This document shows positions 1 to 64,000 of a stretch of 64,000 bases of DNA, one piece after another. The translations under genes were made by a program, and so were the position numbers. The stretch lies in the NCBI RefSeq assembly GCF_056746865.1, contig NZ_CM163382.1. The stretch is one strand, 5' to 3'. A model generated the notes under the pieces. That model was given only the letters and a program-made list of their open reading frames with translations, did no database searches and was not told the origin of the DNA. Position 1 is the stretch's first letter; the number at the start of each line of letters is the position of its first letter.

Positions 1-58
1 ATTTAACAGCACCCCAACCACCGGCAGCTCCCTGGTAGGATTCAATTTTTTTCTTCAT
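1..58 (-). CDS. ydeP: 5' end of ydeP-like oxidoreductase gene (first 19 codons; gene continues past window start)
   Basis: Reverse-strand ATG at 58-56 followed by codons reading MKKKIESYQGAAGGWGAV, which I recognise as the YdeP N-terminus; placement downstream of ydeQ fits K-12 synteny. Confidence 0.45.
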   Translation of the reverse strand, partial: MKKKIESYQGAAGGWGAVK

Positions 59-300
59 TTGCTTATCCTGTGTGGAAATGAATTATTAGGATTTGTAATA
101 GCGATGATGCACAGTATATACAAAGGGATTATCGTCAACATGGATATATAAGAGTAGGGGACTACTCTCTTTCTATTTTAATCTATTATCGTTAAACAAA
201 AGATTAAATACGATAAATTAAGCATCATCTCTCATAGTGTTTAAATTAACATATTTTTCAATATAAAAAATAAGACTCTGGCTTCAATTGTGCGCGGATT

Positions 301-318
301 TTCTTACAGATGTAGGAT
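301..318. promoter_or_regulatory. EvgA-box-like inverted repeat TTCTTACA-ga-TGTAGGAT upstream of ydeP
   Basis: Sequence matches the TTCYTACA-N2-TGTARGAA dyad I recall for EvgA targets; lies about 245 bp upstream of the ydeP start on the same side. Confidence 0.35.
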
Positions 319-390
319 AATAGCCTTCACAAAATAATTATCCGCGCAATCTTCGTGAATGGAGCGCATAGACCAATGTCAAAATCACAA

Positions 391-1305
391 TTATTCATAG
401 ATAAAAGTGACACCAATGACTGACTGGACGGTTCCGGCTGCAACCTTGTTTCCTGTTTGTCCATAGGTTGCGCTTAAACCCAGAGGTACTTTGCTTTTAT
501 TTACTGTCCCCAGGGAGACGTTTTCTCCCGTAGCCAGTATTTTTCCATTACGCATCAGAGAGACACCCACTCCCGATGCTTTTGTTGCATCTGGTGCTGT
601 GTTAGCAAACACTTGTCTGGCACTGTCAGTGGTAGCACCCGAAAGATAAAATGAGAGCTTTTGTTCACTTGAGCAATATACGCCAAGGGGTATTTCTGCG
701 CTTCCAGGAAAGTCCGGGAGATTCACGTTGACATTACGACTATCAACGGTGCAGCCGCCTGTTGGCATAACAACACTGTTATTTGAAATAATATTCCACG
801 TAAAATTACGCGGATTTCCACTTCCTAACGTGGCAATTTTATACATATGAATACGGGCAATAACTTCCCCGGCTTTTATGACAACTCCACCGGCCGCACC
901 GACTGGGGTAATATAGAGTTTTAACGGTAATGGCATCGGTGTCTTATCACCAATATCTAATACATTAGTATTTGTCGTCAACGGGAAGGGGTAGGTCACA
1001 TTATTCCAGTACAGCGATCCTTTATATGACTGTAGAGAGCCTGCGAAAGCTGAGCCTTGTACCAGGTTTATATGATCAGTGTCGTACCAGCCGCCGTAAT
1101 CATTCCAGCAACTTATATGCTGAGACAAGTCTACAACCAGATTCTGGCCCGGTTGTATTACAGGGTCGAGATTAACATAAACAGAGGTTGTACCTGCTCC
1201 AATACTTGACCCGCCATCGACATTACAACTGAAGGCAAAAACTTTGCCTGCCATTAATAGAAGATAAATACCGAACAGAAGCTTCATACTTATTGTTTTA
1301 CCCAT
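391..1305 (-). CDS. ydeQ: fimbrial adhesin-like protein, last gene of chaperone-usher operon
   Basis: 304-aa ORF with N-terminal signal peptide ([18 protein letters not shown]), two-domain adhesin length, terminal position after usher and two minor subunits; start may be the internal Met. Confidence 0.8.
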
Positions 1306-1363
1306 GATATATCCTAAGGTTAAAAAATTGATTTAAAAAGAGGCTAAGAAAATCGAATCGACG

Positions 1364-1867
1364 TTATTGCCAGGTGTAGATCACATTGATTAGCGCCTCG
1401 ATCGTTCCCTGGCTTGCGTTTCCATTCACCGTGATAGCTCTTGCCTTAAGTGGAAACTGTGCATTACGAGTGATCTCATCAACAATAACCGTTTTGCTAT
1501 CGCCATTTTTTAACGTCGCATCCTGGTCATCCCTTAGCTCTATCTGAATATTTTCGGCAGTACCTTCATTTTTGTAATAACCCGTATTGTCAGTTGAACC
1601 TGTCACGATTGCCGTCACTGCACTTGTTTCAACCGGACAATCGGTTAATGACAAAGTAATATTGTGCCAGCCTGATGCAGAACCAGGTTGTTGCAGATTG
1701 CGCGTATAAAGATCCCCGAGATTAACGTTAGCTTCTTTGGTTTGAATAGTGCAGGGTTTAGCGACTACCCGACCATTAACAGTGATAGTGACATCGGCGG
1801 CCTGGAGAGTTGCTGTGAATAACGCGCAAAACGTAGCTAACAGGAACCTCTTGTGAAGTCTTTTCAT
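1364..1867 (-). CDS. ydeR: fimbrial minor subunit
   Basis: 167-aa ORF with signal peptide (…ATLQA) and pilin-like size and composition; operon context. Confidence 0.8.
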   Translation of the reverse strand: MKRLHKRFLLATFCALFTATLQAADVTITVNGRVVAKPCTIQTKEANVNLGDLYTRNLQQPGSASGWHNITLSLTDCPVETSAVTAIVTGSTDNTGYYKNEGTAENIQIELRDDQDATLKNGDSKTVIVDEITRNAQFPLKARAITVNGNASQGTIEALINVIYTWQ

Positions 1868-1879
1868 ATCTGACTCTGA

Positions 1880-2410
1880 TTATTGAAATTCAAGGGTAAA
1901 GGTTGCCGAAGCCCTCACCAGTCCCGGATTGACGGACTTCTGAGTTGACTTCAGACGAGCGGAGTAAGGCAAAATATTGTTCTGTTCTGGTACCAGTGGG
2001 ATCCACTGCATCCCGGCATGAAGGTCATTCAATTTCACCGGACGCATATTTCCGTCCAGTATTTCTATACCCAAACCGGAGGCCGTATTGCTTCCTTCAT
2101 CCAGTTTCAACAGAGTATTATTTTCTGCATCCTCAATCCCGTTAAATGCAACCCGAACCCCCGTTGTCCCTTTACTGCATTCACTTAACGTAATCTGAAA
2201 AGGGACGGCTGGACTTGTGCTACCGGTCGTTGGAAATTGTCTGGCACTGTTTTTTTGGAGATCTACGGTAAAATTAAGCGAATCCGATGAGACTGTGCAG
2301 CCATAATCGAGGACGCGCCCGCTAATTTTAATAACGCTATCTGCGGATAAAGCAGAATAGGTGGTTAACCCCAGACATAAACCGAGGAAAATAATGTTAT
2401 TGTATTTCAT
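1880..2410 (-). CDS. ydeS: fimbrial minor subunit
   Basis: 176-aa ORF with signal peptide (…SALSA), pilin-like; operon context. Confidence 0.8.
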   Translation of the reverse strand: MKYNNIIFLGLCLGLTTYSALSADSVIKISGRVLDYGCTVSSDSLNFTVDLQKNSARQFPTTGSTSPAVPFQITLSECSKGTTGVRVAFNGIEDAENNTLLKLDEGSNTASGLGIEILDGNMRPVKLNDLHAGMQWIPLVPEQNNILPYSARLKSTQKSVNPGLVRASATFTLEFQ

Positions 2411-2423
2411 AATCTATTGTTCC

Positions 2424-5075
2424 TTAGCGACAGATTGCTGTCTGCTGGTTCAGTAAGGTACCAGGAGAAACTTCAGGAAGCTTGTACTCGACAATACAGT
2501 TTGAGTTTTTATCTTTGCCCCATGAAACCTGTAATTTCCCTGACTGTGGAAGTCCAGTCAGATAAACCTGACCGTTTTCCGCGACAATGCTGCCATTTTT
2601 ATTCTTTCCGTGAGTGACAATTGCACCGAATGGAACGCTCTTATTACCGTACTTCAACGTCATTAATACTTTCCCGCCGATTTGTGCATTAAATGTTGCT
2701 CTGGCAATAGCACCGTGAGTTGGGATGACAGTGACCACGGTTTCATCCAGTTCAACATTATCTGCAAGGGAATTCGCGTTAAGAGCGACACGATTTTCTC
2801 TATATTCTGTCGCAAATGGTAATATGGCATAGCCACGCCAGTCGGTATGAATACCGGTCTGGTTCTCTATTTTGACATTATCAGCGCCAGGAGCCTTAAC
2901 CAGAACCATTGTGTCGCCCAGCGGCTGTCCAAAGGTGATGCCATCAGCATGAGCAATAATGCCACCACTCATTCCGTAATAAATCTGGCTGCTGTCACCA
3001 CTCCGACTGTAACCGACATTCGTATTACCGTAAGCTCCACGATAATTAAGAGAACTGTAACCACTGGTGCCAGACGATGTATTACCCCCGTGGGTGTTAC
3101 CGACCTGAACACTATAATTCAGGTTATTATCCGGCAGCAGAGTGCCATAAACTCCCGATAGATTGGTCATGCCGCCTTTCAAATCGTTTGACATACTGTA
3201 ACTGGCGTTTGAATTACGAAATGCCGACTGACTGTCTGTACGCATCCAATGACTGAAGGGAACATTAAGCGTAAAAGCAAGTAAATGATCCCGATCGTTT
3301 TGCCATATATTATTGGAATAGCTGTAATTCAGCGAAGTCGTAATATCACCAAACGGCACATTTAATCCAAATGATATTTGCTGGTCGCTGCGTGACGTGT
3401 TCCAGTAACTTTGGCGACTGGCACTAAAAAATGTCGTACCGTAATTTCCAAGCTGCTGAGAGATGCTTATTTGTTCCTGACCACGCTTACTGTAGAACAG
3501 ATTAAAATAATCAATAAATTGTGTCTGCTCGTTGCTGTCTCCGGTAGGAGGCTTGACGGTGTAACCACTCATTCGACTGTAGGCACTGTCGGATAAGTTA
3601 TAAAAACCTTGCGTAGAATAGCGATATCCTGCGACCTGGATATTGGTTCCCGTCTGGTAGAAGGATTTGCTGTAGACGGATTTAATCGATTGCCCGCTGT
3701 GACGGGTGCCATCTGCAAGTGTCGTATTGGCCTGCGTGATATCGAAAGAAAAGGCACCAAAAAGTCCTAAATCTTTACCAATACCAAGGTTGAAGGCCTG
3801 ATAATCTTCTGCAATTTGCATTCCGCCATAAGGTGTCCAGTTTCCTTCCAGTCCATGCATCAAGCTACCTTGTATGAACTTGGGGGAGCTTTGCAGGTTA
3901 TTTCCACTACGATATTCCCCCATGGCAAGCGCATAACGCGTATATCCAGCACGTTGGAGAACCGGAACAGACGAATAAGGAACATATAATGTCTGAATAC
4001 TGCCGTCTGCCTCTTTTATGGTTACTTGCAGATCACCACCATTGGCCGCAGAGTTGATATCATCAATAGTAAAAGGGCCGGGTGGGACAGTAGTCTGATA
4101 AACATCGTATCCATTCTGTTTTACACTCACTTGTGCGGTGCCGCGGGCAATACCATGAATCACCGGAGCGAAACCATGTTGGCTATCGGGCAACATCGCT
4201 TCTGTTGAATTTATTTTGAGGCCACGAAAGTTCACACTATCAAAAATATCGCCATCGGTATAACTATCACCTACCGTTAAGCGTGAGCGTAAGGGAATAA
4301 TGTCACGTTCAGCCGACGTATTGATATGCTGCCATTTATTGCTGTCAGATGAATTGCTACTCCCACTGTTATAACTCCACGTTGAGTTATCGCGCAGTCG
4401 CCAACTACCAATGTTGATGCCACTCTGTAAATTCAAATATGCATAGTTGGATTTTCCTGCATTATGGTTACTACGATTATTAATAGAATTACCATTAAAA
4501 CTATAGTTTAGAAGCCCAGCATTTATTCCTTCTTCCCACAGATCAGGAGAAACATAGCCGCGAGCCATTCTGCCAACATAAATTTGCGGAACGGAGAGTG
4601 ACAGATGTTGCTGACCAACATCAAACTCAGTTGATGCGTCGGCCAAACGATCCTGAAGTGGTGTGCATGCGCTGTTGTCCGGCACATGTTTTTCTGCCGA
4701 ATGTTCTTTATTGTCTAATAACGCTGATTTTTTTATGCCAAGACTGACTAGAAGATCTGTACTCAGGCATGGGATGAGATCTGCGTTATTATCATCTGCA
4801 ATAAAAGTAATATCCCGACTAGTAATAAATTCGTCGTTCAAATAAATGTCGACCCGATATGTACCAGGTGGTGCCTCGCGTCCCTTAGTAAAGGCGGATA
4901 AATCGACAGATTCAGCAAGATCATTGCTTAAAAACCGTGGATTAAAATAATACTCTGCGTCAACGGGAAATACCGCAGTTGCTAAGCCAAGGGCAATGGT
5001 AAGCCGTGCAAAGCGAGGCAGTAGTAACACCTGATGCATACGATATGCCTTAAATGCGGCACGAAAGGCTGTCAT
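2424..5075 (-). CDS. ydeT: fimbrial outer-membrane usher (FimD/PapC family), apparently full length
   Basis: 883-aa ORF, Asn/Ser/Tyr/Gly-rich beta-barrel composition and usher length; follows chaperone gene; true start may be internal Met 13. Confidence 0.85.
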   Translation of the reverse strand: MTAFRAAFKAYRMHQVLLLPRFARLTIALGLATAVFPVDAEYYFNPRFLSNDLAESVDLSAFTKGREAPPGTYRVDIYLNDEFITSRDITFIADDNNADLIPCLSTDLLVSLGIKKSALLDNKEHSAEKHVPDNSACTPLQDRLADASTEFDVGQQHLSLSVPQIYVGRMARGYVSPDLWEEGINAGLLNYSFNGNSINNRSNHNAGKSNYAYLNLQSGINIGSWRLRDNSTWSYNSGSSNSSDSNKWQHINTSAERDIIPLRSRLTVGDSYTDGDIFDSVNFRGLKINSTEAMLPDSQHGFAPVIHGIARGTAQVSVKQNGYDVYQTTVPPGPFTIDDINSAANGGDLQVTIKEADGSIQTLYVPYSSVPVLQRAGYTRYALAMGEYRSGNNLQSSPKFIQGSLMHGLEGNWTPYGGMQIAEDYQAFNLGIGKDLGLFGAFSFDITQANTTLADGTRHSGQSIKSVYSKSFYQTGTNIQVAGYRYSTQGFYNLSDSAYSRMSGYTVKPPTGDSNEQTQFIDYFNLFYSKRGQEQISISQQLGNYGTTFFSASRQSYWNTSRSDQQISFGLNVPFGDITTSLNYSYSNNIWQNDRDHLLAFTLNVPFSHWMRTDSQSAFRNSNASYSMSNDLKGGMTNLSGVYGTLLPDNNLNYSVQVGNTHGGNTSSGTSGYSSLNYRGAYGNTNVGYSRSGDSSQIYYGMSGGIIAHADGITFGQPLGDTMVLVKAPGADNVKIENQTGIHTDWRGYAILPFATEYRENRVALNANSLADNVELDETVVTVIPTHGAIARATFNAQIGGKVLMTLKYGNKSVPFGAIVTHGKNKNGSIVAENGQVYLTGLPQSGKLQVSWGKDKNSNCIVEYKLPEVSPGTLLNQQTAICR

Positions 5076-5116
5076 TATTAATTCCGATTGAGTTTATTAT
5101 TAATTAGGTCACTGGC

Positions 5117-5836
5117 TTACTGCATGGTTGCCTTAATACGCGGAGTTAATGCACCGTAATCATTGATCGTCTGAAAACTGATATCCCCGGTTGCAGCATG
5201 CGGGATATCCACCGATACTTCACCTTTTGGCGGCACCATGGTGTTTGGGAGATTGCTATTTCCTGCTTTCATATTTGTTACGGTAATGAAGTAGGGCGTT
5301 GGATTAATAAGAGTGAGTTTGCTGCCGCTGCGACGAAACCGAAGCATTGCAGGCGCTTCTTCAGGTGCCATTGCCAGGTTCGTGGGGCGATAAAACATTT
5401 TTATGCGGCTAATAATTGCCAGCTGTAATGTATTCTCATTCTTCTGATCTTTTTCCATAGCAGGAATAGCTTTAACATTAACCCAGAACAGGCTTTCACG
5501 GTCGCCTGGTAACTGATGATTAGTGGCGTTGATTATCCGCAGCGTATTCTCTTTTTTACCTTGCATGGAAAAAAGCGGTGGCGTAATGACAAACTGGGTG
5601 TCTTTTTGGTCACCTGCATTTTCTATCCATGACTGAATGAGATAGACACTGGCAGGATCATTATTCGTGACAGGCAATAAAACCTGTTTCTGGTTTGCCG
5701 GATAAATTACCCGCGTCGCACCCAGTGCGACAGCTGCGTTGGCAATGGTGCTATGGCAAGCAAAGAGCAATAAAAGTAACACTGTCGCCATAAAGGAAAT
5801 AGAGTAGGGGGTACGCGTAGTTTGCATCTGATGCAT
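5117..5836 (-). CDS. periplasmic fimbrial chaperone (PapD/FimC family)
   Basis: 239-aa ORF with signal peptide and chaperone-like length between major subunit and usher; start probably internal (MATVLLLLLFAC…). Confidence 0.8.
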   Translation of the reverse strand: MHQMQTTRTPYSISFMATVLLLLLFACHSTIANAAVALGATRVIYPANQKQVLLPVTNNDPASVYLIQSWIENAGDQKDTQFVITPPLFSMQGKKENTLRIINATNHQLPGDRESLFWVNVKAIPAMEKDQKNENTLQLAIISRIKMFYRPTNLAMAPEEAPAMLRFRRSGSKLTLINPTPYFITVTNMKAGNSNLPNTMVPPKGEVSVDIPHAATGDISFQTINDYGALTPRIKATMQ

Positions 5837-6189
5837 TCTCCATGTGTTAAGAGGATAAGCGGGAAAACCGTTACATCAGACAATCAGTAAATATTGCTAA
5901 TACATTGGCGACTCGCCGGGTTTCCAGACTTAATGCGTTTGTAATAAATGTTGGTTCTCTTTTAATAGGAAAACCTTGCTACAAAGTAAATATTTTAAAT
6001 AACAGTAAGTTTAACTACTGTTGTTTATTGATCGTTTAGATATTATGTGATTTTTTCATACCGCTCCAAAACACAAACTATTCCTCATTAATAATGAGAT
6101 GAACATTGGTGAATTGCTCGGGTGTGCGTAGCCATGCCACACACACCCTGTTTCAATTTCAGATGACGTATAGCCACCTTAAGATTGAA

Positions 6190-6753
6190 TTATAGATATT
6201 GAACTTTGAAGGTCGCATCAGCGTTTGCAGTACCAGCTACTGACTGCCCGAGAGCAATATATCGAGCCTGGAACGGCAATATATTCGTGCCATCAATCAA
6301 GTCAGTTTTAGCACTAAAAGTGGCACCATCAAGTATTAATACCTCACCCGTACGGTCCAAAATTTGAATACCGACATTTTGGGCAGAGCCTGCCGCTGAA
6401 CTCTGCAGCGCTAACGTATCGTCATTACTGGTGACAGTAGTACCCAGGAATGCAACAGCTGCATTACTGGAAACATTGGTATCACAATCATTCAGCTTGA
6501 TATTGAAGCCAACGGCGGAGCTGAGGTCACCCGCTTTAGCCAGACGAGAAGAACGGACCTGACCCAGCTCAACCGTTTGGTTCATTGATTCTGAATCAAT
6601 CGCACAAGCGGCATTTACCACTTCACCTTTAAAATGAATAACACCGCCATTAACAGTGGTCGTTACTGATTCATCACCCTCGGCTGCGCTTACCGCAGCA
6701 GACGACATCGCCAACACAGAAACGACAATCATACCGACATGTTTGAGTTTCAT
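6190..6753 (-). CDS. major fimbrial subunit (FimA-like pilin)
   Basis: 187 aa from ATG at 6753 with GGAG RBS; signal peptide ending SAAVSA; C-terminus ATFKVQYL resembles type-1 pilin termini; first gene of the operon. Confidence 0.75.
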
Positions 6754-7186
6754 AATTCTCCAAAATTTATATTTAAGTAGCTTAATAAAGAAAGTTAACA
6801 ATCAAGTCATTCTGTTATTGCTTATAAAACAAGAATCATTCTTGATGGGATATTGCCCTGAGAATATAGTTTCCAGGGTTATTACATTTCACGAAGAACG
6901 ATAATATCTTTAAATTACAAGGACACCTAATCACAACAAGTTTATTGCAGCACTTGTTGTAGAGAGTATTTGCAAAGACATTTTATGTCGCTAAATAACA
7001 TTACGATTTCATTATGCATGTTATTTATAAACAGCGACTAAACAGAATATTATTGCGAACAAGGGAAGTGTCAGGAAAGGTCAAGAGTTACTAATGGTTT
7101 ATATGGCTAAAAATCATTAGCTATGGTTAATGTTTGCTTTCTGAAACTAACGCCAAATTGCTCTAACCAGATAAATGCAGGGTTTA

Positions 7187-7441
7187 TTAAAGCTGATCGA
7201 CAGACTTTCTTAACCTGGCAATATCTCTCTTAGGTGACTCTCCAAACATCCGCGAATATTCCCGACTGAAATGGGATAAGCTTTCGTAACCGACAGCATA
7301 GGCTGCAGTGGTGACATCGTAATGTTCATTCAGCATCAGTCGCCTGGCTTCATTGAGGCGTAGCCATTTCTGATACCGGAGTGGACTCATTCCCGCAAGC
7401 TGTCTGAAGTGTTGATGGAAAGAGGGTGTGTTCATTTGCAC
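7187..7441 (-). pseudogene. yneL: C-terminal fragment of AraC-family transcriptional regulator (HTH only)
   Basis: 84-aa ORF carrying only the second AraC HTH (…YESLSHFSREYSRMFGESP…); no in-frame N-terminal domain upstream. Confidence 0.6.
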
Positions 7442-7721
7442 GCGGTTTGCCAGCCTGACTCTTCAACGCAGGGAAGATGCGGCAAACGGCAAACCTGCAT
7501 ACCAGCCAGCCTATATCCGGTATGCACAGGCCAATCATGAAAGAGGAGAGGCTTTATGTTCTGGAACCCTGAAGTAATAACGACGACCGTAAAATCGCTT
7601 CGCATCACTCAAATTCCATTTAACTATTCTGGGTTTGAGGGATATACATAATTGACTTCAGCACCAGAAACAGCATAACAAACTGTTTTAAATGGATATT
7701 AATCAAATGACGATTCAAACT

Positions 7722-7756
7722 CACAGTTATGAACTCAGTTTTGGTTCATAACTGTG
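7722..7756. repeat. perfect 13-bp inverted repeat CACAGTTATGAAC / GTTCATAACTGTG with 9-nt spacer
   Basis: Read directly from sequence; a related palindrome GTTCATGAAC-TGTT occurs at 7797-7810. Confidence 0.6.
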
Positions 7757-7855
7757 TTAAACGCTGTCCATAAATCACTCGATGTCACGTCTGTTGGTTC
7801 ATGAACTGTTCGTTCTAATGTTGTGATGTGCGTCAGGTTTTGGTGTTCAGTAATA

Positions 7856-8659
7856 TTACGTTTTACTCGATGAGCGATTGATTAATACCTCTCCGACAAC
7901 AGGAGCAGCGGTAAATGCGTTTGGCCAGCCAGCGTAAAACGCGGCTTGGGTAACGATCTCCCCAGCTTCCTCAGCAGAAAGTCCATTATCCATCGCTCTG
8001 TTAAGGTGATAGCCAATCTGCGCGCTCTGTCCAGATGCGATTAACGCGCTGACCGTAATCAGGCTTCTATCACGGGGGGTTAGCGCGGGTCTTTGCCAGA
8101 GATCCAGGAACAGTGGGTCAGCAGTAAATTTAACCAAGCCTGGAGATATTCGGCCAACATTTTTTTCCACTGTCTCTGAACGCTGCTTTTCTGCTTCCTG
8201 ATTGAGAGGAAGCAGGTCCGGAGAAGCGTCAGGAAGCGCATCTGGCGTGACGCCACGAGTTTCAAATACTGCTTTGGTCACGCTGACGGCTGACATTGCA
8301 TTTGGCCAACCTGAGTAGAACGCCAGATGGGTAATGATTTCTGATAATTCCGCTGGCGTCACGCCGCTATCGAGAGCGACGTCAATATAGTGCTTAAGCT
8401 CGGCAGGCTGGTTGCGGGCAATCAGCATGGCGACGGTCACCACACTACGATCCCTCGGTGAGAGGGCGTCGCGTGTCCACAGATCTTCAGTAATAGCTTC
8501 GCGACCAAAGCGCGCGAGAGCCGGTGAGACGGAACGAATATCAGCTTCCGAAATCGCTGACGGTTCTATTTTCATCATAGCTTTACCTCTTGTTTCCTCA
8601 GCATTGGCAAAATCAGAAATAACAAGCGACATAGCCGCTGCTGCAAGTACGCTTTTCAT
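7856..8659 (-). CDS. secreted tandem carboxymuconolactone-decarboxylase (CMD / AhpD-like) family protein
   Basis: 267-aa ORF with signal peptide; two repeats each carrying the CMD-type motif (ITHLAFYSGWPNA and VTQAAFYAGWPNA). Confidence 0.65.
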   Translation of the reverse strand: MKSVLAAAAMSLVISDFANAEETRGKAMMKIEPSAISEADIRSVSPALARFGREAITEDLWTRDALSPRDRSVVTVAMLIARNQPAELKHYIDVALDSGVTPAELSEIITHLAFYSGWPNAMSAVSVTKAVFETRGVTPDALPDASPDLLPLNQEAEKQRSETVEKNVGRISPGLVKFTADPLFLDLWQRPALTPRDRSLITVSALIASGQSAQIGYHLNRAMDNGLSAEEAGEIVTQAAFYAGWPNAFTAAPVVGEVLINRSSSKT

Positions 8660-8674
8660 GTTAATCCTTACTGG

Positions 8675-9400
8675 TCAACGTTGCGGCTCCTGTTTGATTC
8701 CGCCTTTGTTACGAAGAAATACCGGTTTTACCGGGATTGCGTCCTTCCTGGCGCTCATATGCGCCGTTTGCCTGAGGTAATCCAGGAAGTGCAGCGTTTG
8801 TCGGTGCAGTTGATAATCCTCCTCACTGGCGTAAATCTCATAGAAATACCAGCGTTTTGGAGTCTCTGAATCTGTACCGGCATACATGGCTAACACGCCT
8901 TTCTCTACTTTGAGCGACTCGACCATTTCAGGAAGGACGATGTTTCTAAATTCGCTCTGAAATTCAGGCTTTACTTCGACGATCACCAGATTATTGATAG
9001 TTCGTTCATTCGGTATGATGTGTTTGTCGCCCAGAAACTGTGGCTCCAGGGTAATTTTCTTCTTACTGTCAATAATGTCAGGTGCACGAGCAGCGAATGC
9101 TTTGTATGGGGCGGCATTGAGATGTTTGCGATAAGCACGCTCATTTTCATAGAGTTCGAACATGAATGCCTGACCTGAATTGTCGCTGCGTTGCAGGGCA
9201 TACATCGCCAGTGTACCTGCTTCATGATCAACCGAAGCGGAAATCGTCTGTCTGGCCACGTCTGCAAAGTCGTTGTCCCGATCGGGTCTGATGCCGAGCT
9301 CGAAGATATTCATCTCCGGCTTATTCGGCGCGTCCGGTTTTGTTGCAAAGACAGGGCTGCTTATTAGCATGCAAATTAAAAGCATAAAAGTCTTTTTCAC
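8675..9400 (-). CDS. secreted protein with two ABM (antibiotic-biosynthesis-monooxygenase-like) domains
   Basis: 241-aa ORF with signal peptide (MKKTFMLLICMLISSPVFA); two ~100-aa repeats with ABM-like pattern (AMYALQRSD…FMFELYENE / AMYAGTDSE…YFYEIYASE). Confidence 0.5.
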   Translation of the reverse strand: MKKTFMLLICMLISSPVFATKPDAPNKPEMNIFELGIRPDRDNDFADVARQTISASVDHEAGTLAMYALQRSDNSGQAFMFELYENERAYRKHLNAAPYKAFAARAPDIIDSKKKITLEPQFLGDKHIIPNERTINNLVIVEVKPEFQSEFRNIVLPEMVESLKVEKGVLAMYAGTDSETPKRWYFYEIYASEEDYQLHRQTLHFLDYLRQTAHMSARKDAIPVKPVFLRNKGGIKQEPQR

Positions 9401-9515
9401 GATGATCTTTTTACTGACATTACTGTTTAAGACGTTCGATCAACTGGTGCTGGTAAGAACGTAACCGACCGCTACTGGCGCTCTCAAAGACGAGAGGAGG
9501 AAAAGTGAATAAGGG

Positions 9516-10535
9516 CTATCGCATCCAGACCTGCTTAACATCTTTCGTTTGCGGCGTATTTTGCGCCATGATCCCCGTCAGAACATGCGGCTGGTAGGTT
9601 TCTTCCAGAAACTGAATTTCCTCCGGACTTAGTTGAAGATTTACTGCGTTTACCGCGCCATCGACATGAGCTTTTTTTGTAGCCCCTACGACAGGTGATG
9701 TGACTTTTGTCAGCAGCCAAGCGAGAGATATTTCCGTCATTGACACCAGATGGCGTTCGGCCAGTTCGGCTACACGCTCAATAATGCTGCGATCCTGTTC
9801 AGCCGTGCTGTCATATTTTCCACGCGCATAGTCATCCTCTGTGGCTCGCCGTGTATAGCCTTCTTTACGAGAGAGGCGGCCGCTGGCCAGCGCGCTATAG
9901 GGGGTCATTGCGATATTATCCTCAGTGCACAGGCCGAAGAGCTCCCGTTCATCTTCGCGCATAATTAGATTGTAGTGGCTCTGTACGGAAACAAAGGGCG
10001 TCAGCCCTTCGCGTTCAGCAAGGGCGTTCGCCTTCGCCAGCTGCCAGGCATAGCAGTTTGAAATACCAACAGCTCGTACTTTGCCAGCAGTAACAGCGGT
10101 ATGTAACGCTTCAAGCACGTCGATAATGGGCGTGTTGTAATCCCAGATGTGGTAGATGTAGAGGTCGATATAGTCCATCCCCAGATTCTTCAGGCTCTGG
10201 TCAAGGGATTGAGCGATTGCCTCTTTTCCGCTGATCCCTCCGGCAATTTGTGCGGGGGTTCGCGGCAGAAACTTGGTGGCCAGGACGATATCATCGCGTT
10301 TCGCCATCTCCCGTAATGCCCGGCCAACGTATCGCTCACTGGAGCCATTCTGGTAGGCTATAGCGGTATCGTAAAAGTTGATGCCCTTTTCAAGGCCATA
10401 GCGAATGATGTCGCGGCTTGCTGTTTCGTCCAGCGTCCAGCTATGCTGACCCGTCGACGGATCGCCAAACCCCATGCATCCCATGCAGATGCGGGAAACA
10501 AGTAAGTCACTTTTACCGAGCCGGGTATACTGCAT
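9516..10535 (-). CDS. aldo-keto reductase family oxidoreductase
   Basis: 339-aa ORF; N-terminus MQYTRLGKSDLLVSRICMGCMGFG and overall pattern typical of AKRs (Tas/YajO-like). Confidence 0.8.
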   Translation of the reverse strand: MQYTRLGKSDLLVSRICMGCMGFGDPSTGQHSWTLDETASRDIIRYGLEKGINFYDTAIAYQNGSSERYVGRALREMAKRDDIVLATKFLPRTPAQIAGGISGKEAIAQSLDQSLKNLGMDYIDLYIYHIWDYNTPIIDVLEALHTAVTAGKVRAVGISNCYAWQLAKANALAEREGLTPFVSVQSHYNLIMREDERELFGLCTEDNIAMTPYSALASGRLSRKEGYTRRATEDDYARGKYDSTAEQDRSIIERVAELAERHLVSMTEISLAWLLTKVTSPVVGATKKAHVDGAVNAVNLQLSPEEIQFLEETYQPHVLTGIMAQNTPQTKDVKQVWMR

Positions 10536-10537
10536 TG

Positions 10538-11110
10538 TTATTCTCCCTCTGGATTATTCACGACGGAATTGAGCAGTTCGACAAGCCTTGAAGCGTGTTC
10601 CCGGGCAAGCGTTTTTTGCTGCGCGATTTTGTCGGCATCCCGGTCGGCATAGCTGATACCGCAGGTATAAACCGGCGCCAGCAGCTCAAGATTGCACAGC
10701 CTTGCCGTGGTTTCGAACGGAATAAGATACTCTTCAATGGTATGGCCAAAGAAACTGTCGACGGTATAGAGCTCCTCTGGCGCTCCCGTTGTAAAGGAGA
10801 GGATCAGCTTTTTACCGCCCAGTTTCGCCGTTGAGCCATGCGCGAAGCCGTGAACAAAGACCTCGTCCAGCCATTTTTTCATTAATCCTGGCAGCCCATA
10901 CCAGGAAAAAGGGAACTGCCAGACAATCACATCGGCCCTGAGCAGGCTTTCCTGCTCCGCCGCGATGTTGAATTTGCCATCCGGATAGAGCCTGTCCAGA
11001 CGACGAATCTCAACATCAGGAAGGGCGGTCTCCACTTCATCAAGAATAGTGGCATTGGCGACGGAATGGGTAAGCTCAGGATGACCTGAAATAACAAGGA
11101 TATTTTTCAT
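10538..11110 (-). CDS. flavodoxin-like NAD(P)H:quinone oxidoreductase family protein
   Basis: 190-aa ORF beginning MKNILVISGHP…, resembles Flavodoxin_2 / KefG / MdaB-type quinone reductases; 2-bp gap to upstream AKR gene. Confidence 0.65.
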   Translation of the reverse strand: MKNILVISGHPELTHSVANATILDEVETALPDVEIRRLDRLYPDGKFNIAAEQESLLRADVIVWQFPFSWYGLPGLMKKWLDEVFVHGFAHGSTAKLGGKKLILSFTTGAPEELYTVDSFFGHTIEEYLIPFETTARLCNLELLAPVYTCGISYADRDADKIAQQKTLAREHASRLVELLNSVVNNPEGE

Positions 11111-11260
11111 TTCAATCAGTTAAACATCTTTGGTGAATATTAAATCCAGTATAGAGTGACAACATTATTTTTTTAGAGCAGTAAAGGCTCATTCACTTTT
11201 AGGCAAAAACTAATAATTGTCGGCTGATCACAATGTGCTCAGTCATCATGAAACGGTGAA

Positions 11261-11938
11261 CTAAACCGTGATGCCCAGTAAACGTTCTGCATTGCGAAAC
11301 GCGATGGCCTCTTTTTCAGCCTTGTTGACGGGCAGACTGTCTATAAAGGTTTTTACACCGTCCAGGGTCTGATAGGGATAATCGACGGAGAACAGGATCC
11401 TTTCAGCACCCATTAACGCGTAGATAAACTGGAAGTGCGGCAGTGTTAGCATATGACGGGGTAACGTAAACGTGTTCCTGGAAGGTTCTCGTTAGCGTGC
11501 GTGACAGACCCGTTGCAGCCAGTGGCAGGCTGTCATCAAGACGCTGGAGCCAGAAGGGTAACATCTCACCCCAGTGGCCACTGATTACCTGCAAGTGGGG
11601 ATATTTATCAAATGCACCCGATAACATCAGCCGCAACAAATGGATCCCCGCTTCGTGATGCCAGCCCCAGGCAAACATAGAAAGCCTGGAGTTGACCTCT
11701 GCGCTGAAGCCCGTGAAGTAGGCCTGCTGTACGCTTTTAAGCGGTAACCCGGGATGAAGATAGAGTGGCACATTCAGTTTATTAAAGCGGGAAAGCAGGG
11801 AGTCGGTCAGGATTATGACCATCAGCGACGGTTTTCCCCCAGTCGCCAAGGAAAGGTGCCTGCTCAAGCGCAACAGGCATACACGCTCGCCCTAACTCGC
11901 TGTCGAGATAATTTTCTTCGAGGCAAATGATTTTCATA
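11261..11938 (-). pseudogene. amidohydrolase-family gene disrupted by at least two frameshifts
   Basis: Three consecutive reading frames carry pieces: MKIICLEENYL… (from ATG 11938), then …ISGHWGEMLPFWLQRLDDS…, then …FSVDYPYQTLDG…; metal-dependent amidohydrolase-like motifs but no single intact frame. Confidence 0.5.
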
Positions 11939-12039
11939 TTCTCACCATTCATACAAAGCAGTAAAAGTGATACAGATTAGAATCACCCGGAACAGCCCGT
12001 TCGTGTGTGTCATTCATGACAGTCTGTTCCGGACGGGCT

Positions 12040-12987
12040 TTACACCATCGGTTTTTCCCAGGCGCCTCGTGTATCCACTCTGGTCTCTGCGGCGAGTTGT
12101 TCCAGCAGGATGATTTCCTCATCGCGTAACTGGATGTCTGAAGCGCAGGCGGCGTCCAGAACGTGATGGACTTTAGTCGCACCAACGAGGGGAAGGGTAC
12201 CTTTCGCAATAGCCCATGCGATGGCTATCTGTGCCACGCTGGCATTCCTTTCGGCTCCCATTTTTTTCATGGCGGCGGTTAGTCTTTCTATCTGCGGCAG
12301 TACTGCGTTATAACTTTCGGCCCGGCCACTCCCGGCAGGCATGGGATGATTTGAATCATAACGACCACTGAGCGCGCCTTGCTCCAGGACCATGTAAGCA
12401 AAGAACGTGATGTTATTTTGTCGGCAATAATCAAGGATCCCGGCCTCTTCAGAAGCGCGATAGAGCAGGCTGTAGTGATTTTGTACTGCACTGAGGGAAT
12501 AACCGGAAGCGTTAAGGATTTCATTGGCGCGTCTGATTTGTGCCAGATTGTGGTTGGAAACACCTACGCGTTTTACCTTACCGCTTTGTAAAAGTGGGAT
12601 CAGTCCTGGTGTCCATTTTTCGACGTCGAGGGGATTATGGATCCAGTAGATATCAATCGCGTCCACGCCCAGGCGCCCAAGGCTGGCCTCAAGCATATCG
12701 CTGACAGGCTGCGCAGACTGCTTGTCCGCAATCTGCGGCGTGAATTTGGTGGATAAAATTATGTTCTCGCGGGGAAACTGACGGACTAATGCTCCCAGCG
12801 CAGTCTCGGAACTCCCCATACCATATACTGCTGCGGTATCCCAGAGATTGAGGCCCTTACTCATGGCCGCAGTGAACACTTCTGCCATCTGAGTATCAGA
12901 AAGATGATTACCAAAGACGGTGTCGCCGCCGGCAAAGCCTGTGCCCCAGGACCATGTACCTAGTGCGACTGGAGGTAGTGTTTTCAT
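12040..12987 (-). CDS. aldo-keto reductase family oxidoreductase (second copy)
   Basis: 315-aa ORF with AKR-like N-terminus and overall pattern. Confidence 0.75.
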   Translation of the reverse strand: MKTLPPVALGTWSWGTGFAGGDTVFGNHLSDTQMAEVFTAAMSKGLNLWDTAAVYGMGSSETALGALVRQFPRENIILSTKFTPQIADKQSAQPVSDMLEASLGRLGVDAIDIYWIHNPLDVEKWTPGLIPLLQSGKVKRVGVSNHNLAQIRRANEILNASGYSLSAVQNHYSLLYRASEEAGILDYCRQNNITFFAYMVLEQGALSGRYDSNHPMPAGSGRAESYNAVLPQIERLTAAMKKMGAERNASVAQIAIAWAIAKGTLPLVGATKVHHVLDAACASDIQLRDEEIILLEQLAAETRVDTRGAWEKPMV

Positions 12988-13060
12988 ATTCAGCTCCTGA
13001 AAAAAGGCCGGATCGTGGCTGACTTAAACCGGCCAAGTAAGGTGAGTAACGATGAATTAA

Positions 13061-13762
13061 TTAAGCTGTCCGGCGGAGTGCATTTAACAGCGCCACACCA
13101 ACCCCATGTGCTGAAGCGGGATTCTGCCCCGTGATAAGGCGATCGTCGGTAACCACGTTTTCAGACCAGTTTGGAGCTTCATGATAAAGCGCACCATGCT
13201 CGCGAAGTGCGGTTTCAAGCAGGAAGGGAACCACATCTGTTGTGTGAACTTCTTCCTCTTCCTTGTTGGTAAAGGCCGCCACATTTTTCCCTTTTATCAG
13301 GTATTCGCCGCTACTGAGTTTTGCGTCAACCAATGCCGCAGGCCCGTGGCAGACGGCTGAGACAATCCCATCACTTTCATACACTTCGCGGATAATACGC
13401 TGGGCATCCTGATTATCACGGAAATCCCACATGGTCCCATGACCACCTGCAAAGAAAACTGCGCTGTAATCGGCACCTTTCAGCTCGGATAACGCAGGTG
13501 TTGTTGCCAGGCGCTGCTGAAAATCGGTTTCGTTCCAGTACCAGGCGTTAACAGGGTCGCTGAGGTCAAATCCATCCACCGGTGGCTGCCCCCCGCGAAT
13601 ACTGGCTATTGTTGTTTTTATTCCGGCATCTTCCAGTACTTTCAGCGGATGAGTCAGCTCGGCCAGGAAAAAACCGGTTGGTACACCGGATGCGCCTTTA
13701 ATCGGATGGCTGGAAACGACACATAGCACTGGTTTATATGCAGGTTTCATATCGGTCCTCAC
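13061..13762 (-). CDS. DJ-1/PfpI (class I glutamine-amidotransferase-like) family protein
   Basis: 233-aa ORF with nucleophile-elbow-like motif AVCHGP; GAGG RBS before ATG 13762; start overlaps upstream gene stop by 4 bp (ATGA). Confidence 0.65.
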   Translation of the reverse strand: MRTDMKPAYKPVLCVVSSHPIKGASGVPTGFFLAELTHPLKVLEDAGIKTTIASIRGGQPPVDGFDLSDPVNAWYWNETDFQQRLATTPALSELKGADYSAVFFAGGHGTMWDFRDNQDAQRIIREVYESDGIVSAVCHGPAALVDAKLSSGEYLIKGKNVAAFTNKEEEEVHTTDVVPFLLETALREHGALYHEAPNWSENVVTDDRLITGQNPASAHGVGVALLNALRRTA

Positions 13763-14070
13763 TCTTTATTTTTAAATTCATCGGCGAAGAGATTTTCCCA
13801 GTTAATAAAGGAGCCAAGCGGTATACACTCGAAGCTTAGTAAGCCTGCTTTTGCCAACGGGAATTCGGCCATAACGTTCATCGCTTCATCGACAGAGTCA
13901 CATTCAAGAAAAATAGCGACGCCAGGTCTGTCCTGACGGAAGTAGATGTCGCGGATGAAGCCTGATTTATACAATCCCCAGGCGTGCAGCGCTTCAGCGT
14001 TGAGGTGCGGAGCATATTTCTCCAGCGATGCTCCAGGGGCAGGGATATCCAGACATAAAATTCGCATCAT
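13759..14070 (-). CDS. small muconolactone-isomerase-like protein
   Basis: 103-aa ORF; resemblance to muconolactone isomerase pattern is weak and by eye only; first gene of the co-oriented cluster. Confidence 0.35.
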   Translation of the reverse strand: MMRILCLDIPAPGASLEKYAPHLNAEALHAWGLYKSGFIRDIYFRQDRPGVAIFLECDSVDEAMNVMAEFPLAKAGLLSFECIPLGSFINWENLFADEFKNKE

Positions 14071-14206
14071 AGTCTCCTGAACTCAGGTCGTAGTAGAAAG
14101 AGACTAAAGTATAAGAGGCGTATTTCAGGAAGATTAGAGGGTCATTGACTTAAGCATTTTTAGACTGTACTTAATAATCAGGCGAGAATTGCTTTAGGAA
14201 AACATT

Positions 14207-15106
14207 ATGAATAACGCTCTTTATAACCAGATTCGCATCTTCCAGAGCATTGCGCGGGAGGGCAATATTTCGGCAGCCGCAAGGAAACTGGAAATTACGC
14301 CTCCCTCCGTCAGCAATGCACTAAAGCTGCTGGAAGAGTATATCGGTCATCCGCTTTTTGTGCGTACGACCCGCCGTATAGAGCTGACGGAAACCGGTCA
14401 ATTATTGCTGGAACAGACCGCTGCGGCGGTGGAGTCGCTGGAAAACTCACTTGAAAGCATTCGCGACCAGCATCAGGAGCCCTCAGGGATGGTGCGAATT
14501 ACGCTCTCGCGTTTTGCCTACCTGTTAATTCTTAAGCCTGCGATGGCAGAATTCTGTCAGCAATATCCGGGTATACAGTTAGAAATTTCGGTCTACGACG
14601 GTACCGTGAATATCATCAAAGAGCGTTTTGATCTGGGGATCCGTTTTGGCGATATTCTTGAGGGAGGGGTGGTGGCCCGACCGTTAATGAAACCGTTTCG
14701 TGAAGGATTATATGCATCCTCAGCGTATCTCTCCCGACATGGAACGCCTGAAGTGCCGGCAGATCTCTGTCATCACCAGCTGATTGGTTACCGTTTTATC
14801 ACCAACAACCGCATCCTTCCGCTGCTCCTGAACGATCGCGGTGAGCAGTTGACCGTTGAGATGCCGGGGCAGTTAATCAGCAACGATATTGACGTTATGG
14901 CAGACGGGATCCGTAACGGGCTGGGAATTGGGCGCTTGTTTGAGCCTGTCTGGCAGTTACAGCCGGACAGGGAGCGCTTTATTCCGGTGATGGAGAGCTA
15001 CTGGAAAACCTACCCGCCAGTGTATCTCTATTACCCCAAAAACGCGGGTAAAACGAAAAGAGTGAAGGCCCTGATTGATTTTCTGATATCCACTACGGGG
15101 CGATAA
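14207..15106 (+). CDS. LysR-family transcriptional regulator, divergent from the cluster
   Basis: 299-aa ORF with N-terminal HTH (…ISAAARKLEITPPSVSNALKLLEEYIGHPLFVRTTRRIELTETG…) and LysR substrate-binding-domain length. Confidence 0.85.
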   Translation: MNNALYNQIRIFQSIAREGNISAAARKLEITPPSVSNALKLLEEYIGHPLFVRTTRRIELTETGQLLLEQTAAAVESLENSLESIRDQHQEPSGMVRITLSRFAYLLILKPAMAEFCQQYPGIQLEISVYDGTVNIIKERFDLGIRFGDILEGGVVARPLMKPFREGLYASSAYLSRHGTPEVPADLCHHQLIGYRFITNNRILPLLLNDRGEQLTVEMPGQLISNDIDVMADGIRNGLGIGRLFEPVWQLQPDRERFIPVMESYWKTYPPVYLYYPKNAGKTKRVKALIDFLISTTGR

Positions 15107-15503
15107 AGACGATAACGCCTCGTTCGGTATGGAGATGCATCGAATGGCATTGTGAGTTTTTTTTCACAGATGGGCGTAATCGTCAGTGGATTTTACATAC
15201 AAGGATAGCGCCCACATACTGACATCATTAATTAACGTTGGGTGAGGTTTACCGGGGGGAGGGGAAAGCGAACCAGGAGATGGAGGTGGCCAATCTGGTA
15301 CGAACCGCCGCGTAGCTTGCACGGCAAAAGCTGCTGACTGATTCATCAGTTAAGCTACTGAAAGAGCGGAACACATGAACTTAAGAACAAACCCACCATA
15401 TTTAACATAATATACATTATGCGCACCAACATAAACCAAGGGAGAATCCAGTCGTTGGCGGTCATGATTGTCCTGCTCATTAACAACGGCCAAACCCCAT
15501 ATC

Positions 15504-16826
15504 TTACTTAATACCGTATTCTCGGCTTAAGCGACGGTGCAACCTCAACACATTGGTTTCAACTGCCGTCACCACGTTCTCCGGAAAATCTGTCGGTAAT
15601 GAAGTCTTCACGTTATCCAGTGCTGCCGGAATCATTCTGGCAAAGTCACTCAGGATTTCATGCATCTGCACTTCCGGAAATTTCAGCACCTTTGCTGTCG
15701 CCAGAAAATGTCGCGGATAAATTTTATCGATTGCCGTTTTTTTGCCTTTGGATGCGTTAAGCCCCATTGCCAGTTTGAGATCGCTGATGTGTATTCCTGC
15801 GCCACCCAATACCGGAAATGCTGAAATGATGTCGTAAAATGGCGTGAGTCGATAACTGCCGCCAGCCTGAATAAATACGGAGAAGTTTTTTGCATGGCCA
15901 TCCGTTGCGCCAATCAACCACTGGAACACCTGAAACTTCATAAAATCATAGCGATCTTTCAGCGCCTCGCTGGACCCCATCAAAAAAGCCATGATCCGCG
16001 CGATGCCTGGGCCTCCATCTGATTCATATTTCACCGATGAAGGTAAACCGAATGTCTGACACATATCCTCCTGTGGCAAGCGAAGTAAAACCGTTCGCTC
16101 AGCATTCCAACGCCTGTCAAAACGTTCGACCGCTAACGCGCGCACATTTCCCGCTTTAATGATTTCTGCGTCCGGCACATTCAACCCAAGTTCTTTCGCC
16201 AGCAGCAGACAGTAATACTCATTATCAACGCTTTGGCTGAGATCGAGCGTCGCATTGGGCTGCCTGATTTCGCCAATCGGTAATTTAATGATGTGCGTCG
16301 TCGGCGTTATTCCTTTCGGAATGCACCAGTCATTGCCTATTCTGAGCAGCGCTGTCTTCTCCTGCGCGCCAGCAACCGAGATGCGAAAGTCATTTTCTTC
16401 TCTAATCATGCCCAGAGGGATATCTGCTTTATAAGCCGTTAATACTTCTTCAAGTCTGGCTTCAGTAAGCTTTTCCCATGCCATTATCGGATGCGTTACG
16501 GTTTCGTCTTCGGGTATTAACGTCACGGCACCAACGCTGTCTCGCCCTATTTCTGACAATAAATCAAACGGTTGTCTGGATTTGGCATGATAACGTTTAA
16601 CGATCCGGTCACGTACAATCGGGCTATCGGGTAACAGGTTATCGAAGAAGTTAAATACGGCATCAGAGGTGATATTCCCCCTCTGCAATGGCAGCGAAAG
16701 TGATAACGGTCTGGCATAACGGTTGGCTAACCACTCCGGTGCATACTTAAAGGTGTGCGCGCCATTGGCTAACTTCGTTAACTCGCCTACCCGCTGGTTG
16801 TTCATCCAAGTGACAAGTTTAGGCAT
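15504..16826 (-). CDS. hipA: HipA serine/threonine kinase toxin of the HipBA toxin-antitoxin module
   Basis: 440 aa from internal start MPKLVTWMNNQRVGEL (ORF track extends 19 codons further upstream); start overlaps hipB stop by 1 nt. Confidence 0.9.
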   Translation of the reverse strand: MPKLVTWMNNQRVGELTKLANGAHTFKYAPEWLANRYARPLSLSLPLQRGNITSDAVFNFFDNLLPDSPIVRDRIVKRYHAKSRQPFDLLSEIGRDSVGAVTLIPEDETVTHPIMAWEKLTEARLEEVLTAYKADIPLGMIREENDFRISVAGAQEKTALLRIGNDWCIPKGITPTTHIIKLPIGEIRQPNATLDLSQSVDNEYYCLLLAKELGLNVPDAEIIKAGNVRALAVERFDRRWNAERTVLLRLPQEDMCQTFGLPSSVKYESDGGPGIARIMAFLMGSSEALKDRYDFMKFQVFQWLIGATDGHAKNFSVFIQAGGSYRLTPFYDIISAFPVLGGAGIHISDLKLAMGLNASKGKKTAIDKIYPRHFLATAKVLKFPEVQMHEILSDFARMIPAALDNVKTSLPTDFPENVVTAVETNVLRLHRRLSREYGIK

Positions 16827-17092
16827 TACCACTCCAGATCTTGCTGTTCTGTTGATTCTGGCGAGGCATTTTTCGTGTCGCATAGCGTCATTGAGAGTTC
16901 AAGCGACTGTAAAATCTTAAAAAATGTCGTCAGCGTGGTATTGTCAGGATTGTTTTCGAAATTGGAAATTGTCGCCTGCTTAATACCGATTTTTTTCGCC
17001 AGCTCGCTCTGCGTCCAGCCATTTTGCTGACGAACCAGTTTCATTGCATTCGCTAATTGCGTTGGGCTATAGATCTTCTGAAAGCTCATCAT
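16826..17092 (-). CDS. hipB: HipB antitoxin / Xre-type repressor
   Basis: 88 aa from MMSFQKIYSPTQLANAMKLVRQQNGWTQSELAKKIG…; HTH motif; immediately upstream of hipA. Confidence 0.9.
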   Translation of the reverse strand: MMSFQKIYSPTQLANAMKLVRQQNGWTQSELAKKIGIKQATISNFENNPDNTTLTTFFKILQSLELSMTLCDTKNASPESTEQQDLEW

Positions 17093-17113
17093 GTCATACG
17101 TCCACAGCATATT

Positions 17114-17227
17114 TATCCGCTCAAGGGGATATTATCAGTTTTATCCTTTAGTGAGGATAAAGTCAATCTGGAAACACATCTTATCCGCTCTACGGGATAA
17201 ACGCTGCGATATCCGCGATCGCGGATA
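17114..17227. promoter_or_regulatory. hipBA operator array: four TATCC-N8-GGATA palindromes
   Basis: Exact palindromes at 17114-17131, 17142-17159, 17182-17199 and 17210-17227, directly upstream of hipB; matches the known HipB operator consensus. Confidence 0.85.
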
Positions 17228-17302
17228 AAAAGGAGGATTTAAAAGTCGTTTGAAGTCGGCAATATTAAGCCGCATGCATCTTCGACATGCGGCTTATACG
17301 GT

Positions 17303-20300
17303 TTACCAGCTATATTTCACACCCAGCATGCCCTGAGTATCGCTATAGCCTTTATCACCTAGTTGCACACCGACATTCCCCCACAGGCTAAGGTTGTTAT
17401 TTACTTTCGCCTCAACCCCGGTACGTACTTCACCGAGATTACGCGCACCATCACGGCTTACGGTTTGACCATTCATCTTCACGGCGTAGACTTTGCTGTT
17501 GTTGATCCAGTTCGCTTCAATGTAAGGCTGGAACTCACGCTGTTTACCATTGTCACGCTGGTGATGACTGTTCAGGTAGGTTTTCACCCCAAGTCGCGTT
17601 TGCACGTTTCCGTCACCTTCCGTTTCAATGCGTGTTCCGTCCTTCCGGATATGGTCAGAATCTTTCACACCCATCCAGGTGATTTGCACCTGTGGCTGGA
17701 CGTACCAGGTATTCAGCGTCCCTTCGCTGCCGCTAAATGTTCCCGCTTCAAAGGTATACCCACCCTCAACAGAGGCCGTCACACCGCGAGAATCATAGTC
17801 GTCAGCAGAACGGTTATCGGAACTGACGCTGTTATCAAACCAGTTATACAGCGCCCAGCTGTCAACATAAGCGCCGGTCTTATTCGCATCGTTCTGATAC
17901 CAGGTCGCGTAAATCCCAGCGCTGTACCCGCTGATGCGCCCATCCGATTTATAACCCACACGATTACTCTGAGTATTACTGTGCTGATTGGCATAGCCTG
18001 CCATGACGCCGAGATGCCAGCGATCCTGCGCGTTGCTACTCCACTGCGCCAAATCGCCGCCTAGCTGCAATACATAGCGGTTAGCCTGAGTATTTAGCTG
18101 ACCGTCACCGGCCCTTGAACGTTCGTGCCCTCCGACATGACGCATCCACATACTGCTTGCCGAACCCTGAGAATGCAGTGAATCTGTATACTGCGGCTCA
18201 CCCAGACGGTCGTGTAAACGATGGCTAAACAGCGAGTTGGCTGCGGCAATGTTGCTGATATAGCTTCCGGCCTCCGGGCGATAAACTGATGGGCCTTCCG
18301 GATCCACAACAGGAGGATTATTGATGGGATCGGGTGTATCCGCTGGCGTTACGCCGTCCCATTTACTGGTCAGATACCAGTTTTTCTCGTCATTCCCCTT
18401 CCCTTTAGCCAGCGTGTAGACGTAAGCCCCAGCTTCGACAGTTCCGGTGGTCAGCGCGAAGTTACCTGCAGAATTACCGCCGACCTCAATGAGTTCAATA
18501 CCGTTGACAGTTTGTGCACCGACGCCGCCAATGTTATCAACCCGAACGCGAGTATTCCCTTGGGTATCGCCTTTCACGTTCATCTTATCGGTGGGCGAAT
18601 TATCGCCGCCCAGCGTCGCGTTGAACGTCATCAGGCCATTGTTTCCGGTATAGTTACCGTTAACGGTCAGTACATTCCCCGGTTTTCCTCCTTCGCTGTT
18701 CATTTGAACCGTGCCACCATTCTCCAGGTTACCGCCGACAGTGGTTTTAGCGACACGCAGTGTCCCCCCTGGCATAACGTTCACATCACCTGCAGTGGTG
18801 ACATTTCCCGACATCACACCGCTGTTATGGATATTAATGTGTTGACTTGCCATATTAATGGCAGAGTCGGAACCGAAAGCAATTTCACCACCCACGATAT
18901 CCGTCGTACCCTGATACGCCGCGGAATCTTTGTTAAGAGTCAGGATCCCGGTCCCCAGTTTTGTCACATCACCGCTACCGCTGATACTGTGCGTCATCGC
19001 CCAGCTACGCTCAGTGGAGATGGTGAGCAGGCCATTATTGATAACGGAAGCATCACCCAGGTTTTTCTGCTCGTTGACGCTGAGCGCGCTGCCTGTATCA
19101 ATGTTGAATTGCCCCACAAAGCGGCTATTATCGCCATCCAGCTCTACATCTGTCCTGGCGGTTGCGCTCACGATACCCTTCCCGCTTATGCTATTACGCA
19201 GTTCGCCGGTCACATTTTTTAGCGTTAACAGACCGTCATTGGCAATATTTCCTCTGCCTAACCCCTGCGTATTATCGAGGCTGACTTCGGCATTTGGGCT
19301 AATGCTGGTTAACGCATTGTAGCGTGCATTAAGCCCCTCGATAGCCAGTGTTCCCCCTGTAACATTCAGGTTTCCGCCACCTGTCAGTTCGCCCTGACTG
19401 ATCCCACCTTTATTCACCGTCAGCGACCCCTCTTTAAACAAAACAGTCGAACCCATCAGCCCGGTGAATGTCTCTACCGTCTGGGCCGATCCATTAAGAT
19501 CGACGATGGCCGCGTTGCTGATGTTCAGTTCCCGAGTATTGCCCAGCGCGCCATCCGCATCGGTACGTAATGTCCCCATCTGAACGTAGGTTGCCCCCTG
19601 ATAGTCGTTCTGACCGTTAGAAAGCGAAACCTGTCGCACCGTATTGATTGCCAGATCCCCTTCACCACCGATTTTTGCCGACATATCGGCCGTTGCGCCA
19701 TAGGCTCCGCCATGTTCGGCTAACGTCAGCTTTTGCCCACCATGGATGTTCAGCGCTTTCAGCTCATAGTTAACGTACAAACCATCACCTGGTGCGGTCG
19801 TGAGGCGGAATCCATAATCACCCTCGGCGACCACTATTCCGTTTTGTGCAATGTGTAACGTTTTGTCCGCTTCCACCTCGTCGCCCTGTAAATCACGTAA
19901 CGTTAATGAGCCACCCGACCCAATAACCGTTTGCGCCTTCACCAGTTGAACGCCGACATGGCTATCATCGTGTTCCAGCAAATTGAGCGTCGTCAGAGGG
20001 TTATTCGCCATGGGATCATTCCACGGTTTAGGCACGTCGATAAGCACGTCGCCCGTCCCGTTTACCTGATAGTTACGGCCTTTCCAGGTGTAGTCACCCG
20101 CGCCGACAACCAGTGTATCGACGCTGATATATCCCTCCGCAAGCGTCGCAGCAGGTATATCCGTATCGAAAGTGAGCGTACCGCCATTCATGGCTAGTCC
20201 ACCAATGGATTGCTCTCCCACTTTTACCGATGTGGTATTTTCACTGTCAGACTGCAGCATCGCGTGAGTAAGCGCAGCGGTGTTGTCGCGTTCCAGTGCG

Positions 20301-22723
20301 AAGGTACTGTCTTTCAGTTGGGCAACACCGGCGAATTCAGTCCCTGCTGCATGGGTAAAGCCAAACATTTTGTCGGAGGATGACAGCTGCACTCGCATCA
20401 AGCCATCGCCTTTGAGCGCATTGGTCAGCGTGTAATCTCCCGCACTGTTCGTTGATGCGAGAATGTCGAGCGTACCGGGGCTTGCAATGGTTACTTCACT
20501 CGAACCCATGCCAGTTACCCCATCTGCCGTATGTGACGCAATGGTCAGGAGGCCGCCATTGACCAACGTTTTACCGCTATAAGTATTCCCTGCATTGAAC
20601 ACCGTATGGCCTGCATCATGCATCACTTTTCCGTCTTTATCGTCACCCGTAATCAGCATATCGACCTGGTAGCCGGCATCACTGTTATTGGTATGATTAA
20701 AGACAAAAACGCCTTCGCCAAGACCAAACTCCACTTTCGTCGCATTGGTGATAAATCCGGCATCTGCCGCCGCCTCACCGTGAGCAGCACCAATGTTTAG
20801 CGTTCCTACAGCAGGCGCAAAAACACCTAAGTAAACTTCTCCACCTTCGACATTCAGCGTACCGTTATTCGTCAGGGTTAACGTACCTGTGCCAGTCGTC
20901 CCTACGTTCATATTGAATGTTTCAAGAAGAGAGTTCTGCCCATCCACCCGCACGTCGCCCTTACTTTTGTCATTGAGAGCTATTTGTGTATCACGCGCTT
21001 TAACTATACCTCCGGTGGTAATATTCAGTTCACCCGCGCCTAATACACCGACCTGTAGTAATTGGGCGTTAGTAGATGATGTCTTTAAATTCCAGAGACT
21101 ATCCGTTGAAATATTAACTATCCCCTTACCGGAGGCATTTCCTCCGATAAATCCATAGCCCGTTGAATTAAGAGTGGCACCATTACTGACATTTACGATG
21201 CCGCTACCAAAATTACCGACATTGATACCTACAGTATCGAACGATGATGTCGCATCCATCAGGTTCAGTGTGCCGATACCGCTTGCTTTATCGCCCAAAA
21301 AAGTAATATTTTGCGATACGAACTTACCGCCATCGCTGATATTGAGGTTTCCGACACCCGCAACACCAATGGTGGTATAGACATTCTTATTGACCTCCCA
21401 CATCCCCCCCGTGGTGATGCTGACATTCCCGACGCCGGTTTCTCCATAACCGAGTGAGCTTCCTCCGTTGCTGACAACAAGCCCCTCATTACTGATATTC
21501 ATTTCGCCGTGGCCGTCATAACCAAGATTAGTTCCGAGATTAGTGATAACGGAGTTCTTATCCTTAATAGTAATGTTGCCTGTGCCTGTTTCTTTCATCC
21601 CCGCAGTGATAATTCCCGAATCTACTTTTCCTTCACTCGAGACATTAAGTTCACCGTCGCCAGCATCACCGATATAGATATAGCGGAAAGCTTCGCCCGT
21701 TCCGAGGAAATTCCAATGCCCTTTATCGGTCACGTTGACGACACCGTGGGACCCGTCCTGAACGCCCACAAATGAATATTCTTTGTTATTAATCAGTCCA
21801 TTATTGGAAATATTGACTTTGCCATTACCGAAATATCCATTATAGAGTCTGCGTACCGTGATAACAGAGTCTTGATCCTGCACATTCAGGGTTCCGATAC
21901 CGGTGGCATTGCCACCGATAATCGTATTTTCAGCCGTAATCAGCCCCCCCTCGCGAATAGTCGCTTCCCCCGTGCCTTGATTGCCAATTTGAAATTCAAT
22001 TGAGGAATCATTATTTTTTATTAGCCACTCGCCACCCTTTTCAACGACAACCTTACCATTGCTGTTCGCCTGATATCCTACAATGGCGACGATTGAACTC
22101 GTGACGTAACCCTTATCCGTAATATTTAATGAGCCTGTACCGTAACTCCCTATTTCGAATAATTCGGTCGTCAGAACCGAGTACTCTCCCTCAACATTGA
22201 CCGTCCCGACGCCTCCTGTCGAAGAACCTATCCTTAAATATCCTCCGTCAACGTGACCCTTCTGTTTAATATTCAGCGTCCCCGTACCGGATTGACCCAC
22301 ATTTAAAGGCCTTGCATTATTTCCGCTATCATACAATCGCCAGGTGCCACCCAAAACATTAACGGTACCCTCCGAGTCCTCATTAGCGCCAATGACGCTG
22401 GTAGTAATAGTGGTTAAGGAAGCATTACCGCCAGCCAAAATATTAAGCACTCCAGTGCCATACCACCCAACCAGGTAGGCATCGTAAGCAATATCAGTAT
22501 TAATATTGGTAATCTGACCATTATCAACTTCCAGACTCGCACCACACGCTGAACCGCTTAGTGCCAGCAAAACACCCAGCGTCAATCTACTGAATTTCGT
22601 TGTCAGTCCAGAGGATTTACGCAAATTAACCGTTGATGTTTTACCTACCCTGCGAGTTAATTCCGAGCAGGCCTGAAATACCTGTAGGGTGCAATTCCAT
22701 ATCACGCGATAGATTCTATTCAT
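17303..22723 (-). CDS. yneO: AIDA-I-type autotransporter adhesin, full length (K-12 counterpart is the yneO/ydeK pseudogene)
   Basis: 1806-aa ORF; extended signal peptide MNRIYRVIWNCTLQVF…; long Gly/Asn/Thr-rich repeat passenger; C-terminal beta-barrel-like region ending …GMLGVKYSW. Confidence 0.85.
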   Translation of the reverse strand: MNRIYRVIWNCTLQVFQACSELTRRVGKTSTVNLRKSSGLTTKFSRLTLGVLLALSGSACGASLEVDNGQITNINTDIAYDAYLVGWYGTGVLNILAGGNASLTTITTSVIGANEDSEGTVNVLGGTWRLYDSGNNARPLNVGQSGTGTLNIKQKGHVDGGYLRIGSSTGGVGTVNVEGEYSVLTTELFEIGSYGTGSLNITDKGYVTSSIVAIVGYQANSNGKVVVEKGGEWLIKNNDSSIEFQIGNQGTGEATIREGGLITAENTIIGGNATGIGTLNVQDQDSVITVRRLYNGYFGNGKVNISNNGLINNKEYSFVGVQDGSHGVVNVTDKGHWNFLGTGEAFRYIYIGDAGDGELNVSSEGKVDSGIITAGMKETGTGNITIKDKNSVITNLGTNLGYDGHGEMNISNEGLVVSNGGSSLGYGETGVGNVSITTGGMWEVNKNVYTTIGVAGVGNLNISDGGKFVSQNITFLGDKASGIGTLNLMDATSSFDTVGINVGNFGSGIVNVSNGATLNSTGYGFIGGNASGKGIVNISTDSLWNLKTSSTNAQLLQVGVLGAGELNITTGGIVKARDTQIALNDKSKGDVRVDGQNSLLETFNMNVGTTGTGTLTLTNNGTLNVEGGEVYLGVFAPAVGTLNIGAAHGEAAADAGFITNATKVEFGLGEGVFVFNHTNNSDAGYQVDMLITGDDKDGKVMHDAGHTVFNAGNTYSGKTLVNGGLLTIASHTADGVTGMGSSEVTIASPGTLDILASTNSAGDYTLTNALKGDGLMRVQLSSSDKMFGFTHAAGTEFAGVAQLKDSTFALERDNTAALTHAMLQSDSENTTSVKVGEQSIGGLAMNGGTLTFDTDIPAATLAEGYISVDTLVVGAGDYTWKGRNYQVNGTGDVLIDVPKPWNDPMANNPLTTLNLLEHDDSHVGVQLVKAQTVIGSGGSLTLRDLQGDEVEADKTLHIAQNGIVVAEGDYGFRLTTAPGDGLYVNYELKALNIHGGQKLTLAEHGGAYGATADMSAKIGGEGDLAINTVRQVSLSNGQNDYQGATYVQMGTLRTDADGALGNTRELNISNAAIVDLNGSAQTVETFTGLMGSTVLFKEGSLTVNKGGISQGELTGGGNLNVTGGTLAIEGLNARYNALTSISPNAEVSLDNTQGLGRGNIANDGLLTLKNVTGELRNSISGKGIVSATARTDVELDGDNSRFVGQFNIDTGSALSVNEQKNLGDASVINNGLLTISTERSWAMTHSISGSGDVTKLGTGILTLNKDSAAYQGTTDIVGGEIAFGSDSAINMASQHINIHNSGVMSGNVTTAGDVNVMPGGTLRVAKTTVGGNLENGGTVQMNSEGGKPGNVLTVNGNYTGNNGLMTFNATLGGDNSPTDKMNVKGDTQGNTRVRVDNIGGVGAQTVNGIELIEVGGNSAGNFALTTGTVEAGAYVYTLAKGKGNDEKNWYLTSKWDGVTPADTPDPINNPPVVDPEGPSVYRPEAGSYISNIAAANSLFSHRLHDRLGEPQYTDSLHSQGSASSMWMRHVGGHERSRAGDGQLNTQANRYVLQLGGDLAQWSSNAQDRWHLGVMAGYANQHSNTQSNRVGYKSDGRISGYSAGIYATWYQNDANKTGAYVDSWALYNWFDNSVSSDNRSADDYDSRGVTASVEGGYTFEAGTFSGSEGTLNTWYVQPQVQITWMGVKDSDHIRKDGTRIETEGDGNVQTRLGVKTYLNSHHQRDNGKQREFQPYIEANWINNSKVYAVKMNGQTVSRDGARNLGEVRTGVEAKVNNNLSLWGNVGVQLGDKGYSDTQGMLGVKYSW

Positions 22724-23244
22724 ATAAACGCTCCATATACAAACAATACAGCCACGAAAGAGATGAGTCGTCAGACATTAAAAATGAAACTTATTAAATT
22801 GTCAGAGGTCTGTATTGAGTGTTGGTTGGAGGTGGGAAGGTGTCAATTTGGCTAATTTGCTAATACTTTCGAAGCGATAGATTAAAAATTGCATAGTTCT
22901 TATTTTATTTAAAAATGAACCATGAGTTATTGTTGCTTAATAAGAAAAATGTTTCTTTCAATAAGAAAATTACCATCATCATATTTAACAAAGAATAGCA
23001 CTAATTGCTAAAAAAAGAAGTTTATTAAACCCCTTTTTCATCCATTAATGCCTTTAGGAATATTCGATATAAAATAAGGGTTATGCTTAATGCTTTAAGA
23101 AAAATAGCAATTTCCCCTTGAATATATTACGGGCGATGGAACGATGAATCTGCAAGCTGGCATTTAACAAACCAGCTCTAAAAGAAGGGAAATAAGAATA
23201 CTCAAAAAACAGCCACGGTCATCATGATGTGGCTGTCAATGAAA

Positions 23245-24837
23245 CTATAACCCAGGCGCTTTCCATAACGACGTCGTCAGTCCATGATCAACCAGCCCCA
23301 GCTGATCCTGATAAACTGCCTGCCACTTATCCCGTGAATCCTGATAAAGTTCATGCTTTTCCGGGTCTGGTGTGTGCGTCCGTTCCCAGCGAACCAGGCG
23401 TTCTCCGGTTTCTGCCATTGATGAAAAAATTCCGGCACCGACGCCAGCTGCAATGGCACATCCTAATGCGGTGGCTTCTTTGACCACCGGAATATTGACG
23501 GGTAATCCCGAGACATCAGCGAGAATTTGACTCCATAATTTCCCTTTTGAACCTCCGCCTGCAAAGACTAACGATGAAGGATGAATATTCGAGAAATCAG
23601 CGATTTGTTGCAAATTACACGCTGATACAATCGCCGCATTTTCTTCCAGCGCACGGAACAACGTCGCTTTGTTACATTTATCCGGATCAATAGACAAATT
23701 AATAAAGGAAGGCGCAGCGTGATACCAGGTTTTAAAGCGCATTCTGTCGGAGAATATCGGCATTACGCCCCACGACCCAGGCGGCACCCGACTTGCCATC
23801 TCTTCCAGCAGCGTATAGGTGTCGATGCCTAAACGTTCGGCAATCAGTTTTTCTTCGGCACAGAAAGCATCGCGGAACCAGCGCATGGTGAGTCCGGTAA
23901 AAAAGCTTATAGATTCAGCTTGTACCATGCCAGGAATAACATGAGGATTAACGCGCACGTTCATTTCTGGGTCTGTCACCGGCGCGGCTAAGTTTACAAC
24001 TTGCTGCCAGAATGTGCCGCCAAGAACAGCGGTTTGTGCCGGACGCACAACGCCTAACCCCAGGCAACCAAGTTGCACGTCGCCTCCTCCAACGACCACC
24101 GGAGTGCCCGCCTTCAGACCGCAGAGTTCCGCCGCTTGTGAACTTACCACGCCCAGCAATGTGCCGGTTTCTTTGACAGGAGAAAGAATATCGGCCCGCA
24201 GTCCGGCCATATCCAGCAATGCAGGTTTCCAGTCACGGGTGGTTAGGTCAAGAAGTCCCGTGGTGCCAGCGTTAGAGGGATCCACCGCCAGTTCGCCGCT
24301 GAGCATATAGGCCAGCCAGTCGCTGATCATGGTGATGGTCGACGCCTGTCGGTAGATATCAGAACGATGGTGCGCCAGCCAAAGTAATCTGGGAATAGCG
24401 CTTAAAGCCAGCGTTTGTCCGGTGGCGCGATAAACTTCGTTTTCAAAGGTATTGTTGTGCAGTTCTTTAAGTTCGCTAACTTCGCGCGCCGCTCTGGCAT
24501 CCACATTGGCGCAGGCCCAGATCGGTGTTCCTTCATTGTTATATAAAACAATGCCTTCGCGCATCGAACATGCCGAAACGGCAGCGATATACTCCGGGGC
24601 TATGCCGGCGTTGTGCAGCGCCTGGCGCATACACTCACACGCCAGTTGCCAGTTTTTGTTGAGATCAAACTCCATAGAACCAGGAACGTCCGGTACTGCC
24701 AGGTGCCGCCACTCCGCCTGTCCCACTGCTATTTGATTGCCTTCCAGGTCGAATATCACAGCCCGAATACTTCCGGTGCCTGCATCCAGCGCCATCAGGT
24801 AGTACTTTGATTCTGAAGGGGTAAAGAGTCGAGCCAT
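23245..24837 (-). CDS. lsrK: autoinducer-2 kinase
   Basis: 530-aa ORF, FGGY-family carbohydrate kinase pattern; downstream of lsrR. Confidence 0.9.
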
Positions 24838-24915
24838 TAGATTATCCTCGGCTTATGCGTTCTGTCTGTTCCTCTGTACGTTCTCCATCATTCCCGGTAA
24901 TAAGGTCATGCAAAT

Positions 24916-25869
24916 TTAACTACGTAAAATCGCCGCTGCAGTATCCTGATCGGTAACCAGTGCGTTGATATAACCGCCTTTCATTGCAGCGGCAATGGCT
25001 TCGGCTTTATTTTCTCCCCCTGCCACGCCAACCCGGACGGGAATAGTCTTCAGCGCGCTTAAAGGTAAGCCAATCAGTTCGTTATGTATTTTGATATCCG
25101 TGACAACGTCACCTTTTGCATCAAAAAAGTAGCCTAAAATGTCGCCAACAGCCCCTTTTCGACCAATCATTAACTGTTCGCCCTGGCTGATATAGCCGGA
25201 GCGAATGATTGTTGCGTCGTCTTGTTGACTCACAGCCCCAATGCCGACAATCGCCACATCCGCTGCTTGCGCGGCTAGCAGAACATCTTTGACGCAATTT
25301 TCATTTTTTAGCGTACGGGCAATGTCAGCGGAGGATGCCCGCAACGGAGCCGGAATAATATTCACACTGCACGCCGCGTTAAGCTGCCCGATACCCGTCA
25401 TATAAGAACCGACGCCACCGGAGAGCGTGACCAGGCGAATTTGCTGTGACGAAATAAAACCACTTAAGCGTTGCAGCGTATTCATGGTTGCCTCGCCAAA
25501 ACCAATCGCCAGCATCTGTTGTGGTTGAAGTAAACTCATCAACATATGCGCCGCGCCTATCCCTAGTCGCCCGCCGACATCAGCATCCGCAAGCCCTGGG
25601 ATCACCCGGACATGTTGCAGCGAAAACTGACGACGTAATTGTGTTTCATATTCCAGACAGCCTTCAAAGCGAGAATTAATCTGTACGCGAATAATGCCGG
25701 ATTGATGCCCTTTCTCCAGTAATCGCGACACTTTCAAACGGGTCAGGCCGAGACGATCGCTGATCTCACTCTGGGTCAGCCCGTCGTGGTAGTAAAACCA
25801 CGCAATCCGCGCGACCTGTTCTTCTTCACACATTCCCTGTTCTGAAATTACCGAATCGTTGATTGTCAT
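24916..25869 (-). CDS. lsrR: lsr operon repressor (SorC/DeoR-type)
   Basis: 317-aa ORF with N-terminal HTH and sugar-binding domain; divergent from lsrA. Confidence 0.9.
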
Positions 25870-25937
25870 AATTCATTCTTCACTTTGAACATACTTAAAT
25901 CTTTAATGCAATTGTTCAGTTCTTGCGCATTTATATC

Positions 25938-25953
25938 TGTGATGGCAACCACA
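25938..25953. promoter_or_regulatory. CRP-like site TGTGA-N6-CCACA in lsrR-lsrA intergenic region
   Basis: Read from sequence; close to CRP consensus TGTGA-N6-TCACA; lsr operon is known to be CRP-dependent. Confidence 0.4.
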
Positions 25954-26053
25954 GTTTGACTCTACGAGCATGAACAAACGCAACCGTGAAAATCAAAATA
26001 GCATAAATTGTGATCTATTCGTCGGAAATATGTGCAATGTCCACCTAAGGTTA

Positions 26054-26086
26054 TGAACAAATTAAAAGCAGAAATACATTTGTTCA
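26054..26086. promoter_or_regulatory. 9-bp inverted repeat TGAACAAAT-N15-ATTTGTTCA, candidate LsrR operator
   Basis: Perfect dyad about 30 bp upstream of lsrA ATG; a third TGAACAAA copy at 25971-25978. Confidence 0.4.
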
Positions 26087-26117
26087 AAACTCACCTGCAA
26101 AACTGAACGGGGGAAAT

Positions 26118-27653
26118 ATGCAAACGAGTGATACCCGCGCGTTACCGCTACTTTGCGCCCGCTCGGTTTATAAACAGTATTCAGGGGTTAATGTCCTGAA
26201 AGGCATCGATTTTACGTTGCATCAGGGGGAGGTCCACGCCCTGCTCGGCGGCAATGGTGCCGGTAAATCGACGTTAATGAAGATTATTGCCGGTATTACC
26301 CCTGCTGATAGCGGTACGCTGGAGATTGGGGGCAACAACTACACCAGATTAACGCCAGTTCATGCTCATCAGCTGGGTATTTATCTCGTTCCCCAGGAAC
26401 CGCTGCTTTTCCCAAGCCTGTCGATAAAAGAAAACATCTTGTTTGGGCTGGCAAAAAAACAGCTCTCCATGCAGAAAATGAAGAACTTGCTGGCGGCGCT
26501 GGGCTGCCAGTTTGATCTGCATAGTCTGGCAGGCTCACTGGATGTTGCCGATCGCCAAATGGTGGAAATCCTCCGCGGGCTGATGCGCGACTCGCGGATT
26601 CTGATCCTCGATGAACCTACCGCCTCGCTTACCCCCGCCGAAACCGAACGTTTGTTTCGTCGCTTGCAAGAGCTGCTTGCTACTGGCGTGGGTATTGTTT
26701 TTATCTCGCATAAGCTGCCGGAAATTCGCCAGATTGCCGATCGAATTAGCGTGATGCGCGACGGAACCATCGCCTTAAGCGGCAAAACCAGCGAACTGTC
26801 TACCGACGACATTATTCAGGCCATCACGCCAGCGCTACGGGAAAAATCGCTCTCTGCCAGCCAAAAATTATGGCTGGAATTACCTGGCAACCGCCCACAA
26901 CATGCCGCCGGAACGCAGGTGCTGACACTGGAAAATCTGACCGGCGAAGGTTTCAGGAATGTCAGCCTGACGCTCAATGCCGGAGAAATTCTGGGCCTGG
27001 CTGGGCTGGTGGGAGCCGGACGCACAGAACTGGCCGAGACGCTCTATGGTCTGCGTACTTTGCGTGGCGGACGCATTATGCTGAATGGTAAAGAGATCAA
27101 TAGATTATCCATCGGAGAACGTTTACTGCGCGGTCTGGTTTATCTGCCGGAAGATCGCCAGTCATCCGGACTGAATCTCGATGCTTCACTGGCGTGGAAC
27201 GTCTGCGCCCTCACTCATAACCTTCGTGGATTCTGGGCGAAAACCGCGAAAGATAATGCCACGCTGGAACGTTATCGTCGGGCGCTGAATATTAAATTTA
27301 ACCAACCAGAACAAGCTGCACGGACCTTATCCGGCGGCAACCAGCAAAAAATCCTGATTGCCAAATGCCTGGAAGCTTCGCCGCAAGTATTGATTGTCGA
27401 TGAGCCGACGCGCGGCGTGGATGTCTCGGCGCGTAATGATATCTACCAACTGTTGCGCAGCATCGCCGCACAGAATGTGGCTGTGCTGCTTATCTCCTCT
27501 GATCTCGAAGAGATCGAACTGATGGCAGATCGCGTGTATGTGATGCATCAGGGCGAAATTGCCCACTCTGCACTGACCGGGCGCGATATTAATGTCGAGA
27601 CCATTATGCGCGTTGCCTTCGGCGATAGTCAGCGTCAGGAGGCGTCATGCTGA
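26118..27653 (+). CDS. lsrA: AI-2 ABC transporter ATP-binding protein
   Basis: 511-aa ORF with duplicated ABC ATPase domains (Walker [10 protein letters not shown]). Confidence 0.9.
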
Positions 27654-28675
27654 AATTTATTCAGAACAACCGTGAAATCACGGCACTGCTGGCGGTGGTG
27701 CTGCTGTTTGTATTACCCGGTTTTCTCGACCGTCAGTATTTAAGTGTGCAAACGCTGACCATGGTTTATAGCAGCGCGCAAATCCTGATCCTGCTGGCAA
27801 TGGGCGCGACGTTGGTGATGCTCACGCGCAATATCGATGTTTCGGTAGGTTCGATTACCGGAATGTGCGCAGTGCTGTTGGGAATGTTACTGAACGCGGG
27901 GTATTCACTACCTGTTGCTTGTGTCGCGACTTTACTGCTTGGTTTGCTCGCGGGATTTTTCAACGGTGTCCTGGTCGCGTGGCTAAAGATCCCTGCCATT
28001 GTCGCCACCCTCGGTACATTAGGATTGTACAGGGGCATCATGTTGCTGTGGACTGGCGGTAAATGGATTGAGGGGTTACCCGCCGAACTGAAACAACTCT
28101 CCGCCCCGCTACTGTTTGGCGTTTCAGCAATTGGTTGGTTGACGATAATTCTGGTGGCATTTATGGCCTGGCTGCTGGCGAAGACGGCGTTTGGACGCAG
28201 TTTTTATGCCACGGGCGATAATTTGCAGGGCGCTCGTCAACTGGGCGTTCGTACGGAAGCCATTCGCATTGTGGCATTTTCGTTGAACGGCTGCATGGCG
28301 GCACTGGCGGGGATTGTGTTTGCTTCGCAGATTGGTTTTATCCCCAACCAGACCGGTACCGGGCTGGAGATGAAAGCAATTGCAGCCTGCGTGCTGGGCG
28401 GCATTAGTTTGCTCGGCGGTTCCGGCGCGATCATCGGTGCGGTACTCGGCGCATGGTTCCTGACGCAGATCGATAGTGTACTGGTGCTGTTGCGCATTCC
28501 GGCATGGTGGAATGATTTTATCGCGGGCCTGGTTCTGCTGGCGGTGCTGGTGTTTGATGGACGCCTGCGTTGTGCGCTGGAACGTAATCTGCGGCGGCAA
28601 AAATATGCCCGCTTTATGATGCCACCGCCATCCGTTAAACCCGCTTCGTCAGGTAAAAAACGGGAGGCCGCGTAA
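27647..28675 (+). CDS. lsrC: AI-2 ABC transporter permease
   Basis: 342-aa hydrophobic ORF overlapping lsrA stop. Confidence 0.9.
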
Positions 28676-29667
28676 TGCGTATTCGCTACGGTTGGGAACT
28701 GGCTCTTGCCGCACTGCTCGTTATTGAGATTGTTGCATTTGGTGCAATTAACCCGCGGATGTTAGATCTCAATATGTTGCTGTTCAGCACCAGTGACTTT
28801 ATCTGCATTGGCATTGTCGCCCTACCGCTGACGATGGTGATTGTCAGTGGTGGGATCGATATTTCGTTTGGTTCGACCATCGGCCTCTGCGCCATTGCAT
28901 TGGGCGTATTGTTTCAAAGTGGTGTGCCGATGCCGCTGGCGATTCTCCTGACCTTACTGCTCGGCGCATTGTGCGGGCTGATCAACGCCGGATTAATTAT
29001 CTATACCAAAGTTAACCCGCTGGTGATTACGCTTGGCACGCTGTATCTGTTTGCCGGAAGCGCCCTGCTGCTTTCCGGGATGGCCGGAGCGACGGGGTAC
29101 GAAGGTATTGGTGGATTCCCGATGGCGTTTACAGATTTCGCTAACCTGGATGTACTGGGACTCCCCGTTCCGCTGATTATCTTCCTGATATGTCTCCTCG
29201 TTTTCTGGCTCTGGCTGCATAAAACCCATGCCGGACGTAACGTGTTTTTAATTGGGCAAAGCCCGCGTGTGGCGGTTTATAGCGCGATTCCAGTTAACCG
29301 CACCTTGTGTGCGCTCTATGCCATGACGGGGCTGGCGTCTGCGGTCGCCGCTGTGCTGCTGGTATCGTATTTTGGTTCAGCACGTTCCGATCTCGGTGCG
29401 TCGTTTCTGATGCCCGCCATCACCGCCGTAGTGCTCGGCGGTGCCAATATTTATGGTGGTTCTGGTTCCATTATCGGCACCGCCATTGCGGTTTTATTAG
29501 TGGGATATTTGCAACAAGGTTTGCAAATGGCAGGAGTGCCAAATCAGGTGTCCAGCGCCCTTTCCGGTGCGCTACTTATCGTCGTTGTCGTAGGTCGTTC
29601 CGTTAGCCTGCATCGCCAGCAAATTAAAGAGTGGCTGGCGCGTCGGGCCAATAACCCATTGCCATAA
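28675..29667 (+). CDS. lsrD: AI-2 ABC transporter permease
   Basis: 330-aa hydrophobic ORF overlapping lsrC stop. Confidence 0.9.
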
Positions 29668-29678
29668 AGGATATCTTC

Positions 29679-30701
29679 ATGACACTTCATCGCTTTAAGA
29701 AAATCGCCTTACTTAGCGCGCTTGGCATTGCCGCAATCTCTATGAATGTGCAGGCCGCAGAGCGTATTGCATTTATTCCCAAACTGGTTGGCGTGGGATT
29801 TTTTACCAGCGGTGGCAACGGCGCACAACAAGCGGGTAAAGAGCTGGGCGTTGATGTGACCTACGACGGGCCGACAGAACCCAGTGTTTCTGGTCAGGTA
29901 CAGTTGATTAATAACTTCGTCAATCAGGGCTATAACGCCATTATCGTTTCTGCGGTTTCGCCTGATGGCTTGTGTCCTGCACTGAAACGCGCCATGCAAC
30001 GTGGTGTGAGAGTGCTGACCTGGGACTCTGATACCAAACCGGAGTGCCGCTCTTACTACATTAATCAGGGAACGCCCGCCCAGTTGGGAGGTATGTTGGT
30101 GGATATGGCGGCGCGTCAGGTGAATAAAGACAAAGCCAAAATCGCGTTTTTCTACTCAAGCCCCACCGTTACGGACCAAAACCAGTGGGTGAAAGAGGCG
30201 AAAGCGAAAATCGCCAAAGAGCATCCAGGCTGGGAAATTGTCACTACGCAGTTTGGCTATAACGATGCCACTAAATCGTTACAAACCGCAGAAGGAATAT
30301 TAAAAGCCTATAGCGATCTCGACGCCATTATCGCCCCCGACGCCAACGCCCTGCCCGCTGCCGCACAAGCCGCAGAAAACCTGAAAAATGGCAAAGTTGC
30401 GATTGTCGGATTCAGTACGCCAAACGTGATGCGTCCGTATGTGGAACGCGGCACGGTGAAAGAATTTGGCCTGTGGGATGTGGTTCAGCAAGGCAAAATT
30501 TCAGTTTATGTCGCGGATGCATTATTGAAAAAAGGATCAATGAAAACGGGCGACAAGCTGGATATCCAGGGCGTAGGTCAGGTGGAAGTCTCGCCAAACA
30601 GCGTTCAGGGCTATGACTACGAAGCGGATGGTAATGGCATCGTACTGTTACCGGAGCGCGTGATATTCAACAAAGAGAATATCGGCAAATACGATTTCTG
30701 A
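29679..30701 (+). CDS. lsrB: AI-2 periplasmic binding protein
   Basis: 340-aa ORF with signal peptide and periplasmic sugar-binding-protein pattern. Confidence 0.9.
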
Positions 30702-30727
30702 TGTGCATTACTTAACCGGAGTACGTT

Positions 30728-31603
30728 ATGGCAGATTTAGACGATATTAAAGATGGTAAAGATTTTCGTACCGATCAACCGCAACAAAATATCCCTTTTA
30801 CCCTGAAAGGTTGCGGTGCGCTGGATTGGGGAATGCAGTCACGCTTATCACGGATATTTAATCCGAAAACGGGTAAAACCGTGATGCTGGCCTTTGACCA
30901 TGGTTATTTTCAGGGGCCGACTACCGGACTTGAACGCATTGATATAAATATCGCCCCGCTGTTTGAACATGCCGATGTATTAATGTGTACGCGCGGCATT
31001 TTGCGCAGCGTAGTCCCCCCGGCGACCAATAAGCCGGTGGTACTACGGGCGTCAGGTGCAAACTCTATTCTGGCGGAATTAAGTAATGAAGCCGTGGCGT
31101 TATCGATGGATGATGCCGTGCGCCTGAACAGTTGCGCGGTGGCGGCGCAGGTTTATATCGGCAGCGAATATGAACATCAGTCGATCAAAAATATTATTCA
31201 ACTGGTCGATGCCGGAATGAAAGCGGGAATGCCCACCATGGCCGTGACAGGCGTGGGCAAAGATATGGTGCGCGATCAGCGTTATTTCTCTCTCGCGACT
31301 CGAATCGCCGCTGAAATGGGGGCGCAGATTATCAAAACTTATTATGTCGAAAAAGGTTTTGAACGGATTGTTGCCGGATGTCCGGTACCCATTGTTATTG
31401 CTGGCGGTAAAAAACTACCGGAGCGCGAGGCGCTTGAAATGTGCTGGCAGGCTATCGATCAGGGCGCTTCTGGTGTGGATATGGGGCGTAATATTTTCCA
31501 GTCTGACCATCCGGTGGCGATGATGAAAGCCGTACAGGCGGTGGTTCACCATAACGAAACGGCTGATCGGGCATATGAACTCTATCTGAGTGAAAAACAG
31601 TAA
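30728..31603 (+). CDS. lsrF: class I aldolase-family enzyme acting on phospho-AI-2 derivative
   Basis: 291-aa ORF; position in lsr operon. Confidence 0.85.
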
Positions 31604-31626
31604 CTGCGGATTTAAGGAGAAGAATT

Positions 31627-31917
31627 ATGCACGTCACACTGGTTGAAATTAACGTTCATGAAGACAAGGTTGACGAGTTTATCGAAGTTTTTCGCCAGAA
31701 CCACCTGGGCTCTGTACAGGAAGAAGGCAATTTGCGCTTCGATGTCTTACAGGACCCGGAAGTGAATTCGCGCTTTTATATCTACGAAGCCTATAAAGAT
31801 GAAGACGCAGTGGCATTCCATAAAACCACGCCCCACTACAAAACCTGTGTCGCGAAACTGGAATCTTTAATGACCGGGCCGCGTAAAAAACGTCTGTTCA
31901 ATGGGTTGATGCCGTGA
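31627..31917 (+). CDS. lsrG: phospho-AI-2 isomerase (ABM-fold)
   Basis: 96-aa ORF at operon end. Confidence 0.85.
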
Positions 31918-31973
31918 GGCGAATTTATCAATTTTATCTACAATTGGGGTAACGCGCTGACGGGAGTAAAAAA

Positions 31974-32732
31974 ATGTCTGACTGGAACCCCTCTTTATAT
32001 CTGCACTTTGCCGCTGAACGATCGCGTCCGGCGGTGGAGCTGCTTGCCAGAGTGCCGCTGGAGAATGTCGAATATGTTGCCGATCTTGGCTGTGGCCCAG
32101 GTAACAGCACCGCCCTTCTACAACAACGTTGGCCTGCTGCCAGGATAACGGGCATCGACTCATCTCCGGCGATGGTTGCCGAAGCACGCAGTGCTTTGCC
32201 GGACTGCCTGTTTGTGGAAGCAGATATCCGCAACTGGCAACCGGAACAGGCACTCGATCTGATTTTTGCTAATGCCTCACTGCAATGGCTGCCCGACCAC
32301 TACGAATTGTTTCCTCATTTGGTTTCGTTACTCAGTCCGCTGGGCGTGCTGGCAGTACAGATGCCAGATAACTGGCTGGAGCCGACCCATGTGCTCATGC
32401 GCGAAGTTGCCTGGGAACAAAACTACCCGGATCGCGGGCGTGAGCCGCTGGCTGGCGTTCATGCTTACTACGATATTCTGAGTGAAGCCGGATGTGAGGT
32501 CGATATCTGGCGAACCACTTACTATCACCAGATGCCGTCGCACCAGGCGATTATCAATTGGGTGACCGCCACTGGATTACGTCCGTGGTTACAGGATCTG
32601 ACCGAGAGCGAACAGCAGCATTTTCTTACGCGCTACCATCAGATGCTGGAAGAGCAATATCCCCTCCAGGAGAACGGACAGATATTGCTGGCATTTCCGC
32701 GTCTGTTTATTGTTGCCCGCCGTACGGAGTAA
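31974..32732 (+). CDS. tam: trans-aconitate 2-methyltransferase
   Basis: 252-aa ORF with SAM-methyltransferase motif ([12 protein letters not shown]). Confidence 0.85.
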
Positions 32733-32735
32733 TTA

Positions 32736-33650
32736 TCACGTCAGCTGGTAATGGCGATCGGGAAGAATTTTCGCTGGAATTTCTGTTTCATCGTTCATCT
32801 GTAACAGGTCAATTTCAATAGCGTTGCAGATGGCATCCAGCGGTAAATCATTGTTTTCAGTACCGAAGGGATCTTCCAGTTCTTCCGCCAGACAATCCAG
32901 CGAAATAAAAGTGTAGGAAATCAGCACAGAGATAAAAGGCGTCATGTAATGCAGATCCACGACCAGCGCGAACGGCAGCATGATACAAAACAGATAAACG
33001 GTACGATGCAAAATCAGGGTGTAGGCAAAGGGAATTGGCGTATAGGCAATGCGCTCGCAGCCTGCCAGAACCGCTGAAATATCATTAAGCCGATCGTTGA
33101 GGCTAATAAACAGGATATCTGAAAGCTGTCCATTGCGGCGCTGAACCGCCAACCACTCCCCCATTATTAACAAGATACGGTTAGCTGGAGAGTTCGAAGC
33201 CAGTACACGCTGAAGATCTTCCGTCTTGAGATATTGAGCCAGCACTTCCGCCTGTGGTTGTTTGCGTAATGTCATGCGTAAACAGTGAGCGAAGGCGATT
33301 TGCAGCCGGGCAAATTCCCTTACACTTGCCGAATCTGGCAATGTCGTTTTTACCTCCCGCAGTAACGACCGTGAGGCAATCATCAACTGCCCCCAAAGTT
33401 TTCGCGCTTCAACGTAACGGGCGTACCCGGCATTATTACGAAAACCAAGAAAAATGGCGATGGCGACACCGAGAATGCTGAACGGTGCGAGGGTGAATTT
33501 GATGCCCAGATGCGTGTACCAAGGCAGCATGAAAATAACAGCGATAGAAAAGAGAAAATTGAGTAGTAAGCGCGAGGATATCTTGGATAATACTGAGCCA
33601 TGCCAGACAAAAATACGGCGCAGCCAGTGTTGTTGTGGACGAACTATCAT
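32736..33650 (-). CDS. yneE: bestrophin-family membrane protein
   Basis: 304 aa from internal start MIVRPQQHWLRRIF… (ORF track has 17 extra codons); convergent with tam. Confidence 0.8.
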   Translation of the reverse strand: MIVRPQQHWLRRIFVWHGSVLSKISSRLLLNFLFSIAVIFMLPWYTHLGIKFTLAPFSILGVAIAIFLGFRNNAGYARYVEARKLWGQLMIASRSLLREVKTTLPDSASVREFARLQIAFAHCLRMTLRKQPQAEVLAQYLKTEDLQRVLASNSPANRILLIMGEWLAVQRRNGQLSDILFISLNDRLNDISAVLAGCERIAYTPIPFAYTLILHRTVYLFCIMLPFALVVDLHYMTPFISVLISYTFISLDCLAEELEDPFGTENNDLPLDAICNAIEIDLLQMNDETEIPAKILPDRHYQLT

Positions 33651-33846
33651 GGTTATCTTCAGGCGTGGAAAAGTCGCCCTATTAAACGTGATTACGATCA
33701 CATTCTCAAGACGCTACGTACAAATTACCTACAAGCTTACAACATTTACAGGTGTGGCATATGGCACCCGTTAATGATAAAGGCACATAGGATGTTGTAA
33801 CTAATATAGTGAAATAAGAAACCCGGTCGAAACCGGGTTCAGAGTA

Positions 33847-35298
33847 TTAGCACAACGGACGTACAGCTTCGCGCATTCCTTTTTCGAGAATCACATCCAG
33901 GTCATTAGCCACCTGCTCGACCAGACCAGGCACTTGCGTCAGGTCCTGCTCCCAGTGGTCTTTTTCTGCCAAAACAATCGCTACCAGTTCCTGGGTACCG
34001 ATAACACGGTCACGATGCTGACTCCAGAGTTGCTGATAACGTTCCAGCCAGTGTGCATCGTCCTGTACCGGATATGTTTCTCCGTTACGCTCACCACGAT
34101 AGAACGCAATCAATGCCGCTAATGCGAAAGTAAGGCGCGCCGGAAGTGTGCCGTTTGCCTTCTGCCCTGCCAGCAGCTGCGGCAGGATGCGGGTGCGGAA
34201 CTTGGTCATACCGTTGAGCGCGATAGACAGCAGCTGATGCTTAATGTACGGGTTACGGAAACGCCCGGTGACTGCACTGGCGAAAGATTCCAGTTCATCA
34301 CGAGGCAAATCCAGTACCGGAATAATTTCTTCGTAGATGGCTTTTTCAACGAATGCGCAAATTTCAGCATCGTTCATCGCTTCACCTACGGTATCCAGCC
34401 CTGCCTGGAACGCCACCGGCACCAGCGCGGTGTGCGCACCGTTGAGGATTGCCACTTTGCGTTCTTTATACGGTTTAATATCGTCAACAATCAGCACGTT
34501 GAGCGGATATTTGTCCAGGCGCAGCTCAGTCGCTAAGGATTTCGGCCCCTGAATCACAAACAGGTAAAAGTGTTCAGCGGTGTCGAGGAAACCATCGTGA
34601 TAACCCAGTTCTTCTTCCAGTTTAGCCACTTCATCGCGCGGATAACCGGTAACGATACGGTCCACCAGCGTAGAACAGAAGCTGTTAGCCTGATCCAGCC
34701 ATTGAATAAATGCTTCTGGCAGTGCCCACTCTTGCGCATAGCGCAGCACCAGTTCACGCAACGCGTCGCCATTGTAGTCAATCAACTCACACGGAATGAT
34801 GATCCAACCTTTATCCAGCGCACCGTTGAAATGGCTAAAGCGTTCGAACAGCAGACGGGTCAGTTTTGCCGGATAGCTTACCGCTGGTGCGTCATCGAAT
34901 TTATCGCCCGCATGGTAGCTGATCCCCGCTTCGGTGGTGTTAGAGAAAACAAAGCGCATTTCCGGGTTGTGCGCCAGTTTCAGGAATTCATCGTATTCAC
35001 TGTAGACGCTGATTTCACGATTAACCGAGCGAATCAGACGCGCGTCGCTGACCGCTTCCCCCTTCTCATTCAGGCCACGGATAATGGTGGTGTACAGACC
35101 ATCCTGCGTGCTCAGTGACGGCGGGAATGAAGTTTCAATCGGACGAACAACGACCACGCCAGAATTCAGATCGGTGTGCTCATTCAGGAGATCGATTTGC
35201 CAGTCAACAAAGGCGCGCAGGAAGTTACCTTCACCAAACTGAATGATACGTTCTGGATACTGTGCACCGGGAAAATCGCGACGATTTAGTGTTTTCAC
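33847..35298 (-). CDS. uxaB: altronate oxidoreductase (tagaturonate reductase)
   Basis: 483-aa ORF starting [30 protein letters not shown]… with GTG start. Confidence 0.9.
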
Positions 35299-35325
35299 AA
35301 TGGGTTCCCTTCTGATTAGTCATAC

Positions 35326-35352
35326 AACCTGTTTGAATTGGTACGACAGGTT
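35326..35352. promoter_or_regulatory. 7-bp inverted repeat AACCTGT-N13-ACAGGTT upstream of uxaB
   Basis: Read from sequence about 30 bp upstream of uxaB start; possible repressor operator. Confidence 0.25.
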
Positions 35353-35524
35353 AGCAAACTTTAATACGCCGAACCCCTGTTTTGATCAACTCCTGATGAT
35401 TAATGAGCAGTTTTATGAGAAAAGTGTGGCGCGGATCATGGTTTAATCGAGGAAATACGCCTTTTCCTGGATCATAAAGTGGTAGAACACATTGCATTCA
35501 AATCGCGCGGAATGAATAAAGATG

Positions 35525-36943
35525 TCAGACAACTTCCTCACCGTAACGCATAGTGCTGGTACGGTTGCGCCCATCTTTCTTCGAGCGATACAGACACGTA
35601 TCGGCTTCGACCATCAATTTATTAAAATCATCGGTCAGCGTTCGGTACGATGCGCGACCACTACCGACGCCAATACTTACCGTGAGATAAAGCGTTTTTT
35701 GTTGCCAGGTGAACGGTTGCAGTTCAACGCCTTTACGGATTTTTTCCGCCATTAGCAGACCATCGACAGGATTCACCGACGGCACTGCAACAGCAAATTC
35801 TTCGCCGCCCATGCGCGCCACCAGCCCCTTATCACCGACAATCTTCTGAATATGCCGGGCAAACACGCTTAACACTTTATCGCCACATTCATGTCCATAG
35901 TTATCGTTAATGCTTTTGAAATAGTCAATATCAAGCAGCATGACCGTCAGATGTTGTGTCTGTTTCAGCGATGGACTTTTCAGCGCCTCATAAAGACCGG
36001 ACCGTGAGTAAACCTGAGTCAGAAAATCAAAGTCGGCTCGCAGCGCAACTTGCTTCATTAGCGAATTGATCGCTGCCACGCTAAAAGAAACCATAATTGG
36101 GCATATCGCCATCGTAGCAATACCGAGACGTGCGGAGAACATTTGCGGAATGGAGAACGGCGAACCGACCGAGATATCAATCACCGAATTTGCCACCAGT
36201 ACGATTTCCACCGCACCGGTGACAAAGGTCAACAGACATGTTACCTGCGGCGTATAGCGCACGGCACACCAGATTAATGCAGGCAGCGGGAACGCCAGAC
36301 TCCCCGCTCCGCCAATGACTACCGAGGCAATAACCGACACAATAAGCGCGATAGCGGGCATCATCTGTTCTGCTTTAAAGCGCGGCAGCACTCCCGGAAT
36401 AGCCAACGTCAGCATACAAGGCACGATCAACACGCCCGTTGAGAATTGCTCACTGAACCAGTCCGCAAGCAAAGGCCAGAAATCCAGACTATCAATACTG
36501 ACCGAACCAATCGCCCCGACAATAGCGCATAATAATGCGGCAATCAGACAGTAATTAAATAGCCGTAAGGCACTTACTGGCTCATACTTATTTTTCCCCA
36601 GACGCTTATCCCGCGCGACCAGAAAGGCGACGGTAACAATAAACATCATATTGGAGAAATTGATAGCCAGTGAAACCAGCCCCCATTCGGTGGTTATGGC
36701 ATCATAAACCAGCATCGCCACATAACTGATCGCATAGTAATGCAGTCGATTAAGCCAGACATAGCGGGCAAACACCCCCGCCATTACGCCATTCAGCGGC
36801 CAGAAAAGAGAAAGTTCGTGAACCAACCGTAACTCTGCACCAATAAAATAGAACAGCGTGGTTAGCGCAAAAATAGCGATGCTATTACGTAGCAGATGAC
36901 CTTCCTGGAACAAACGGAAAGTTGAAATGGGCTGTACATGCAT
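35525..36943 (-). CDS. dgcF: membrane-anchored diguanylate cyclase (GGDEF domain)
   Basis: 472-aa ORF; multi-pass hydrophobic N-terminal region and C-terminal GGDEF domain (…RMGGEEFAVAV…); true start may be internal. Confidence 0.8.
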   Translation of the reverse strand: MHVQPISTFRLFQEGHLLRNSIAIFALTTLFYFIGAELRLVHELSLFWPLNGVMAGVFARYVWLNRLHYYAISYVAMLVYDAITTEWGLVSLAINFSNMMFIVTVAFLVARDKRLGKNKYEPVSALRLFNYCLIAALLCAIVGAIGSVSIDSLDFWPLLADWFSEQFSTGVLIVPCMLTLAIPGVLPRFKAEQMMPAIALIVSVIASVVIGGAGSLAFPLPALIWCAVRYTPQVTCLLTFVTGAVEIVLVANSVIDISVGSPFSIPQMFSARLGIATMAICPIMVSFSVAAINSLMKQVALRADFDFLTQVYSRSGLYEALKSPSLKQTQHLTVMLLDIDYFKSINDNYGHECGDKVLSVFARHIQKIVGDKGLVARMGGEEFAVAVPSVNPVDGLLMAEKIRKGVELQPFTWQQKTLYLTVSIGVGSGRASYRTLTDDFNKLMVEADTCLYRSKKDGRNRTSTMRYGEEVV

Positions 36944-37081
36944 TAATTATCTGTCCATACAATTGCGGGTGGCAATTATCTCAACGTAATAAGTAAATTC
37001 TTATAAAGGATAGCATGTTCGCTGACAGCGGCGGCAAATAAAGATATCCTGGGAATGCTATTTTATCGTTTTCCGCAATTA

Positions 37082-37441
37082 TCATGGCTGATTCATCTGT
37101 ATAACCAACCAGTGATAGATTACCGCCACGATATAACGTTGTTGTTCCTCGCTTAACGAAACACCCTGCGGAATGTTATGCCACTTAGCCAGACAACCGC
37201 GACAACAGGTTGCAGTGGCGTGCTGAGCGATAAACACCGGATGCCCGCGCATGGGGGTTTGCTTACCGTCGTTAGCCGGTAATGCCGGAGCAAGACGTTT
37301 AGCGACAAAATCCGCCGCATGTTGTTCGATGACTGGCGCGCCTTTCTCCAGACAATACTGACGCTCTTTCACCCCCAAACGAAAGCGAGAGCGAAATTTT
37401 GAACGGAATAAACGCGCGAAGAGTGGATCGAGAGACTGCAT
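37082..37441 (-). CDS. yneG: YneG family protein (DUF4186-type, Cys-rich)
   Basis: 119-aa ORF immediately downstream of glsB. Confidence 0.75.
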   Translation of the reverse strand: MQSLDPLFARLFRSKFRSRFRLGVKERQYCLEKGAPVIEQHAADFVAKRLAPALPANDGKQTPMRGHPVFIAQHATATCCRGCLAKWHNIPQGVSLSEEQQRYIVAVIYHWLVIQMNQP

Positions 37442-38367
37442 TAATAAACCGAACGCCCTAACTGTTTCGTCAATTGTTCAAGGACGGCGATACCCGCGAG
37501 CGAGTTACCTGCATCATCCAGTTCCGGACTCCAGACTGCGATGGCCATTTCATGCGGAACAATCGCCACAATACCGCCACCAACGCCAGATTTCGCCGGT
37601 AGTCCCACCCGCCAGGCAAACTCCCCCGCGTTCTGGTACATACCACTGGTCGCCATCAGCGCATTAATTTGCCGCGCCTGCATTGGCGTCACCACAGGTT
37701 CATCAATATGAATAGCTTTCCCCTGATTAGCCAGAAAGACAAACGTCCGGGCCAGCTCTACACAGCTCATTTTCAGAGCGCAGTAATGAAAGTAGTTTTG
37801 CAGAACGGTTGTCACGTCATGATGGAAATTGCCAAACGACTTCATCAGCCAGGCGATAGCCGCATTTCGCGCGGAGTGTTCAAATTCGGAACGCGCTACC
37901 ACCGTATCGTAGGAAATATCAGACACACCGCTTAAGCCGCGCACGACTTCCAGCATACGTTGCCGAGGAGCGCTTAATCGCCCTTGCAACATATCGCAGA
38001 CCACCAGCGCACCGGCATTAATAAACGGATTACGCGGAATACCCTGCTCCATTTCCAGTTGCACTAAAGAATTGAACGGTGATCCAGACGGATCTTTGCC
38101 GACGCGTTGCCAGATTTCCTCTTCGGAGTAATGACGCATGGCGACAACGAGACTCAGCACTTTGGAAATAGACTGAATGGAAAAACGTTCTTGTGCGTCT
38201 CCGGCCTGAAAAAGCTGTCCGTCAACGGTACAGATAGCAATGCCCAATCGGGAACCGTCTACTGTAGCCAGCGCCGGAATATAATTCGCGACTTTACCCT
38301 GACCAATGAGCGGCCGTACTTGCCGCAAGATGTTTTCTAAAATTGCATTATCCATGGCGACTGCCAC
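37441..38367 (-). CDS. glsB: glutaminase 2
   Basis: 308-aa ORF with serine-dependent glutaminase pattern (…[12 protein letters not shown]…). Confidence 0.9.
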
Positions 38368-38430
38368 TTTCTACTCCTGGACCGCAGGTCTGAAAAGACC
38401 TGCGAGTATATCAGAGCTGAATATGTAGCG

Positions 38431-39819
38431 TCAGATCCGGTCTTTCCACACCGTCTGGATATTACAGAATTCGTGTAAGCCGAAATGGGAAAGCTCACGA
38501 CCAAAGCCACTCTTTTTCACGCCACCAAAGGCCACTCGCGCGTCGCTGGCACAATAACCATTGATAAACACCCCACCGCATTCCAGACGTGCCGCCATCT
38601 GTCTGGCCCGGGTTTCGTCGGTGGTGAAAATGGTCGCTGAAAGGCCGAACTCGCTATTATTAGCCAGTTCCAGTGCATGTTCTGCATCTTTCGCAATGGT
38701 GATTGCCGCAACGGGGCCAAACATTTCTTCCCGAAACGCGGTCATTTCTGGGGTAACATTCGCCAGAACCGTTGGCGGATAGTAGTTACCTGCCCCAGCC
38801 ATCTTTTCCCCGCCCAGTAACAAACGCGCACCCTGCGCCAGGGTTTTCTCCACCTGATGATGCAGCTCATCACGTAAATCAAAACGAGCCATTGGTCCGA
38901 GAGTGTTCTCTTCGTCACGTGGATCGCCCATTTTCAAGGCTGCCGCAGCTGCCACAAAACGTTCGGTAAATGCCGAAGCAATTCCCTCTTCGATGATAAA
39001 GCGTTTTGCCGCTGCACAAACCTGTCCGGTATTCTGATAACGTCCGGCTACCGCCGCTTTAACCGCCAGTTCCAGATCGGCATCGTTAAGCACAATAAAT
39101 GGATCCGAACCGCCCAGTTCCAGTACGCATTTTTTCAGTGCCGCTCCAGCCTGTGCGCCAATAGCCGCTCCCGCACGAACACTTCCGGTCACCGTGACAG
39201 CAGCAATGCGCGAGTCTTTAATCATCTGACTGACGCCGTCGTTGTCGGCATTCAGCCAGCCATATACGCCTTGTGGGATACCCGCATCTTTAAACACCTG
39301 GGCAATGAGCTGTGCACAGCCCATCACATTCGGCGCATGTTTAAGTAAGTAGCCGTTACCTGCAAGAATGATGGGAACCGCGCCACGCATCACCTGCCAT
39401 AATGGAAAATTCCACGGCATAATCGCCAGAATTGTCCCCAACGGTCGATACTCAATAACTGCCTGCTGATTTTCCACCAGCGTAGGTTCCGCCTTCAGCA
39501 TTGCCGGACCATGTTCTGCATACCAGTCACACAAATTCGCCGATTTCGCCACTTCAGCACGCGCCTGGTTGATCGGTTTGCCCATTTCACGGGTGATCAT
39601 TTGCGCCATTTCTTCGCTACGGGCGCGCAGAGCCTTACCGATATCACGCAGTTTTTCAGCACGATAATCTATATTTGTCTCGCGCCAGTCGCGAAAGCCT
39701 GCTGCCGCCAGCTGAAGTGCGTTTTCGATATCATCAGCGCCAGCCCACGGCAGCACAGAAAGTTGTTCACCGGTGGCAGGATTTATCGAAATTGCATGAG
39801 TTGCCGGAGTAATGGTCAT
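38431..39819 (-). CDS. sad: NAD-dependent succinate-semialdehyde dehydrogenase
   Basis: 462-aa ORF with aldehyde dehydrogenase motifs (…ELGGSDP… catalytic Cys region). Confidence 0.9.
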
Positions 39820-39919
39820 CGGGGTATCTCCTTTATGAGTTATGGTAAAAAGATACGCAGATTTACTCTTGCTTGAAAATGAATAATATTAAGCCACTTA
39901 TTCATGAATCGAGAATATT

Positions 39920-40795
39920 ATGGATCTGACCCAACTGGAGATGTTCAACGCGGTTGCCGAAGCTGGCAGCATTACCCAGGCTGCAGCAAAAGTGCATCGC
40001 GTGCCGTCGAATCTCACTACCCGTCTACGCCAGCTGGAAACAGAACTGGGGGTTGATCTGTTTATTCGCGAGAATCAGCGTTTACGTCTCTCGCCTGCCG
40101 GGCATAACTTTTTACGCTATAGCCAACAAATTCTCGCGTTAGTGGATGAAGCGCGGAGCGTTGTCGCTGGCGATGAGCCGCAAGGTTTATTTTCTCTTGG
40201 TTCGCTGGAAAGCACCGCAGCGGTGCGCATTCCGGCCACGCTGGCGCAATTTAACCGTCGTTATCCCAAAATTCAGTTTTCACTTTCCACCGGCCCTTCC
40301 GGCACTATGCTGGAAGGTGTGCTGGAGGGAAAACTGAATGCAGCGTTTATTGATGGGCCCATTAACCATACTGCCATTGACGGGATACCGGTGTACCGCG
40401 AGGAGCTGATGATCGTCACGCCACAAGGACATGCGCCAGTAACCCGCGCCAGTCAGGTTAATGGCAGTAACATTTATGCCTTCCGCGCCAATTGTTCGTA
40501 TCGTCGCCACTTCGAGAGCTGGTTTCATGCTGACGGTGCCGCTCCGGGAACTATCCATGAGATGGAGTCTTATCACGGAATGTTGGCCTGTGTGGTCGCA
40601 GGAGCAGGTATTGCGCTTATTCCGCGCTCTATGCTGGAAAGTATGCCGGGGCATCACCAGGTTGAGGCGTGGCCGTTAGCTGAGCAATGGCGTTGGTTAA
40701 CAACCTGGCTGGTCTGGCGTCGCGGTGCGAAAACGCGTCCGCTTGAGGCATTTATTCAACTACTGGATGTGTCTGACTCGGCAAAACAGAGTTAG
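39920..40795 (+). CDS. yneJ: LysR-family transcriptional regulator divergent from sad
   Basis: 291-aa ORF with LysR HTH (…[31 protein letters not shown]…). Confidence 0.85.
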
Positions 40796-40878
40796 CAATG
40801 AGCTATTTTTGATAGTTCTTGCGGCTAATATGCTCTATATAGTGATGTTCCGATGACTTATGACTATATGGGGCAAAT

Positions 40879-41994
40879 ATGGTTACGCCAGTAAGCATCA
40901 GCAATTACATATCTCTTCCTGATGATTTTCCCGTACGTAATATTGCACCACAGGTAAAAGAAGTTTTAAAGGATTTCATTGATGCACTCAGTACAATAAT
41001 ATGTGATGAAGAGTGGCGTACGTCTTTAAACATCAACTCAGCCACAAAAAAGATATTTAATAACCTTGACAACTTATCATATATTCAGAGGACTTCTTTT
41101 CGGGGTAACGACACGCTATACAATGAAAAGGTTCAGTTTAAACTCACTTATCCCGTCAAGAATGGAAGACACAAAGAAAATATTGAATTTCAGGTAGTAA
41201 TAAATTTAAGCCCTATTTATTTAGATAATTTCCGCCATGATGGGGAAATTAATATTTTTTGCGCTCCCAACCCAAAGCCTGTCACTATGGGGCGCGTATT
41301 TCAGACCGGCGTCGAGCGTGTACTCTTTCTGTTCCTGAATGACTTTATAGAACAATTTCCAATAATCAACCCTGGCGTTCCTATCAAAAGAGCGCATACG
41401 CCACATATTGAACCCCTGCATCCGGATCACCATACCGCTGCAGATTACTTACGCCAGTTTGATTTGCTTGTCCTGAATTTTATCTCTCGCGGTAATTTTG
41501 TCATACTCCCCCGATTATGGAATAACTCTGAGGTTCACAGATGGTTCGGGAATAAAGAACCTAACTTGCTCACCGCTATTCTCGACATAACGGACAGCGA
41601 ATTAAAAGAGGATTTATTGCAAAGTCTGATGGATTCACTAGGTTCTAACAAACATGTACTACCCGAAGTCTGCATCTGCTTTTTATCCCTTTTAGCAGAA
41701 CAAGATTTTCCACATTTTCAGGACTTGTTTTTATTTTTCGCCAATATGTTATTGCACTATCACCAATTTATGAATCCCAATGAAAGTGATTTGATTGACG
41801 TGTTGATGCCAGCATCATTAAGTGATGATAAAATTATCAAACATATGGCGCGCAAGACCCTCAAACTTTTTGTAAAAAATGAAACGCCGCCAAAAGTTAC
41901 TCATGAAGACCTGGTGAAAAACAGGCCTCGCTCCCCTGTCAGACCACCTATACCCGCAACCTCCAAAACGCCAGACCTCCCTGAACGTCATTAA
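40879..41994 (+). CDS. yneK: uncharacterized protein, AT-rich gene
   Basis: 371-aa ORF, no recognisable motifs, visibly lower GC than neighbours. Confidence 0.7.
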   Translation: MVTPVSISNYISLPDDFPVRNIAPQVKEVLKDFIDALSTIICDEEWRTSLNINSATKKIFNNLDNLSYIQRTSFRGNDTLYNEKVQFKLTYPVKNGRHKENIEFQVVINLSPIYLDNFRHDGEINIFCAPNPKPVTMGRVFQTGVERVLFLFLNDFIEQFPIINPGVPIKRAHTPHIEPLHPDHHTAADYLRQFDLLVLNFISRGNFVILPRLWNNSEVHRWFGNKEPNLLTAILDITDSELKEDLLQSLMDSLGSNKHVLPEVCICFLSLLAEQDFPHFQDLFLFFANMLLHYHQFMNPNESDLIDVLMPASLSDDKIIKHMARKTLKLFVKNETPPKVTHEDLVKNRPRSPVRPPIPATSKTPDLPERH

Positions 41995-42012
41995 ACCGTG
42001 ATGTGACCGACT

Positions 42013-42042
42013 CTCTGACGCGTGAACGAATCAGCGTCAGAG
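42013..42042. other. 9-bp perfect inverted repeat CTCTGACGC-N12-GCGTCAGAG downstream of yneK
   Basis: Read from sequence; hairpin without U tract. Confidence 0.5.
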
Positions 42043-42143
42043 AAACGGAAAACGCGATCCAGATCACAAATGCATTGTATTCACATCATTAACCGTTTTA
42101 AGATCATTTCATCACTTTTTCGCAACTCACCCGATAATCTGTT

Positions 42144-43334
42144 ATGACAACAAACACTGTTTCCCGCAAAGTGGCGTGGCTACGGGTCGTTACGCTGGCA
42201 GTCGCCGCCTTCATCTTCAACACCACCGAATTTGTCCCAGTTGGCCTGCTCTCTGACATTGCGCAAAGTTTTCACATGCAAACCGCTCAGGTCGGCATTA
42301 TGTTGACCATTTACGCATGGGTAGTAGCGCTAATGTCATTGCCTTTTATGTTAATGACCAGCCAGGTTGAACGGCGCAAATTACTGATCTGCCTGTTTGT
42401 GGTGTTTATTGCCAGCCACGTACTGTCGTTTTTGTCGTGGAGCTTTACCGTTCTAGTGATCAGTCGCATTGGTGTGGCTTTTGCACATGCGATTTTCTGG
42501 TCGATTACGGCGTCTCTGGCGATCCGTATGGCTCCGGCCGGAAAGCGAGCGCAGGCATTGAGTTTAATTGCCACCGGTACAGCACTGGCAATGGTATTAG
42601 GTTTACCTCTCGGGCGCATTGTGGGGCAGTATTTTGGCTGGCGAATGACCTTCTTCGCGATTGGTATCGGGGCGTTTATTACCCTTTTGTGCCTGATTAA
42701 GTTACTTCCCTTACTGCCCAGTGAGCATTCCGGTTCGCTGAAAAGCCTACCGCTATTATTCCGCCGCCCGGCATTGATGAGCATTTATTTGTTAACTGTG
42801 GTGGTTGTCACCGCCCATTACACGGCATACAGCTATATCGAGCCTTTTGTGCAAAACATTGCGGGATTCAGCGCCAACTTTGCCACGGCATTACTGTTAT
42901 TACTCGGTGGTGCGGGCATTATTGGCAGCGTGATTTTCGGTAAACTGGGTAATCAGTATGCGTCTGCGTTGGTAAGTACGGCGATTGCGCTGTTGCTGGT
43001 GTGCCTGGCACTGCTGCTACCTGCGGCGAACAGTGAAATACACCTCGGGGTGCTGAGTATTTTCTGGGGGATAGCGATGATGATCATCGGGCTTGGTATG
43101 CAGGTTAAAGTGCTGGCGCTGGCACCAGATGCTACCGACGTCGCGATGGCGCTATTCTCTGGGATATTTAATATTGGAATCGGCGCGGGTGCGTTGGTAG
43201 GTAATCAGGTCAGTCTGCACTGGTCAATGTCGATGATTGGTTATGTGGGCGCGGTGCCTGCTTTTGCCGCGTTAATATGGTCAATCATCATTTTCCGCCG
43301 CTGGCCAGTGACACTCGAAGAACAGACGCAATAG
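42144..43334 (+). CDS. ydeA: MFS sugar efflux transporter
   Basis: 396-aa 12-TM-like ORF. Confidence 0.85.
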
Positions 43335-43337
43335 TTG

Positions 43338-43360
43338 AAAGGCCCATTCGGGCCTTTTTT
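43338..43360 (+). terminator. Rho-independent terminator after ydeA
   Basis: GGCCC-attc-GGGCC stem followed by TTTTTT. Confidence 0.7.
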
Positions 43361-44024
43361 AGTGGTACGTTTTAATGATTTCCAGGATGCCGTTAATAAT
43401 AAACTGCACCCCCATACATACCAGCAGGAATCCCATCAGACGAGAGATCGCTTCAATGCCCCCCTTACCCACCAGCCGCATAATTGCGCCAGAGCTGCGT
43501 AGACTTCCCCACAAAATAACCGCCACCAGGAAAAAGATCAGCGGCGGCGCAACCATCAGTACCCAATCAGCAAAGGTTGAACTCTGACGCACTGTGGACG
43601 CCGAGCTAATAATCATCGCTATGGTTCCCGGACCGGCGGTACTTGGCATTGCCAGTGGTACAAAAGCAATATTGGCGCTGGGTTCATCTTCCAGCTCTTC
43701 CGACTTGCTTTTCGCTTCCGGTGAATCAATTGCTTTCTGTTGCGGAAAGAGCATTCGAAAACCGATAAACGCGACGATTAAGCCGCCTGCAATTCGCAGA
43801 CCGGGAATCGAAATGCCAAATGTATCCATCACCAGTTGCCCGGCGTAATACGCCACCATCATGATGGCAAAGACGTACACCGAGGCCATCAACGACTGAC
43901 GATTACGTTCGGCACTGTTCATGTTGCCTGCCAGGCCAAGAAATAACGCGACAGTTGTTAATGGGTTAGCTAACGGTAGTAACACCACCAGCCCCAGGCC
44001 AATTGCTTTAAATAAATCTAACAT
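43359..44024 (-). CDS. marC: MarC-family inner-membrane protein
   Basis: 221-aa hydrophobic ORF divergent from marRAB. Confidence 0.85.
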
Positions 44025-44136
44025 TGGTGGTTGTTATCCTGTGTATCTGGGTTATCAGCGAAAAGTATAAGGGGTAAACAACGATAAAGTGTCACTCTTT
44101 AGCTAGCCTTGCATCGCACTGACCAAAACTTGAACC

Positions 44137-44234
44137 GATTTAGCAAAACGTGGCATCGGTCAATTCATTCATTTGACTTATACTTGCCTGGGCAATATTA
44201 TCCCCTGCAACTAATTACTTGCCAGGGCAACTAA
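44137..44234 (+). promoter_or_regulatory. marO: marbox, -35/-10 and two MarR operator palindromes
   Basis: Marbox GATTTAGCAAAACGTGGCAT (44137-44156); -35 TTGACT 44173-44178; MarR site I TACTTGCCTGGGCAATATTA 44181-44200 overlapping -10 TATTAT; site II TACTTGCCAGGGCAACTAA 44216-44234. Confidence 0.85.
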
Positions 44235-44235
44235 T

Positions 44236-44670
44236 GTGAAAAGTACCAGCGATCTGTTCAATGAAATTATTCCATTGGGTCGCTTAATCCATATGGTTAA
44301 TCAGAAGAAAGATCGCCTGCTTAACGAGTATCTGTCTCCGCTGGATATTACCGCGGCACAGTTTAAGGTGCTCTGCTCTATCCGCTGCGCGGCGTGTATT
44401 ACTCCGGTTGAACTGAAAAAAGTGTTATCGGTCGACCTGGGGGCGCTGACCCGTATGCTGGATCGCCTGGTCTGTAAAGGCTGGGTGGAAAGGTTGCCGA
44501 ACCCGAATGACAAGCGCGGCGTACTGGTAAAACTTACCACCAGCGGCGCGGCAATATGTGAACAATGCCATCAATTAGTTGGCCAGGACCTGCACCAAGA
44601 ATTAACAAAAAACCTGACGGCGGACGAAGTGGCAACACTTGAGCATTTGCTTAAGAAAGTCCTGCCGTAA
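44236..44670 (+). CDS. marR: multiple-antibiotic-resistance repressor MarR (GTG start)
   Basis: 144-aa [23 protein letters not shown]…; carries Ser103 and His137. Confidence 0.9.
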
Positions 44671-44689
44671 ACAAAAAAGAGGTATGACG

Positions 44690-45073
44690 ATGTCCAGACG
44701 CAATACTGACGCTATTACCATTCATAGCATTTTGGACTGGATCGAGGACAACCTGGAATCGCCACTGTCACTGGAGAAAGTGTCAGAGCGTTCGGGTTAC
44801 TCTAAATGGCACCTGCAACGGATGTTTAAAAAAGAAACCGGTCATTCATTAGGCCAATACATCCGCAGCCGTAAGATGACGGAAATCGCGCAAAAGCTGA
44901 AGGAAAGTAACGAGCCGATACTCTATCTGGCAGAACGATATGGCTTCGAGTCGCAACAAACTCTGACCCGAACCTTCAAAAATTACTTTGATGTTCCGCC
45001 GCATAAATACCGGATGACCAATATGCAGGGCGAATCGCGCTTTTTACATCCATTAAATCATTACAACAGCTAG
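44690..45073 (+). CDS. marA: AraC/XylS-family activator MarA
   Basis: 127 aa from [28 protein letters not shown]…. Confidence 0.9.
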
Positions 45074-45104
45074 TTGATAACGTGACAACGTCACTGAGGC
45101 AATC

Positions 45105-45323
45105 ATGAAACCACTTTTATCCGCAATTGCAGCTGCGCTTATTCTCTTTTCCGCGCAGGGCGTTGCGGAACAAACCACGCAGCAGGTTGTTACTTCCTGT
45201 GCCAATGTCGTGGTTGTTCCCCCATCGCATGAACAACCACCGTTTGATTTAAATCACATGGGTACTGGCAGTGATAAGTCGGATGCGCTCGGCGTGCCCT
45301 ATTATAATCAACACGCTATGTAG
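45105..45323 (+). CDS. marB: periplasmic MarB
   Basis: 72-aa ORF with signal peptide. Confidence 0.85.
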   Translation: MKPLLSAIAAALILFSAQGVAEQTTQQVVTSCANVVVVPPSHEQPPFDLNHMGTGSDKSDALGVPYYNQHAM

Positions 45324-45332
45324 TTTGTTCTG

Positions 45333-45355
45333 GCCCCGACATATCGGGGCTTATT
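45333..45355. terminator. bidirectional hairpin terminator between marB and eamA
   Basis: GCCCCGA-cata-TCGGGGC stem then TTATT. Confidence 0.6.
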
Positions 45356-46253
45356 AACTTCCCACTTTTACCGCTTTACGCCACCGCAAGCCAAATACAT
45401 TGATATACAGCCCGGTCATAATGAGCACCGCACCGAAAAATTGCAGACCCGTTAAGCGTTCATCCAGCAATAGTGCCGCACTTGCCAGTCCTACTACGGG
45501 CACCAGTAACGATAACGGTGCAACCCGCCAGGTTTCATAGCGTCCCAGTAACGTCCCCCAGATCCCATAACCAACAATTGTCGCCACAAACGCCAGATAC
45601 ATCAGAGACAAGATGGTGGTCATATCGATAGTGACCAGACTGTGAATCATGGTTGCGGAACCATCGAGAATCAGCGAGGCAACAAAGAAGGGAATGATTG
45701 GGATTAATGCGCTCCAGATTACCAGCGACATCACCGCCGGACGCGTTGAGTGCGACATGATCTTTTTATTGAAGATGTTGCCACACGCCCAACTAAATGC
45801 TGCCGCCAGGGTCAACATAAAGCCGAGCATCGCCACATGCTGACCGTTCAGACTATCTTCGATTAACACCAGTACGCCAAAAATCGCTAAGGCGATCCCC
45901 GCCAATTGTTTGCCATGCAGTCGCTCACCGAAAGTAAACGCGCCAAGCACGATAGTAAAAAACGCCTGTGCCTGTAACACCAACGAAGCCAGACCAGCAG
46001 GCATACCGAAGTTAATGGCACAAAAAAGAAAAGCAAACTGCGCAAAACTGATGGTTAATCCATACCCCAGCAGCAAATTCAGTGGTACTTTCGGTCGTGC
46101 GACAAAAAAGATAGCCGGAAAAGCAACCAGCATAAAGCGCAAACCGGCCAGCATCAGCGGTGGCATGTTATGAAGCCCCACTTTGATGACCACAAAATTT
46201 AGCCCCCATACGACCACTACCAGTAGCGCCAACACCCCATCTTTTCGCGACAT
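45354..46253 (-). CDS. eamA: cysteine / O-acetylserine exporter (DMT family)
   Basis: 299 aa from MSRKDGVLALLVVVVWGLNFVVIK…. Confidence 0.85.
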   Translation of the reverse strand: MSRKDGVLALLVVVVWGLNFVVIKVGLHNMPPLMLAGLRFMLVAFPAIFFVARPKVPLNLLLGYGLTISFAQFAFLFCAINFGMPAGLASLVLQAQAFFTIVLGAFTFGERLHGKQLAGIALAIFGVLVLIEDSLNGQHVAMLGFMLTLAAAFSWACGNIFNKKIMSHSTRPAVMSLVIWSALIPIIPFFVASLILDGSATMIHSLVTIDMTTILSLMYLAFVATIVGYGIWGTLLGRYETWRVAPLSLLVPVVGLASAALLLDERLTGLQFFGAVLIMTGLYINVFGLRWRKAVKVGS

Positions 46254-46447
46254 TCTACCGCCTCTGAATTTCATCTTTTGTAAGCAATCAACTTAGCTGA
46301 ATTTACTTTTCTTTAACAGTTGATTCGTTAGTCACCCTTTACGACGGCATTAATGCGCAAATAAGTCGCTATACTTCGGATTTTTGCCATGCTATTTCTT
46401 TACATCTCTAAAACAAAACATAACGAAACGCACTGCCGGACAGACAA

Positions 46448-47635
46448 ATGAACTTATCCCTACGACGCTCTACCAGCGCCCTTCTTGCCTCGTCGTTGTT
46501 ATTAACCATCGGACGCGGCGCTACGCTGCCGTTTATGACCATTTACTTGAGTCGCCAGTACAGCCTGAGTGTCGATCTAATCGGTTATGCGATGACAATT
46601 GCGCTCACTATTGGCGTCGTTTTTAGCCTCGGTTTTGGTATCCTGGCGGATAAGTTCGACAAGAAACGCTATATGTTACTGGCAATTACCGCCTTCGCCT
46701 GCGGTTTTATTGCCATTCCTTTAGTGAATAACGTGACGCTGGTGGTGCTCTTTTTTGCCCTCATTAACTGCGCCTATTCCGTTTTTGCTACTGTGTTGAA
46801 AGCCTGGTTTGCCGACAATCTTTCGTCCACCAGCAAAACGAAAATCTTCTCAATCAACTACACCATGCTCAACATTGGCTGGACCATCGGTCCGCCGCTC
46901 GGCACGCTGTTGGTGATGCAGAGCATCAATCTGCCCTTTTGGCTGGCAGCTATCTGTTCCGCGTTTCCCATGCTTTTCATTCAAATTTGGGTAAAGCGCA
47001 GCGAGAAAATCATCGCCACGGAAACAGCCAGTGCCTGGTCGCCGAAAGTTTTATTACAAGATAAAGCACTGTTGTGGTTTACCTGCTCTGGCTTTCTGGC
47101 TTCTTTTGTTAGCGGCGCATTTGCTTCATGCATTTCACAATATGTGATGGTGATTGCTGATGGGGATTTTGCCGAAAAGGTGGTCGCGGTTGTTCTTCCA
47201 GTGAATGCTGCCATGGTAGTTACGTTGCAATATTCCGTGGGCCGGCGACTTAACCCGGCTAACATCCGCACGCTGATGACAGCAGGCACCCTCTGTTTCG
47301 TCATCGGTCTGGTCGGTTTTATTTTTTCCGGCAACAGCCTGCTATTGTGGGGTATGTCAGCTGCGGTATTTACTGTCGGTGAAATCATTTATGCGCCGGG
47401 CGAGTATATGTTGATTGACCATATTGCGCCGCCAGGAATGAAAGCCAGCTATTTTTCCGCTCAGTCTTTAGGCTGGCTTGGTGCGGCGATTAACCCATTA
47501 GTGAGTGGCATAGTGCTAACCAACCTGCCGCCTTCCTCGCTGTTTATCATCTTAGCGTTGGTGATCATTGCTGCGTGGGTGCTGATGTTAAAAGGAATTC
47601 GTGCAAGACCGTGGGGGCAGCCCGCGCTTTGTTGA
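46448..47635 (+). CDS. ydeE: MFS transporter
   Basis: 395-aa hydrophobic ORF. Confidence 0.85.
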   Translation: MNLSLRRSTSALLASSLLLTIGRGATLPFMTIYLSRQYSLSVDLIGYAMTIALTIGVVFSLGFGILADKFDKKRYMLLAITAFACGFIAIPLVNNVTLVVLFFALINCAYSVFATVLKAWFADNLSSTSKTKIFSINYTMLNIGWTIGPPLGTLLVMQSINLPFWLAAICSAFPMLFIQIWVKRSEKIIATETASAWSPKVLLQDKALLWFTCSGFLASFVSGAFASCISQYVMVIADGDFAEKVVAVVLPVNAAMVVTLQYSVGRRLNPANIRTLMTAGTLCFVIGLVGFIFSGNSLLLWGMSAAVFTVGEIIYAPGEYMLIDHIAPPGMKASYFSAQSLGWLGAAINPLVSGIVLTNLPPSSLFIILALVIIAAWVLMLKGIRARPWGQPALC

Positions 47636-47860
47636 TTTAAGTCGAACACAATAAAAATTTAATTCAGCCTTCGTTTAGGTTACCTCTGCTAATATCTTTC
47701 TCATTGAGATGAAAATTAAGGTAAGCGAGGAAACACACCACACCATAAACGGAGGCAAATAATGCTGGGTAGACTGGCCCCCTGAATCTCCAGACAACCA
47801 ATATCACTTAAATAAGTGATAGTCTTAATACTAGTTTTTAGACTAGTCATTGGAGAGCAG

Positions 47861-48226
47861 ATGATTGATGTCTTAGGACCGGAGAAACGCAGACGGCGTA
47901 CTACACAGGAAAAGATCGCTATTGTTCAGCAGAGTTTTGAACCGGGAATGACGGTCTCCCTTGTTGCCCGGCAACACGGTGTGGCAGCCAGCCAGTTATT
48001 TCTCTGGCGCAAGCAATACCAGGAGGGAAGTCTTACTGCTGTGGCCGCAGGAGAGCAGGTCGTTCCTGCCTCTGAACTTGCTGCTGCCATGAAGCAGATT
48101 AAAGAACTCCAGCGCCTGCTCGGCAAAAAAACGATGGAAAATGAACTCCTTAAAGAAGCCGTTGAATACGGGCGTGCAAAAAAGTGGATAGCGCACGCGC
48201 CCTTATTGCCCGGGGATGGGGAGTAA
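47861..48226 (+). CDS. insC: IS2 InsC (OrfA)
   Basis: 121 aa [26 protein letters not shown]… with GGAG RBS. Confidence 0.9.
48178..48184 (+). other. IS2 -1 programmed frameshift heptamer AAAAAAG
   Basis: A6G slippery sequence at the insC/insD overlap. Confidence 0.7.
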
Positions 48227-49089
48227 GCTTAGTCAGCCGTTGTCTCCGGGTGTCGCGTGCGCAGTTGCACGTCATTCTCAGACGAACCGATGACTGGAAA
48301 GATGGTCGCCGCAGCCGTCACTCAGATGATACGGATGTGCTTCTCCGTATACACCATGTTATCGGAGAGCTGCCCACGTATGGTTATCGTCGGGTATGGG
48401 CGCTGCTTCGCAGACAGGCCGAACTTGATGGTATGCCTGCGATCAATGCCAAACGTGTTTACCGGATCATGCGCCAGAATGCGCTGTTGCTTGAGCGAAA
48501 AACCGCTGTACCGCCATCGAAACGGGCACATACTGGCAAAGTGGCCGTGAAAGAAAGCAATCAACGATGGTGCTCTGACGGGTTCGAGTTCCGCTGTGAT
48601 AACGGAGAAAAACTGCGAGTCACGTTCGCGCTGGACTGCTGTGACCGTGAGGCACTGCACTGGGCAGTCACTACGGGCGGCTTCGACAGTGAAACAGTAC
48701 AGGACGTAATGCTGGGAGCGGTGGAACGCCGCTTCGGCAACGAGCTTCCGGCGTCTCCAGTAGAGTGGCTGACGGATAATGGTTCATGCTACCGGGCTAA
48801 TGAAACACGGCAGTTTGCCCGGATGTTGGGGCTTGAACCGAAGAACACGGCGGTGCGGAGTCCGGAGAGTAACGGCATAGCAGAGAGCTTCGTGAAAACG
48901 ATAAAGCGTGACTACATCAGTATCATGCCTAAACCAGACGGGTTAACGGCAGCAAAGAACCTTGCAGAGGCGTTCGAGCATTATAACGAATGGCATCCGC
49001 ATAGTGCACTGGGTTATCGCTCGCCACGGGAATATCTACGGCAGCGGGCCAGTAATGGGTTAAGTGATAACAGGTGTCTGGAAATATAG
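48184..49089 (+). CDS. insD: IS2 InsD (OrfB, DDE transposase)
   Basis: 301-aa ORF overlapping insC in the -1 frame. Confidence 0.9.
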
Positions 49090-49220
49090 GGGCAAATCCA
49101 CTGGGTAATATGAATGTTTTTATGGCCGTACTGGGAATAATTTTATTTTCTGGTTTTCTGGCCGCGTATTTCAGCCACAAATGGGATGACTAATGAACGG
49201 AGATAATCCCTCACCTAACC

Positions 49221-49260
49221 GGCCCCTTGTTACAGTTGTGTACAAGGGGCCTGATTTTTA
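49221..49260 (+). terminator. Rho-independent terminator downstream of mgtS
   Basis: 10-bp perfect stem GGCCCCTTGT / ACAAGGGGCC with 11-nt loop followed by TGATTTTTA. Confidence 0.75.
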
Positions 49261-49269
49261 TGACGGCAA

Positions 49270-49377
49270 AAAAAAACCGCCAGTAAACCGGCGGTGAATG
49301 CTTGCATGGATAGATTTGTGTTTTGCTTTTACGCTAACAGGCATTTTCCTGCACTGATAACGGATCGTTGACACAGT
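49270..49377 (-). ncRNA. mgrR: candidate PhoP-activated small RNA (MgrR-like)
   Basis: Minus-strand PhoP-box-type promoter (see 49402-49418) with -10-like AAAACT, about 100-nt transcript ending at minus-strand hairpin CCGCCGGTTTACTGGCGG + U9 (49268-49294); no long ORF. Confidence 0.45.
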
Positions 49378-49401
49378 AGCATCAGTTTTCTCAATGAATG
49401 T

Positions 49402-49418
49402 TAAACGGAGCTTAAACT
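49402..49418 (-). promoter_or_regulatory. PhoP-box-like direct repeat AGTTTA-N5-CGTTTA overlapping the dgcZ stop codon
   Basis: Read on minus strand; matches (T/G)GTTTA-N5-(T/G)GTTTA at 10 of 12 positions; a -10-like hexamer follows after 12 bp. Confidence 0.45.
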
Positions 49419-50302
49419 CGGTTAATCACATTTTGTTCGTCAATAAACATACAGCGATTTCTTCCGGTTTGCTTACCCTCATACATTGCCCGGTCCGCTC
49501 TTCCAATGACCACATCCAGAGGTTCTTCAGGAAATGCGCGACTCACACCTGCAGTCACGGTAATGTTGATATGCCCTTCAGAATGTGTGATGGCATGGTT
49601 ATCGACTAACTGGCAAATTCTGATACCTGCACGACATGCTTCTTCATCATTAGCCGCTTTGACAATAATGATAAATTCTTCGCCACCGTAGCGATAAACC
49701 GTTTCGTAATCGCGCGTCCAACTGGCTAAGTAAGTTGCCAGGGTGCGTAATACTACATCGCCGATTAAATGCCCGTAGGTATCATTAACCAATTTAAATC
49801 GGTCAATATCCAACAACATTAAATAAAGATTCAGAGGCTCAGCGTTGCGTAACTGATGATCAAAGGATTCATCAAGAACCCGACGACCCGGCAATCCCGT
49901 CAAAACATCCATATTGCTACGGATCGTCAGCAAATAAATTTTGTAATCGGTTAATGCCGCAGTAAAAGAAAGCAACCCTTCCTGAAAGGCGTCGAAATGC
50001 GCGTCCTGCCAGTGATTTTCAACAATAGCCAACATTAATTCCCGACCACAGTTATGCATATGTTGATGGGCAGAATCCATTAGCCGAACGTAAGGTAATT
50101 CATCGTTATCGAGTGGTCCCAGATGATCAATCCACCGACCAAACTGGCACAGTCCATAAGAATGGTTATCCGTTATTTCTGGCTTACTGGCATCTCTCGC
50201 GACCACGCTGTGAAACATACTCACCAGCCACTGGTAGTGGGCATCGATAGCCTTATTGAGATTTAACAAGATGGCATCAATTTCCGTTGTCTTCTTGATC
50301 AT
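49412..50302 (-). CDS. dgcZ: zinc-sensing diguanylate cyclase (CZB + GGDEF)
   Basis: 296 aa from MIKKTTEIDAILLNLNKAIDAHYQWLV…; GGEEF motif (…RYGGEEFIIIV…). Confidence 0.9.
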   Translation of the reverse strand: MIKKTTEIDAILLNLNKAIDAHYQWLVSMFHSVVARDASKPEITDNHSYGLCQFGRWIDHLGPLDNDELPYVRLMDSAHQHMHNCGRELMLAIVENHWQDAHFDAFQEGLLSFTAALTDYKIYLLTIRSNMDVLTGLPGRRVLDESFDHQLRNAEPLNLYLMLLDIDRFKLVNDTYGHLIGDVVLRTLATYLASWTRDYETVYRYGGEEFIIIVKAANDEEACRAGIRICQLVDNHAITHSEGHINITVTAGVSRAFPEEPLDVVIGRADRAMYEGKQTGRNRCMFIDEQNVINRV

Positions 50303-50556
50303 TGCCACTCCTTTTTCACAGTTCCTTGTGCGCGCTATTCTAACGAGAGAAAAGCAAAATTACGTCAATATTTTCATAGAAATCCGAAGTTATGAGTCAT
50401 CTCTGAGATAACATTGTGATTTGAAACAAAATCAGCAGATAAAAAAGTGTTTAATTCTGTAAATTAAGCCTGCATTATCGCAATTAAAAGGATGACAAAT
50501 AGCATAAACCAATACCCTAATGGCCCAGTAGTTCAGGCCATCAGGCTCATTTATTT

Positions 50557-50949
50557 TTATTTCTGCAAATGAGTGACCCGAACGACGGCCGGCGCGCTTT
50601 TCTTATCCAGACTGCCGCTAATGTTGATCATCTGGTCCGGCTGAACTTCTCGTCCATCAAAGACTGCCGCAGGAATAACAACATTAATTTCACCGCTCTT
50701 ATCGCGAAAAACGTAACGGTCCTCTCCTTTGTGAGAAATCAAATTACCGCGTAGTGAAACCGAAGCGCCATCATGCATGGTTTTTGCGAAATCTACGGTC
50801 ATTTTTTTTGCATCATCGGTTCCGCGATAGCCATCTTCTATTGCATGAGGCGGCGGTGGCGCTGCATCCTGTTTTAAACCGCCCTGGTCATCTGCCAACG
50901 CATAAGGCATGACAAGAAAACTTGCTAATACAATGGCCTGAAATTTCAT
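50557..50949 (-). CDS. ydeI: periplasmic OB-fold (BOF/YgiW family) stress protein
   Basis: 130-aa ORF with signal peptide. Confidence 0.85.
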
Positions 50950-51191
50950 ACTGACTCCTTAATTGCGTTTGGTTTGACTTATTAAGTCTGGTTGCTATTT
51001 TTATAATTGACAAATAAGAATACTGCCAATTGTTATAAGGCATTTAAAATCAGGCAACTAGCTGTCAAATATTAAGAGAATTTAACTCACTAAAGTAAGA
51101 AGAAGATTAAAGAGTCTTAAACATATTTCAGAACAATCAGATTTATAAATTTGAAAATTATTATAACGGAAGGGTATACAAAAAAAGTAAT

Positions 51192-51269
51192 TTTGCTGGC
51201 GACTGCGAAACGGCATTCGCATTAGCGGTGAAGTTTGCCCCCACCCAGCTGCTGCAATTACTGCTCTAA
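51192..51269 (+). pseudogene. possible 3'-terminal remnant of a deleted ydeJ-like (CinA C-terminal-domain) gene
   Basis: Plus-strand frame without start codon ends …FAGDCETAFALAVKFAPTQLLQLLL* just before a strong hairpin; loosely resembles CinA/PncC-type C-termini; no full ORF present. Confidence 0.3.
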
Positions 51270-51272
51270 CCA

Positions 51273-51302
51273 GGCTGGCCTGGCGATATCTCCAGGCCAG
51301 CC
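51273..51302. terminator. 11-bp perfect inverted repeat GGCTGGCCTGG-N8-CCAGGCCAGCC between gene remnant and dcp
   Basis: Read from sequence; 12 bp beyond dcp stop; U-richer on plus strand. Confidence 0.5.
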
Positions 51303-51313
51303 ATTGGTGGTGT

Positions 51314-53359
51314 TTATATGTTCAAGCCACGATGTTGCAGCATCGGCATAATCTGAGGTGCCTTACCGCGCCATTGTCGATACAGGCGTTCCAGATCTTC
51401 GCTGTTACCTCTGGAAAGAATCGCCTCGCGAAAACGCCGCCCATTTTCACGCGTTAATCCGCCCTGCTCAACAAACCACTGGTAACCATCATCGGCCAAC
51501 ATTTGCGTCCACAGATAAGCGTAATAACCTGCGGCATATCCGCCACCAAAAATATGGGCGAAATAACTGCTGCGATAGCGTGGCGGTATAGCGGGAAGAT
51601 CCATATTTTCTGCCACCAGCGCCCGCAATTCGAAATCATCGACATCCTGCATTGCTTCGTTTTCTTCCAGGCAATGCCAGCGCATATCGAGAAGTGCGGC
51701 GCTAAGCAGTTCGCTCATCTCATACCCTTTATTGAACAGGCTGGCATTACGCATTTTCTGTTGCAGTTCGTCAGGCATTGCTGCCCCGCTCTGATAATGC
51801 CGGGCGTAGCGAGCGAATACCTGCGGATGCGTTGCCCAGTGTTCGTTGATTTGCGACGGAAATTCGACAAAATCACGCGGCGTGTTGGTGCCGGAAAGTG
51901 TGGCATAACGCTGGCGGGCAAAGAGGCCGTGCAACGTATGACCAAATTCATGGAATAAGGTTATGACATCATCCCAGAGTAACAACGCAGGCTCACCGGC
52001 AGCGGGTTTCTGATAATTGCAGACGTTATAAATTACCGGATGCGTTTCATTAAGCGTTGATTGCTCAACAAAATTGCCCATCCATGCACCGCCGCTTTTT
52101 GAATCACGGGCGAAGAAATCACCGTAAAATAACGCCAGCCCCACGCCATTATGATCAAAAATTTCCCATACACGAACGTCAGGATGGTAGACAGGAATAT
52201 CAAAACGTTCGACAAACTTAATACCGAAGAGCTGATTCGCGGTCCAGAATACACCTTCATTCAACACCGTGTTTAATTCAAAATATGGCTTGAGCTGCGA
52301 TTCATCGAGATCGAATTTCTCACGTCTTACCTGCTCGGCATAAAATGCCCAGTCCCACGGCTGCGCGCTAAACCCGCCCTGCTGCTTATCGATAACCGCC
52401 TGTATGGAGGCTAATTCATCGCTCGCACGTTGACGCGCCGCTGGAACAATTTCCCGCATAAAGTTGAGTGCTGCTTCTGGCGTTTTTGCCATCTGATCGG
52501 CGATTTTCCATGCGGCATAATGAGGGAAACCAAGCAGTTTCGCCTGCTGCGCGCGGATCTCCACCAGACGTTGAATGATAGCGCGGGTATCATTGGCATC
52601 ATTTTTTTCCGCTCGCGTCCAGCCCGCAGTGAACAGTTTTTCACGCGTCGCGCGATCGCGCAGTTCAGCAAGCGCTGGTTGCTGGGTGGTATTCAGCAAC
52701 GGAATCAGCCATTTGTTATCCAGACCTTTCTCGCGAGCCGCCTCTGCCGCCAGCGCAATCTCTTGCTCACTCATTCCTGCCAGCTGCGCGAAATCGTTCA
52801 CAACCAGACCGCCGGATTTATTTGCTGCCAGTAACCGCTGGTTAAACTGGCTGGTCAGGGTCGCAGCTTCTGTATTCAGGACTTTTAATTTTGCTTTATC
52901 AGCTTGTGCAAGTTTGGCTCCGGCAAGGACAAAACGTTGATGAATGACCTCCACCAGGCGGATGGATTCACTATCAAGTCCCAGGGATTCACGGCGTTGC
53001 CAGACAGCATCTACCCGCGCGAATAATTCACCGTTCAGATAGATATCATTAGCCAGTTCCGCCAGTTCAGCGGAAAACTGTTCATCAAGACGCTGTAATT
53101 CATCATTAGTATGCGCCGCAGTCATCGCAAAAAAGACGCTGGTAACGCGGGTAAGTAATTCTCCGCTTTGTTCCAGTGCCAGAATAGTATTGTTGAAATC
53201 AGGTGTTTGCGGGTTAAGCGCGATGGCAGCAATTTCTGCCCGCTTTTGCTGCATTCCCTCATCGAATGCCGGGCGATAGTGATGATTGGCAATTTGATCA
53301 AAATGGGGAGCCAGATACGGCAGTGTGCTTTGCACAAGGAAAGGATTCATTGTTGTCAT
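51314..53359 (-). CDS. dcp: dipeptidyl carboxypeptidase II (M3 metallopeptidase)
   Basis: 681 aa from MTTMNPFLVQSTLPYLAPHFDQI…; HEFGH zinc motif (…TLFHEFGHTLHG…). Confidence 0.9.
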   Translation of the reverse strand: MTTMNPFLVQSTLPYLAPHFDQIANHHYRPAFDEGMQQKRAEIAAIALNPQTPDFNNTILALEQSGELLTRVTSVFFAMTAAHTNDELQRLDEQFSAELAELANDIYLNGELFARVDAVWQRRESLGLDSESIRLVEVIHQRFVLAGAKLAQADKAKLKVLNTEAATLTSQFNQRLLAANKSGGLVVNDFAQLAGMSEQEIALAAEAAREKGLDNKWLIPLLNTTQQPALAELRDRATREKLFTAGWTRAEKNDANDTRAIIQRLVEIRAQQAKLLGFPHYAAWKIADQMAKTPEAALNFMREIVPAARQRASDELASIQAVIDKQQGGFSAQPWDWAFYAEQVRREKFDLDESQLKPYFELNTVLNEGVFWTANQLFGIKFVERFDIPVYHPDVRVWEIFDHNGVGLALFYGDFFARDSKSGGAWMGNFVEQSTLNETHPVIYNVCNYQKPAAGEPALLLWDDVITLFHEFGHTLHGLFARQRYATLSGTNTPRDFVEFPSQINEHWATHPQVFARYARHYQSGAAMPDELQQKMRNASLFNKGYEMSELLSAALLDMRWHCLEENEAMQDVDDFELRALVAENMDLPAIPPRYRSSYFAHIFGGGYAAGYYAYLWTQMLADDGYQWFVEQGGLTRENGRRFREAILSRGNSEDLERLYRQWRGKAPQIMPMLQHRGLNI

Positions 53360-53495
53360 TTTCTTCTCCTGAACGCGAGGTGTTCCATAGCGTAGGCTTA
53401 CTGATAACGGAGTGCAATCTTGCAAACCAGTATTACCCGCTCTTAAGCATCACGTGCTATGTTATTGACACACAAAAGCGTTGAGGAACAGTGAG

Positions 53496-54242
53496 ATGAT
53501 CGTTTTAGTAACTGGAGCAACGGCAGGTTTTGGTGAATGCATTACTCGTCGTTTTATTCAACAAGGGCATAAAGTTATCGCCACTGGCCGTCGCCAGGAG
53601 CGGTTGCAGGAGTTAAAAGACGAACTGGGAGATAATCTTTATATCGCCCAACTGGACGTTCGCAACCGCGCCGCTATTGAAGAGATGCTGGCATCGCTTC
53701 CTGCCGAGTGGAGCAATATTGATATCCTGGTAAATAATGCCGGCCTGGCGTTGGGCATGGAGCCTGCGCATAAAGCCAGCGTTGAAGACTGGGAAACGAT
53801 GATTGATACCAACAATAAAGGCCTGGTATATATGACGCGCGCCGTCTTACCGGGTATGGTTGAACGTAATCATGGTCATATTATTAACATTGGCTCAACG
53901 GCAGGTAGCTGGCCGTATGCCGGTGGTAACGTTTACGGTGCGACGAAAGCGTTTGTTCGTCAGTTTAGCCTGAATCTGCGTACGGACCTGCATGGTACGG
54001 CGGTGCGCGTCACCGACATCGAACCGGGTCTGGTGGGTGGCACCGAGTTTTCCAATGTCCGCTTTAAAGGCGATGACGGTAAAGCGGAAAAAACCTATCA
54101 AAATACCGTTGCATTGACGCCAGAAGATGTCAGCGAAGCCGTCTGGTGGGTATCAACGCTGCCTGCTCACGTTAATATCAATACCCTGGAAATGATGCCG
54201 GTTACCCAAAGCTATGCCGGACTGAATGTCCACCGTCAGTAA
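53496..54242 (+). CDS. ydfG: NADP-dependent 3-hydroxy acid dehydrogenase (SDR)
   Basis: 248 aa from MIVLVTGATAGFGECITRRF…; Rossmann motif. Confidence 0.9.
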   Translation: MIVLVTGATAGFGECITRRFIQQGHKVIATGRRQERLQELKDELGDNLYIAQLDVRNRAAIEEMLASLPAEWSNIDILVNNAGLALGMEPAHKASVEDWETMIDTNNKGLVYMTRAVLPGMVERNHGHIINIGSTAGSWPYAGGNVYGATKAFVRQFSLNLRTDLHGTAVRVTDIEPGLVGGTEFSNVRFKGDDGKAEKTYQNTVALTPEDVSEAVWWVSTLPAHVNINTLEMMPVTQSYAGLNVHRQ

Positions 54243-54250
54243 TTTTTATA

Positions 54251-54275
54251 CCCGGCGTAACTGCCGGGTTATTGC
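54251..54275 (+). terminator. Rho-independent terminator after ydfG
   Basis: CCCGGC-gtaact-GCCGGG stem followed by TTATTGCTT. Confidence 0.6.
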
Positions 54276-54330
54276 TTGTCACAAAAAAGTGGTAGACTCA
54301 TGCAGTTAACTCACTCACAAGCAAGAACGA

Positions 54331-55017
54331 ATGACCGTCGAAACGCAACTTAATCCCACACAGCCTGTCAATCAGCAGATTTATCGTATTCTTCGTCGCG
54401 ACATTGTCCATTGCCTGATTGCACCAGGCACACCGTTGTCGGAAAAAGAAGTTTCTGTTCGTTTCAATGTGTCACGCCAGCCGGTTCGTGAAGCCTTTAT
54501 TAAACTGGCGGAAAACGGCCTGATTCAAATTCGTCCGCAGCGTGGCAGCTACGTCAACAAAATTTCCATGGCCCAGGTGCGCAACGGCAGTTTTATCCGT
54601 CAGGCCATTGAGTGCGCGGTGGCGCGTCGGGCGGCGAGCATGATTACCGAAAGCCAGTGCTACCAACTGGAACAAAATCTTCACCAGCAACGCATTGCCA
54701 TTGAGCGCAAGCAACTGGATGATTTTTTTGAACTTGATGACAACTTCCATCAACTCCTGACGCAGATTGCCGACTGTCAACTGGCGTGGGATACCATTGA
54801 GAACCTGAAAGCGACCGTTGATCGCGTGCGCTATATGAGTTTCGACCACGTTTCTCCACCAGAAATGCTGTTACGCCAGCATCTTGAGATTTTCTCTGCC
54901 CTGCAAAAACGTGATGGCGATGCGGTAGAACGTGCAATGACGCAACATTTGCAGGAAATCAGCGAATCCGTGCGCCAGATCCGCCAGGAAAACAGCGACT
55001 GGTTTAGCGAAGAGTAA
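54331..55017 (+). CDS. rspR: GntR/FadR-family transcriptional regulator
   Basis: 228-aa ORF with N-terminal winged HTH (…[19 protein letters not shown]…). Confidence 0.85.
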
Positions 55018-55098
55018 TTCATTTCCTCTCATCCCATTCGGGGTGAGAGTCTCTCCCCCCGCCTTATGGCTCATGCATGCATCAAAAAAGATGTGAGC

Positions 55099-55112
55099 TT
55101 GATCAAAAACAA
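55099..55112. promoter_or_regulatory. FNR-like site TTGAT-caaa-AACAA upstream of ydfZ
   Basis: Read from sequence; 9 of 10 match to TTGAT-N4-ATCAA; -10-like TATTTA about 22 bp downstream. Confidence 0.35.
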
Positions 55113-55193
55113 AAAATATTTCACTCGACAGGAGTATTTATATTGCGCCCGTTACGTGGGCTTCGACTGTAAATCAGAAAGGAGAAAACACCT

Positions 55194-55397
55194 ATGACGA
55201 CCTACGATCGTAACCGTAACGCAATCACCACTGGCAGCCGTGTTATGGTTAGCGGCACCGGTCACACTGGCAAGATCCTGTCGATTGATACTGAAGGTCT
55301 GACCGCTGAGCAAATCCGCCGCGGAAAAACCGTAGTTGTTGAAGGTTGTGAAGAGAAACTGGCACCTCTGGACCTGATTCGTCTCGGCATGAACTAA
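55194..55397 (+). CDS. ydfZ: small conserved protein YdfZ
   Basis: 67-aa [38 protein letters not shown]… with AGGAG RBS. Confidence 0.85.
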
Positions 55398-55405
55398 GCG
55401 TGTGA

Positions 55406-55436
55406 ATGCCGCCGATGGCGGCATTGCTTTTTTTAC
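55406..55436. terminator. bidirectional Rho-independent terminator between ydfZ and ydfI
   Basis: ATGCCGCC-gat-GGCGGCAT stem followed by TGCTTTTTTT. Confidence 0.75.
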
Positions 55437-56893
55437 TTCACGGAATATTTCGCAACGGTCGCTTTCGCACCATGCGCTAATAAAGACAAGTACGCTTCCG
55501 TCACTTTTGCAGTAAACAAGCTATTGTCTGGCAAATCATCACCAAAGATCGCCTTAATCGCCAGCAATGACTGGACGCGCGCTTTCCCTTCGGCACTACT
55601 TTGTACAGCCTTCTGAATAACAGGTAACAGTGGGTCACTGATTTCTATCGGATTTCCCTGTTCATCAACACCACCGACATAACGCATCCAACCTGCGACG
55701 CCCAGCGCCAGCAGATCGAACTTGCTGTCATGCGCCAGATGCCAGCGAACAGAATCCAACATCCGCTGTGGCAATTTCTGGCTGCCATCCATCGCAATCT
55801 GCCAGGTTCGATGACGTAGCGCCGGGTTGCTATAGCGTTCAATTAATCGGTTAGCGTAATCTTGCAAATCAACGCCCTGCACTTTCAACGTCGGCGCTTG
55901 TTCCTGCAACATCAAGGCATACGCTGCATGACGATAATGTTCATCTTCCATGCAGTCATTAATGTGCTGATATCCGGCAAGATACCCCAGATACGCCAGG
56001 AATGAATGACTGCCGTTGAGCATGCGCAACTTCATCTCTTCATAAGGCAGCACATCACTAACCAGTTCGGCTCCCGCTTTTTCCCATTCCGGACGTCCGG
56101 CAACAAAGTTATCTTCTATTACCCACTGGCGGAAAGGTTCACAGGCAACGCCAGCAGGATCGCGCACACCGGTAAGTTGTTCGATTTTCGCCAGCGTATC
56201 CTCTGTCACTGCGGGCACAATACGGTCCACCATTGTTGATGGGAAAGTCACGTTTACTTCGATCCATTGTGCCAGTTTTACATCAACAGCTTGCGCGTAG
56301 GAAGTGACAACGTCACGCATAACATGACCGTTTTCTGGCATGTTGTCACATGACATGACGGTAAATGCGGGAAGTCCTGCCGCTTTACGGCGAGCCAGCG
56401 CCTCAACAATCACCCCTGTTGCAGTTTTCGGCTGGTGGGGATTTTGCACGTCGGCAGCGACCATCGGGTGATCGAGCATTAACTGTCCGGTCGCCGGAGA
56501 GTGGAAATACCCTTTTTCGGTGATTGTCAGAGAGACAATCGCGATTTGCGGTTCACACATCGCAGCCAACACGGTTTCTAAGCCATCTATCTGTACGTGC
56601 AAGGCTTTTTTAACGACGCCAACGACGCGAGCCGTCCACGCATCGGCCGACATTTCCGCAACGGTATAAAGATTATCTTGCTGTTGTAAATCGGCAATTT
56701 GCTGTTCGCCGCCGATTAAATTGACCTCATAATATCCCCAATCACTGAAATGTTTTGTAGCAAGAATATCGGCATACACGCCCTGATGCGCACGGTGAAA
56801 TGCGCCAAAGCCTAAATGAACAATTCTTGGGGCCAAGTTATTACGATCATAAACAGGGAGCGTCGCTTTTGCTGATAACAAATTATTTCCCAT
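55433..56893 (-). CDS. ydfI: mannitol-dehydrogenase-family oxidoreductase
   Basis: 486-aa ORF with long-chain mannitol/mannonate dehydrogenase pattern. Confidence 0.85.
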
Positions 56894-56982
56894 AACAATT
56901 CCTTAAATTTAAATATGGCAAGCTGCATGTTTTGTTATATGAATAAAAAATCCCCTCTCCGGTAAGAGAAGGGATGGAGGAT

Positions 56983-58350
56983 TTACAGACTTCTTGAAGG
57001 TTGCGCAGCTGTTACAACACGCGGTTGATCTTCCGCGGCATCTTCCAGTGCACTTAAATCACGGTCTCTCACTTCTGGCATTTTCAGCGCAGAGATTAAA
57101 CCAATCACTGAATATGCCATGATCATAATGGCGATCGGATACCAGGATTCCGTCATGGTGCAGAAAATACCCGCCAGGATAGGACCAAAACCGGAAGCGA
57201 TAAGACCACCAATTTCTTTAGAAATCGCCATCCGGGTAAAGCGGTTTTTACAGCCGAACATTTCTGCCATGGTAATGTTTTCCAGAGCAAATAATCCCAG
57301 CACCGCACAGTTATGAATCACAATCAGTGCAACCATAATGGTGCTCGGGGCATAGCTTTTATCTACGATGATAGAAAGCATTGGCCACGCCAGCACAATC
57401 GCAGAGGTATTCATAATAATATACGGGATCCGGCGACCTATTTTATCGGATAACCAACCAAGGAACGGAATGGTCATAAAGCCGAGAATCGAACTGATCA
57501 TCAATGCATCTGTTGGAATTGCTTTGTTAAACAATAACGTCTGCACTAAATAGCCTGCAAGGAAAGTCTGAATTAAACCGGAGTTACCAGCCTGACCAAA
57601 ACGCAGCCCTGTTGCCAGCCAGAAGGATTTGCTCTGGAACATGCTACCAGCAGGTGCAGGTTTTGCTGTCGGTTGGTTGCTGTCGTTAACCTTCTCAAAG
57701 ACCGGGCTTTCTTTCAGATTCATACGCAACCAGATAGCAAAGACCATCACGACAACGCTCGCCAGGAACGGTATACGCCATCCCCACGCAAGCAGTTCCT
57801 CTTTACTGAGAATGAAGAACATAAAGGCCCAGATTGCCGTTGCGCTCAAGGTTCCGCAGTTAGTCCCCATAGCAACAAATGAGGAGATAATTCCGCGCTT
57901 ACCTTTTGGTGCATATTCCGCCAGCATCGTGCCGGCACCGGAAATTTCCGCGCCTGCCCCCAGCCCCTGAATAATACGCAGCGTCACCAGCAAAATTGGC
58001 GCAAACACACCAATTTGTGCATAGGTCGGCAGCACACCAATTAAGGTAGTACAGATCCCCATCATAGTGATGGTAATAAAGAGCACTTTTTTACGCCCGA
58101 TTCTGTCGCCCATTTTGCCGAAAATAAATGCTCCGACAATACGCGCCACATAACCTGCACCGTAGGTTCCCATTGCCAGAATTAACGCCATTGCCGTTGA
58201 TGATTCAGGAAAAAATATTTCATGAAACACTAACGCTGCGCCGAGCGAATATAACTGGAAATCCATAAATTCAAGCGCAGTGCCCAGCCATCCCGATACT
58301 GCTGCTTTCACCAAATCCTTAGTGCTTCTTTCGTGTTTTTCTATTGTCAT
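56983..58350 (-). CDS. ydfJ: MFS metabolite:H+ symporter, apparently intact
   Basis: 455-aa uninterrupted 12-TM-like ORF. Confidence 0.85.
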   Translation of the reverse strand: MTIEKHERSTKDLVKAAVSGWLGTALEFMDFQLYSLGAALVFHEIFFPESSTAMALILAMGTYGAGYVARIVGAFIFGKMGDRIGRKKVLFITITMMGICTTLIGVLPTYAQIGVFAPILLVTLRIIQGLGAGAEISGAGTMLAEYAPKGKRGIISSFVAMGTNCGTLSATAIWAFMFFILSKEELLAWGWRIPFLASVVVMVFAIWLRMNLKESPVFEKVNDSNQPTAKPAPAGSMFQSKSFWLATGLRFGQAGNSGLIQTFLAGYLVQTLLFNKAIPTDALMISSILGFMTIPFLGWLSDKIGRRIPYIIMNTSAIVLAWPMLSIIVDKSYAPSTIMVALIVIHNCAVLGLFALENITMAEMFGCKNRFTRMAISKEIGGLIASGFGPILAGIFCTMTESWYPIAIMIMAYSVIGLISALKMPEVRDRDLSALEDAAEDQPRVVTAAQPSRSL

Positions 58351-58407
58351 AATGGTTATCTCTAAAAAAGAGGTAAGATGCGTACTACTTACTCGCCGTT
58401 ATTGGTA

Positions 58408-59427
58408 TTATTCAGAAAAAGTGAGTAAGACTTTGCAGCAATGCTTTTGATCCTGTTCAAATAAACTAATGGCATCAGCAACATGCTGGAAATCAAACGT
58501 ATGGGTAATTAGTTTTTCTGGTTTAATTAACCCTTTACTTAACCAGTCGATAACGACCGGGAATTTATTTGCATTTAAGCGTGAAGAGAAAATAGAGAGT
58601 TCTTTTCCGGTAATTCCTTGCTGAATCACTTCAGACGGTTCACTGGAGAAGCCCATCAATACAATACGTGCCGCTGGAGAAGCCAGCGTTACGGCTTCTT
58701 TCAGGATTGAAGGATGACAAGCCGCATCGATAATTAATGTCGGCTTTATGCCTTTTTCAGCGAAAATCTCGCCAAGCGGTGTCTGGCTGTTATTAATCGC
58801 CCAGTCTGCCCCGCTCTCTTTCGCTTTTTCCAGTCGTTCATCAATGCGATCGGCAACAATCACATTCTTAACGTTATAGACGCCTTTTAATACCTGAACG
58901 ATCGTCAGGCCGATTGGACCGGCACCGTAAACCAGAACGGTATCATTTTCAGTCGGTTGACCATGACCGGTAACGTTAGCCGCAATGGTAAAAGGTTCGA
59001 TCATCACCGCATATTGATCGGCCACTGCTTCAGGAATTTTCCACGCATTTTTTGCCGGCACCACGGCATATTCACTGAAACCACCGTCAGCGTGCACACC
59101 TAATACAGCCAGTGTCGTACAAACGTTCGGCTTACCTATAGAGCACGGATAGCAATGCCCACAGCTGACCACCGGATCGACAGCAACGCGTTCACCGACT
59201 CTGGCGCTTTCCACGCCTTCACCCACTGCATCAATGACGCCAAAGAATTCATGACCAATGACGCGCGGATATTTCGCAAAAGGATTATGCCCACGATAAA
59301 TATGGCTATCTGAACCACAAATTCCGGCAAGTTTCACTTTTACTCGTACTTCACCCGCTGACGGGGTGGGTATTTCGCGTTCGATAATTGCCAGTTGATT
59401 CGGTTTTTCAATTAAAATGCTTTTCAT
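58408..59427 (-). CDS. rspB: zinc-dependent alcohol-dehydrogenase-family oxidoreductase
   Basis: 339 aa from MKSILIEKPNQLAIIEREIP…; GHE zinc motif. Confidence 0.85.
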   Translation of the reverse strand: MKSILIEKPNQLAIIEREIPTPSAGEVRVKVKLAGICGSDSHIYRGHNPFAKYPRVIGHEFFGVIDAVGEGVESARVGERVAVDPVVSCGHCYPCSIGKPNVCTTLAVLGVHADGGFSEYAVVPAKNAWKIPEAVADQYAVMIEPFTIAANVTGHGQPTENDTVLVYGAGPIGLTIVQVLKGVYNVKNVIVADRIDERLEKAKESGADWAINNSQTPLGEIFAEKGIKPTLIIDAACHPSILKEAVTLASPAARIVLMGFSSEPSEVIQQGITGKELSIFSSRLNANKFPVVIDWLSKGLIKPEKLITHTFDFQHVADAISLFEQDQKHCCKVLLTFSE

Positions 59428-59438
59428 TATCTTACTCC

Positions 59439-60653
59439 TTACCAGTTCCACAGCGTGCCATCTTCCAGACGTGCGACTGGCAGATAAGCAGGTTCATAGG
59501 GATATTTCGCCGCCAGCTTTTCATCGAATTCGATGCCAAGACCCGGTTTGTCTCCCGGATGCATATAGCCGTTATCGAAAGTCCAGTTGTGCGGGAAGAC
59601 TTCAAGCATTTGTTCGGAATAACCCATGTATTCCTGGACACCGAAATTGGGGACCCACAGATCAAAGTGCAGCGCCGCAGCCATGCAGACTGGTGACAAA
59701 TCGGAAGGACCGTGTGAGCCAGTACGTACCTGATACAACGAAGCAAAATCGGCAATCCGGCGCATACCGGTAATTCCGCCTGCATGGGTCAGCGTGGTGC
59801 GGATATAATCGATAAGTTGCTCTTCAATCAGTTGCTTGCAGTCCCAGATGCTGTTGAAGACTTCACCCACCGCGATGGGTGTGACGGTATGTTGGCGAAT
59901 GAGACGGAAGCATTCCTGGTTTTCCGCAGGCGTCGGGTCTTCCATCCAGAACATGCGATAATCTTCAATGCTTTTACCAAAGCGCGCCGCTTCAATAGGC
60001 GTTAAGCGATGGTGCATGTCATGCAGCAAATGTTCATTAAAACCAAACTTGTTACGTACCGCGTCAAACAATTTCGGCATGAAATCGAGGTATTTCTCCG
60101 TCGACCACAACTGCTCTTCCGGCCACTGTCCTTTGGTTGCGGGTTCATAAGCCAGACCTTTGCCTTTCGACATGCCGTAGGTGGTTTTCATACCAGGGAT
60201 TCCGCACTGCACGCGGATGGCTTTGAATCCCAGCTCCTGATGACGGGCATAATCATCCAGAGCTTCATCAATACTGTGACCGGTGGTATGGCAATAAACC
60301 ATCACCCCTTCACGAGACGCGCCGCCGAGTAACTGGTAAAGCGGCATGTTGGCAGCTTTGGCTTTAATATCCCACAGCGCCATATCAACCGCTGAAATGG
60401 CCGACATCGTCACCGGACCGCGACGCCAGTAAGCACCTTTATAGAAAAACTGCCAGATATCTTCGATACGGTGTGCATCGCGACCAATAAGCTGCGGACA
60501 AAGGTGATCCTGCAAATAAGAGGCCACGGAAAGCTCACGTCCATTGAGGGTGGCATCCCCAAGGCCCGTAATACCGTCCTCAGTGGTGATTTTTAATGTG
60601 ACGAAATTACGCCCCGGACAGGTAACAAAAACTTCAGCCTTTACGATCTTCAT
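59439..60653 (-). CDS. rspA: enolase-superfamily mannonate-dehydratase-like starvation-sensing protein
   Basis: 404 aa from [22 protein letters not shown]…. Confidence 0.85.
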
Positions 60654-60858
60654 GTTCGATTCCTTGCATCGCTTGTCGTGATGCATGAAATCTACGCAAC
60701 TGAGCTACTACCATACAAGTATGAAGATCGAAAAAAGCCGGAGTGATCACAAAAAAAGGCGTATATTTGCGCCGTGAATGGTTGACAAAAGATGAAATAG
60801 AATACCTTTTGTCAGCTGACACTTCCTTGTATCTTATTGATAAAATGGATTTATGTCC

Positions 60859-61185
60859 TTACGCGCGCCCCCAGCCCGCAACAATGATCAACATGCCGCA
60901 AAGCGCAATCAACGCCCCCGTCCAGTCATAAAGACTCAGTTTCACGCCATCCACAACGCGCAGCCACATCAACGCCGTGCAGACATAAACGCCACCATAA
61001 GCCGCGTAAACACGCCCACTCGCCGCAGGATGCAACGTTAACAACCAGACAAACAGTGCCAGAGAAATCCCCGCCGGAAGCAACAGCCAGATACTGGCGT
61101 TTCGTTTTAACCACAACCAGGGCAGAAAGCATCCAATAATTTCACACAGCGCAGTAGCAAAAAATAGTAACGTTGTTTTAATCAT
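60859..61185 (-). CDS. ynfA: small inner-membrane protein (UPF0060)
   Basis: 108 aa from [23 protein letters not shown]…. Confidence 0.8.
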
Positions 61186-61319
61186 CTTTGTCACTTATTG
61201 ACATCATGTATAGTTATAGGACGACATAATATCATCAATATAAACATCCTCCTGGTACGTTTTGCGTTCGCAGTGGATGGTGTAGAATCACCTTTAATCA
61301 TTCATACAGGGAATGAATT

Positions 61320-61661
61320 ATGAAAATTACTCTCAGCAAACGAATTGGCCTGCTCGCTTTTCTGCTGCCTTGCGCACTGGCATTGAGCACAACTGTTCAT
61401 GCCGAAACTAACAAACTGGTGATTGAGTCTGGCGACAGTGCGCAAAGCCGCCAGCACGCCGCTATGGAAAAAGAGCAATGGAATGACACGCGCAATCTGC
61501 GCCAGAAAGTGAATAAACGCACTGAAAAAGAGTGGGATAAAGCCGACGCCGCTTTTGATAACCGCGATAAATGTGAGCAAAGCGCCAACATCAATGCCTA
61601 CTGGGAGCCAAATACTTTGCGCTGCCTGGACCGTCGAACTGGCCGCGTTATTACCCCCTAA
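61320..61661 (+). CDS. ynfB: secreted protein YnfB (UPF0482)
   Basis: 113-aa ORF with signal peptide. Confidence 0.8.
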
Positions 61662-61695
61662 CCTGTTATTGATTTAAGGAATGTAAGGACACGTT

Positions 61696-62256
61696 ATGCC
61701 AAGCGCCCACAGTGTTAAGCTACGCCCGCTGGAGCGTGAAGATTTACGCTATGTACATCAACTCGACAATAACGCCAGTGTGATGCGTTACTGGTTTGAG
61801 GAACCCTACGAAGCCTTTGTTGAACTCTCTGATCTGTACGATAAGCATATTCACGATCAGAGCGAACGGCGCTTTGTGGTGGAATGTGACGGCGAAAAAG
61901 CCGGTCTGGTGGAGCTGGTGGAAATTAACCATGTTCATCGCCGCGCAGAATTTCAGATAATTATCTCCCCGGAATATCAGGGGAAAGGTCTGGCAACGCG
62001 TGCCGCAAAATTAGCAATGGACTATGGCTTCACCGTTCTCAATCTCTATAAGCTGTATCTGATCGTCGATAAAGAGAATGAAAAAGCGATACACATTTAC
62101 CGCAAGCTTGGCTTTACGGTTGAAGGTGAATTGATGCATGAGTTCTTTATTAATGGTCAATATCGGAATGCCATTCGCATGTGCATATTCCAGCATCAGT
62201 ATCTGGCAGAGCACAAAACACCGGGTCAGACTCTCCTGAAGCCGACCGCACAATAG
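61696..62256 (+). CDS. speG: spermidine N1-acetyltransferase
   Basis: 186-aa GNAT-fold [26 protein letters not shown]…. Confidence 0.9.
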
Positions 62257-62258
62257 CA

Positions 62259-62969
62259 TTAATAATAATCGATAGTATTTTTGATGGTGTAAACCCGTTC
62301 GATGGCGGGTTTTACTCCTTCATCAACAATGATTAGCTGACAGTCCACCGGATTGGCGTGACTGTCATATTCACAGCTCTGTTTTACATTACCAACTCTT
62401 TGATTATTCAGTATAGTAACCGCTGTGTAATCTAATTTTTTGATCGGGTCCGTTGATGGCGTGGCGCTAACAGATAATGTTTTGTCGTGACTTTTCGTGG
62501 TTTTACCCAGCGGATACCCCTGATCATCATAGCGATATTCCATCTGCATCTGTTTGCTGCTGGCTTTAATCACAAAGCCATTATCATCGGTTTCCCAACT
62601 CACCCCGGCAGAAGGTAATTCTGCTAGCTGGCATTTTCCCTGCAAACGAACTCTTTTCTCCAGTGTCTGGGCATCACGGTAATAATTGGCGTCCAGTACC
62701 AGGGCAACCACGGTATTATTTTCCAGATCCAGTAATTCGAGTGAATCAAAACAGCCTTCTTCCGACAAAGTCCCCGAAACACGTTTCGTCACTTCACCTT
62801 GCTCATCCATTAATGTCTGAGTGAAATCTTTTACCGGACCACGCAGCGGATCAAAATCGAATTCATTAGAGAAACTGGCCATCTCAGGGGTAAATGAAAG
62901 TGTTACCTCTGTTCGGTCACATCCTGTGAGGAATATCGCGAGTAAGCATGGCAGTAATTTGTATTTCAC
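62259..62969 (-). CDS. ynfC: lipoprotein YnfC (UPF0257), GTG start
   Basis: 236 aa from (GTG)KYKLLPCLLAIFLTGC… with lipobox LTGC; ORF track has 12 extra N-terminal codons. Confidence 0.8.
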   Translation of the reverse strand: MKYKLLPCLLAIFLTGCDRTEVTLSFTPEMASFSNEFDFDPLRGPVKDFTQTLMDEQGEVTKRVSGTLSEEGCFDSLELLDLENNTVVALVLDANYYRDAQTLEKRVRLQGKCQLAELPSAGVSWETDDNGFVIKASSKQMQMEYRYDDQGYPLGKTTKSHDKTLSVSATPSTDPIKKLDYTAVTILNNQRVGNVKQSCEYDSHANPVDCQLIIVDEGVKPAIERVYTIKNTIDYY

Positions 62970-63073
62970 AACAGTCACCAGAGAGTAGAGATGATTCTCA
63001 ATCATAGTAGCAAATACAGTACTTTACACGTTAAATGCTATGCTTAAAGAAGTTATCTTCGCGTAAGGAGCTT

Positions 63074-63382
63074 ATGATGAAACTCTCAACCTGCTGTGCC
63101 GCGCTTCTGCTCGCCCTCGCCTCACCCGCGGTACTCGCCGCGCCGGGATCCTGTGAGCGCATACAGAGCGATATATCACAGCGCATTATCAATAATGGCG
63201 TACCCGAAAGCAGCTTCACGTTAAGTATTGTACCCAATGACCAGGTTGATCAGCCTGATTCCCAGGTCGTCGGGCATTGCGCTAATGATACGCATAAAAT
63301 TCTCTACACCCGCACCACCAGCGGTAACGTCTCTGCTCCCGCGCAGTCTACCCAGGATGGCGCGCCTGCCGAACCGCAGTAA
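63074..63382 (+). CDS. ynfD: secreted DUF1161-family protein
   Basis: about 102 aa from MMKLSTCCAALLLALASPAVLA…. Confidence 0.8.
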   Translation: MMKLSTCCAALLLALASPAVLAAPGSCERIQSDISQRIINNGVPESSFTLSIVPNDQVDQPDSQVVGHCANDTHKILYTRTTSGNVSAPAQSTQDGAPAEPQ

Positions 63383-63467
63383 CACATTATCGACTGAACG
63401 CCGGATACGACACATCCGGCGATTTGAACATACAACATAATCCCACCTTATTACTCATACCCTTCTA

Positions 63468-63481
63468 TTGATATGGATTAA
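63468..63481. promoter_or_regulatory. FNR-like site TTGAT-atgg-ATTAA upstream of ynfE
   Basis: Read from sequence; 9 of 10 match to FNR consensus, about 100 bp upstream of ynfE ATG. Confidence 0.3.
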
Positions 63482-63580
63482 TAATTCTTAACCCAAAATG
63501 GGTAGACTCCCTCTATTGTTAGCGCGCTAAATATTCAATATATAAACTTTTATATAACGATAAAGATCAGGGAGTGAGTT

Positions 63581-64000
63581 ATGTCCAAAAATGAACAAAT
63601 GGTGGGCATCAGCCGCAGAACACTCGTTAAATCTACCGCGATAGGTTCTCTGGCGCTGGCTGCAGGCGGTTTTTCTTTACCGTTCACCCTGCGCAGTGCA
63701 GCGGCAGCGGTACAGCAGGCCAGCGAGAAAGTGGTCTGGGGTGCCTGTTCCGTCAACTGTGGTAGCCGCTGTGCACTTCGTCTGCATGTTAAAGATAATG
63801 AAGTGACCTGGGTGGAAACTGACAACACCGGCAACGACGAGTATGGCAATCATCAAGTACGTGCCTGTTTGCGCGGTCGCTCCATCCGTCGGCGTATTAA
63901 TCATCCCGATCGCTTGAATTACCCAATGAAACGCGTGGGCAAACGCGGCGAAGGCAAATTCGAACGGATTAGCTGGGATGAAGCCCTGGATACTATCGCC
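63581..64000 (+). CDS. ynfE: 5' part of Tat-exported molybdopterin oxidoreductase (DMSO/selenate reductase family catalytic subunit); runs off window end
   Basis: ATG at 63581 with GGAG RBS; twin-arginine signal (…ISRRTLVKSTAIGSLALAAGG…) then Cys cluster CSVNCGSRCALR; no stop before window end. Confidence 0.85.
   Translation, partial: MSKNEQMVGISRRTLVKSTAIGSLALAAGGFSLPFTLRSAAAAVQQASEKVVWGACSVNCGSRCALRLHVKDNEVTWVETDNTGNDEYGNHQVRACLRGRSIRRRINHPDRLNYPMKRVGKRGEGKFERISWDEALDTIA

Follow-up and report, generated by a model that had tools for sequence, protein, structure and literature searches.

MgrR is described as a 98-nt, PhoP/PhoQ-dependent and Hfq-binding class II sRNA, with a G at residue 41, a pairing region that extends from U55 to A68 and an A-rich, (ARN)5-like centre (PMC6239178). 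The promoter fusion mgrR-lacZ tracks PhoP levels, and the sRNA was reported to be 'directly activated by PhoP' (PMC3536696). The flanking genes are mgtS (yneM) and dgcZ (ydeH) (PMC8545128); mgrR is convergent with mgtS and its transcription is PhoPQ-dependent (bioRxiv 10.1101/2021.06.30.450655), and mgtS-mgtT constitutes a PhoQP-dependent operon (PMC11429745). The PhoP-activated genes of E. coli carry their PhoP boxes at the -35 region, and such a box follows the criterion (T/G)GTTTA-N5-(T/G)GTTTA with at most 2-3 mismatches (PMC7667037). For both K-12 and Salmonella, the literature presents MgrR as an RNA that depends on PhoP for its transcription and on Hfq for its stability in vivo. The 5′ end was reportedly mapped originally, and the PhoP box marked, by Moon and Gottesman in 2009. 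A further point of comparison is offered by sRNAs of the MicL and DapZ types, which are embedded in a 3′UTR and possess a promoter of their own, located within the upstream gene or just behind it.

Here, we analysed a window of 64,000 nucleotides (the whole stretch of DNA under study), in which a sequence-only reading had placed MgrR on the minus strand beside mgtS, with its promoter inside the coding end of dgcZ. Identity, annotated boundaries, conservation, architecture and synteny were computed in this work, while PhoP dependence, Hfq binding and targets were taken from the literature. The locus is that of the already characterised E. coli sRNA MgrR and its detection is a rediscovery of a known and annotated gene; PhoP dependence and the position beside dgcZ and mgtS are likewise established and annotated, and the finding overall is of little consequence. 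What the analysis provides is a corrected promoter anatomy, backed by about 60 species, together with the outcome that the half-site overlapping dgcZ is specific to Escherichia. Our main reading, to which we assign a probability of about 0.9, joins three elements (Table 1): MgrR at 49366..49269 on the minus strand, a conserved PhoP box with an extended -10 as its core promoter, and a dgcZ-overlapping half-site that lies outside this core.

Table 1. Features of the mgrR region, in window coordinates.
Feature	Position	Strand	Basis
IS2, 1331 bp, in mgtS codon 3	47770..49100	+	IS2 ends, InsC and InsD ORFs
mgtT, small ORF, 34 aa	49193..49297	+	ORF; annotated in K-12 (b4775) and 118UI
Long GC hairpin in mgtT, between mgrR and mgtS	49219..49253		second stem of Rfam model; sequence
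Rho-independent terminator, 8-bp stem, 4-nt loop, T9	49268..49295	-	terminator scan
MgrR sRNA, 98 nt	49269..49366	-	K-12 RefSeq b4698 mapped by alignment
Seed/target-pairing region, U55-A68, UAUCCAUGCAAGCA	49299..49312	-	PMC6239178; identical to K-12
A-rich (ARN-type) Hfq-binding stretch, nt 37-52, AAAAGCAAAACACAAA	49315..49330	-	unpaired in fold; PMC6239178
5′ stem-loop, nt 5-35	49332..49362	-	MFE fold
Extended -10, TG-c-TACTGT, hexamer 49378-49373	49373..49381	-	conservation
AAAACT, -10 of the sequence-only reading, unsupported	49384..49389	-	low information content
Conserved PhoP box CGTTTA-ACATT-CATTGA, -41 to -25	49391..49407	-	conservation
dgcZ (diguanylate cyclase) CDS, stop TAA 49414-49412	49412..50302	-	ORF; RefSeq 118UI, K-12
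Extra half-site AGTTTA, -52 to -47, Escherichia-specific	49413..49418	-	conservation

Identity, boundaries and architecture of MgrR

A scan of positions 44000-54000 against Rfam gave a single match above the gathering score: 49400..49187 of the minus strand matched RF01407 (STnc560, 'Hfq binding RNA'). This match reached 281.1 bits, where the gathering score is 55 (E = 4.5e-65), and covered the model end to end (positions 1-214 of 214). The K-12 MG1655 ncRNA mgrR (b4698; RefSeq 1622817..1622914, minus strand) maps to 49366..49269 and agrees with the window at 97 of 98 bases. The sole substitution within the RNA lies at +4, where K-12 has U and the window has C, the state of most other species; in addition, K-12 has eight T and then C at the T-run, where the window has nine T and then G. 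The seed, the A-rich Hfq site and the U-tailed terminator are all identical to K-12, and locus, strand, neighbours and promoter elements are the same as well, while the convergent mgtS is split by IS2 in the present strain. The 321-bp mgrR region was found between dgcZ and mgtT/mgtS in 5,414 of 5,426 complete E. coli genomes, and the gene order ydeE, mgtS, mgtT, mgrR, dgcZ, ydeI is that of K-12 and 118UI. The Rfam score and the K-12 alignment thus bear out the proposed identity of the RNA, and its minus-strand, convergent orientation towards mgtS agrees with both the K-12 annotation and the published description (bioRxiv 10.1101/2021.06.30.450655).

The predicted locus and strand hold, but the predicted start does not. 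It had been placed near 49377, while the annotation puts the 5′ end 11 nt further downstream, at G49366. When counted from 49366, nt 41, 55 and 68 are G, U and A, respectively, whereas counting from 49377 gives U and A at nt 41 and 55. The published numbering (98 nt, G41, U55-A68) fits only the start at 49366 and is therefore incompatible with one at 49377. At the other end of the RNA, the GC hairpin and U9 were confirmed at the place given for them: ACCGCCGG-TTTA-CTGGCGGT occupies 49295-49276 and nine T follow at 49276-49268. In a scan of 48900-49700, this hairpin was the sole terminator-like site.

Between promoter and terminator, the same reading had seen no ORF. This is correct insofar as the MgrR strand holds no meaningful one, although it has two mechanical ORFs, one at 49374..49258 (38 aa) and one at 49307..49230 (25 aa). 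Neither is annotated and both were rejected as coding, since the longer begins upstream of +1 and the shorter crosses the terminator. The statement overlooks, however, the annotated mgtT on the opposite strand, which overlaps the mgtS stop (ATGA) and covers the final 29 nt of MgrR in antisense, across the MgrR terminator. As a result, mgtS-mgtT and MgrR transcription overlap at their 3′ ends.

MgrR folds at -25.9 kcal/mol (z = -2.9), and the seed is mostly unpaired in the MFE structures. When RNAalifold was applied to 65 homologues in a MAFFT alignment, only the terminator was recovered, with 7 pairs kept in the 65 sequences and one AU->GC compensatory pair in 19 of them. The 5′ hairpin is missed by this procedure because the alignment is rich in indels there; folding of each sequence was therefore substituted, and the hairpin was observed in 65/65 homologues, representing 58 distinct 5′ sequences (median of 12 pairs, -11.8 kcal/mol). 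MgrR has four parts, namely the 5′ hairpin, the A-rich stretch for Hfq binding, the seed (nt 55-68), which is single-stranded, and the U-tailed terminator; according to the literature, the seed pairs with targets such as eptB, ygdQ and pitA.

Anatomy of the mgrR promoter

Homologues were collected from one genome per species with an exact 20-mer of the MgrR seed as query, which yielded 67 loci among which the invariance of the seed is, owing to this retrieval, partly by construction. Nearly all belong to the Enterobacteriaceae, including Escherichia, Salmonella, Citrobacter, Enterobacter, Lelliottia, Leclercia, Kosakonia, Phytobacter, Pluralibacter, Yokenella and others. The 90 nt upstream of the RNA were aligned, and conservation was counted in the 58 non-Escherichia species.

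The positions common to 54-58 of these 58 species are GTTTA at 49406-49402 (identical in 56-58), TT at 49398-49397, TT at 49394-49393, TG at 49381-49380, TA at 49378-49377 and T at 49373. The proximal half-site at 49396-49391 reads yrTTGA, and its TT is invariant in this set. The conserved pattern is yGTTTA-N5-yrTTGA, followed after 12 bp by an extended -10 of the form TGnTAnnnT, and the 12-bp spacer between box and -10 is kept in 57 of 61 sequences. In the window, the minus strand reads AAC CGA GTT TAA GCTC CGTTTA ACATT CATTGA GAAAACTGA TG C TACTGT GTCAAC G(49366)ATCCG, with the last base of the extended -10 located 7 nt upstream of the annotated +1. The alignment with K-12 showed an identical promoter over 49366-49418.

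The same geometry is found at the K-12 promoters of phoP (GGTTTATTTAATGTTTA-12-CATAAT), mgtA (GGTTTATCGTTGGTTTA-12-TATTAT) and mgrB (TAGTTAGGCGCTGTTTA-12-TAGTTT), as well as at the mgtS promoter in the window (AATTCAGCCTTCGTTTA-12-TAATAT). Like phoP P1, mgtA, mgrB and mgtS, the mgrR promoter has what resembles a GTTTA-type direct repeat with an 11-bp period, positioned at -35 and 12 bp from the -10, and with mgrB (TGcTAGTTT) it also has the TGc of the extended -10 in common. Compared with canonical PhoP promoters, the mgrR proximal half-site is degenerate (CATTGA), and there is an extra perfect half-site one turn further up, where the preceding gene has its stop codon. The assignment to the PhoP-activated promoters was correct, in line with both the published activation (PMC3536696) and the box with 12-bp geometry as at phoP, mgtA and mgrB. 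The sigma-70 scan of 48900-49700 returned no TTGACA/TATAAT-type promoter, a result that is expected, and hence uninformative, for an activator-dependent promoter lacking a -35 element.

The direct repeat on which the sequence-only reading was built is present as described (AGTTTA at 49418-49413, AGCTC at 49412-49408 and CGTTTA at 49407-49402), and so is AAAACT at 49389-49384, 12 bases (49401-49390) after CGTTTA. Its 12-bp reasoning was also sound, given the same spacing at phoP, mgtA, mgrB and mgtS. The register, however, is off by one DNA turn (11 bases): E. coli has three phased half-sites, of which the upstream pair was chosen. AAAACT is not conserved, carrying less than 1 bit at each position with the window base common to only 6-20 of the 58 species, and the conserved -10 is TGcTACTGT. 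With respect to the consensus, AGTTTA-AGCTC-CGTTTA has 2/12 mismatches and none in the GTTTA cores, compared with 4/12 mismatches, 2 of them in the cores, for CGTTTA-ACATT-CATTGA. Since the upstream pair is the better consensus match, PhoP may also, or preferentially, occupy it in E. coli. Based on the conservation among species, we infer that the register in use is the conserved box rather than the upstream AGTTTA/CGTTTA pair. Thus, mgrR appears to be a case in which the consensus match by itself picks the wrong PhoP register. At low Mg2+, PhoP~P would bind this conserved box, which would replace the -35 element, and would recruit RNA polymerase to the extended -10, whereby transcription would begin at G49366 and stop at the hairpin and U9.

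Two other layouts of the transcription unit were weighed against this one. The layout first proposed places PhoP on 49418-49402, uses AAAACT as the -10 and starts at ~49377, giving an RNA of ~109 nt. Both of its GTTTA cores are perfect, the distance of 12 bp to a hexamer with A2 and T6 follows the rule of phoP, mgtA and mgrB, and the 64-kb window holds four GTTTA-N6-GTTTA repeats compared with 0.18 expected, a count that 0 of 100 shuffles reached. Nevertheless, we find it the least credible of the arrangements considered, as the annotated 5′ end and the published numbering contradict it, AAAACT and AGTTTA are unconserved in the 58 other species where TGnTAnnnT and yrTTGA are conserved, and the Salmonella and Enterobacter homologues keep MgrR without the upstream half-site. 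It is also very improbable that the whole 214-nt STnc560 unit is a real RNA which would continue past the first terminator, antisense to the mgtS end. The Rfam model does reach from 49400 to 49187, and a second and longer hairpin (49253-49219) is part of it. However, its first 34 positions are promoter, including CATTGA and the -10, the strong U9 terminator ends the RNA at 49268, annotation and literature both give 98 nt, and the second hairpin is situated inside mgtT, on the mgtS/mgtT side. This span was rejected as a transcript because it holds the promoter as well as sequence beyond a strong terminator. The 98-nt MgrR transcribed from the conserved box is the reading retained below.

The dgcZ coding end and the upstream half-site

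The claim that the promoter lies inside the end of dgcZ applies to a part of it. AGTTTA at 49418-49413 covers the last sense codon of dgcZ, GTT (Val), and two bases of the stop, and this extra half-site does touch GTT-TAA. The conserved PhoP box, on the other hand, begins 4 bp past the stop in this strain and is contained entirely in the 45-bp spacer (49411-49367) that separates the dgcZ stop from +1. Because the conserved box is wholly in this spacer, a promoter 'inside the dgcZ coding end' is an overstatement; the general idea of a coding end and an sRNA promoter squeezed together is fair.

The window, K-12 and E. whittamii share a perfect upstream half-site, AGTTTA; the corresponding bases read AGTTTT in E. 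albertii and in an Escherichia lineage labelled E. coli SCPM-O-B-8794 (L017). Outside Escherichia, the match to GTTTA at the offset of AGTTTA is no better than at control offsets. In Salmonella, mgrR directly follows ydeI, and in Enterobacter it comes after an unrelated 120-aa ORF, whose stop also sits just upstream of the box. Judging from the genomes compared, the juxtaposition of dgcZ and mgrR is restricted to Escherichia. In L017 (10030-10060), where the half-site reads AGTTTT, the dgcZ TAA is mutated and the gene gains 7 codons (…INRVLAPFNIH), ending at a TGA within CATTGA, so that the whole mgrR PhoP box is in frame.

In common with the sRNAs of the MicL and DapZ types, MgrR is co-oriented with the upstream CDS and directly follows it with no terminator in between; the terminator is probably shared by dgcZ and mgrR. 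In contrast to these types, the mgrR core promoter and the whole RNA are located past the stop codon in this strain, and in other genera MgrR is found behind unrelated genes. Both differences argue for an independent intergenic sRNA gene and against a 3′UTR derivative.

Two further explanations give the dgcZ end a role in MgrR expression. In one, the three half-sites AGTTTA/CGTTTA/CATTGA form a single promoter with an 11-bp period, where PhoP would either use two registers or assemble into a higher-order complex; the half-site over dgcZ would then tune affinity or threshold and leave the start site unmoved. The spacing of the three half-sites is exactly 11 bp, E. coli, K-12 and E. whittamii have the upstream one in perfect form, and mgtA has a comparable weak third phased half-site (GGGTAA-N5-GGTTTA-N5-GGTTTA). 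We nonetheless regard this promoter form as unlikely, considering that beyond Escherichia the upstream half-site is conserved no more than the control offsets, that two Escherichia lineages read AGTTTT, and that AGTTTA is largely forced by the GTT-TAA codons of dgcZ and may for this reason be a by-product of the coding end. The other explanation concerns transcription from dgcZ. In the scan of 48900-49700, the stretch from the dgcZ stop (49412) to the MgrR terminator showed no terminator-like site, which makes read-through of dgcZ into MgrR plausible on the sequence. A part of MgrR could then be PhoP-independent, as a processed 3′ end of the dgcZ mRNA, or read-through could occlude the PhoP promoter. 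Such a contribution is consistent with the terminator at 49295-49268 being the only one on the MgrR strand, with the mere 45 bp from the dgcZ stop to +1, and with the L017 dgcZ ORF that spans the whole PhoP box. Against it, the searchable literature gave no paper linking ydeH/dgcZ transcription to MgrR, and genera without dgcZ still have the conserved promoter of MgrR, which indicates that this promoter is sufficient; we therefore consider the contribution doubtful, if worth keeping in mind. A combination of both ideas is quite improbable in our view, namely that the placement of dgcZ in Escherichia supplied a third half-site from GTT-TAA along with the missing terminator, such that dgcZ transcripts may carry MgrR or hinder its promoter. 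If this were true, c-di-GMP signalling would be coupled to a Mg2+-responsive sRNA, with dgcZ transcripts answering other signals; no description of such a coupling of c-di-GMP and MgrR via dgcZ was found in the literature searched. The reading in which MgrR is expressed from its own conserved PhoP promoter remains the preferred one.

IS2 in mgtS and minor observations

On the convergent side, mgtS is interrupted by IS2, the ends of which read TAGACTGG... and ...GCAAATCCA. The element follows ATG CTG GG and is flanked by the 5-bp target duplication CTGGG at 47765-47769 and 49101-49105. This insertion leaves a 7-codon mgtS stub behind the PhoP-dependent mgtS promoter and the remainder of mgtS-mgtT promoterless, and mgtT expression is probably lost through it. 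A GTG at 49074, within the end of IS2, shares the frame of what is left of mgtS, resulting in a mechanical ORF of 39 aa. The IS2/mgtS junction was present in 0 of 5,426 complete E. coli genomes. The offset relative to 118UI is exactly 1336 bp, and in the regions tested the sequence is otherwise 100% identical to 118UI and its relatives. The strain has thus lost mgtS, the gene of the partner small protein, to IS2 while MgrR is intact, which may matter for work on Mg2+ homeostasis in this strain.

On the other side of dgcZ, K-12 has ydeJ between ydeI and dcp, and this gene is absent at 50950-51313; 118UI has the same gap, with no more than a small fragment of a pseudogene there, annotated as '2-oxo-tetronate isomerase'.

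The boundaries of the Rfam STnc560 model differ from those of the sRNA, as the model extends ~80 nt past the MgrR terminator, up to sequence antisense to the final codons of mgtS.

Among the homologues, Enterobacteriaceae bacterium RIT691 (L014) possesses two MgrR copies ~1.6 kb apart, at 1408-1505 and 3002-3099. The conserved PhoP box and -10 precede one of them, and the other has an unrelated upstream region with no recognisable box. The seed 20-mer was also found in contigs labelled as non-enterobacterial, namely Chryseobacterium sp. 18061, a Proteobacteria bacterium MAG and a Caldithrix MAG, of which the first two also carry an enterobacterial-type MgrR with a PhoP promoter; this suggests contamination or mis-binning of the three assemblies.

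Upstream of K-12 mgtA (L072, idx 510-537), a weak third half-site lies one turn above the PhoP box and resembles the mgrR layout. The window itself holds three further exact GTTTA-N6-GTTTA repeats, at 6023-6038 on the plus strand and at 7028-7043 and 18215-18230 on the minus strand. Two of these are located in a fimbrial cluster (fimA-like, HTH protein, chaperone) and one in a gene of the ECSE_1600-family autotransporter.

Follow-up and report, generated by a model that had tools for sequence, protein, structure and literature searches.

The short ydeI–dcp interval of an Escherichia coli chromosome as the scar of a 475-bp deletion in ydeJ

In the stretch of E. coli chromosome considered here (64,000 nucleotides, hereafter the window), the genes ydeI and dcp are separated by an interval of 364 bp (50950-51313), and the question raised by this locus is whether a gene has been lost from between them or whether the interval has always been short. 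The left neighbour, ydeI (50557-50949, minus strand), is intact, with an ORF of 130 aa that matches NCBIfam NF007471 over its full length (258.9 bits), is annotated as ydeI in near-identical genomes and encodes the YdeI/YgiW OB-fold stress protein. The right neighbour, dcp (51314-53359, minus strand), was assigned from its ORF and from the dcp annotation of the compared genomes, encodes the peptidyl-dipeptidase Dcp (681 aa; the annotated start lies 22 codons inside the ORF as listed) and is convergent with the former ydeJ. In K-12 MG1655 a complete ydeJ, a plus-strand gene of 519 bp and 172 codons, is annotated between the two, in line with the gene of roughly 170 codons that a first-pass annotation of the window had placed here for K-12. 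The same annotation had described the interval of the window as holding no ORF of 60 codons or more, and this holds, the longest ORF that touches it being 51 aa. YdeJ is a single-domain PncC/CinA paralogue (TIGR00199, PF02464), and the K-12 protein matches both NF002972 (positions 1-171) and TIGR00199 over full length.

The apparent loss of ydeJ had been proposed together with two ways of checking it, an alignment of 50950-51313 with the ydeI–dcp interval of K-12 and a TBLASTN search with YdeJ, and both support the proposal. In the alignments with K-12 and with O157:H7, the window shows a single, clean gap of 475 bp with homologous sequence on both sides, corresponding to positions 1290-1764 of the K-12 locus (L001), in which ydeJ occupies 1326-1844. 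The missing segment thus comprises the 36 bp upstream of the GTG start codon, ydeJ codons 1-146 and the first base of codon 147. When K-12 YdeJ is compared with the whole window by TBLASTN, only residues 147-172 find a match, at 51189-51266 (77% identity, E 1.7e-7), and the deleted 475 bp have no meaningful match elsewhere in the 64 kb. Almost certainly, then, ydeJ (known too as rdsA) was destroyed by a single old deletion of 475 bp, of which the interval is the scar, and none of the observations speaks against this deletion. No description of it turned up in searches of the literature; the remnant of the gene is nevertheless already on record in public genome annotation and is an ordinary feature.

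The junction itself, placed by the K-12 alignments, falls between 51189 and 51190 and reads ..AAAAAAAGTA on the left side and ATTTTGCTGG.. on the right, with an ambiguity of one nucleotide (A). Since this single nucleotide is all that the two ends share, and no repeat able to guide homologous or slipped recombination is present, illegitimate end-joining is likely: the deletion, which reaches from a point 36 bp ahead of the ydeJ start codon into the first base of codon 147, would have had its ends joined by non-homologous recombination, a mechanism that we infer from the junction alone. To the left of the junction the window retains 240 bp of the ydeI–ydeJ intergenic region (50950-51189), which include the ydeI 5' region and any surviving part of a ydeJ promoter and leader, and which stop 36 bp short of the old ydeJ start.

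A short interval and a long one can be derived from each other in either direction, and the direction was read from the relatives of E. coli. YdeJ orthologues were found by protein search across the Enterobacteriaceae (E. fergusonii, Salmonella, Citrobacter, Klebsiella, Enterobacter, Lelliottia, Kosakonia and others), and the order ydeI–ydeJ–dcp–ydfG is intact in three outgroups, namely a divergent Escherichia (GCA_020783085.1, 87% protein identity), an E. fergusonii-type contig and Salmonella enterica. That ydeJ might instead have been gained by insertion in K-12-type lineages, the short interval being ancestral, could appeal to the fact that about one third of E. coli are without the gene, including early-branching ExPEC-type lineages such as UTI89, but this is refuted by the outgroup synteny and by the distribution of the orthologues; moreover, the window still carries the last 25 ydeJ codons and the stop in register with K-12, and an insertion cannot explain a matching 3' end that was there before it. 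We regard a gain as extremely improbable. Because outgroup synteny is intact and the 3' remnant is in register with K-12, the short interval is, on this comparative sequence evidence, a derived loss; K-12 did not gain the gene. A degenerate DNA pattern for the peptide HFAGDCET, run over genome contigs, gave two matches only, both in unrelated MAGs. In Salmonella (locus L017, 3631-3813) an additional gene of 60 aa with a KGG domain lies between ydeJ and dcp, and Escherichia is without it.

The distribution of the deletion was followed in 5,426 complete E. coli genomes with a junction probe of 91 nt (51150-51240), for which genomes of the intact type cannot seed a match. The locus is present in 5,418 genomes and the body of ydeJ in 3,618, while the probe is found contiguous in 1,773; genomes with any match to the probe (1,775) and those of the ydeJ-body class together make up 5,393 of the 5,418 with the locus. 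A gap produced by sequencing or assembly of the window would be hard to reconcile with the same junction in 1,773 independently assembled complete genomes, or with the surrounding 12.9 kb, which recur at 100% identity in many complete genomes (M00057 and SCU-105 among them) and at 99.1% in PCN033; no point speaks in favour of such an artefact, which is refuted and can be dismissed for all practical purposes. We take PCN033 to be an ExPEC strain of phylogroup D.

Among the deletion alleles that were aligned, all seven share the junction to the base, so that a single origin is the natural reading. The carriers do look diverse, the window and the B19429/WP9, ECE313 and UTI89 types differing by 1.5-2.5% in the flanks, as might be expected of repeated, independent losses of ydeJ at a hotspot for deletion. 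Recurrence of this kind is very unlikely, however, given that the inspected alleles share not only the junction to the base but also derived variants by it (e.g., GTA, against GCA in the intact E. coli alleles and in the outgroup locus L013), and that a microhomology of 1 nt offers no repeat to steer recurrent identical deletions. Junction identity and linked variants together argue for a derived allele that would have arisen once and is now found in about one third of sequenced E. coli, although on such data vertical descent and spread by recombination between lineages are not separable.

The deletion alleles are not all alike in what surrounds the junction. The ydeI body and the intergenic region are found in 4,371 of the 5,426 genomes, and from this count about 730 of the junction-bearing genomes look like the window, while about 1,050 are also without ydeI. 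In the latter, a second, nested deletion of 504 bp, equivalent to 50644-51147 of the window and bounded by an AA microhomology (loci L003 and L007), takes out ydeI codons 1-101 and most of the ydeI–ydeJ intergenic region, leaving two back-to-back pseudogene stubs. Examples of this double-deletion allele are UTI89, Ecol_244, MS1737 and the Nissle-derived SYNB1934; in the alleles of the UTI89/Ecol_244/MS1737 type the ydeJ junction and remnant are identical to those of the window, but ydeI, intact in the window, is truncated by the additional deletion. The 504-bp deletion came later than the loss of ydeJ, in UTI89-type (B2) lineages. A further variant is found in E. coli AF206, where an IS1 (locus L009, 781-1478) lies in the retained interval (window-equivalent 50950-51189) of a genome that over 50400-51900 otherwise matches the window at 100% identity.

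What the deletion left of the gene itself is an 80-nt 3' remnant (51190-51269, plus strand), delimited by the TBLASTN match to YdeJ residues 147-172, by translation and by a PGAP pseudogene at the same place. It consists of 2 nt of codon 147, codons 148-172 and the stop TAA at 51267-51269, and the plus-strand frame ending there reads ...KKSNFAGDCETAFALAVKFAPTQLLQLLL (also given as ...NFAGDCETAFALAVKFAPTQLLQLLL), as in the first-pass annotation, which had seen the last 25 or so codons of a plus-strand frame ending just before a hairpin. No start codon and no ribosome-binding site were found for it, the sequence upstream in frame leading to a stop with no usable start, and no ORF of at least 20 aa ends at 51269. 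In comparison with intact ydeJ (b1537; rdsA in Salmonella; NF002972/TIGR00199/PF02464 CinA), the remnant occupies the same place, between ydeI and dcp and convergent with dcp, as in outgroups with the same synteny, and its last 25 codons and stop align in frame; it is, however, without 85% of the coding sequence, the start codon and the ribosome-binding site. The conserved PncC-type blocks of the family (e.g., the ESCTGG region) all lie within the deleted part, which leaves the remnant unable to encode the protein. Because a complete ORF of about 172 codons is lacking and similarity does not extend over full-length YdeJ with its PncC-type blocks (only aa 147-172 align), the feature does not belong to the ydeJ/rdsA gene family. 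An intact orthologue at the locus in relatives and outgroups, a single clean gap and relaxed constraint, as expected of a pseudogene derived by deletion, are all found here, and by its sequence the feature is such a remnant, not a functional family member. The RefSeq/PGAP annotation agrees, with a pseudogene of 81 nt, “incomplete; missing N-terminus”, at the same place in KK05-19, B19429, WP9-S17-ESBL-11, ECE313 and others. The same 81-nt feature is entered as “2-oxo-tetronate isomerase; incomplete; missing N-terminus” under ACZ0NF_RS22400 in KK05-19 and H7R47_RS26510 in WP9-S17-ESBL-11; KK05-19 is 99.9% identical to the window with no difference of substance, the window carrying the KK05-19 pseudogene allele.

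The divergence of the window from K-12 along the locus is consistent with decay of the relic: it amounts to 1.3% in ydeI and 1.7% in the 3' end of dcp, to 8.4% in the retained intergenic region and 8.8% in the ydeJ remnant, and to no mismatch and one indel in the 44-bp spacer that holds the hairpin. The remnant differs from K-12 by five replacement and two silent changes, numbers that give weak statistics over only 80 nt. The replacements affect five of the 25 residues of the tail (V→A, L→F, R→K, L→P and A→T), as against three of 25 in the outgroup that is 87% identical. Since the deletion allele of WP9 still encodes the K-12 residues exactly, since the outgroup locus L013 has the K-12 state at all five changed positions, and since the tail of the window is more altered than that of the outgroup, the five replacements arose after the deletion, in the lineage of the window. 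The divergence is what neutral decay would look like, with the caution due to 80 nt, and the 3' end, left with neither start codon nor ribosome-binding site, is a non-coding relic that has been drifting at the neutral intergenic rate. Over the 46 bp to the left of the junction, all deletion alleles differ from K-12 and O157 by approximately nine substitutions. A burst of mutation linked to the deletion was considered for this segment (51144-51189, compared with 1244-1289 of the K-12 locus L001) and rejected; as judged from L013, the changes are split between the K-12/O157 and the deletion lineages, which points to ordinary, fast intergenic drift.

The spacer of 44 bp between the ydeJ stop (TAA, 51267-51269) and the convergent dcp stop (TAA on the minus strand, 51316-51314) contains, as the first-pass annotation had noted and as sequence and folding confirm, a perfect GC-rich hairpin of 11 bp with a loop of 8 nt (51273-51302; stem 51273-51283 and 51292-51302), which starts 3 nt after the ydeJ stop codon and ends 11 nt from that of dcp. 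Its predicted fold has an energy of –29.2 kcal/mol on the plus strand and –28.8 on the minus strand, with z = –4.56 on both, and it is present in a single copy in the 64-kb window when up to 3 mismatches are allowed (0 matches expected by chance). A dispersed extragenic palindrome of the REP/BIME type was rejected on this single copy in the window and on searches including the hairpin, which found a median of 1 place per genome. The stem varies among alleles: it has 10 bp in K-12 and a G·A mismatch in O157, where ydeJ is intact, and in the UTI89-type alleles it has a G·U pair on the plus strand that corresponds to a C·A mismatch on the minus strand.

The hairpin had been called the terminator of ydeJ, and of this description the hairpin stands, as does its being U-richer on the plus strand: the tail after the stem is AUUGGUGGUGUUUAUAUG on the plus strand, with U at 9 of 18 positions, and UGGUUAGAGCAGUAAUUG on the minus strand, with U at 6 of 18. 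The part concerning termination fares less well. A GC-rich stem-loop does directly follow the stop codon, but the tails next to the stem, AUUGGUGG.. on the plus and UGGUUAGA.. on the minus strand, contain no canonical U-tract, and a scan for intrinsic terminators (a U-tract of at least 5 U in the 8 nt right after the stem) called the hairpin on neither strand, here or in K-12; moreover, the spacer lies between convergent stops and is shared with dcp. In having a stable GC-rich hairpin near both stops, equal on both strands, the locus resembles a bidirectional intrinsic terminator between convergent genes, from which it differs in the lack of a U run after the stem on either strand and of a consensus call. 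The hairpin may plausibly have been a terminator of the deleted ydeJ. The deleted segment does not include it, and this suffices to explain why it survives, in the short spacer shared with the convergent dcp. No gene other than dcp could use it today, perhaps as a 3'-end structure, and the hairpin may be kept because of dcp.

If the segment upstream of the junction, the relic and the hairpin have all been retained, it can be asked whether they do anything together. It is conceivable that the ydeJ promoter and leader, fused to the 80-nt tail and the hairpin, give rise to a new short transcript, a small RNA or the mRNA of a micropeptide, that is kept for its function. About 240 bp upstream of the junction are kept and the deletion begins 36 bp before the old start, so that the ydeJ promoter could survive; the hairpin 3' of the remnant is very stable; and the remnant persists in all 1,773 deletion genomes. 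Set against this, an Rfam scan of 47000-55000 (E ≤ 1) finds no family in 50950-51313, the stop of the remnant closes no ORF of 20 aa or longer, and promoter-like matches in the interval, in the window and in K-12, are not above the expectation from shuffled sequence. The remnant diverges at the intergenic rate, mostly by replacement changes, and a conserved transcription unit would be expected neither to have lost its upstream part, to within 42 bp of the junction, in the roughly 1,050 genomes that also lack ydeI, nor to contain an IS1, as the interval of AF206 does. We thus hold it highly doubtful that the scar is anything but inert. The ydeJ/rdsA promoter has been reported as supercoiling-sensitive in Salmonella (PMC7387798), and the more specific proposal, that such a promoter survives here and drives a short non-coding transcript made of leader, 80-nt relic and hairpin, is a long shot; if it were true, it would be a case of a small RNA born from a gene deletion, in a third of E. 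coli. The ydeI–ydeJ spacer is also a reported target of RcdA (PMC3535384); no exact match to the RcdA box TTGTnnACA occurs in the interval of the window or of K-12, where only sites with one mismatch are found.

Two observations concern the neighbourhood of the locus. The sole Rfam match in 47000-55000 is STnc560/MgrR (49187-49400, minus strand; 281 bits, E 3.6e-65); STnc560 is an Hfq-binding sRNA, and the match sits in the MgrR region between mgtS and dgcZ. The small gene mgtS is itself interrupted by an IS2 of 1,331 bp (47770-49100; mgtS flanks 47762-47769 and 49101-49193). The element sits behind ATGCTGGG, is flanked by a target duplication of 5 bp, CTGGG (47765-47769 and 49101-49105), and cuts the remainder of the 31-codon ORF off from its start codon and promoter. 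A probe of 101 nt over the right IS2 junction is contiguous in none of the 5,426 complete E. coli genomes, so that this insertion appears private to the strain of the window.

Turning to the function of the lost gene, YdeJ is reported to have no catalytic activity in NMN deamidation (PMC3855486). Its renaming as RdsA in Salmonella reflects both the more negatively supercoiled DNA of a deletion mutant and the supercoiling sensitivity of the gene's promoter (PMC7387798). NCBIfam NF002972, and hence PGAP, names the protein “2-oxo-tetronate isomerase” despite its PncC/CinA domain; EC 5.3.1.35 has been assigned to b2739 (PMC12506659), and the product name looks misapplied on ydeJ and on its pseudogene remnants. 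Taken by itself, the deletion matters little, being a routine case of an accessory-like chromosomal gene that is polymorphic for presence or absence. It does mean, however, that natural ydeJ/rdsA nulls make up about one third of the sequenced E. coli and that about one fifth are also without ydeI; if RdsA restrains negative supercoiling in E. coli too, the deletion strains would be ready-made material with which to test the importance of the gene.

Follow-up and report, generated by a model that had tools for sequence, protein, structure and literature searches.

At class II FNR promoters, activating region 1 of FNR contacts alpha-CTD and activating region 3 contacts region 4 of sigma-70. Apart from the ydfZ promoter of K-12, the closest described relatives of the promoter considered here, those of dmsA, narG, nirB, nrfA and ynfE, belong to this class, with the FNR box at −40.5 or −41.5. 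The ydfZ promoter resembles them in carrying one FNR box over the −35 region, in having no usable −35 hexamer and in being strongly induced under anaerobic conditions. It differs from them in two respects: no co-regulator (NarL, NarP or IHF) is annotated for it in the literature examined, and a second, overlapping CRP/FNR-like box lies 6 bp upstream of the first.

The FNR-activated ydfZ promoter is itself already known in detail. As cited by others, Kang 2005 and Mettert 2008 present K-12 PydfZ as a class II FNR-dependent promoter, and a published table gives it the entry 'Activated; Class II promoter' (PMC6343905). Using ChIP-chip, Grainger et al. (2006) detected an FNR peak at ydfZ. Myers et al. 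(2013) observed FNR ChIP-seq peaks at ydfZ in all data sets and placed the gene in their Category 1, direct FNR activation, with two predicted motifs, the top-scoring of which lies at −41.5 (PMC3688515). In the same study, sigma-70 occupancy at ydfZ was 63 aerobically versus 3597 anaerobically, and the fnr−/WT expression ratio was 0.0112, corresponding to an approximately 90-fold fall in the fnr mutant (PMC3688515). The ydfZ promoter has also served as a positive control in FNR EMSAs (PMC5481319), and PydfZ-lacZ is in standard use to gauge FNR activity (PMC13343975; PMC3688515). For a sequence identical to the one examined here, the literature thus documents both FNR occupancy in vivo and FNR binding in vitro; it also documents that ydfZ transcription is FNR-dependent and higher anaerobically.

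Genomic context of ydfZ

The window, by which we mean the whole stretch of 64,000 nucleotides that was analysed, comes from E. coli and has the gene order ydfG-rspR-ydfZ-ydfI-ydfJ. According to the list of open reading frames, ydfG occupies 53481–54242 and rspR (ydfH) 54331–55017; ydfI (55433–56893) and ydfJ (56983–58350) are encoded on the strand opposite to ydfZ. A 501-nt query covering the locus is matched by 5416 of 5426 complete E. coli genomes, and the annotations there read rspR, ydfZ and ydfI. In the alignment with K-12 MG1655, identity is 100% from 55063 to the ydfZ ATG, and the three substitutions relative to MG1655 all fall further upstream, in the region of the rspR terminator and the spacer. 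Since the promoter is identical to that of MG1655, the K-12 data transfer directly. K-12 PydfZ and the promoter in the window have the same FNR box, the same transcription start site (TSS) and the same −41.5 geometry, with no differences between them. Adding 1,572,045 to a window position gives its coordinate in U00096.2, and adding 1,574,021 gives that in NC_000913.3.

The surroundings of the promoter are less uniform. In K-12, the Qin prophage lies downstream of ydfI-ydfJ, whereas the window strain has no Qin prophage. A Qin-type prophage truncates ydfJ in K-12 and in strain 042; in the window, where such a prophage is absent, ydfJ is intact (455 aa; 56983–58620 region) and lies right next to the 3′ end of rspB. 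Because the window strain is free of a Qin-type prophage, the distance between ydfZ and ynfE is only 8.4 kb. On the other side of ydfZ, the rspR terminator hairpin spans 55027–55060 (CTCTCATCCC-attc-GGGGTGAGAG), and the T-tract that follows it reads TCTTTTCC in K-12 versus TCTCTCCC in the window. The altered T-tract may make termination weaker and allow read-through towards ydfZ.

Architecture of the ydfZ promoter

A sequence-only reading of the window had proposed an FNR-type class II promoter upstream of ydfZ, composed of TTGAT-caaa-AACAA, a gap of about 22 bp and a −10-like TATTTA. All of these elements are indeed present. The FNR box (site A, TTGATcaaaAACAA) occupies 55099–55112 on the plus strand and matches TTGAT-N4-ATCAA at 9 of 10 positions. 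Its single mismatch is a T-to-A change at the second position of the right half-site, and the TTG and CAA bases are kept in the two half-sites. Exactly 22 nt (55113–55134) separate site A from the −10 hexamer TATTTA at 55135–55140 on the same strand. Site A coincides in sequence with the ydfZ motif that scores highest in Myers et al. (2013); their supplement gives it as TTGATCAAAAACAA, starting at position 1627144 of U00096.2 (window position 55099), with a PatSer score of 13.58 (PMC3688515). In the main text of the paper, the site appears as TTGATaaaaAACAA (PMC3688515); the genome and the supplement both read TTGATCAAAAACAA, not the main-text version.

The same reading called for a TSS compatible with a site centred near 55105, and published mapping supplies one. 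The supplement of Kim et al. (2012) contains one ydfZ TSS, at position 1627192 of U00096.2, supported by 41 reads and followed by a leader of 47 nt; the 51-mer given upstream of it is GCTTGATCAAAAACAAAAAATATTTCACTCGACAGGAGTATTTATATTGCG, i.e. GCTTGATC...ATTGCG (PMC3415461). Mapped through the MG1655 identity, this start is G55147 on the plus strand, a position based on one high-throughput data set that is not specifically anaerobic, together with the EcoCyc-based value in Myers et al. (2013). Relative to this start, TATTTA extends from −12 to −7 and the centre of site A (55105.5) is at −41.5, in agreement with Table 1 of Myers et al. (2013). The geometry of the ydfZ promoter is canonical for an activator-dependent class II promoter.

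The remaining core elements are far from consensus. In the −35 region, AAAAAT (55112–55117, plus strand; positions −35 to −30) agrees with TTGACA at 1 of 6 positions, and there is no −35 element. The −10 hexamer matches TATAAT at 3 of 6 positions and is without the usual T at −7. A sigma-70 consensus scan of 54900–55500 detected no promoter at ydfZ, which is to be expected for an activator-dependent promoter without a −35 element. We also considered TATATT (55139–55144), located 4 nt downstream of TATTTA, as the −10 hexamer. It matches the consensus at 5 of 6 positions, but we rejected it because its position relative to the TSS, −8 to −3, would leave too short a distance.

The pentamer AGGAG occurs twice upstream of ydfZ, at 55130–55134 and at 55180–55184. 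The sequence-only reading had included a strong AGGAG ribosome-binding site among the elements of the promoter region, and this holds for the second copy. The latter, on the plus strand, is a Shine-Dalgarno sequence that precedes the ATG (55194) by 9 nt and does not vary among the aligned Escherichia and Citrobacter sequences. The first copy, the one within the stretch originally singled out (55099–55143), is not a ribosome-binding site. It lies at −17 to −13, abutting the −10 hexamer, and being upstream of the TSS it is not transcribed from this promoter.

From the mapped TSS, the 5′ leader extends over 47 nt (55147–55193, plus strand) to the ydfZ coding sequence (55194–55397, plus strand; 67 aa), an open reading frame that is also annotated in RefSeq and matches the Pfam family PF14001 (YdfZ) with E = 7e-34. 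A terminator scan identified an intrinsic terminator at 55405–55435 on the plus strand, which has a stem of 9 bp and, after 55405–55425, a run of seven Ts (T7), and this clear termination signal indicates that ydfZ is monocistronic. An RNA element in the spacer or leader was considered and rejected: an Rfam search of 54900–55500 returned no family match, and the fold of the 47-nt ydfZ leader could not be distinguished from those of shuffled sequences (z = −1.1).

Frequency of FNR-like motifs in the window

Might the FNR-like 14-mer upstream of ydfZ be simply a chance match in A/T-rich intergenic DNA, with no regulatory role? The counts in the window are in line with such a view. FNR motifs with at most one mismatch occur 6 times in the 64-kb window against 3.26 expected, a number reached in 6 of 100 shuffles, and other matches are found inside coding sequences (marB, rspB). 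The motif is thus not enriched above chance in the window, and we set its count aside as evidence. What raises site A above chance is its context: the mapped TSS, the conservation across genera and within E. coli, and the published binding and expression data. A chance match is contradicted by the ChIP, EMSA, reporter and expression data as well as by the exact −41.5 geometry and the conservation, and we regard this explanation as vanishingly improbable.

Other matches to the FNR consensus with one mismatch lie at 45244–45257, 7693–7706 and 23677–23690. The first of them (TTGATTTAAATCAC) is located inside the marB coding sequence and is the same 14-mer as the ompW site. A further FNR-like match at 9 of 10 positions, TTGATCCTGTTCAA (58447–58460), lies within the final codons of rspB and precedes the start of the intact ydfJ by about 100 nt. 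It could be a chance occurrence, or it could belong to a ydfJ-ydfI promoter that the prophage conceals in K-12. In Myers et al. (2013), ydfI is 'activated' in one data set (PMC3688515). The window also includes a second known class II FNR box, TTGATATGGATTAA (63468–63481), positioned 21 nt before TAGACT and upstream of ynfE, which has its ATG at 63582 and encodes a Tat signal, MSKNEQMVGISRRTLVKS. This box is identical to the ynfE motif of Myers et al. (2013), located at −40.5 (PMC3688515).

Conservation across genera and within E. coli

Scanning one genome per species, we found 17 loci encoding YdfZ relatives, the upstream regions of which form six mutually unalignable lineages. In five of the six, an FNR-like box matching at least 8 of 10 positions is present 77–102 nt before the ATG, and it precedes a −10-like hexamer by 21–22 nt, likewise in five of the six. 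In Escherichia and Citrobacter, the box is TTGATCA[A/T]AAACAA, with 22 nt to TATTTA; in Franconibacter and Enterobacter pulveris, it is TTGATCGAGATTAA, with 21 nt to TAAAAT. Enterobacteriaceae bacterium LSJC7 has GTGATCGCGATCAA and 21 nt to CACAAT, Buttiauxella has TTGA[C/T]TTNGCTCAA and 22 nt to TATTTA, and Shimwellia has TTGATCTGGGTTAA and 21 nt to TAGAAT. According to dinucleotide-preserving shuffles, at least five of six lineages would have such a box at some position within 200 nt with a probability of 6e-4. If the box is restricted to the positions from −110 to −70, this probability becomes 4e-7, but the interval was chosen after seeing the data, and therefore 6e-4 is the fair figure.

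At closer range, both half-sites of site A and the −10 region are invariant in Escherichia and Citrobacter, the substitutions being confined to the N4 spacer, the left half of the overlapping site B (described below) and the stretch from −31 to −28. Within E. coli, 5296 of 5322 matching records share exactly the same 58-nt promoter core (55093–55150). The adjacent intergenic 58 nt (55019–55076), by comparison, are identical in only 189 records and are detected by megablast in 476. Among the 26 records that differ in the core is E. coli MS 198-1, in which a 1-nt deletion in the A-run (aligned 55111–55116) leaves a spacer of 21 nt to the −10 hexamer. Judging from the alignment, this deletion would place the FNR box at −40.5, a position known from other FNR promoters.

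Two of the ydfZ-like genes, that of Kluyvera sichuanensis and the second copy in Buttiauxella gaviniae, have no FNR box upstream. About 150 nt upstream of the starts of these two genes, there is a LexA-box-like element, CTGTATA[A/T]ATAA[A/G]CAG, which may belong to the neighbouring gene.

Two overlapping boxes upstream of ydfZ

The box that overlaps site A (site B, TGTGAgcttgaTCAAA; no strand assigned) spans 55092–55107 and is centred at 55099.5, that is, at −47.5. It can be read as a CRP box, TGTGAgcttgaTCAAA, with 9 of 10 matches to TGTGA-N6-TCACA, or as an FNR box, GTGAGcttgATCAA (55093–55106), with 8 of 10 matches. Site B arises in part because TTGATCAA is self-complementary.

The presence of two FNR-like boxes raises the question of whether FNR acts via GTGAGcttgATCAA, at −47.5, and not via site A. 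The FNR site predicted by Grainger et al. (2006) is in fact centred on site B, and the TGA-N6-TCA core of the latter is intact. In the supplement of Myers et al. (2013), site B corresponds to the second, overlapping motif, GTGAGCTTGATCAA, which starts at 1627138 (window position 55093) and has a score near that of site A (13.18 versus 13.58; PMC3688515). However, site B, centred at −47.5, is displaced from the class II position by half a helical turn, and 19 of the 23 FNR-activated promoters with known TSS have the site at −41.5 ± 4. Of the two boxes, only site A lies at the class II distance from the mapped TSS. Site A is also favoured because, as an FNR box, it is maintained throughout the Escherichia clades, its half-sites being invariant, whereas site B as an FNR box falls to 7 of 10 matches in the clades of E. 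albertii and E. whittamii. Finally, the lone FNR box in other genera has the spacing of site A, 21–22 nt before the −10 hexamer, and this too argues for site A. From the TSS distance and the conservation we infer that FNR contacts site A rather than site B, and we consider it very unlikely that FNR acts through site B.

A possible role of CRP at site B

A Footprint-seq preprint (2026) includes TGTGAgcttgaTCAAA among 'novel CRP sites' and assigns it to ydfZ (PMC12871828). The centre of this site is at position 1629120 of NC_000913.3, i.e. window position 55099, and the inferred Kd, obtained in vitro, is about 5.2 nM (PMC12871828). CRP genomic SELEX lists ydfZ as well (PMC3105977). Site B thus combines a match to TGTGA-N6-TCACA with CRP binding in vitro. 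On the other hand, −47.5 is not among the positions from which CRP activates (−41.5, −61.5, −71.5 etc.), and CRP bound at site B could not activate transcription from G55147. A comparison with CRP/FNR hybrid sites (TGTGA-N6-TCACA versus TTGA-N6-TCAA) leads to a similar picture: like them, site B joins a TGTGA half to a TCAA half and binds CRP in vitro, but it differs from them in that −47.5 is no known activating position for either protein.

The CRP box of site B overlaps the FNR box by 8 bp. One may therefore envisage a composite promoter, in which FNR activates at −41.5 and cAMP-CRP bound at −47.5 excludes FNR, with carbon status modulating anaerobic induction. Such an arrangement would supplement the FNR explanation, not replace it. 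In addition to the 9 of 10 matches of TGTGAgcttgaTCAAA to the CRP core, the Footprint-seq binding at this very centre and the SELEX entry, two evolutionary observations speak for it. First, despite substitutions, the CRP-like match of site B stays at 9 of 10 positions across Escherichia and Citrobacter. Second, CRP boxes are found upstream of the FNR box in orthologues from other genera. In Franconibacter, E. pulveris and Shimwellia, a consensus or near-consensus CRP box (TGTGATATTCATCACA, GGTGATATATGTCACA) is located 29 bp upstream of the FNR box and about 100–115 nt upstream of the start of the ydfZ orthologue, at about −70.5. This layout suggests tandem CRP (−70.5) and FNR (−41.5) promoters in these organisms, and CRP input to ydfZ may be recurrent among genera.

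At the same time, the evidence for CRP at ydfZ comes entirely from in vitro experiments, and we found no report of CRP-dependent ydfZ expression in vivo in the literature. Moreover, site B is partly an automatic consequence of the self-complementary TTGATCAA, and the FNR ChIP and expression data, obtained in glucose medium, need no CRP. Weighing both sides, we regard a composite promoter as unlikely. Taken as a two-input switch, with cAMP-CRP (−47.5) competing with FNR (−41.5) and poor carbon damping anaerobic induction, PydfZ is a doubtful proposition. A further part of this two-input reading concerns other enterobacterial genera, where carbon and oxygen signals would be integrated through CRP at about −70.5 together with FNR, in a synergistic class III layout; we offer this part, too, with little confidence.

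Other candidate inputs upstream of ydfZ

Upstream of site A lies an inverted repeat, CATCaaaaaaGATG (55080–55093), of the form CATC-aaaaaa-GATG and centred near −60.5. Its counterpart in Citrobacter amalonaticus, CAGCcaaaaaGCTG, has the form CAGC-caaaaa-GCTG and is found about 120 nt upstream of the ydfZ start, with both arms changed and the symmetry kept. The repeat may be recognised by another factor. In a genomic-SELEX study with the RpoS holoenzyme (Shimada 2017), a weak peak of intensity 5.5 was assigned to the ydfH>ydfZ spacer at position 1627238 of U00096.2, corresponding to window position ~55193. In addition, an iModulon paper (2026) places ydfZ in both ArcA iModulons. A report of FabR binding at 'ddg/ydfZ' in Salmonella was considered as well and dismissed as irrelevant, since it concerns the convergent ddg/yfdZ pair and apparently reflects a confusion of gene names.

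Discussion

Our analysis leaves little doubt about the nature of the native E. coli ydfZ promoter: it is very probably a simple class II FNR-activated sigma-70 promoter. In the sequence, this is reflected by an inverted repeat with 9 of 10 matches to TTGAT-N4-ATCAA and by the absence of a −35 hexamer. Anaerobic activation of ydfZ by FNR had been proposed in the sequence-only reading, and the published ChIP, EMSA, reporter and expression data agree with it, as does the TSS geometry.

Under anaerobiosis, a [4Fe-4S] FNR dimer very probably binds TTGATcaaaAACAA (55099–55112) at −41.5, in place of a −35 hexamer, and recruits sigma-70 RNA polymerase to the ydfZ promoter. Given the missing −35 element and the weak −10 hexamer TATTTA, RNA polymerase depends on contacts with FNR. 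By analogy with class II promoters, these would probably be the contacts between activating region 1 and alpha-CTD and between activating region 3 and region 4 of sigma-70. Transcription initiated at G55147 then produces the 47-nt leader with its AGGAG Shine-Dalgarno sequence, followed by the message for the 67-aa YdfZ, and ends at the terminator at 55405–55435.

If site B does act in vivo as a CRP site, results from PydfZ-lacZ as a 'pure' FNR reporter across carbon sources would need a caveat. As for the recognition of such promoters, the ydfZ case illustrates that a real class II promoter can be recognised from sequence alone, although the motif occurs at chance frequency; the call was right because of the context of the motif. 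PydfZ is among the best-documented simple FNR-activated promoters and is a routine reporter of the [4Fe-4S] status of FNR.

Follow-up and report, generated by a model that had tools for sequence, protein, structure and literature searches.

Organization of the rsp-ydfJ locus

The stretch of DNA that we analyzed (64,000 nucleotides from an Escherichia coli strain, referred to here as the window) carries rspA-rspB-ydfJ-ydfI and rspR contiguously, as in other Enterobacterales. ydfJ occupies positions 56983..58350 on the minus strand; the list of open reading frames (ORFs) gives it as an uninterrupted frame of 455 amino acids (aa) with an ATG start, in agreement with an earlier interpretation made from the letters of the DNA (the sequence-only reading). 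Relative to transcription, the next gene upstream is rspB (58408..59427, minus strand), and the gap between the two genes (58351..58407) is 57 nt, the distance that the same reading had given. In the ORF list, rspB, whose end is at 58408, is a 347-aa frame if started at an upstream GTG; from the ATG at 59427, which is the PGAP start for the same gene in strain M7424, it encodes 339 aa.

Family assignments for RspA, RspB, YdfJ, and YdfI are all above curated cutoffs. RspB is a Zn-dependent oxidoreductase (PRK10083; NF007489, 694.7 bits versus a cutoff of 376); RspA (59439..60653, minus strand; 404 aa) is an enolase-superfamily D-mannonate dehydratase (ManD; NF043051, 744 bits versus a cutoff of 550); and YdfI, encoded downstream of ydfJ (55433..56893, minus strand; 486 aa), belongs to the fructuronate reductase family (NF011611, 650.4 bits versus a cutoff of 603). 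The ORF, its match to TIGR00883 (metabolite/H+ symporter), and the PGAP annotation in M7424 identify YdfJ as an MHS-family MFS metabolite/H+ symporter; the TIGR00883 match scores 462.9 bits (cutoff, 443.45) and is full-length, with residues 23-418 aligned to profile positions 1-400 of 400. None of the equivalog models scored above its cutoff against YdfJ, those for shikimate, ProP, and TcuC all falling below theirs, and a simple 19-residue Kyte-Doolittle scan resolved neither TM1, the helix that a Qin insertion would be expected to truncate, nor a clean 12-helix set. On the other side of ydfI, rspR (ydfH; 54331..55017, plus strand) encodes the GntR-family repressor of rspAB.

No promoter-like or terminator-like sites were predicted in the 57-bp spacer between rspB and ydfJ, and Rfam assigned it to no RNA family. 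Directly after the ydfJ stop codon is a terminator-like, G+C-rich hairpin (56950..56975, minus strand) of 11 bp followed by a T run, which folded at -16.4 kcal/mol. Upstream of rspA we found the palindrome ATACAAGTAT (60713..60722), the sole match to the RspR-box pattern ATACNNGTAT in the window; the pattern alone is not significant, since 0.79 chance matches are expected in the window, and the position of this candidate box agrees with that of the published operator upstream of rspA, reported together with the definition of the RspR box as ATACnnGTAT (PMC8249747).

Other features of the window

A 1,331-bp copy of IS2 (47770..49100), with an InsC-like ORF at 47816..48226 and an InsD-like ORF at 48184..49089, is inserted in mgtS, a small-protein gene whose ATG is at 47762, after its eighth nucleotide, and is flanked by a 5-bp target duplication, CTGGG (47765-47769 and 49101-49105). 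This IS2/mgtS junction was found in none of 5,426 complete Escherichia coli genomes, and the nearest genome, M7424, lacks IS2 there. Just downstream of the disrupted mgtS is the sole Rfam hit in the window, a match to STnc560 (281 bits; 49187..49400, minus strand) at the position of mgrR, the sRNA annotated beside mgtS/mgtT in K-12.

Two blocks of the window are missing from K-12 MG1655, where only a truncated ydeT and the pseudogene yneL remain. The 3.3-kb block (3651..6931) completes the ydeQRS fimbrial operon with a full-length usher, a chaperone, and a fimA-like subunit; the 8.0-kb block (7397..15396) encodes aldo/keto reductases, a quinol monooxygenase, a carboxymuconolactone-decarboxylase-family protein, and a LysR regulator. 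An intact 1,806-aa autotransporter ORF (17303..22723, minus strand), annotated as "ECSE_1600 family autotransporter" in M7424, has the pseudogene yneO as its K-12 counterpart. The diguanylate cyclase gene that matches K-12 dgcF contains 498 nt (36511..37008) with no counterpart in K-12; it is 1,419 nt long, versus 948 nt there. K-12 in turn has about 477 nt around ydeJ (1624735..1625211) that the window lacks at 51187/51190, between ydeI and dcp.

An unoccupied attachment site inside ydfJ

The sequence-only reading stated that in K-12 the Qin cryptic prophage interrupts ydfJ and leaves rspBA on its far side. The MG1655 annotation agrees: next to a 427-aa ydfJ (b1543) comes the 20.5-kb "cryptic prophage Qin" (1632277..1652745), and beyond this are the 36-aa ynfP, rspB, and rspA. 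Alignment around ydfJ and rspB showed that MG1655 lacks the adjacency of the two genes, and the interpretation of the locus as unoccupied therefore stands. Qin is described as lying at the 5' end of ydfJ, which has thereby lost 28 N-terminal codons and its promoter (PMC6379469).

By blastn, positions 52001..58273 of the window align to the left K-12 flank with 97.8% identity and positions 58255..64000 to the right flank with 98.1% identity; with both flanks so aligned, no phage DNA is present between ydfJ and rspB. Both alignments include positions 58255..58273, a 19-nt overlap that lies 78 to 96 nt inside ydfJ, and it is this position that differs from K-12. The sequence-only reading was thus right that the site is unoccupied, but the interval that it had marked is the spacer at 58351..58407, which we rejected as the att site because it is identical in K-12 (0 of 57 differences), where it separates rspB from ynfP, the 5' stub of ydfJ.

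That reading had also proposed looking for att-core repeats at the Qin ends, and these turned up when we aligned the window to both ends of the prophages in K-12 and in E. coli strain 550. In both genomes, attL is CTGGAAATCCATAA-TTCA and attR is CTTGAAATCCATAAATTCA; the window is continuous across the point where both genomes break, its alignments to the two flanks of strain 550 again overlapping by 19 nt, and the bacterial halves of K-12 attL and attR rejoin into exactly the window sequence. The 19-bp attB core of the window, CTGGAAATCCATAAATTCA (58255..58273), runs from the third base of ydfJ codon L26 to codon Q32. Together, attB, attL, and attR predict an attP of CTTGAAATCCATAA-TTCA, and we infer that strand exchange occurs within the shared GAAATCCATAA (58258..58268). 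On the coding strand the core reads TGAATTTATGGATTTCCAG, which encodes (L)EFMDFQ (codons 26-32), and the EFMDFQ-coding motif is conserved in YdfJ homologues across genera.

K-12 YdfJ corresponds to window residues 29-455 with two substitutions, and its annotated 427-aa frame begins at the core-internal ATG that encodes M29; YnfP consists of YdfJ residues 1-31 plus five phage-encoded residues. We considered whether the phage might supply a replacement 5' end for ydfJ and rejected this, because the phage-side ATG at K-12 attL is out of frame, the core there being 1 nt shorter. The window thus resembles the Qin (Kim) locus of MG1655 in chromosomal site, core, and rspB-proximal 57-bp spacer, but it has no 20.5-kb insert and no ynfP stub, and its ydfJ encodes 455 rather than 427 aa.

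Phage partners of the site

Joining the phage-side arms at both ends of the strain 550 prophage gave a reconstructed attP of 418 nt. It is contiguous in four phage genomes (PhiR42_1, mEp460_ev081, HannyBb, and Tritos; 97.8 to 99.5% identity), in all of which an integrase is annotated under the match, and 15 Stx2a-converting phages match its integrase-side arm at 90% identity. In mEp460_ev081 the predicted attP core, CTTGAAATCCATAATTCA, is present exactly, about 35 nt downstream of the tyrosine integrase gene (1,281 nt), which follows an excisionase gene. We regard these four phages as the phage partners of the site; the window carries the bacterial side.

The overlap of the K-12 flanks, the att core, and the presence of attP in free phage all bear out the earlier suggestion that the window holds the unoccupied state of the Qin integration site. 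We found no evidence contradicting an empty site, and positions 58255..58273 are almost certainly an unoccupied attB for Qin/mEp460-type lambdoid phages inside the 5' end of ydfJ. To judge from its sequence, the site could in principle still accept a phage.

The recovered cores, 18 nt for attP and 19 nt for attB, can be set beside those of the PPydfJ prophages and prophage clusters of Shiga toxin-producing E. coli (STEC), for which att has been defined as a sequence of 18 or 19 bp within ydfJ (Nakamura et al. 2021, PMC8112680); the likeness is one of length and of location in ydfJ, and the window differs in having no effector or Stx phage. The same study found phages integrated at ydfJ in many strains, including K-12, and used O104:H4 strain C227-11, which has no phage at the locus, as the empty attB reference (PMC8112680, S7 Fig). 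When we searched with the junction of the window, some STEC genomes (two of E. coli O157:H7, and OkiPb01679) matched no more than part of the query, either its ydfJ side (1-474) or its final 57 nt. In these genomes the rspB-side sequence of the att site appears to be missing or replaced, as would fit the multiprophage clusters described at ydfJ (PMC8112680).

As to mechanism, the tyrosine integrase of Qin/mEp460-type phages would recombine the attP core with the attB core, with the exchange falling in the shared GAAATCCATAA. Integration splits ydfJ after about codon 28, leaving a 427-codon remainder without its upstream DNA and a 28-codon stub beside rspB; it would thereby cut ydfJ off from its promoter, as PMC6379469 also states. 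The site in the window holds no phage, and for that reason ydfJ is whole there and separated from the upstream rspB by 57 bp.

Integration at ydfJ shares basic features with a familiar system and departs from it in its effect on the host. The paradigm for tyrosine integrases is phage lambda, whose attB lies between gal and bio, where insertion is intergenic and harmless. The ydfJ site is like lambda attB in having a short core common to attP and attB and in reversible, Int/Xis-mediated integration; it is unlike lambda attB in lying within a coding sequence, so that integration truncates a gene and provides no replacement 5' end.

Occupancy of the site in E. coli

Our population sample consisted of the 5,426 complete E. 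coli genomes mentioned above. The uninterrupted junction is present in 2,006 of them (37%), the K-12-type attL junction (ydfJ/phage) in 3,169, and the K-12-type attR junction (integrase/rspB) in 2,714. For comparison, the Qin prophage has been reported in 48% of 638 Escherichia and Shigella strains (PMC6379469). An empty ydfJ site is accordingly a common and already published state (PMC6379469, PMC8112680, PMC8249747) and does not in itself constitute new biology.

Two close relatives of the window differ at the site. In M7424, which differs from the window by 18 mismatches in 62.7 kb and by one IS2, present in the window, the site is empty. In strain 550, whose flanks are 99.98% identical to the window over 22 kb, the site holds a complete prophage (about 47.2 kb) in which the genes for integrase, excisionase, terminase, portal, capsid, and tail are intact; on one side of it is rspB and on the other a ydfJ annotated by PGAP as "missing N-terminus." Since strain 550 is occupied and has nearly identical flanks, occupancy must turn over within one lineage.

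Such turnover raises the question of how the site in the window came to be empty. It could be empty secondarily, an ancestral prophage in ydfJ having been lost by precise Int/Xis-mediated excision that restored attB. The strain 550 prophage, complete and with intact int and xis between flanks of 99.98% identity, speaks for gain or loss within the lineage, and excision by exchange within the shared core would regenerate exactly the attB of the window. Still, the nearest genome, M7424, is also empty, and one acquisition by strain 550 would explain the pattern no less parsimoniously; the lack of a scar has no weight here, as none is expected either way. We therefore consider secondary emptying rather unlikely, bearing in mind that a site never occupied and a site precisely vacated have the same resulting sequence.

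Import of an empty allele by homologous recombination, in place of an occupied one, has in its favor that recombination is frequent in E. coli and that the site is polymorphic. It would, however, have to be reconciled with flanks that on both sides are 99.98% identical to those of the occupied strain 550 and 99.96 to 99.99% identical to those of M7424 and in which divergence does not increase locally near ydfJ, which makes it very improbable. Nothing specific points to collapse of a real prophage out of the assembly: the ORF is intact across the junction, and the identical junction occurs in 2,006 complete genomes as well as in outgroup species, so that an artefact is barely conceivable.

Arrangement of the locus in other Enterobacterales

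We scanned species-representative genomes outside E. coli for YdfJ and obtained 80 loci, from Citrobacter, Enterobacter, Klebsiella, Raoultella, Kluyvera, Buttiauxella, Serratia, Pragia, Gilliamella, and other genera. The YdfJ match begins at or before residue 8 in 79 of the 80, and in 78 a full-length ydfJ has rspB as its direct upstream neighbor, the gap between them having a median of 55 nt (range, 38 to 172 nt). rspA precedes rspB in 62 of the 80 loci, and ydfI follows ydfJ within 400 nt in 59. The rspB-ydfJ adjacency at 78 of 80 outgroup loci shows contiguity of rspAB-ydfJ-ydfI to be the ancestral condition, from which K-12 has departed, and it upholds the description of the 455-aa protein as the ancestral form of the transporter.

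Of the two exceptions, one runs into the end of its contig. In the other, from Silvania hatchlandensis (NZ_JAMGZK010000053.1; locus positions 5959..6063), homology to ydfJ begins at residue 25, at the same core (CCCGTGAATTTATGGACTTTCAG); no rspB or rspA was found within 6 kb upstream of ydfJ, and an ORF of the Peptidase_S74 tail-fiber type lies near ydfJ. This suggests that in another genus a prophage has independently used the same conserved EFMDFQ-coding site.

Expression and possible function of the intact cluster

In K-12, Qin stands between rspR and rspAB, whereas some other strains have no such interruption (PMC8249747). With Qin included, the separation in K-12 is 26,103 bp (PMC8249747), versus about 5.7 kb between rspR and its operator in the window. 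In the interrupted state, a Northern blot of K-12 detected only a 2.3-kb rspAB RNA (PMC8249747). In the empty state, rspA-rspB-ydfJ most likely forms one RspR-repressed transcript from the rspA promoter, given the candidate RspR box upstream of rspA, a spacer without a predicted terminator, and a strong terminator-like hairpin after ydfJ.

We know of no substrate that has been shown for YdfJ; its genetic context offers a candidate. Wichelecki and colleagues (Biochemistry 2014, 53:5692) reportedly described an E. coli CFT073 cluster composed of RspA, RspB, RspD (YdfI), and RspR, in which L-gulonate is reportedly degraded via RspB and YdfI. The window resembles that cluster in gene set and order, and the assignments of its products to the ManD, Zn-dependent dehydrogenase, and fructuronate reductase families, all above cutoffs, point the same way. 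By analogy, YdfJ would be the importer (a sugar-acid/H+ symporter) of the sugar acid that the cluster degrades, reportedly L-gulonate.

One could also view the ydfJ att site as a reversible switch whose occupancy governs an operon for sugar-acid uptake and catabolism. While integrated, a complete prophage like that of strain 550, its int and xis intact, would sever ydfJ from the rspA promoter that RspR controls and so keep it silent; once excised, it would leave behind a functional rspAB-ydfJ transcript. We consider such a role doubtful; if it were real, closely related strains would differ in their use of, for example, L-gulonate according to lysogeny.

Implications

The comparison bears on how the reference strain is read. 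K-12 carries a derived, damaged form of a locus whose ancestral layout places rspR, ydfI, ydfJ, and rspBA in one contiguous cluster, and the proper gene model for ydfJ is that of 455 aa; strains like the one that provided the window are therefore the ones in which the functions of the rsp genes and YdfJ should be studied. The ydfJ site is also a recognized landing pad for lambdoid phages, including those that carry Stx2a and effectors, and with an empty, sequence-perfect attB this strain could in principle be lysogenized there.

What the first reader, a model, noticed from the sequence alone, without database searches (positions are those of the whole stretch)
63468..63580. FNR-like half-palindrome upstream of the Tat-exported molybdoenzyme gene ynfE
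TTGAT-atgg-ATTAA lies about 100 bp upstream of the ynfE start in an AT-rich leader, compatible with anaerobic control of the operon.
Basis: partly seen in the sequence, partly recalled or inferred. Interest (0 to 1): 0.25.

Follow-up and report, generated by a model that had tools for sequence, protein, structure and literature searches.

The report
Known FNR site of ynfE promoter
The flagged motif is the already-characterised binding site through which the oxygen sensor FNR switches on the E. coli ynfEFGH-dmsD selenate reductase operon without oxygen, so the finding is correct but not new.

Summary
TTGATATGGATTAA lies at window 63468-63481, centred 106.5 bp upstream of the ynfE ATG (63581), in the 198-bp ynfD-ynfE spacer of an E. 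coli chromosome. It matches the FNR core TTGAT-N4-ATCAA at 9 of 10 positions, so it is a full dyad with one weak arm, not a half-palindrome.

The motif alone is not significant: 6 one-mismatch matches in the window against 3.3 expected.
- The K-12 promoter is identical.
- Myers et al. 2013 list this exact 14-mer as the FNR site under a ChIP-seq peak, place it at -40.5 and class the operon as directly FNR-activated (about 37-fold lower in an fnr mutant).
- Xu, Busby and Browning 2009 is cited for FNR activation and NarL repression.
- Of 66 ynfD-linked loci from other genera, 60 keep a TTGA box at a fixed 34-35 bp from the -10. Background gives 4 of 614.

Between the box and the -10 (TAGACT, 63503-63508) lies a conserved NarL-type 7-2-7 element (63489-63504).

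One extra emerged: the leader carries a ModE-type operator (63536-63559) that I could not find reported for ynfE.

Verdict: already known, low interest.

The parts
63400..63420 (+). Hairpin GCCGGATACGACACATCCGGC followed by a short T-run (GATTT), just after the ynfD stop. Probably the ynfD terminator, which would insulate the ynfE promoter from upstream transcription.
   Evidence: Read directly from the sequence. Equivalent GC-rich hairpins occupy the same place in Citrobacter, Salmonella and Kosakonia. The simple terminator scan did not report it because the T-run is short. Function is inferred.
63468..63481 (+). FNR binding site TTGAT-ATGG-ATTAA, 9 of 10 to consensus, centred at 63474.5, which is about -40.5 from the TSS (class II position).
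   Evidence: sequence; the same 14-mer is listed as the ChIP-bound FNR site for ynfE in Myers 2013, supplementary file 6; site at -40.5, category 1 'directly activated'; conserved at fixed spacing to the -10 in 60 of 66 ynfD-linked loci; the Enterobacter variant is annotated as an FNR site.
63489..63504 (+). NarL/NarP-type 7-2-7 inverted heptamer pair TAACCCA-AA-ATGGGTA. The right heptamer read on the other strand is TACCCAT, a perfect TACYYMT. The left heptamer is degenerate in E. coli (5 of 7). This is the probable site of nitrate (NarL) repression and it overlaps the start of the -10.
   Evidence: across 73 loci the left heptamer scores at least 6 of 7 in 61 and the right in 64 (its GTA is fixed by the anchoring); the engineered high-affinity NarL site is TACCCCTAAAGGGGTA, and Salmonella ynfE has TACTCCCAAAGGGGTA. 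NarL repression of ynfE/ynfF is reported. Assigning repression to exactly these bases is my inference.
63503..63508 (+). -10 hexamer TAGACT. No usable -35 is present, as expected for an activator-dependent promoter.
   Evidence: TA is invariant by the anchoring, position 5 is A in 59 of 73 and position 6 is T in 49 of 73. It lies 35 bp after the start of the FNR box. One search finds no complete sigma70 consensus promoter.
63515..63515 (+). Inferred transcription start (A), from FNR centre 63474.5 plus 40.5.
   Evidence: One search gives the site at -40.5. The base lies 7 nt after the -10. I had no access to a primary TSS mapping, so the position is uncertain by about 2 nt.
63515..63523 (+). 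Conserved block ATTGTTAGC (A-T-Y-R-T-T-A-G-C) at the start of the transcript. Function unexplained.
   Evidence: TTAGC is nearly invariant in 21 sequences. TWAGC is found within 30 nt after the -10 start in 37 of 73 loci, at +14 to +18 in nearly all of them, and is absent from the Klebsiella/Raoultella and serS-linked loci.
63536..63559 (+). ModE-type operator candidate CAATATAT-AAACTTTT-ATATAACG (8-N8-8 palindrome), centred about +33 in the leader.
   Evidence: same geometry as the modA (CGTTATAT-N8-ACATAACG) and moaA (CGCTATAT-N8-ACATAGCG) operators, with 2 mismatches to their joint pattern; only match in the window, 0.16 expected; at most 3 mismatches at a fixed 32-33 nt from the ATG in 11 Escherichia, Citrobacter, Salmonella and Intestinirhabdus loci; dmsA and napF each carry a 2-mismatch site. 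Binding has not been tested.
63569..63577 (+). Shine-Dalgarno region AGGGAGTGA.
   Evidence: 0.86 mean conservation across the alignment.
63581..64000 (+). 5' end of ynfE (first 140 codons), with the twin-arginine signal S-R-R-T-L-V-K.
   Evidence: translation. (RefSeq annotation: selenate/tellurate reductase subunit YnfE).

Best explanation
Window 63468-63481 is the FNR operator of the class II, FNR-dependent ynfE promoter of E. coli.

Without oxygen, [4Fe-4S]-FNR dimerises and binds the dyad TTGAT-N4-ATTAA centred about 40.5 bp upstream of the transcription start (about 63515). There it overlaps the position of the missing -35 element and recruits RNA polymerase to the weak -10 TAGACT (63503-63508), switching on ynfEFGH-dmsD.

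When nitrate is present, phospho-NarL binds the 7-2-7-type element TAACCCA-AA-ATGGGTA (63489-63504), which lies between the FNR box and the -10 and overlaps the -10, and shuts the promoter off.

Shown by published experiments: FNR occupancy at this site, FNR-dependent expression and sigma70 recruitment, and nitrate/NarL repression of the operon. Inferred here: the exact NarL bases, the -10 assignment and the TSS to within about 2 nt.
For: - Sequence: present at the stated coordinates, 9 of 10 to the FNR core.
- Identity: the window is E. coli and the ynfD-ynfE spacer matches K-12 MG1655 at 195 of 198 positions, including every promoter element.
- Published site: Myers 2013 supplementary file 6 lists TTGATATGGATTAA at U00096.2 coordinate 1655980 for ynfE. 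This corresponds to the K-12 copy at NC_000913.3 1657956 once the offset between genome versions is allowed for.
- Published regulation: FNR ChIP-seq peak at 1,656,036, site at -40.5, category 1 'directly activated'. Sigma70 ChIP rises from 27 to 709 anaerobically, and the fnr-/WT ratio is 0.027 for ynfE, ynfF and ynfG.
- Later papers cite Xu/Busby/Browning 2009 for FNR activation and NarL repression. A ynfE promoter reporter fired only anaerobically and without nitrate.
- Conservation: 72 of 79 YnfE-like loci, and 60 of 66 ynfD-linked ones, have TTGA followed by GTA at +34/35. Only 4 of 614 background segments do.
- Footprint shape: the N4 spacer and the upstream flank vary while the half-sites do not.
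- Orthologue: the E. cloacae operon srnABCD carries ttgatgaggattaa, annotated as an FNR site, and selenate reduction there depends on FNR.
- Paralogue: the dmsA promoter has the same layout, TTGATACCGAACAA-TAATT...GTA at +34, with FNR at -41.5.
- Within the species: the two most divergent E. coli alleles examined leave both half-sites intact.
Against: - The bare motif is not enriched over chance in the window.
- The right arm lacks the consensus C (ATTAA, not ATCAA). Myers' PWM score of 13.0 is lower than most of the other scores visible in the excerpt of that table.
- I could not read the primary promoter dissection (Xu et al. 2009). The mutational proof for this box and the mapped TSS are therefore known to me only at second hand.
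- Myers' table marks 'previous experimental evidence of FNR binding: None' for ynfE.
- In the Klebsiella/Kluyvera/Raoultella clade the right arm is GATAA (about 6 of 10 overall). FNR dependence there cannot be assumed.
Confidence: 0.95

Rival explanations
1. The match is a chance occurrence in AT-rich spacer DNA, and the FNR dependence of ynfE is indirect or works through another site.
For: One-mismatch matches to TTGAT-N4-ATCAA occur 6 times in the window against 3.3 expected, which is not significant. The spacer is 64-71% A+T.
Against: The ChIP-seq peak and PWM site coincide with this 14-mer, and Myers reports only one FNR site for the operon. The box is conserved at fixed spacing to the -10 across more than 10 genera, against 4 of 614 in background. 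No other FNR-like box scoring at least 8 of 10 lies in the E. coli spacer (whose only hit there is this one).
Confidence: 0.02
2. The box is bound mainly by CRP, the other member of the CRP/FNR family, rather than by FNR.
For: CRP and FNR sites share the dyad geometry (5-N4/6-5) and the TGA core. This is general knowledge and was not tested here.
Against: The left arm reads TTGAT, the FNR-specific form, not GTGA as in the CRP consensus TGTGA-N6-TCACA (sequence; the consensus is from my knowledge). FNR ChIP enrichment and a 37-fold fnr dependence are documented.
Confidence: 0.01
3. The core promoter is not TAGACT with a TSS near 63515. It uses the conserved YATYRT hexamer TATTGT (63514-63519) with a TSS near 63526, which would put the FNR box near -51.5.
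For: YATYRT is conserved and keeps the A and final T typical of a -10.
Against: A centre at -51.5 is not a known activating position for FNR (my knowledge: class II at about -41.5, class I at -61.5 or further). Myers places the site at -40.5. The TA of TAGACT keeps an invariant 35-bp distance from the box.
Confidence: 0.04

Closest known systems
E. coli K-12 ynfEFGH-dmsD (ynfEFGHI) promoter as described by Xu, Busby & Browning 2009 and Myers et al. 2013
   Same: It is the same locus and the same sequence. The FNR box, NarL element, -10 and leader are identical base for base to K-12, and the published 14-mer is identical.
   Different: Nothing functional differs. The window's strain differs from K-12 at 3 of 198 spacer positions: two in the loop of the ynfD hairpin and one at 63566 just upstream of the SD.
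E. coli dmsABC P1 promoter (the paralogous DMSO reductase operon): FNR at -41.5, NarL repression, ModE dependence
   Same: - It has the same layout: FNR box, then TAATT, then a TACYYMT-type heptamer, then GTA at +34 starting the -10.
- FNR is at -41.5, against -40.5 for ynfE.
- A ModE-type 8-N8-8 element lies in the leader, 92 bp from the FNR centre in dmsA and 73 bp in ynfE.
- dmsA control by FNR and ModE is stated in PMC12096835.
   Different: The right FNR arm is AACAA in dmsA (C kept, T lost) but ATTAA in ynfE (T kept, C lost). The leader is 71 bp longer in dmsA. ModE control is documented for dmsA but not, in anything I could access, for ynfE.
Enterobacter cloacae SLD1a-1 srnABCD selenate reductase operon
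   Same: It is the orthologous operon, with the FNR box ttgatgaggattaa in the same place. The same variant occurs in my Enterobacter and Lelliottia loci.
   Different: The N4 spacer differs. The Enterobacter leader lacks the ModE-like palindrome.

Membership tests
FNR-activated class II promoter | Inverted repeat matching TTGAT-N4-ATCAA | tested here: met
   TTGATATGGATTAA matches at 9 of 10 positions. The left arm is perfect and the right arm has one mismatch. Myers' PWM score is 13.01.
FNR-activated class II promoter | Site centred about -41.5 from the TSS, overlapping the -35 region, with a -10 at the right distance | tested here: met
   The centre at 63474.5 lies 28.5 bp upstream of the first base of TAGACT. 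Myers gives -40.5. The 34/35-bp TTGA-to-GTA spacing is conserved in 72 of 79 loci. The TSS itself was not mapped here.
FNR-activated class II promoter | FNR occupies the site in vivo | not testable with these tools
   Taken from the literature: an FNR ChIP-seq peak at 1,656,036 and a site at 1,655,980 in K-12, whose sequence is identical.
FNR-activated class II promoter | Expression depends on fnr and on anaerobiosis | not testable with these tools
   Taken from the literature: fnr-/WT ratio of 0.027, sigma70 occupancy 27 to 709, and anaerobic-only reporter activity.
NarL-repressed promoter (7-2-7 heptamer site) | Two inverted TACYYMT heptamers separated by 2 bp | tested here: inconclusive
   In E. 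coli the right heptamer is perfect (TACCCAT on the other strand) but the left scores only 5 of 7 (TAACCCA). In most other genera both score at least 6 of 7. The consensus TACYYMT is from my knowledge.
NarL-repressed promoter (7-2-7 heptamer site) | Nitrate- and NarL-dependent repression | not testable with these tools
   Taken from the literature: (a NarXL mutant microarray for ynfF, and a reporter silent with nitrate).
ModE-molybdate operator | Palindrome of the type CGYTATAT-N8-AYATARCG, as in the modA and moaA operators | tested here: met
   CAATATAT-N8-ATATAACG matches 14 of 16 arm positions, which equals the sites I find at dmsA and napF. It is the only hit in the window. Salmonella and Citrobacter versions match 15 of 16. 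The pattern was defined by me from two operators, so it is not a curated model.
ModE-molybdate operator | ModE binds, and expression responds to molybdate or modE | not testable with these tools
   No report was found in the accessible literature. The two key papers (Studholme & Pau 2003; Kurata et al. 2013) are not held.

The most novel reading that the evidence does not exclude
Beyond the known FNR/NarL control, the ynfE leader carries a working ModE-molybdate operator (63536-63559, centred about +33). The selenate reductase operon would then be tied to molybdate supply as its paralogue dmsABC is.

The dmsA/ynfE-type operons of different Enterobacterales clades would have acquired or kept ModE operators at different positions: in the leader in Escherichia, Salmonella and Citrobacter, and 107 bp upstream of the FNR box in Rahnella and Ewingella.

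A second, smaller point: no ynfD-linked locus (0 of 60) has the consensus ATCAA right arm. This suggests selection for a deliberately weak FNR site.
Probability: 0.45. Interest if true: 0.3.

Novelty: already known. Interest (0 to 1): 0.08.

Why it matters
It confirms that a tool-less reading of raw sequence correctly located a real, experimentally supported regulatory site and even its TSS. Biologically nothing changes: FNR activation and NarL repression of ynfEFGH-dmsD are established.

The by-products have modest value:
- A cross-genus footprint fixes the promoter anatomy: FNR box, 7-2-7 NarL element, -10.
- It shows a systematic non-consensus right FNR arm.
- It points to a candidate ModE operator that would add molybdate sensing to the control of this selenate/tellurate reductase.
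- The ynfE promoter is already used as a gut biosensor trigger (PMC6561318), so an unrecognised molybdate input would matter for that use.

Tried and rejected
- A sigma70 consensus scan of 63000-64000 found no promoter. This is uninformative because the promoter depends on an activator and has no -35.
- Rfam (E-value up to 1) found nothing in 63300-64000, and the 5' leader folds no better than shuffles (z = +0.96). I therefore rejected a riboswitch or structured-leader reading of the conserved leader palindrome.
- I tried to read five papers: Xu et al. 2009 (PMC2681810), Studholme & Pau 2003 (PMC317290), Kurata et al. 2013 (DOI) and Bearson et al. 2002 (DOI and PMC116602). None is held. The mapped TSS, the mutational data and any earlier ModE-ynfE prediction could therefore not be checked.
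- Searches for a ModE-ynfE link returned only unrelated uses of the word 'mode', or papers that do not connect the two.
- My first count anchored on the ATG gave only 32 of 79 loci with the box at 95-115 bp. This understated conservation because leader length varies. Re-anchoring on the -10 gave 72 of 79.
- The 21-sequence alignment was built from loci chosen for having the box, so the invariance of its half-sites is partly circular. The unbiased control is.
- I considered ArcA, IHF and a second promoter for the conserved block ATTGTTAGC. None fitted convincingly, and it is left unexplained.
- Nine of the 'YnfE-like' loci turned out to be serS-linked, which is the dmsA genomic position. I separated them from true ynfD-linked loci.

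Full report
**1. What is there**

The window is an E. coli chromosome segment carrying rspA, ynfA, ynfB, speG, ynfC, ynfD and the start of ynfE (ORFs, RefSeq annotation of an identical strain). The finding lies in the 198-bp ynfD-ynfE spacer (63383-63580).

The motif TTGAT-ATGG-ATTAA is at 63468-63481 on the + strand. Its centre, 63474.5, is 106.5 bp upstream of the ynfE ATG at 63581. YnfE begins MSKNEQMVGISRRTLVK..., with a twin-arginine signal. The leader is 71% A+T, against 52% for the window. The one exception is the term 'half-palindrome': the site is a full dyad matching the FNR core TTGAT-N4-ATCAA at 9 of 10 positions.

**2. Is it more than chance?**

Not as a bare match. With one mismatch allowed the window has 6 hits against 3.26 expected, and 6 of 100 shuffles reach 6. 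The case rests on context.

**3. Identity with the characterised K-12 promoter**

The spacer is present in 5,293 of 5,426 complete E. coli genomes. It matches MG1655 at 195 of 198 positions. The three differences are two in the loop of the ynfD hairpin and one at 63566 just upstream of the SD. K-12 experiments therefore apply directly.

**4. Published evidence**

Myers et al. [quoted passage not shown] It reports a ChIP-seq peak centre at 1,656,036, one FNR site at -40.5, increased anaerobic sigma70 occupancy and increased anaerobic expression.

The supplement gives:
- the site sequence, TTGATATGGATTAA at 1655980, PWM score 13.01;
- a sigma70 ChIP signal of 27 aerobically and 709 anaerobically;
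- fnr-/WT expression ratios of about 0.026-0.027 for ynfE, ynfF and ynfG.

The K-12 copy of the motif lies at NC_000913.3 1657956. The 1,976-bp difference from 1655980 matches the known offset between the two MG1655 genome versions (my knowledge).

The dedicated promoter study (Xu, Busby & Browning 2009) is not held. Three papers cite it for FNR activation and phospho-NarL repression. One of them reproduced the behaviour with a ynfE promoter memory circuit, which was active only anaerobically and without nitrate.

**5. Phylogenetic footprint**

A scan of one genome per species returned 80 loci encoding proteins 79-97% identical to YnfE. Seventy-nine were usable, because one starts inside the gene.

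- Anchored on the ATG, 32 of 79 have TTGA-N6-TYAA centred 95-115 bp upstream. Leader length varies, so this undercounts.
- Anchored on the core promoter, 72 of 79 have TTGA followed by GTA exactly 34 or 35 bp later. Only 4 of 614 background 260-nt segments from the same loci do.
- Sorting by upstream neighbour gives 66 ynfD-linked loci (true ynfE context), of which 60 have the architecture. Nine are serS-linked (the genomic position of dmsA in E. coli), and all nine have it.

In an alignment of 21 sequences from about a dozen genera, the half-sites are nearly invariant while the N4 spacer (0.67) and the upstream flank (0.35) vary. Those 21 were chosen for having the box, so one search is the unbiased test.

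The 2025 study of Enterobacter cloacae SLD1a-1 annotates ttgatgaggattaa upstream of the orthologous srnABCD operon as an FNR site. Selenate reduction there is FNR-dependent. That variant is the one I see in the Enterobacter and Lelliottia loci.

Within E. coli, 3,055 of 5,293 genomes are identical over 63452-63531. The two most divergent alleles examined change neither half-site.

**6. Anatomy of the promoter**

In 5' to 3' order:
- ynfD hairpin, 63400-63420;
- FNR box, 63468-63481;
- 7-2-7 element TAACCCA-AA-ATGGGTA, 63489-63504;
- -10 TAGACT, 63503-63508;
- inferred +1 at 63515;
- conserved block ATTGTTAGC, 63515-63523;
- ModE-like palindrome, 63536-63559;
- SD AGGGAGTGA, 63569-63577;
- ATG, 63581.

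The right heptamer read on the other strand is TACCCAT, a perfect NarL heptamer. The left is degenerate in E. coli (5 of 7). Across 73 loci the left scores at least 6 of 7 in 61 and the right in 64.

Salmonella has TACTCCC-AA-AGGGGTA, nearly the engineered high-affinity NarL site TACCCCT-AA-AGGGGTA. Because the element sits between the FNR box and the -10 and overlaps the -10, NarL-P binding should exclude RNA polymerase. This is an inference, but it agrees with the reported nitrate repression.

The sigma70 scan finds no full promoter, as expected when the -35 is replaced by an activator site.

**7. Comparison with dmsA**

The paralogous dmsA promoter has TTGATACCGAACAA, then the same TAATT, a TACTCCT heptamer and GTA at +34. 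Myers places FNR there at -41.5. The two promoters are evidently homologous in design.

The right FNR arm differs in a consistent way:
- ynfD-linked loci have ATTAA (29), GATAA (18), GTTAA (11) and two others, never ATCAA;
- serS-linked loci have GACAA or AACAA.

**8. An extra: a ModE-type operator**

The leader sequence CAATATAT-AAACTTTT-ATATAACG has the 8-N8-8 geometry of the modA (CGTTATAT-TGTCGCCT-ACATAACG) and moaA (CGCTATAT-ACATGATT-ACATAGCG) sites, which I extracted from MG1655.

- Against the joint pattern CGYTATAT-N8-AYATARCG it has 2 mismatches.
- It is the only match in the 64-kb window, with 0.16 expected.
- The pattern was not trained on dmsA or napF. It nevertheless finds one 2-mismatch site in each of those ModE-regulated control regions.
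- Eleven loci (Escherichia, Citrobacter, Salmonella, Intestinirhabdus) have at most 3 mismatches at a fixed 32-33 nt from the ATG, six of them with a single mismatch. Enterobacter and the other clades lack it.
- Rahnella and Ewingella serS-linked loci carry sites with 0-1 mismatches about 107 bp upstream of their FNR box, just after the serS stop.

The leader RNA is unstructured (z = +0.96) and matches no Rfam family. This favours a DNA-level protein site.

I found no paper linking ModE to ynfE, but the two most relevant papers are not held. I therefore rate it a plausible, untested operator whose novelty is uncertain.

**9. Verdict**

The feature is already known: the ynfE FNR site. Interest is low. 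The most novel reading that remains open is the ModE operator in the leader.

Noticed in passing
window 63536-63559: An 8-N8-8 palindrome, CAATATAT-AAACTTTT-ATATAACG, in the ynfE leader matches the modA/moaA ModE operator pattern at 14 of 16 arm positions. It is the only such match in the window. It is conserved at a fixed distance from the ATG in Escherichia, Salmonella, Citrobacter and Intestinirhabdus. I found no published ModE-ynfE link in the accessible literature.
   Followed up: yes
window 63515-63523: The block ATTGTTAGC (A-T-Y-R-TTAGC) at the predicted transcript start is conserved in about half of the YnfE-like loci (37 of 73). It is absent from the Klebsiella/Raoultella and serS-linked loci. 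No regulator or RNA element could be assigned.
   Followed up: partly
window 63477-63481 and loci L003-L082: The downstream FNR half-site is never the consensus ATCAA in any of the 60 ynfD-linked loci that have the promoter (ATTAA 29, GATAA 18, GTTAA 11). The dmsA-position loci use RACAA instead. This suggests a conserved, deliberately sub-optimal FNR site, or an overlapping constraint such as a -35-like TTAATA.
   Followed up: partly
L008, L017, L025, L034, L043, L049 and others (about 95-105 bp upstream of the ATG): In the Klebsiella/Kluyvera/Raoultella/Pseudocitrobacter clade the box is TTGACCNGGGATAA, embedded in a longer perfect palindrome (for example TTATCCCTGG-TTTGA-CCAGGGATAA). It is a poor FNR match (about 6 of 10). 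It could be a different regulator's site or a hairpin.
   Followed up: no
L088 (E. coli H20 strain MIN6, NZ_CP069692.1), corresponding to window ~63495-63503: An IS1A element is inserted between the FNR box and the -10 of ynfE, with a target duplication around CCAAAATGGGT. It separates the activator site from the core promoter and probably silences FNR-dependent expression in that strain.
   Followed up: partly
L072, L075, L078, L079 (Rahnella, Ewingella), for example L079 1184-1207: Perfect or near-perfect ModE-type operators (CGCTATATACTTTACAATATAGCG) sit just after the serS stop codon and before the serS terminator hairpin, about 107 bp upstream of the FNR box of the downstream YnfE/DmsA-like operon.
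   Followed up: partly
L065, L069, L070, L072, L073, L075, L078, L079, L082: Proteins 79-83% identical to E. coli YnfE in Serratia, Rahnella, Ewingella and Budvicia are encoded downstream of serS, the dmsA position in E. coli, and not downstream of ynfD. Sequence similarity to YnfE therefore does not track genomic context in these genera.
   Followed up: partly
window 7693, 23677, 45244, 55099, 58447: Five other one-mismatch matches to TTGAT-N4-ATCAA occur in the window. TTGATCAAAAACAA at 55099-55112 is the 14-mer listed for ydfZ among the ChIP-bound FNR sites in Myers 2013, supplementary file 6, so it is probably another genuine FNR site in this window.
   Followed up: no
window 63400-63420: The hairpin after ynfD (GCCGGATACGACACATCCGGC) differs from K-12 at two loop positions and has only a short T-run. 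It was missed by the simple terminator scan.
   Followed up: no
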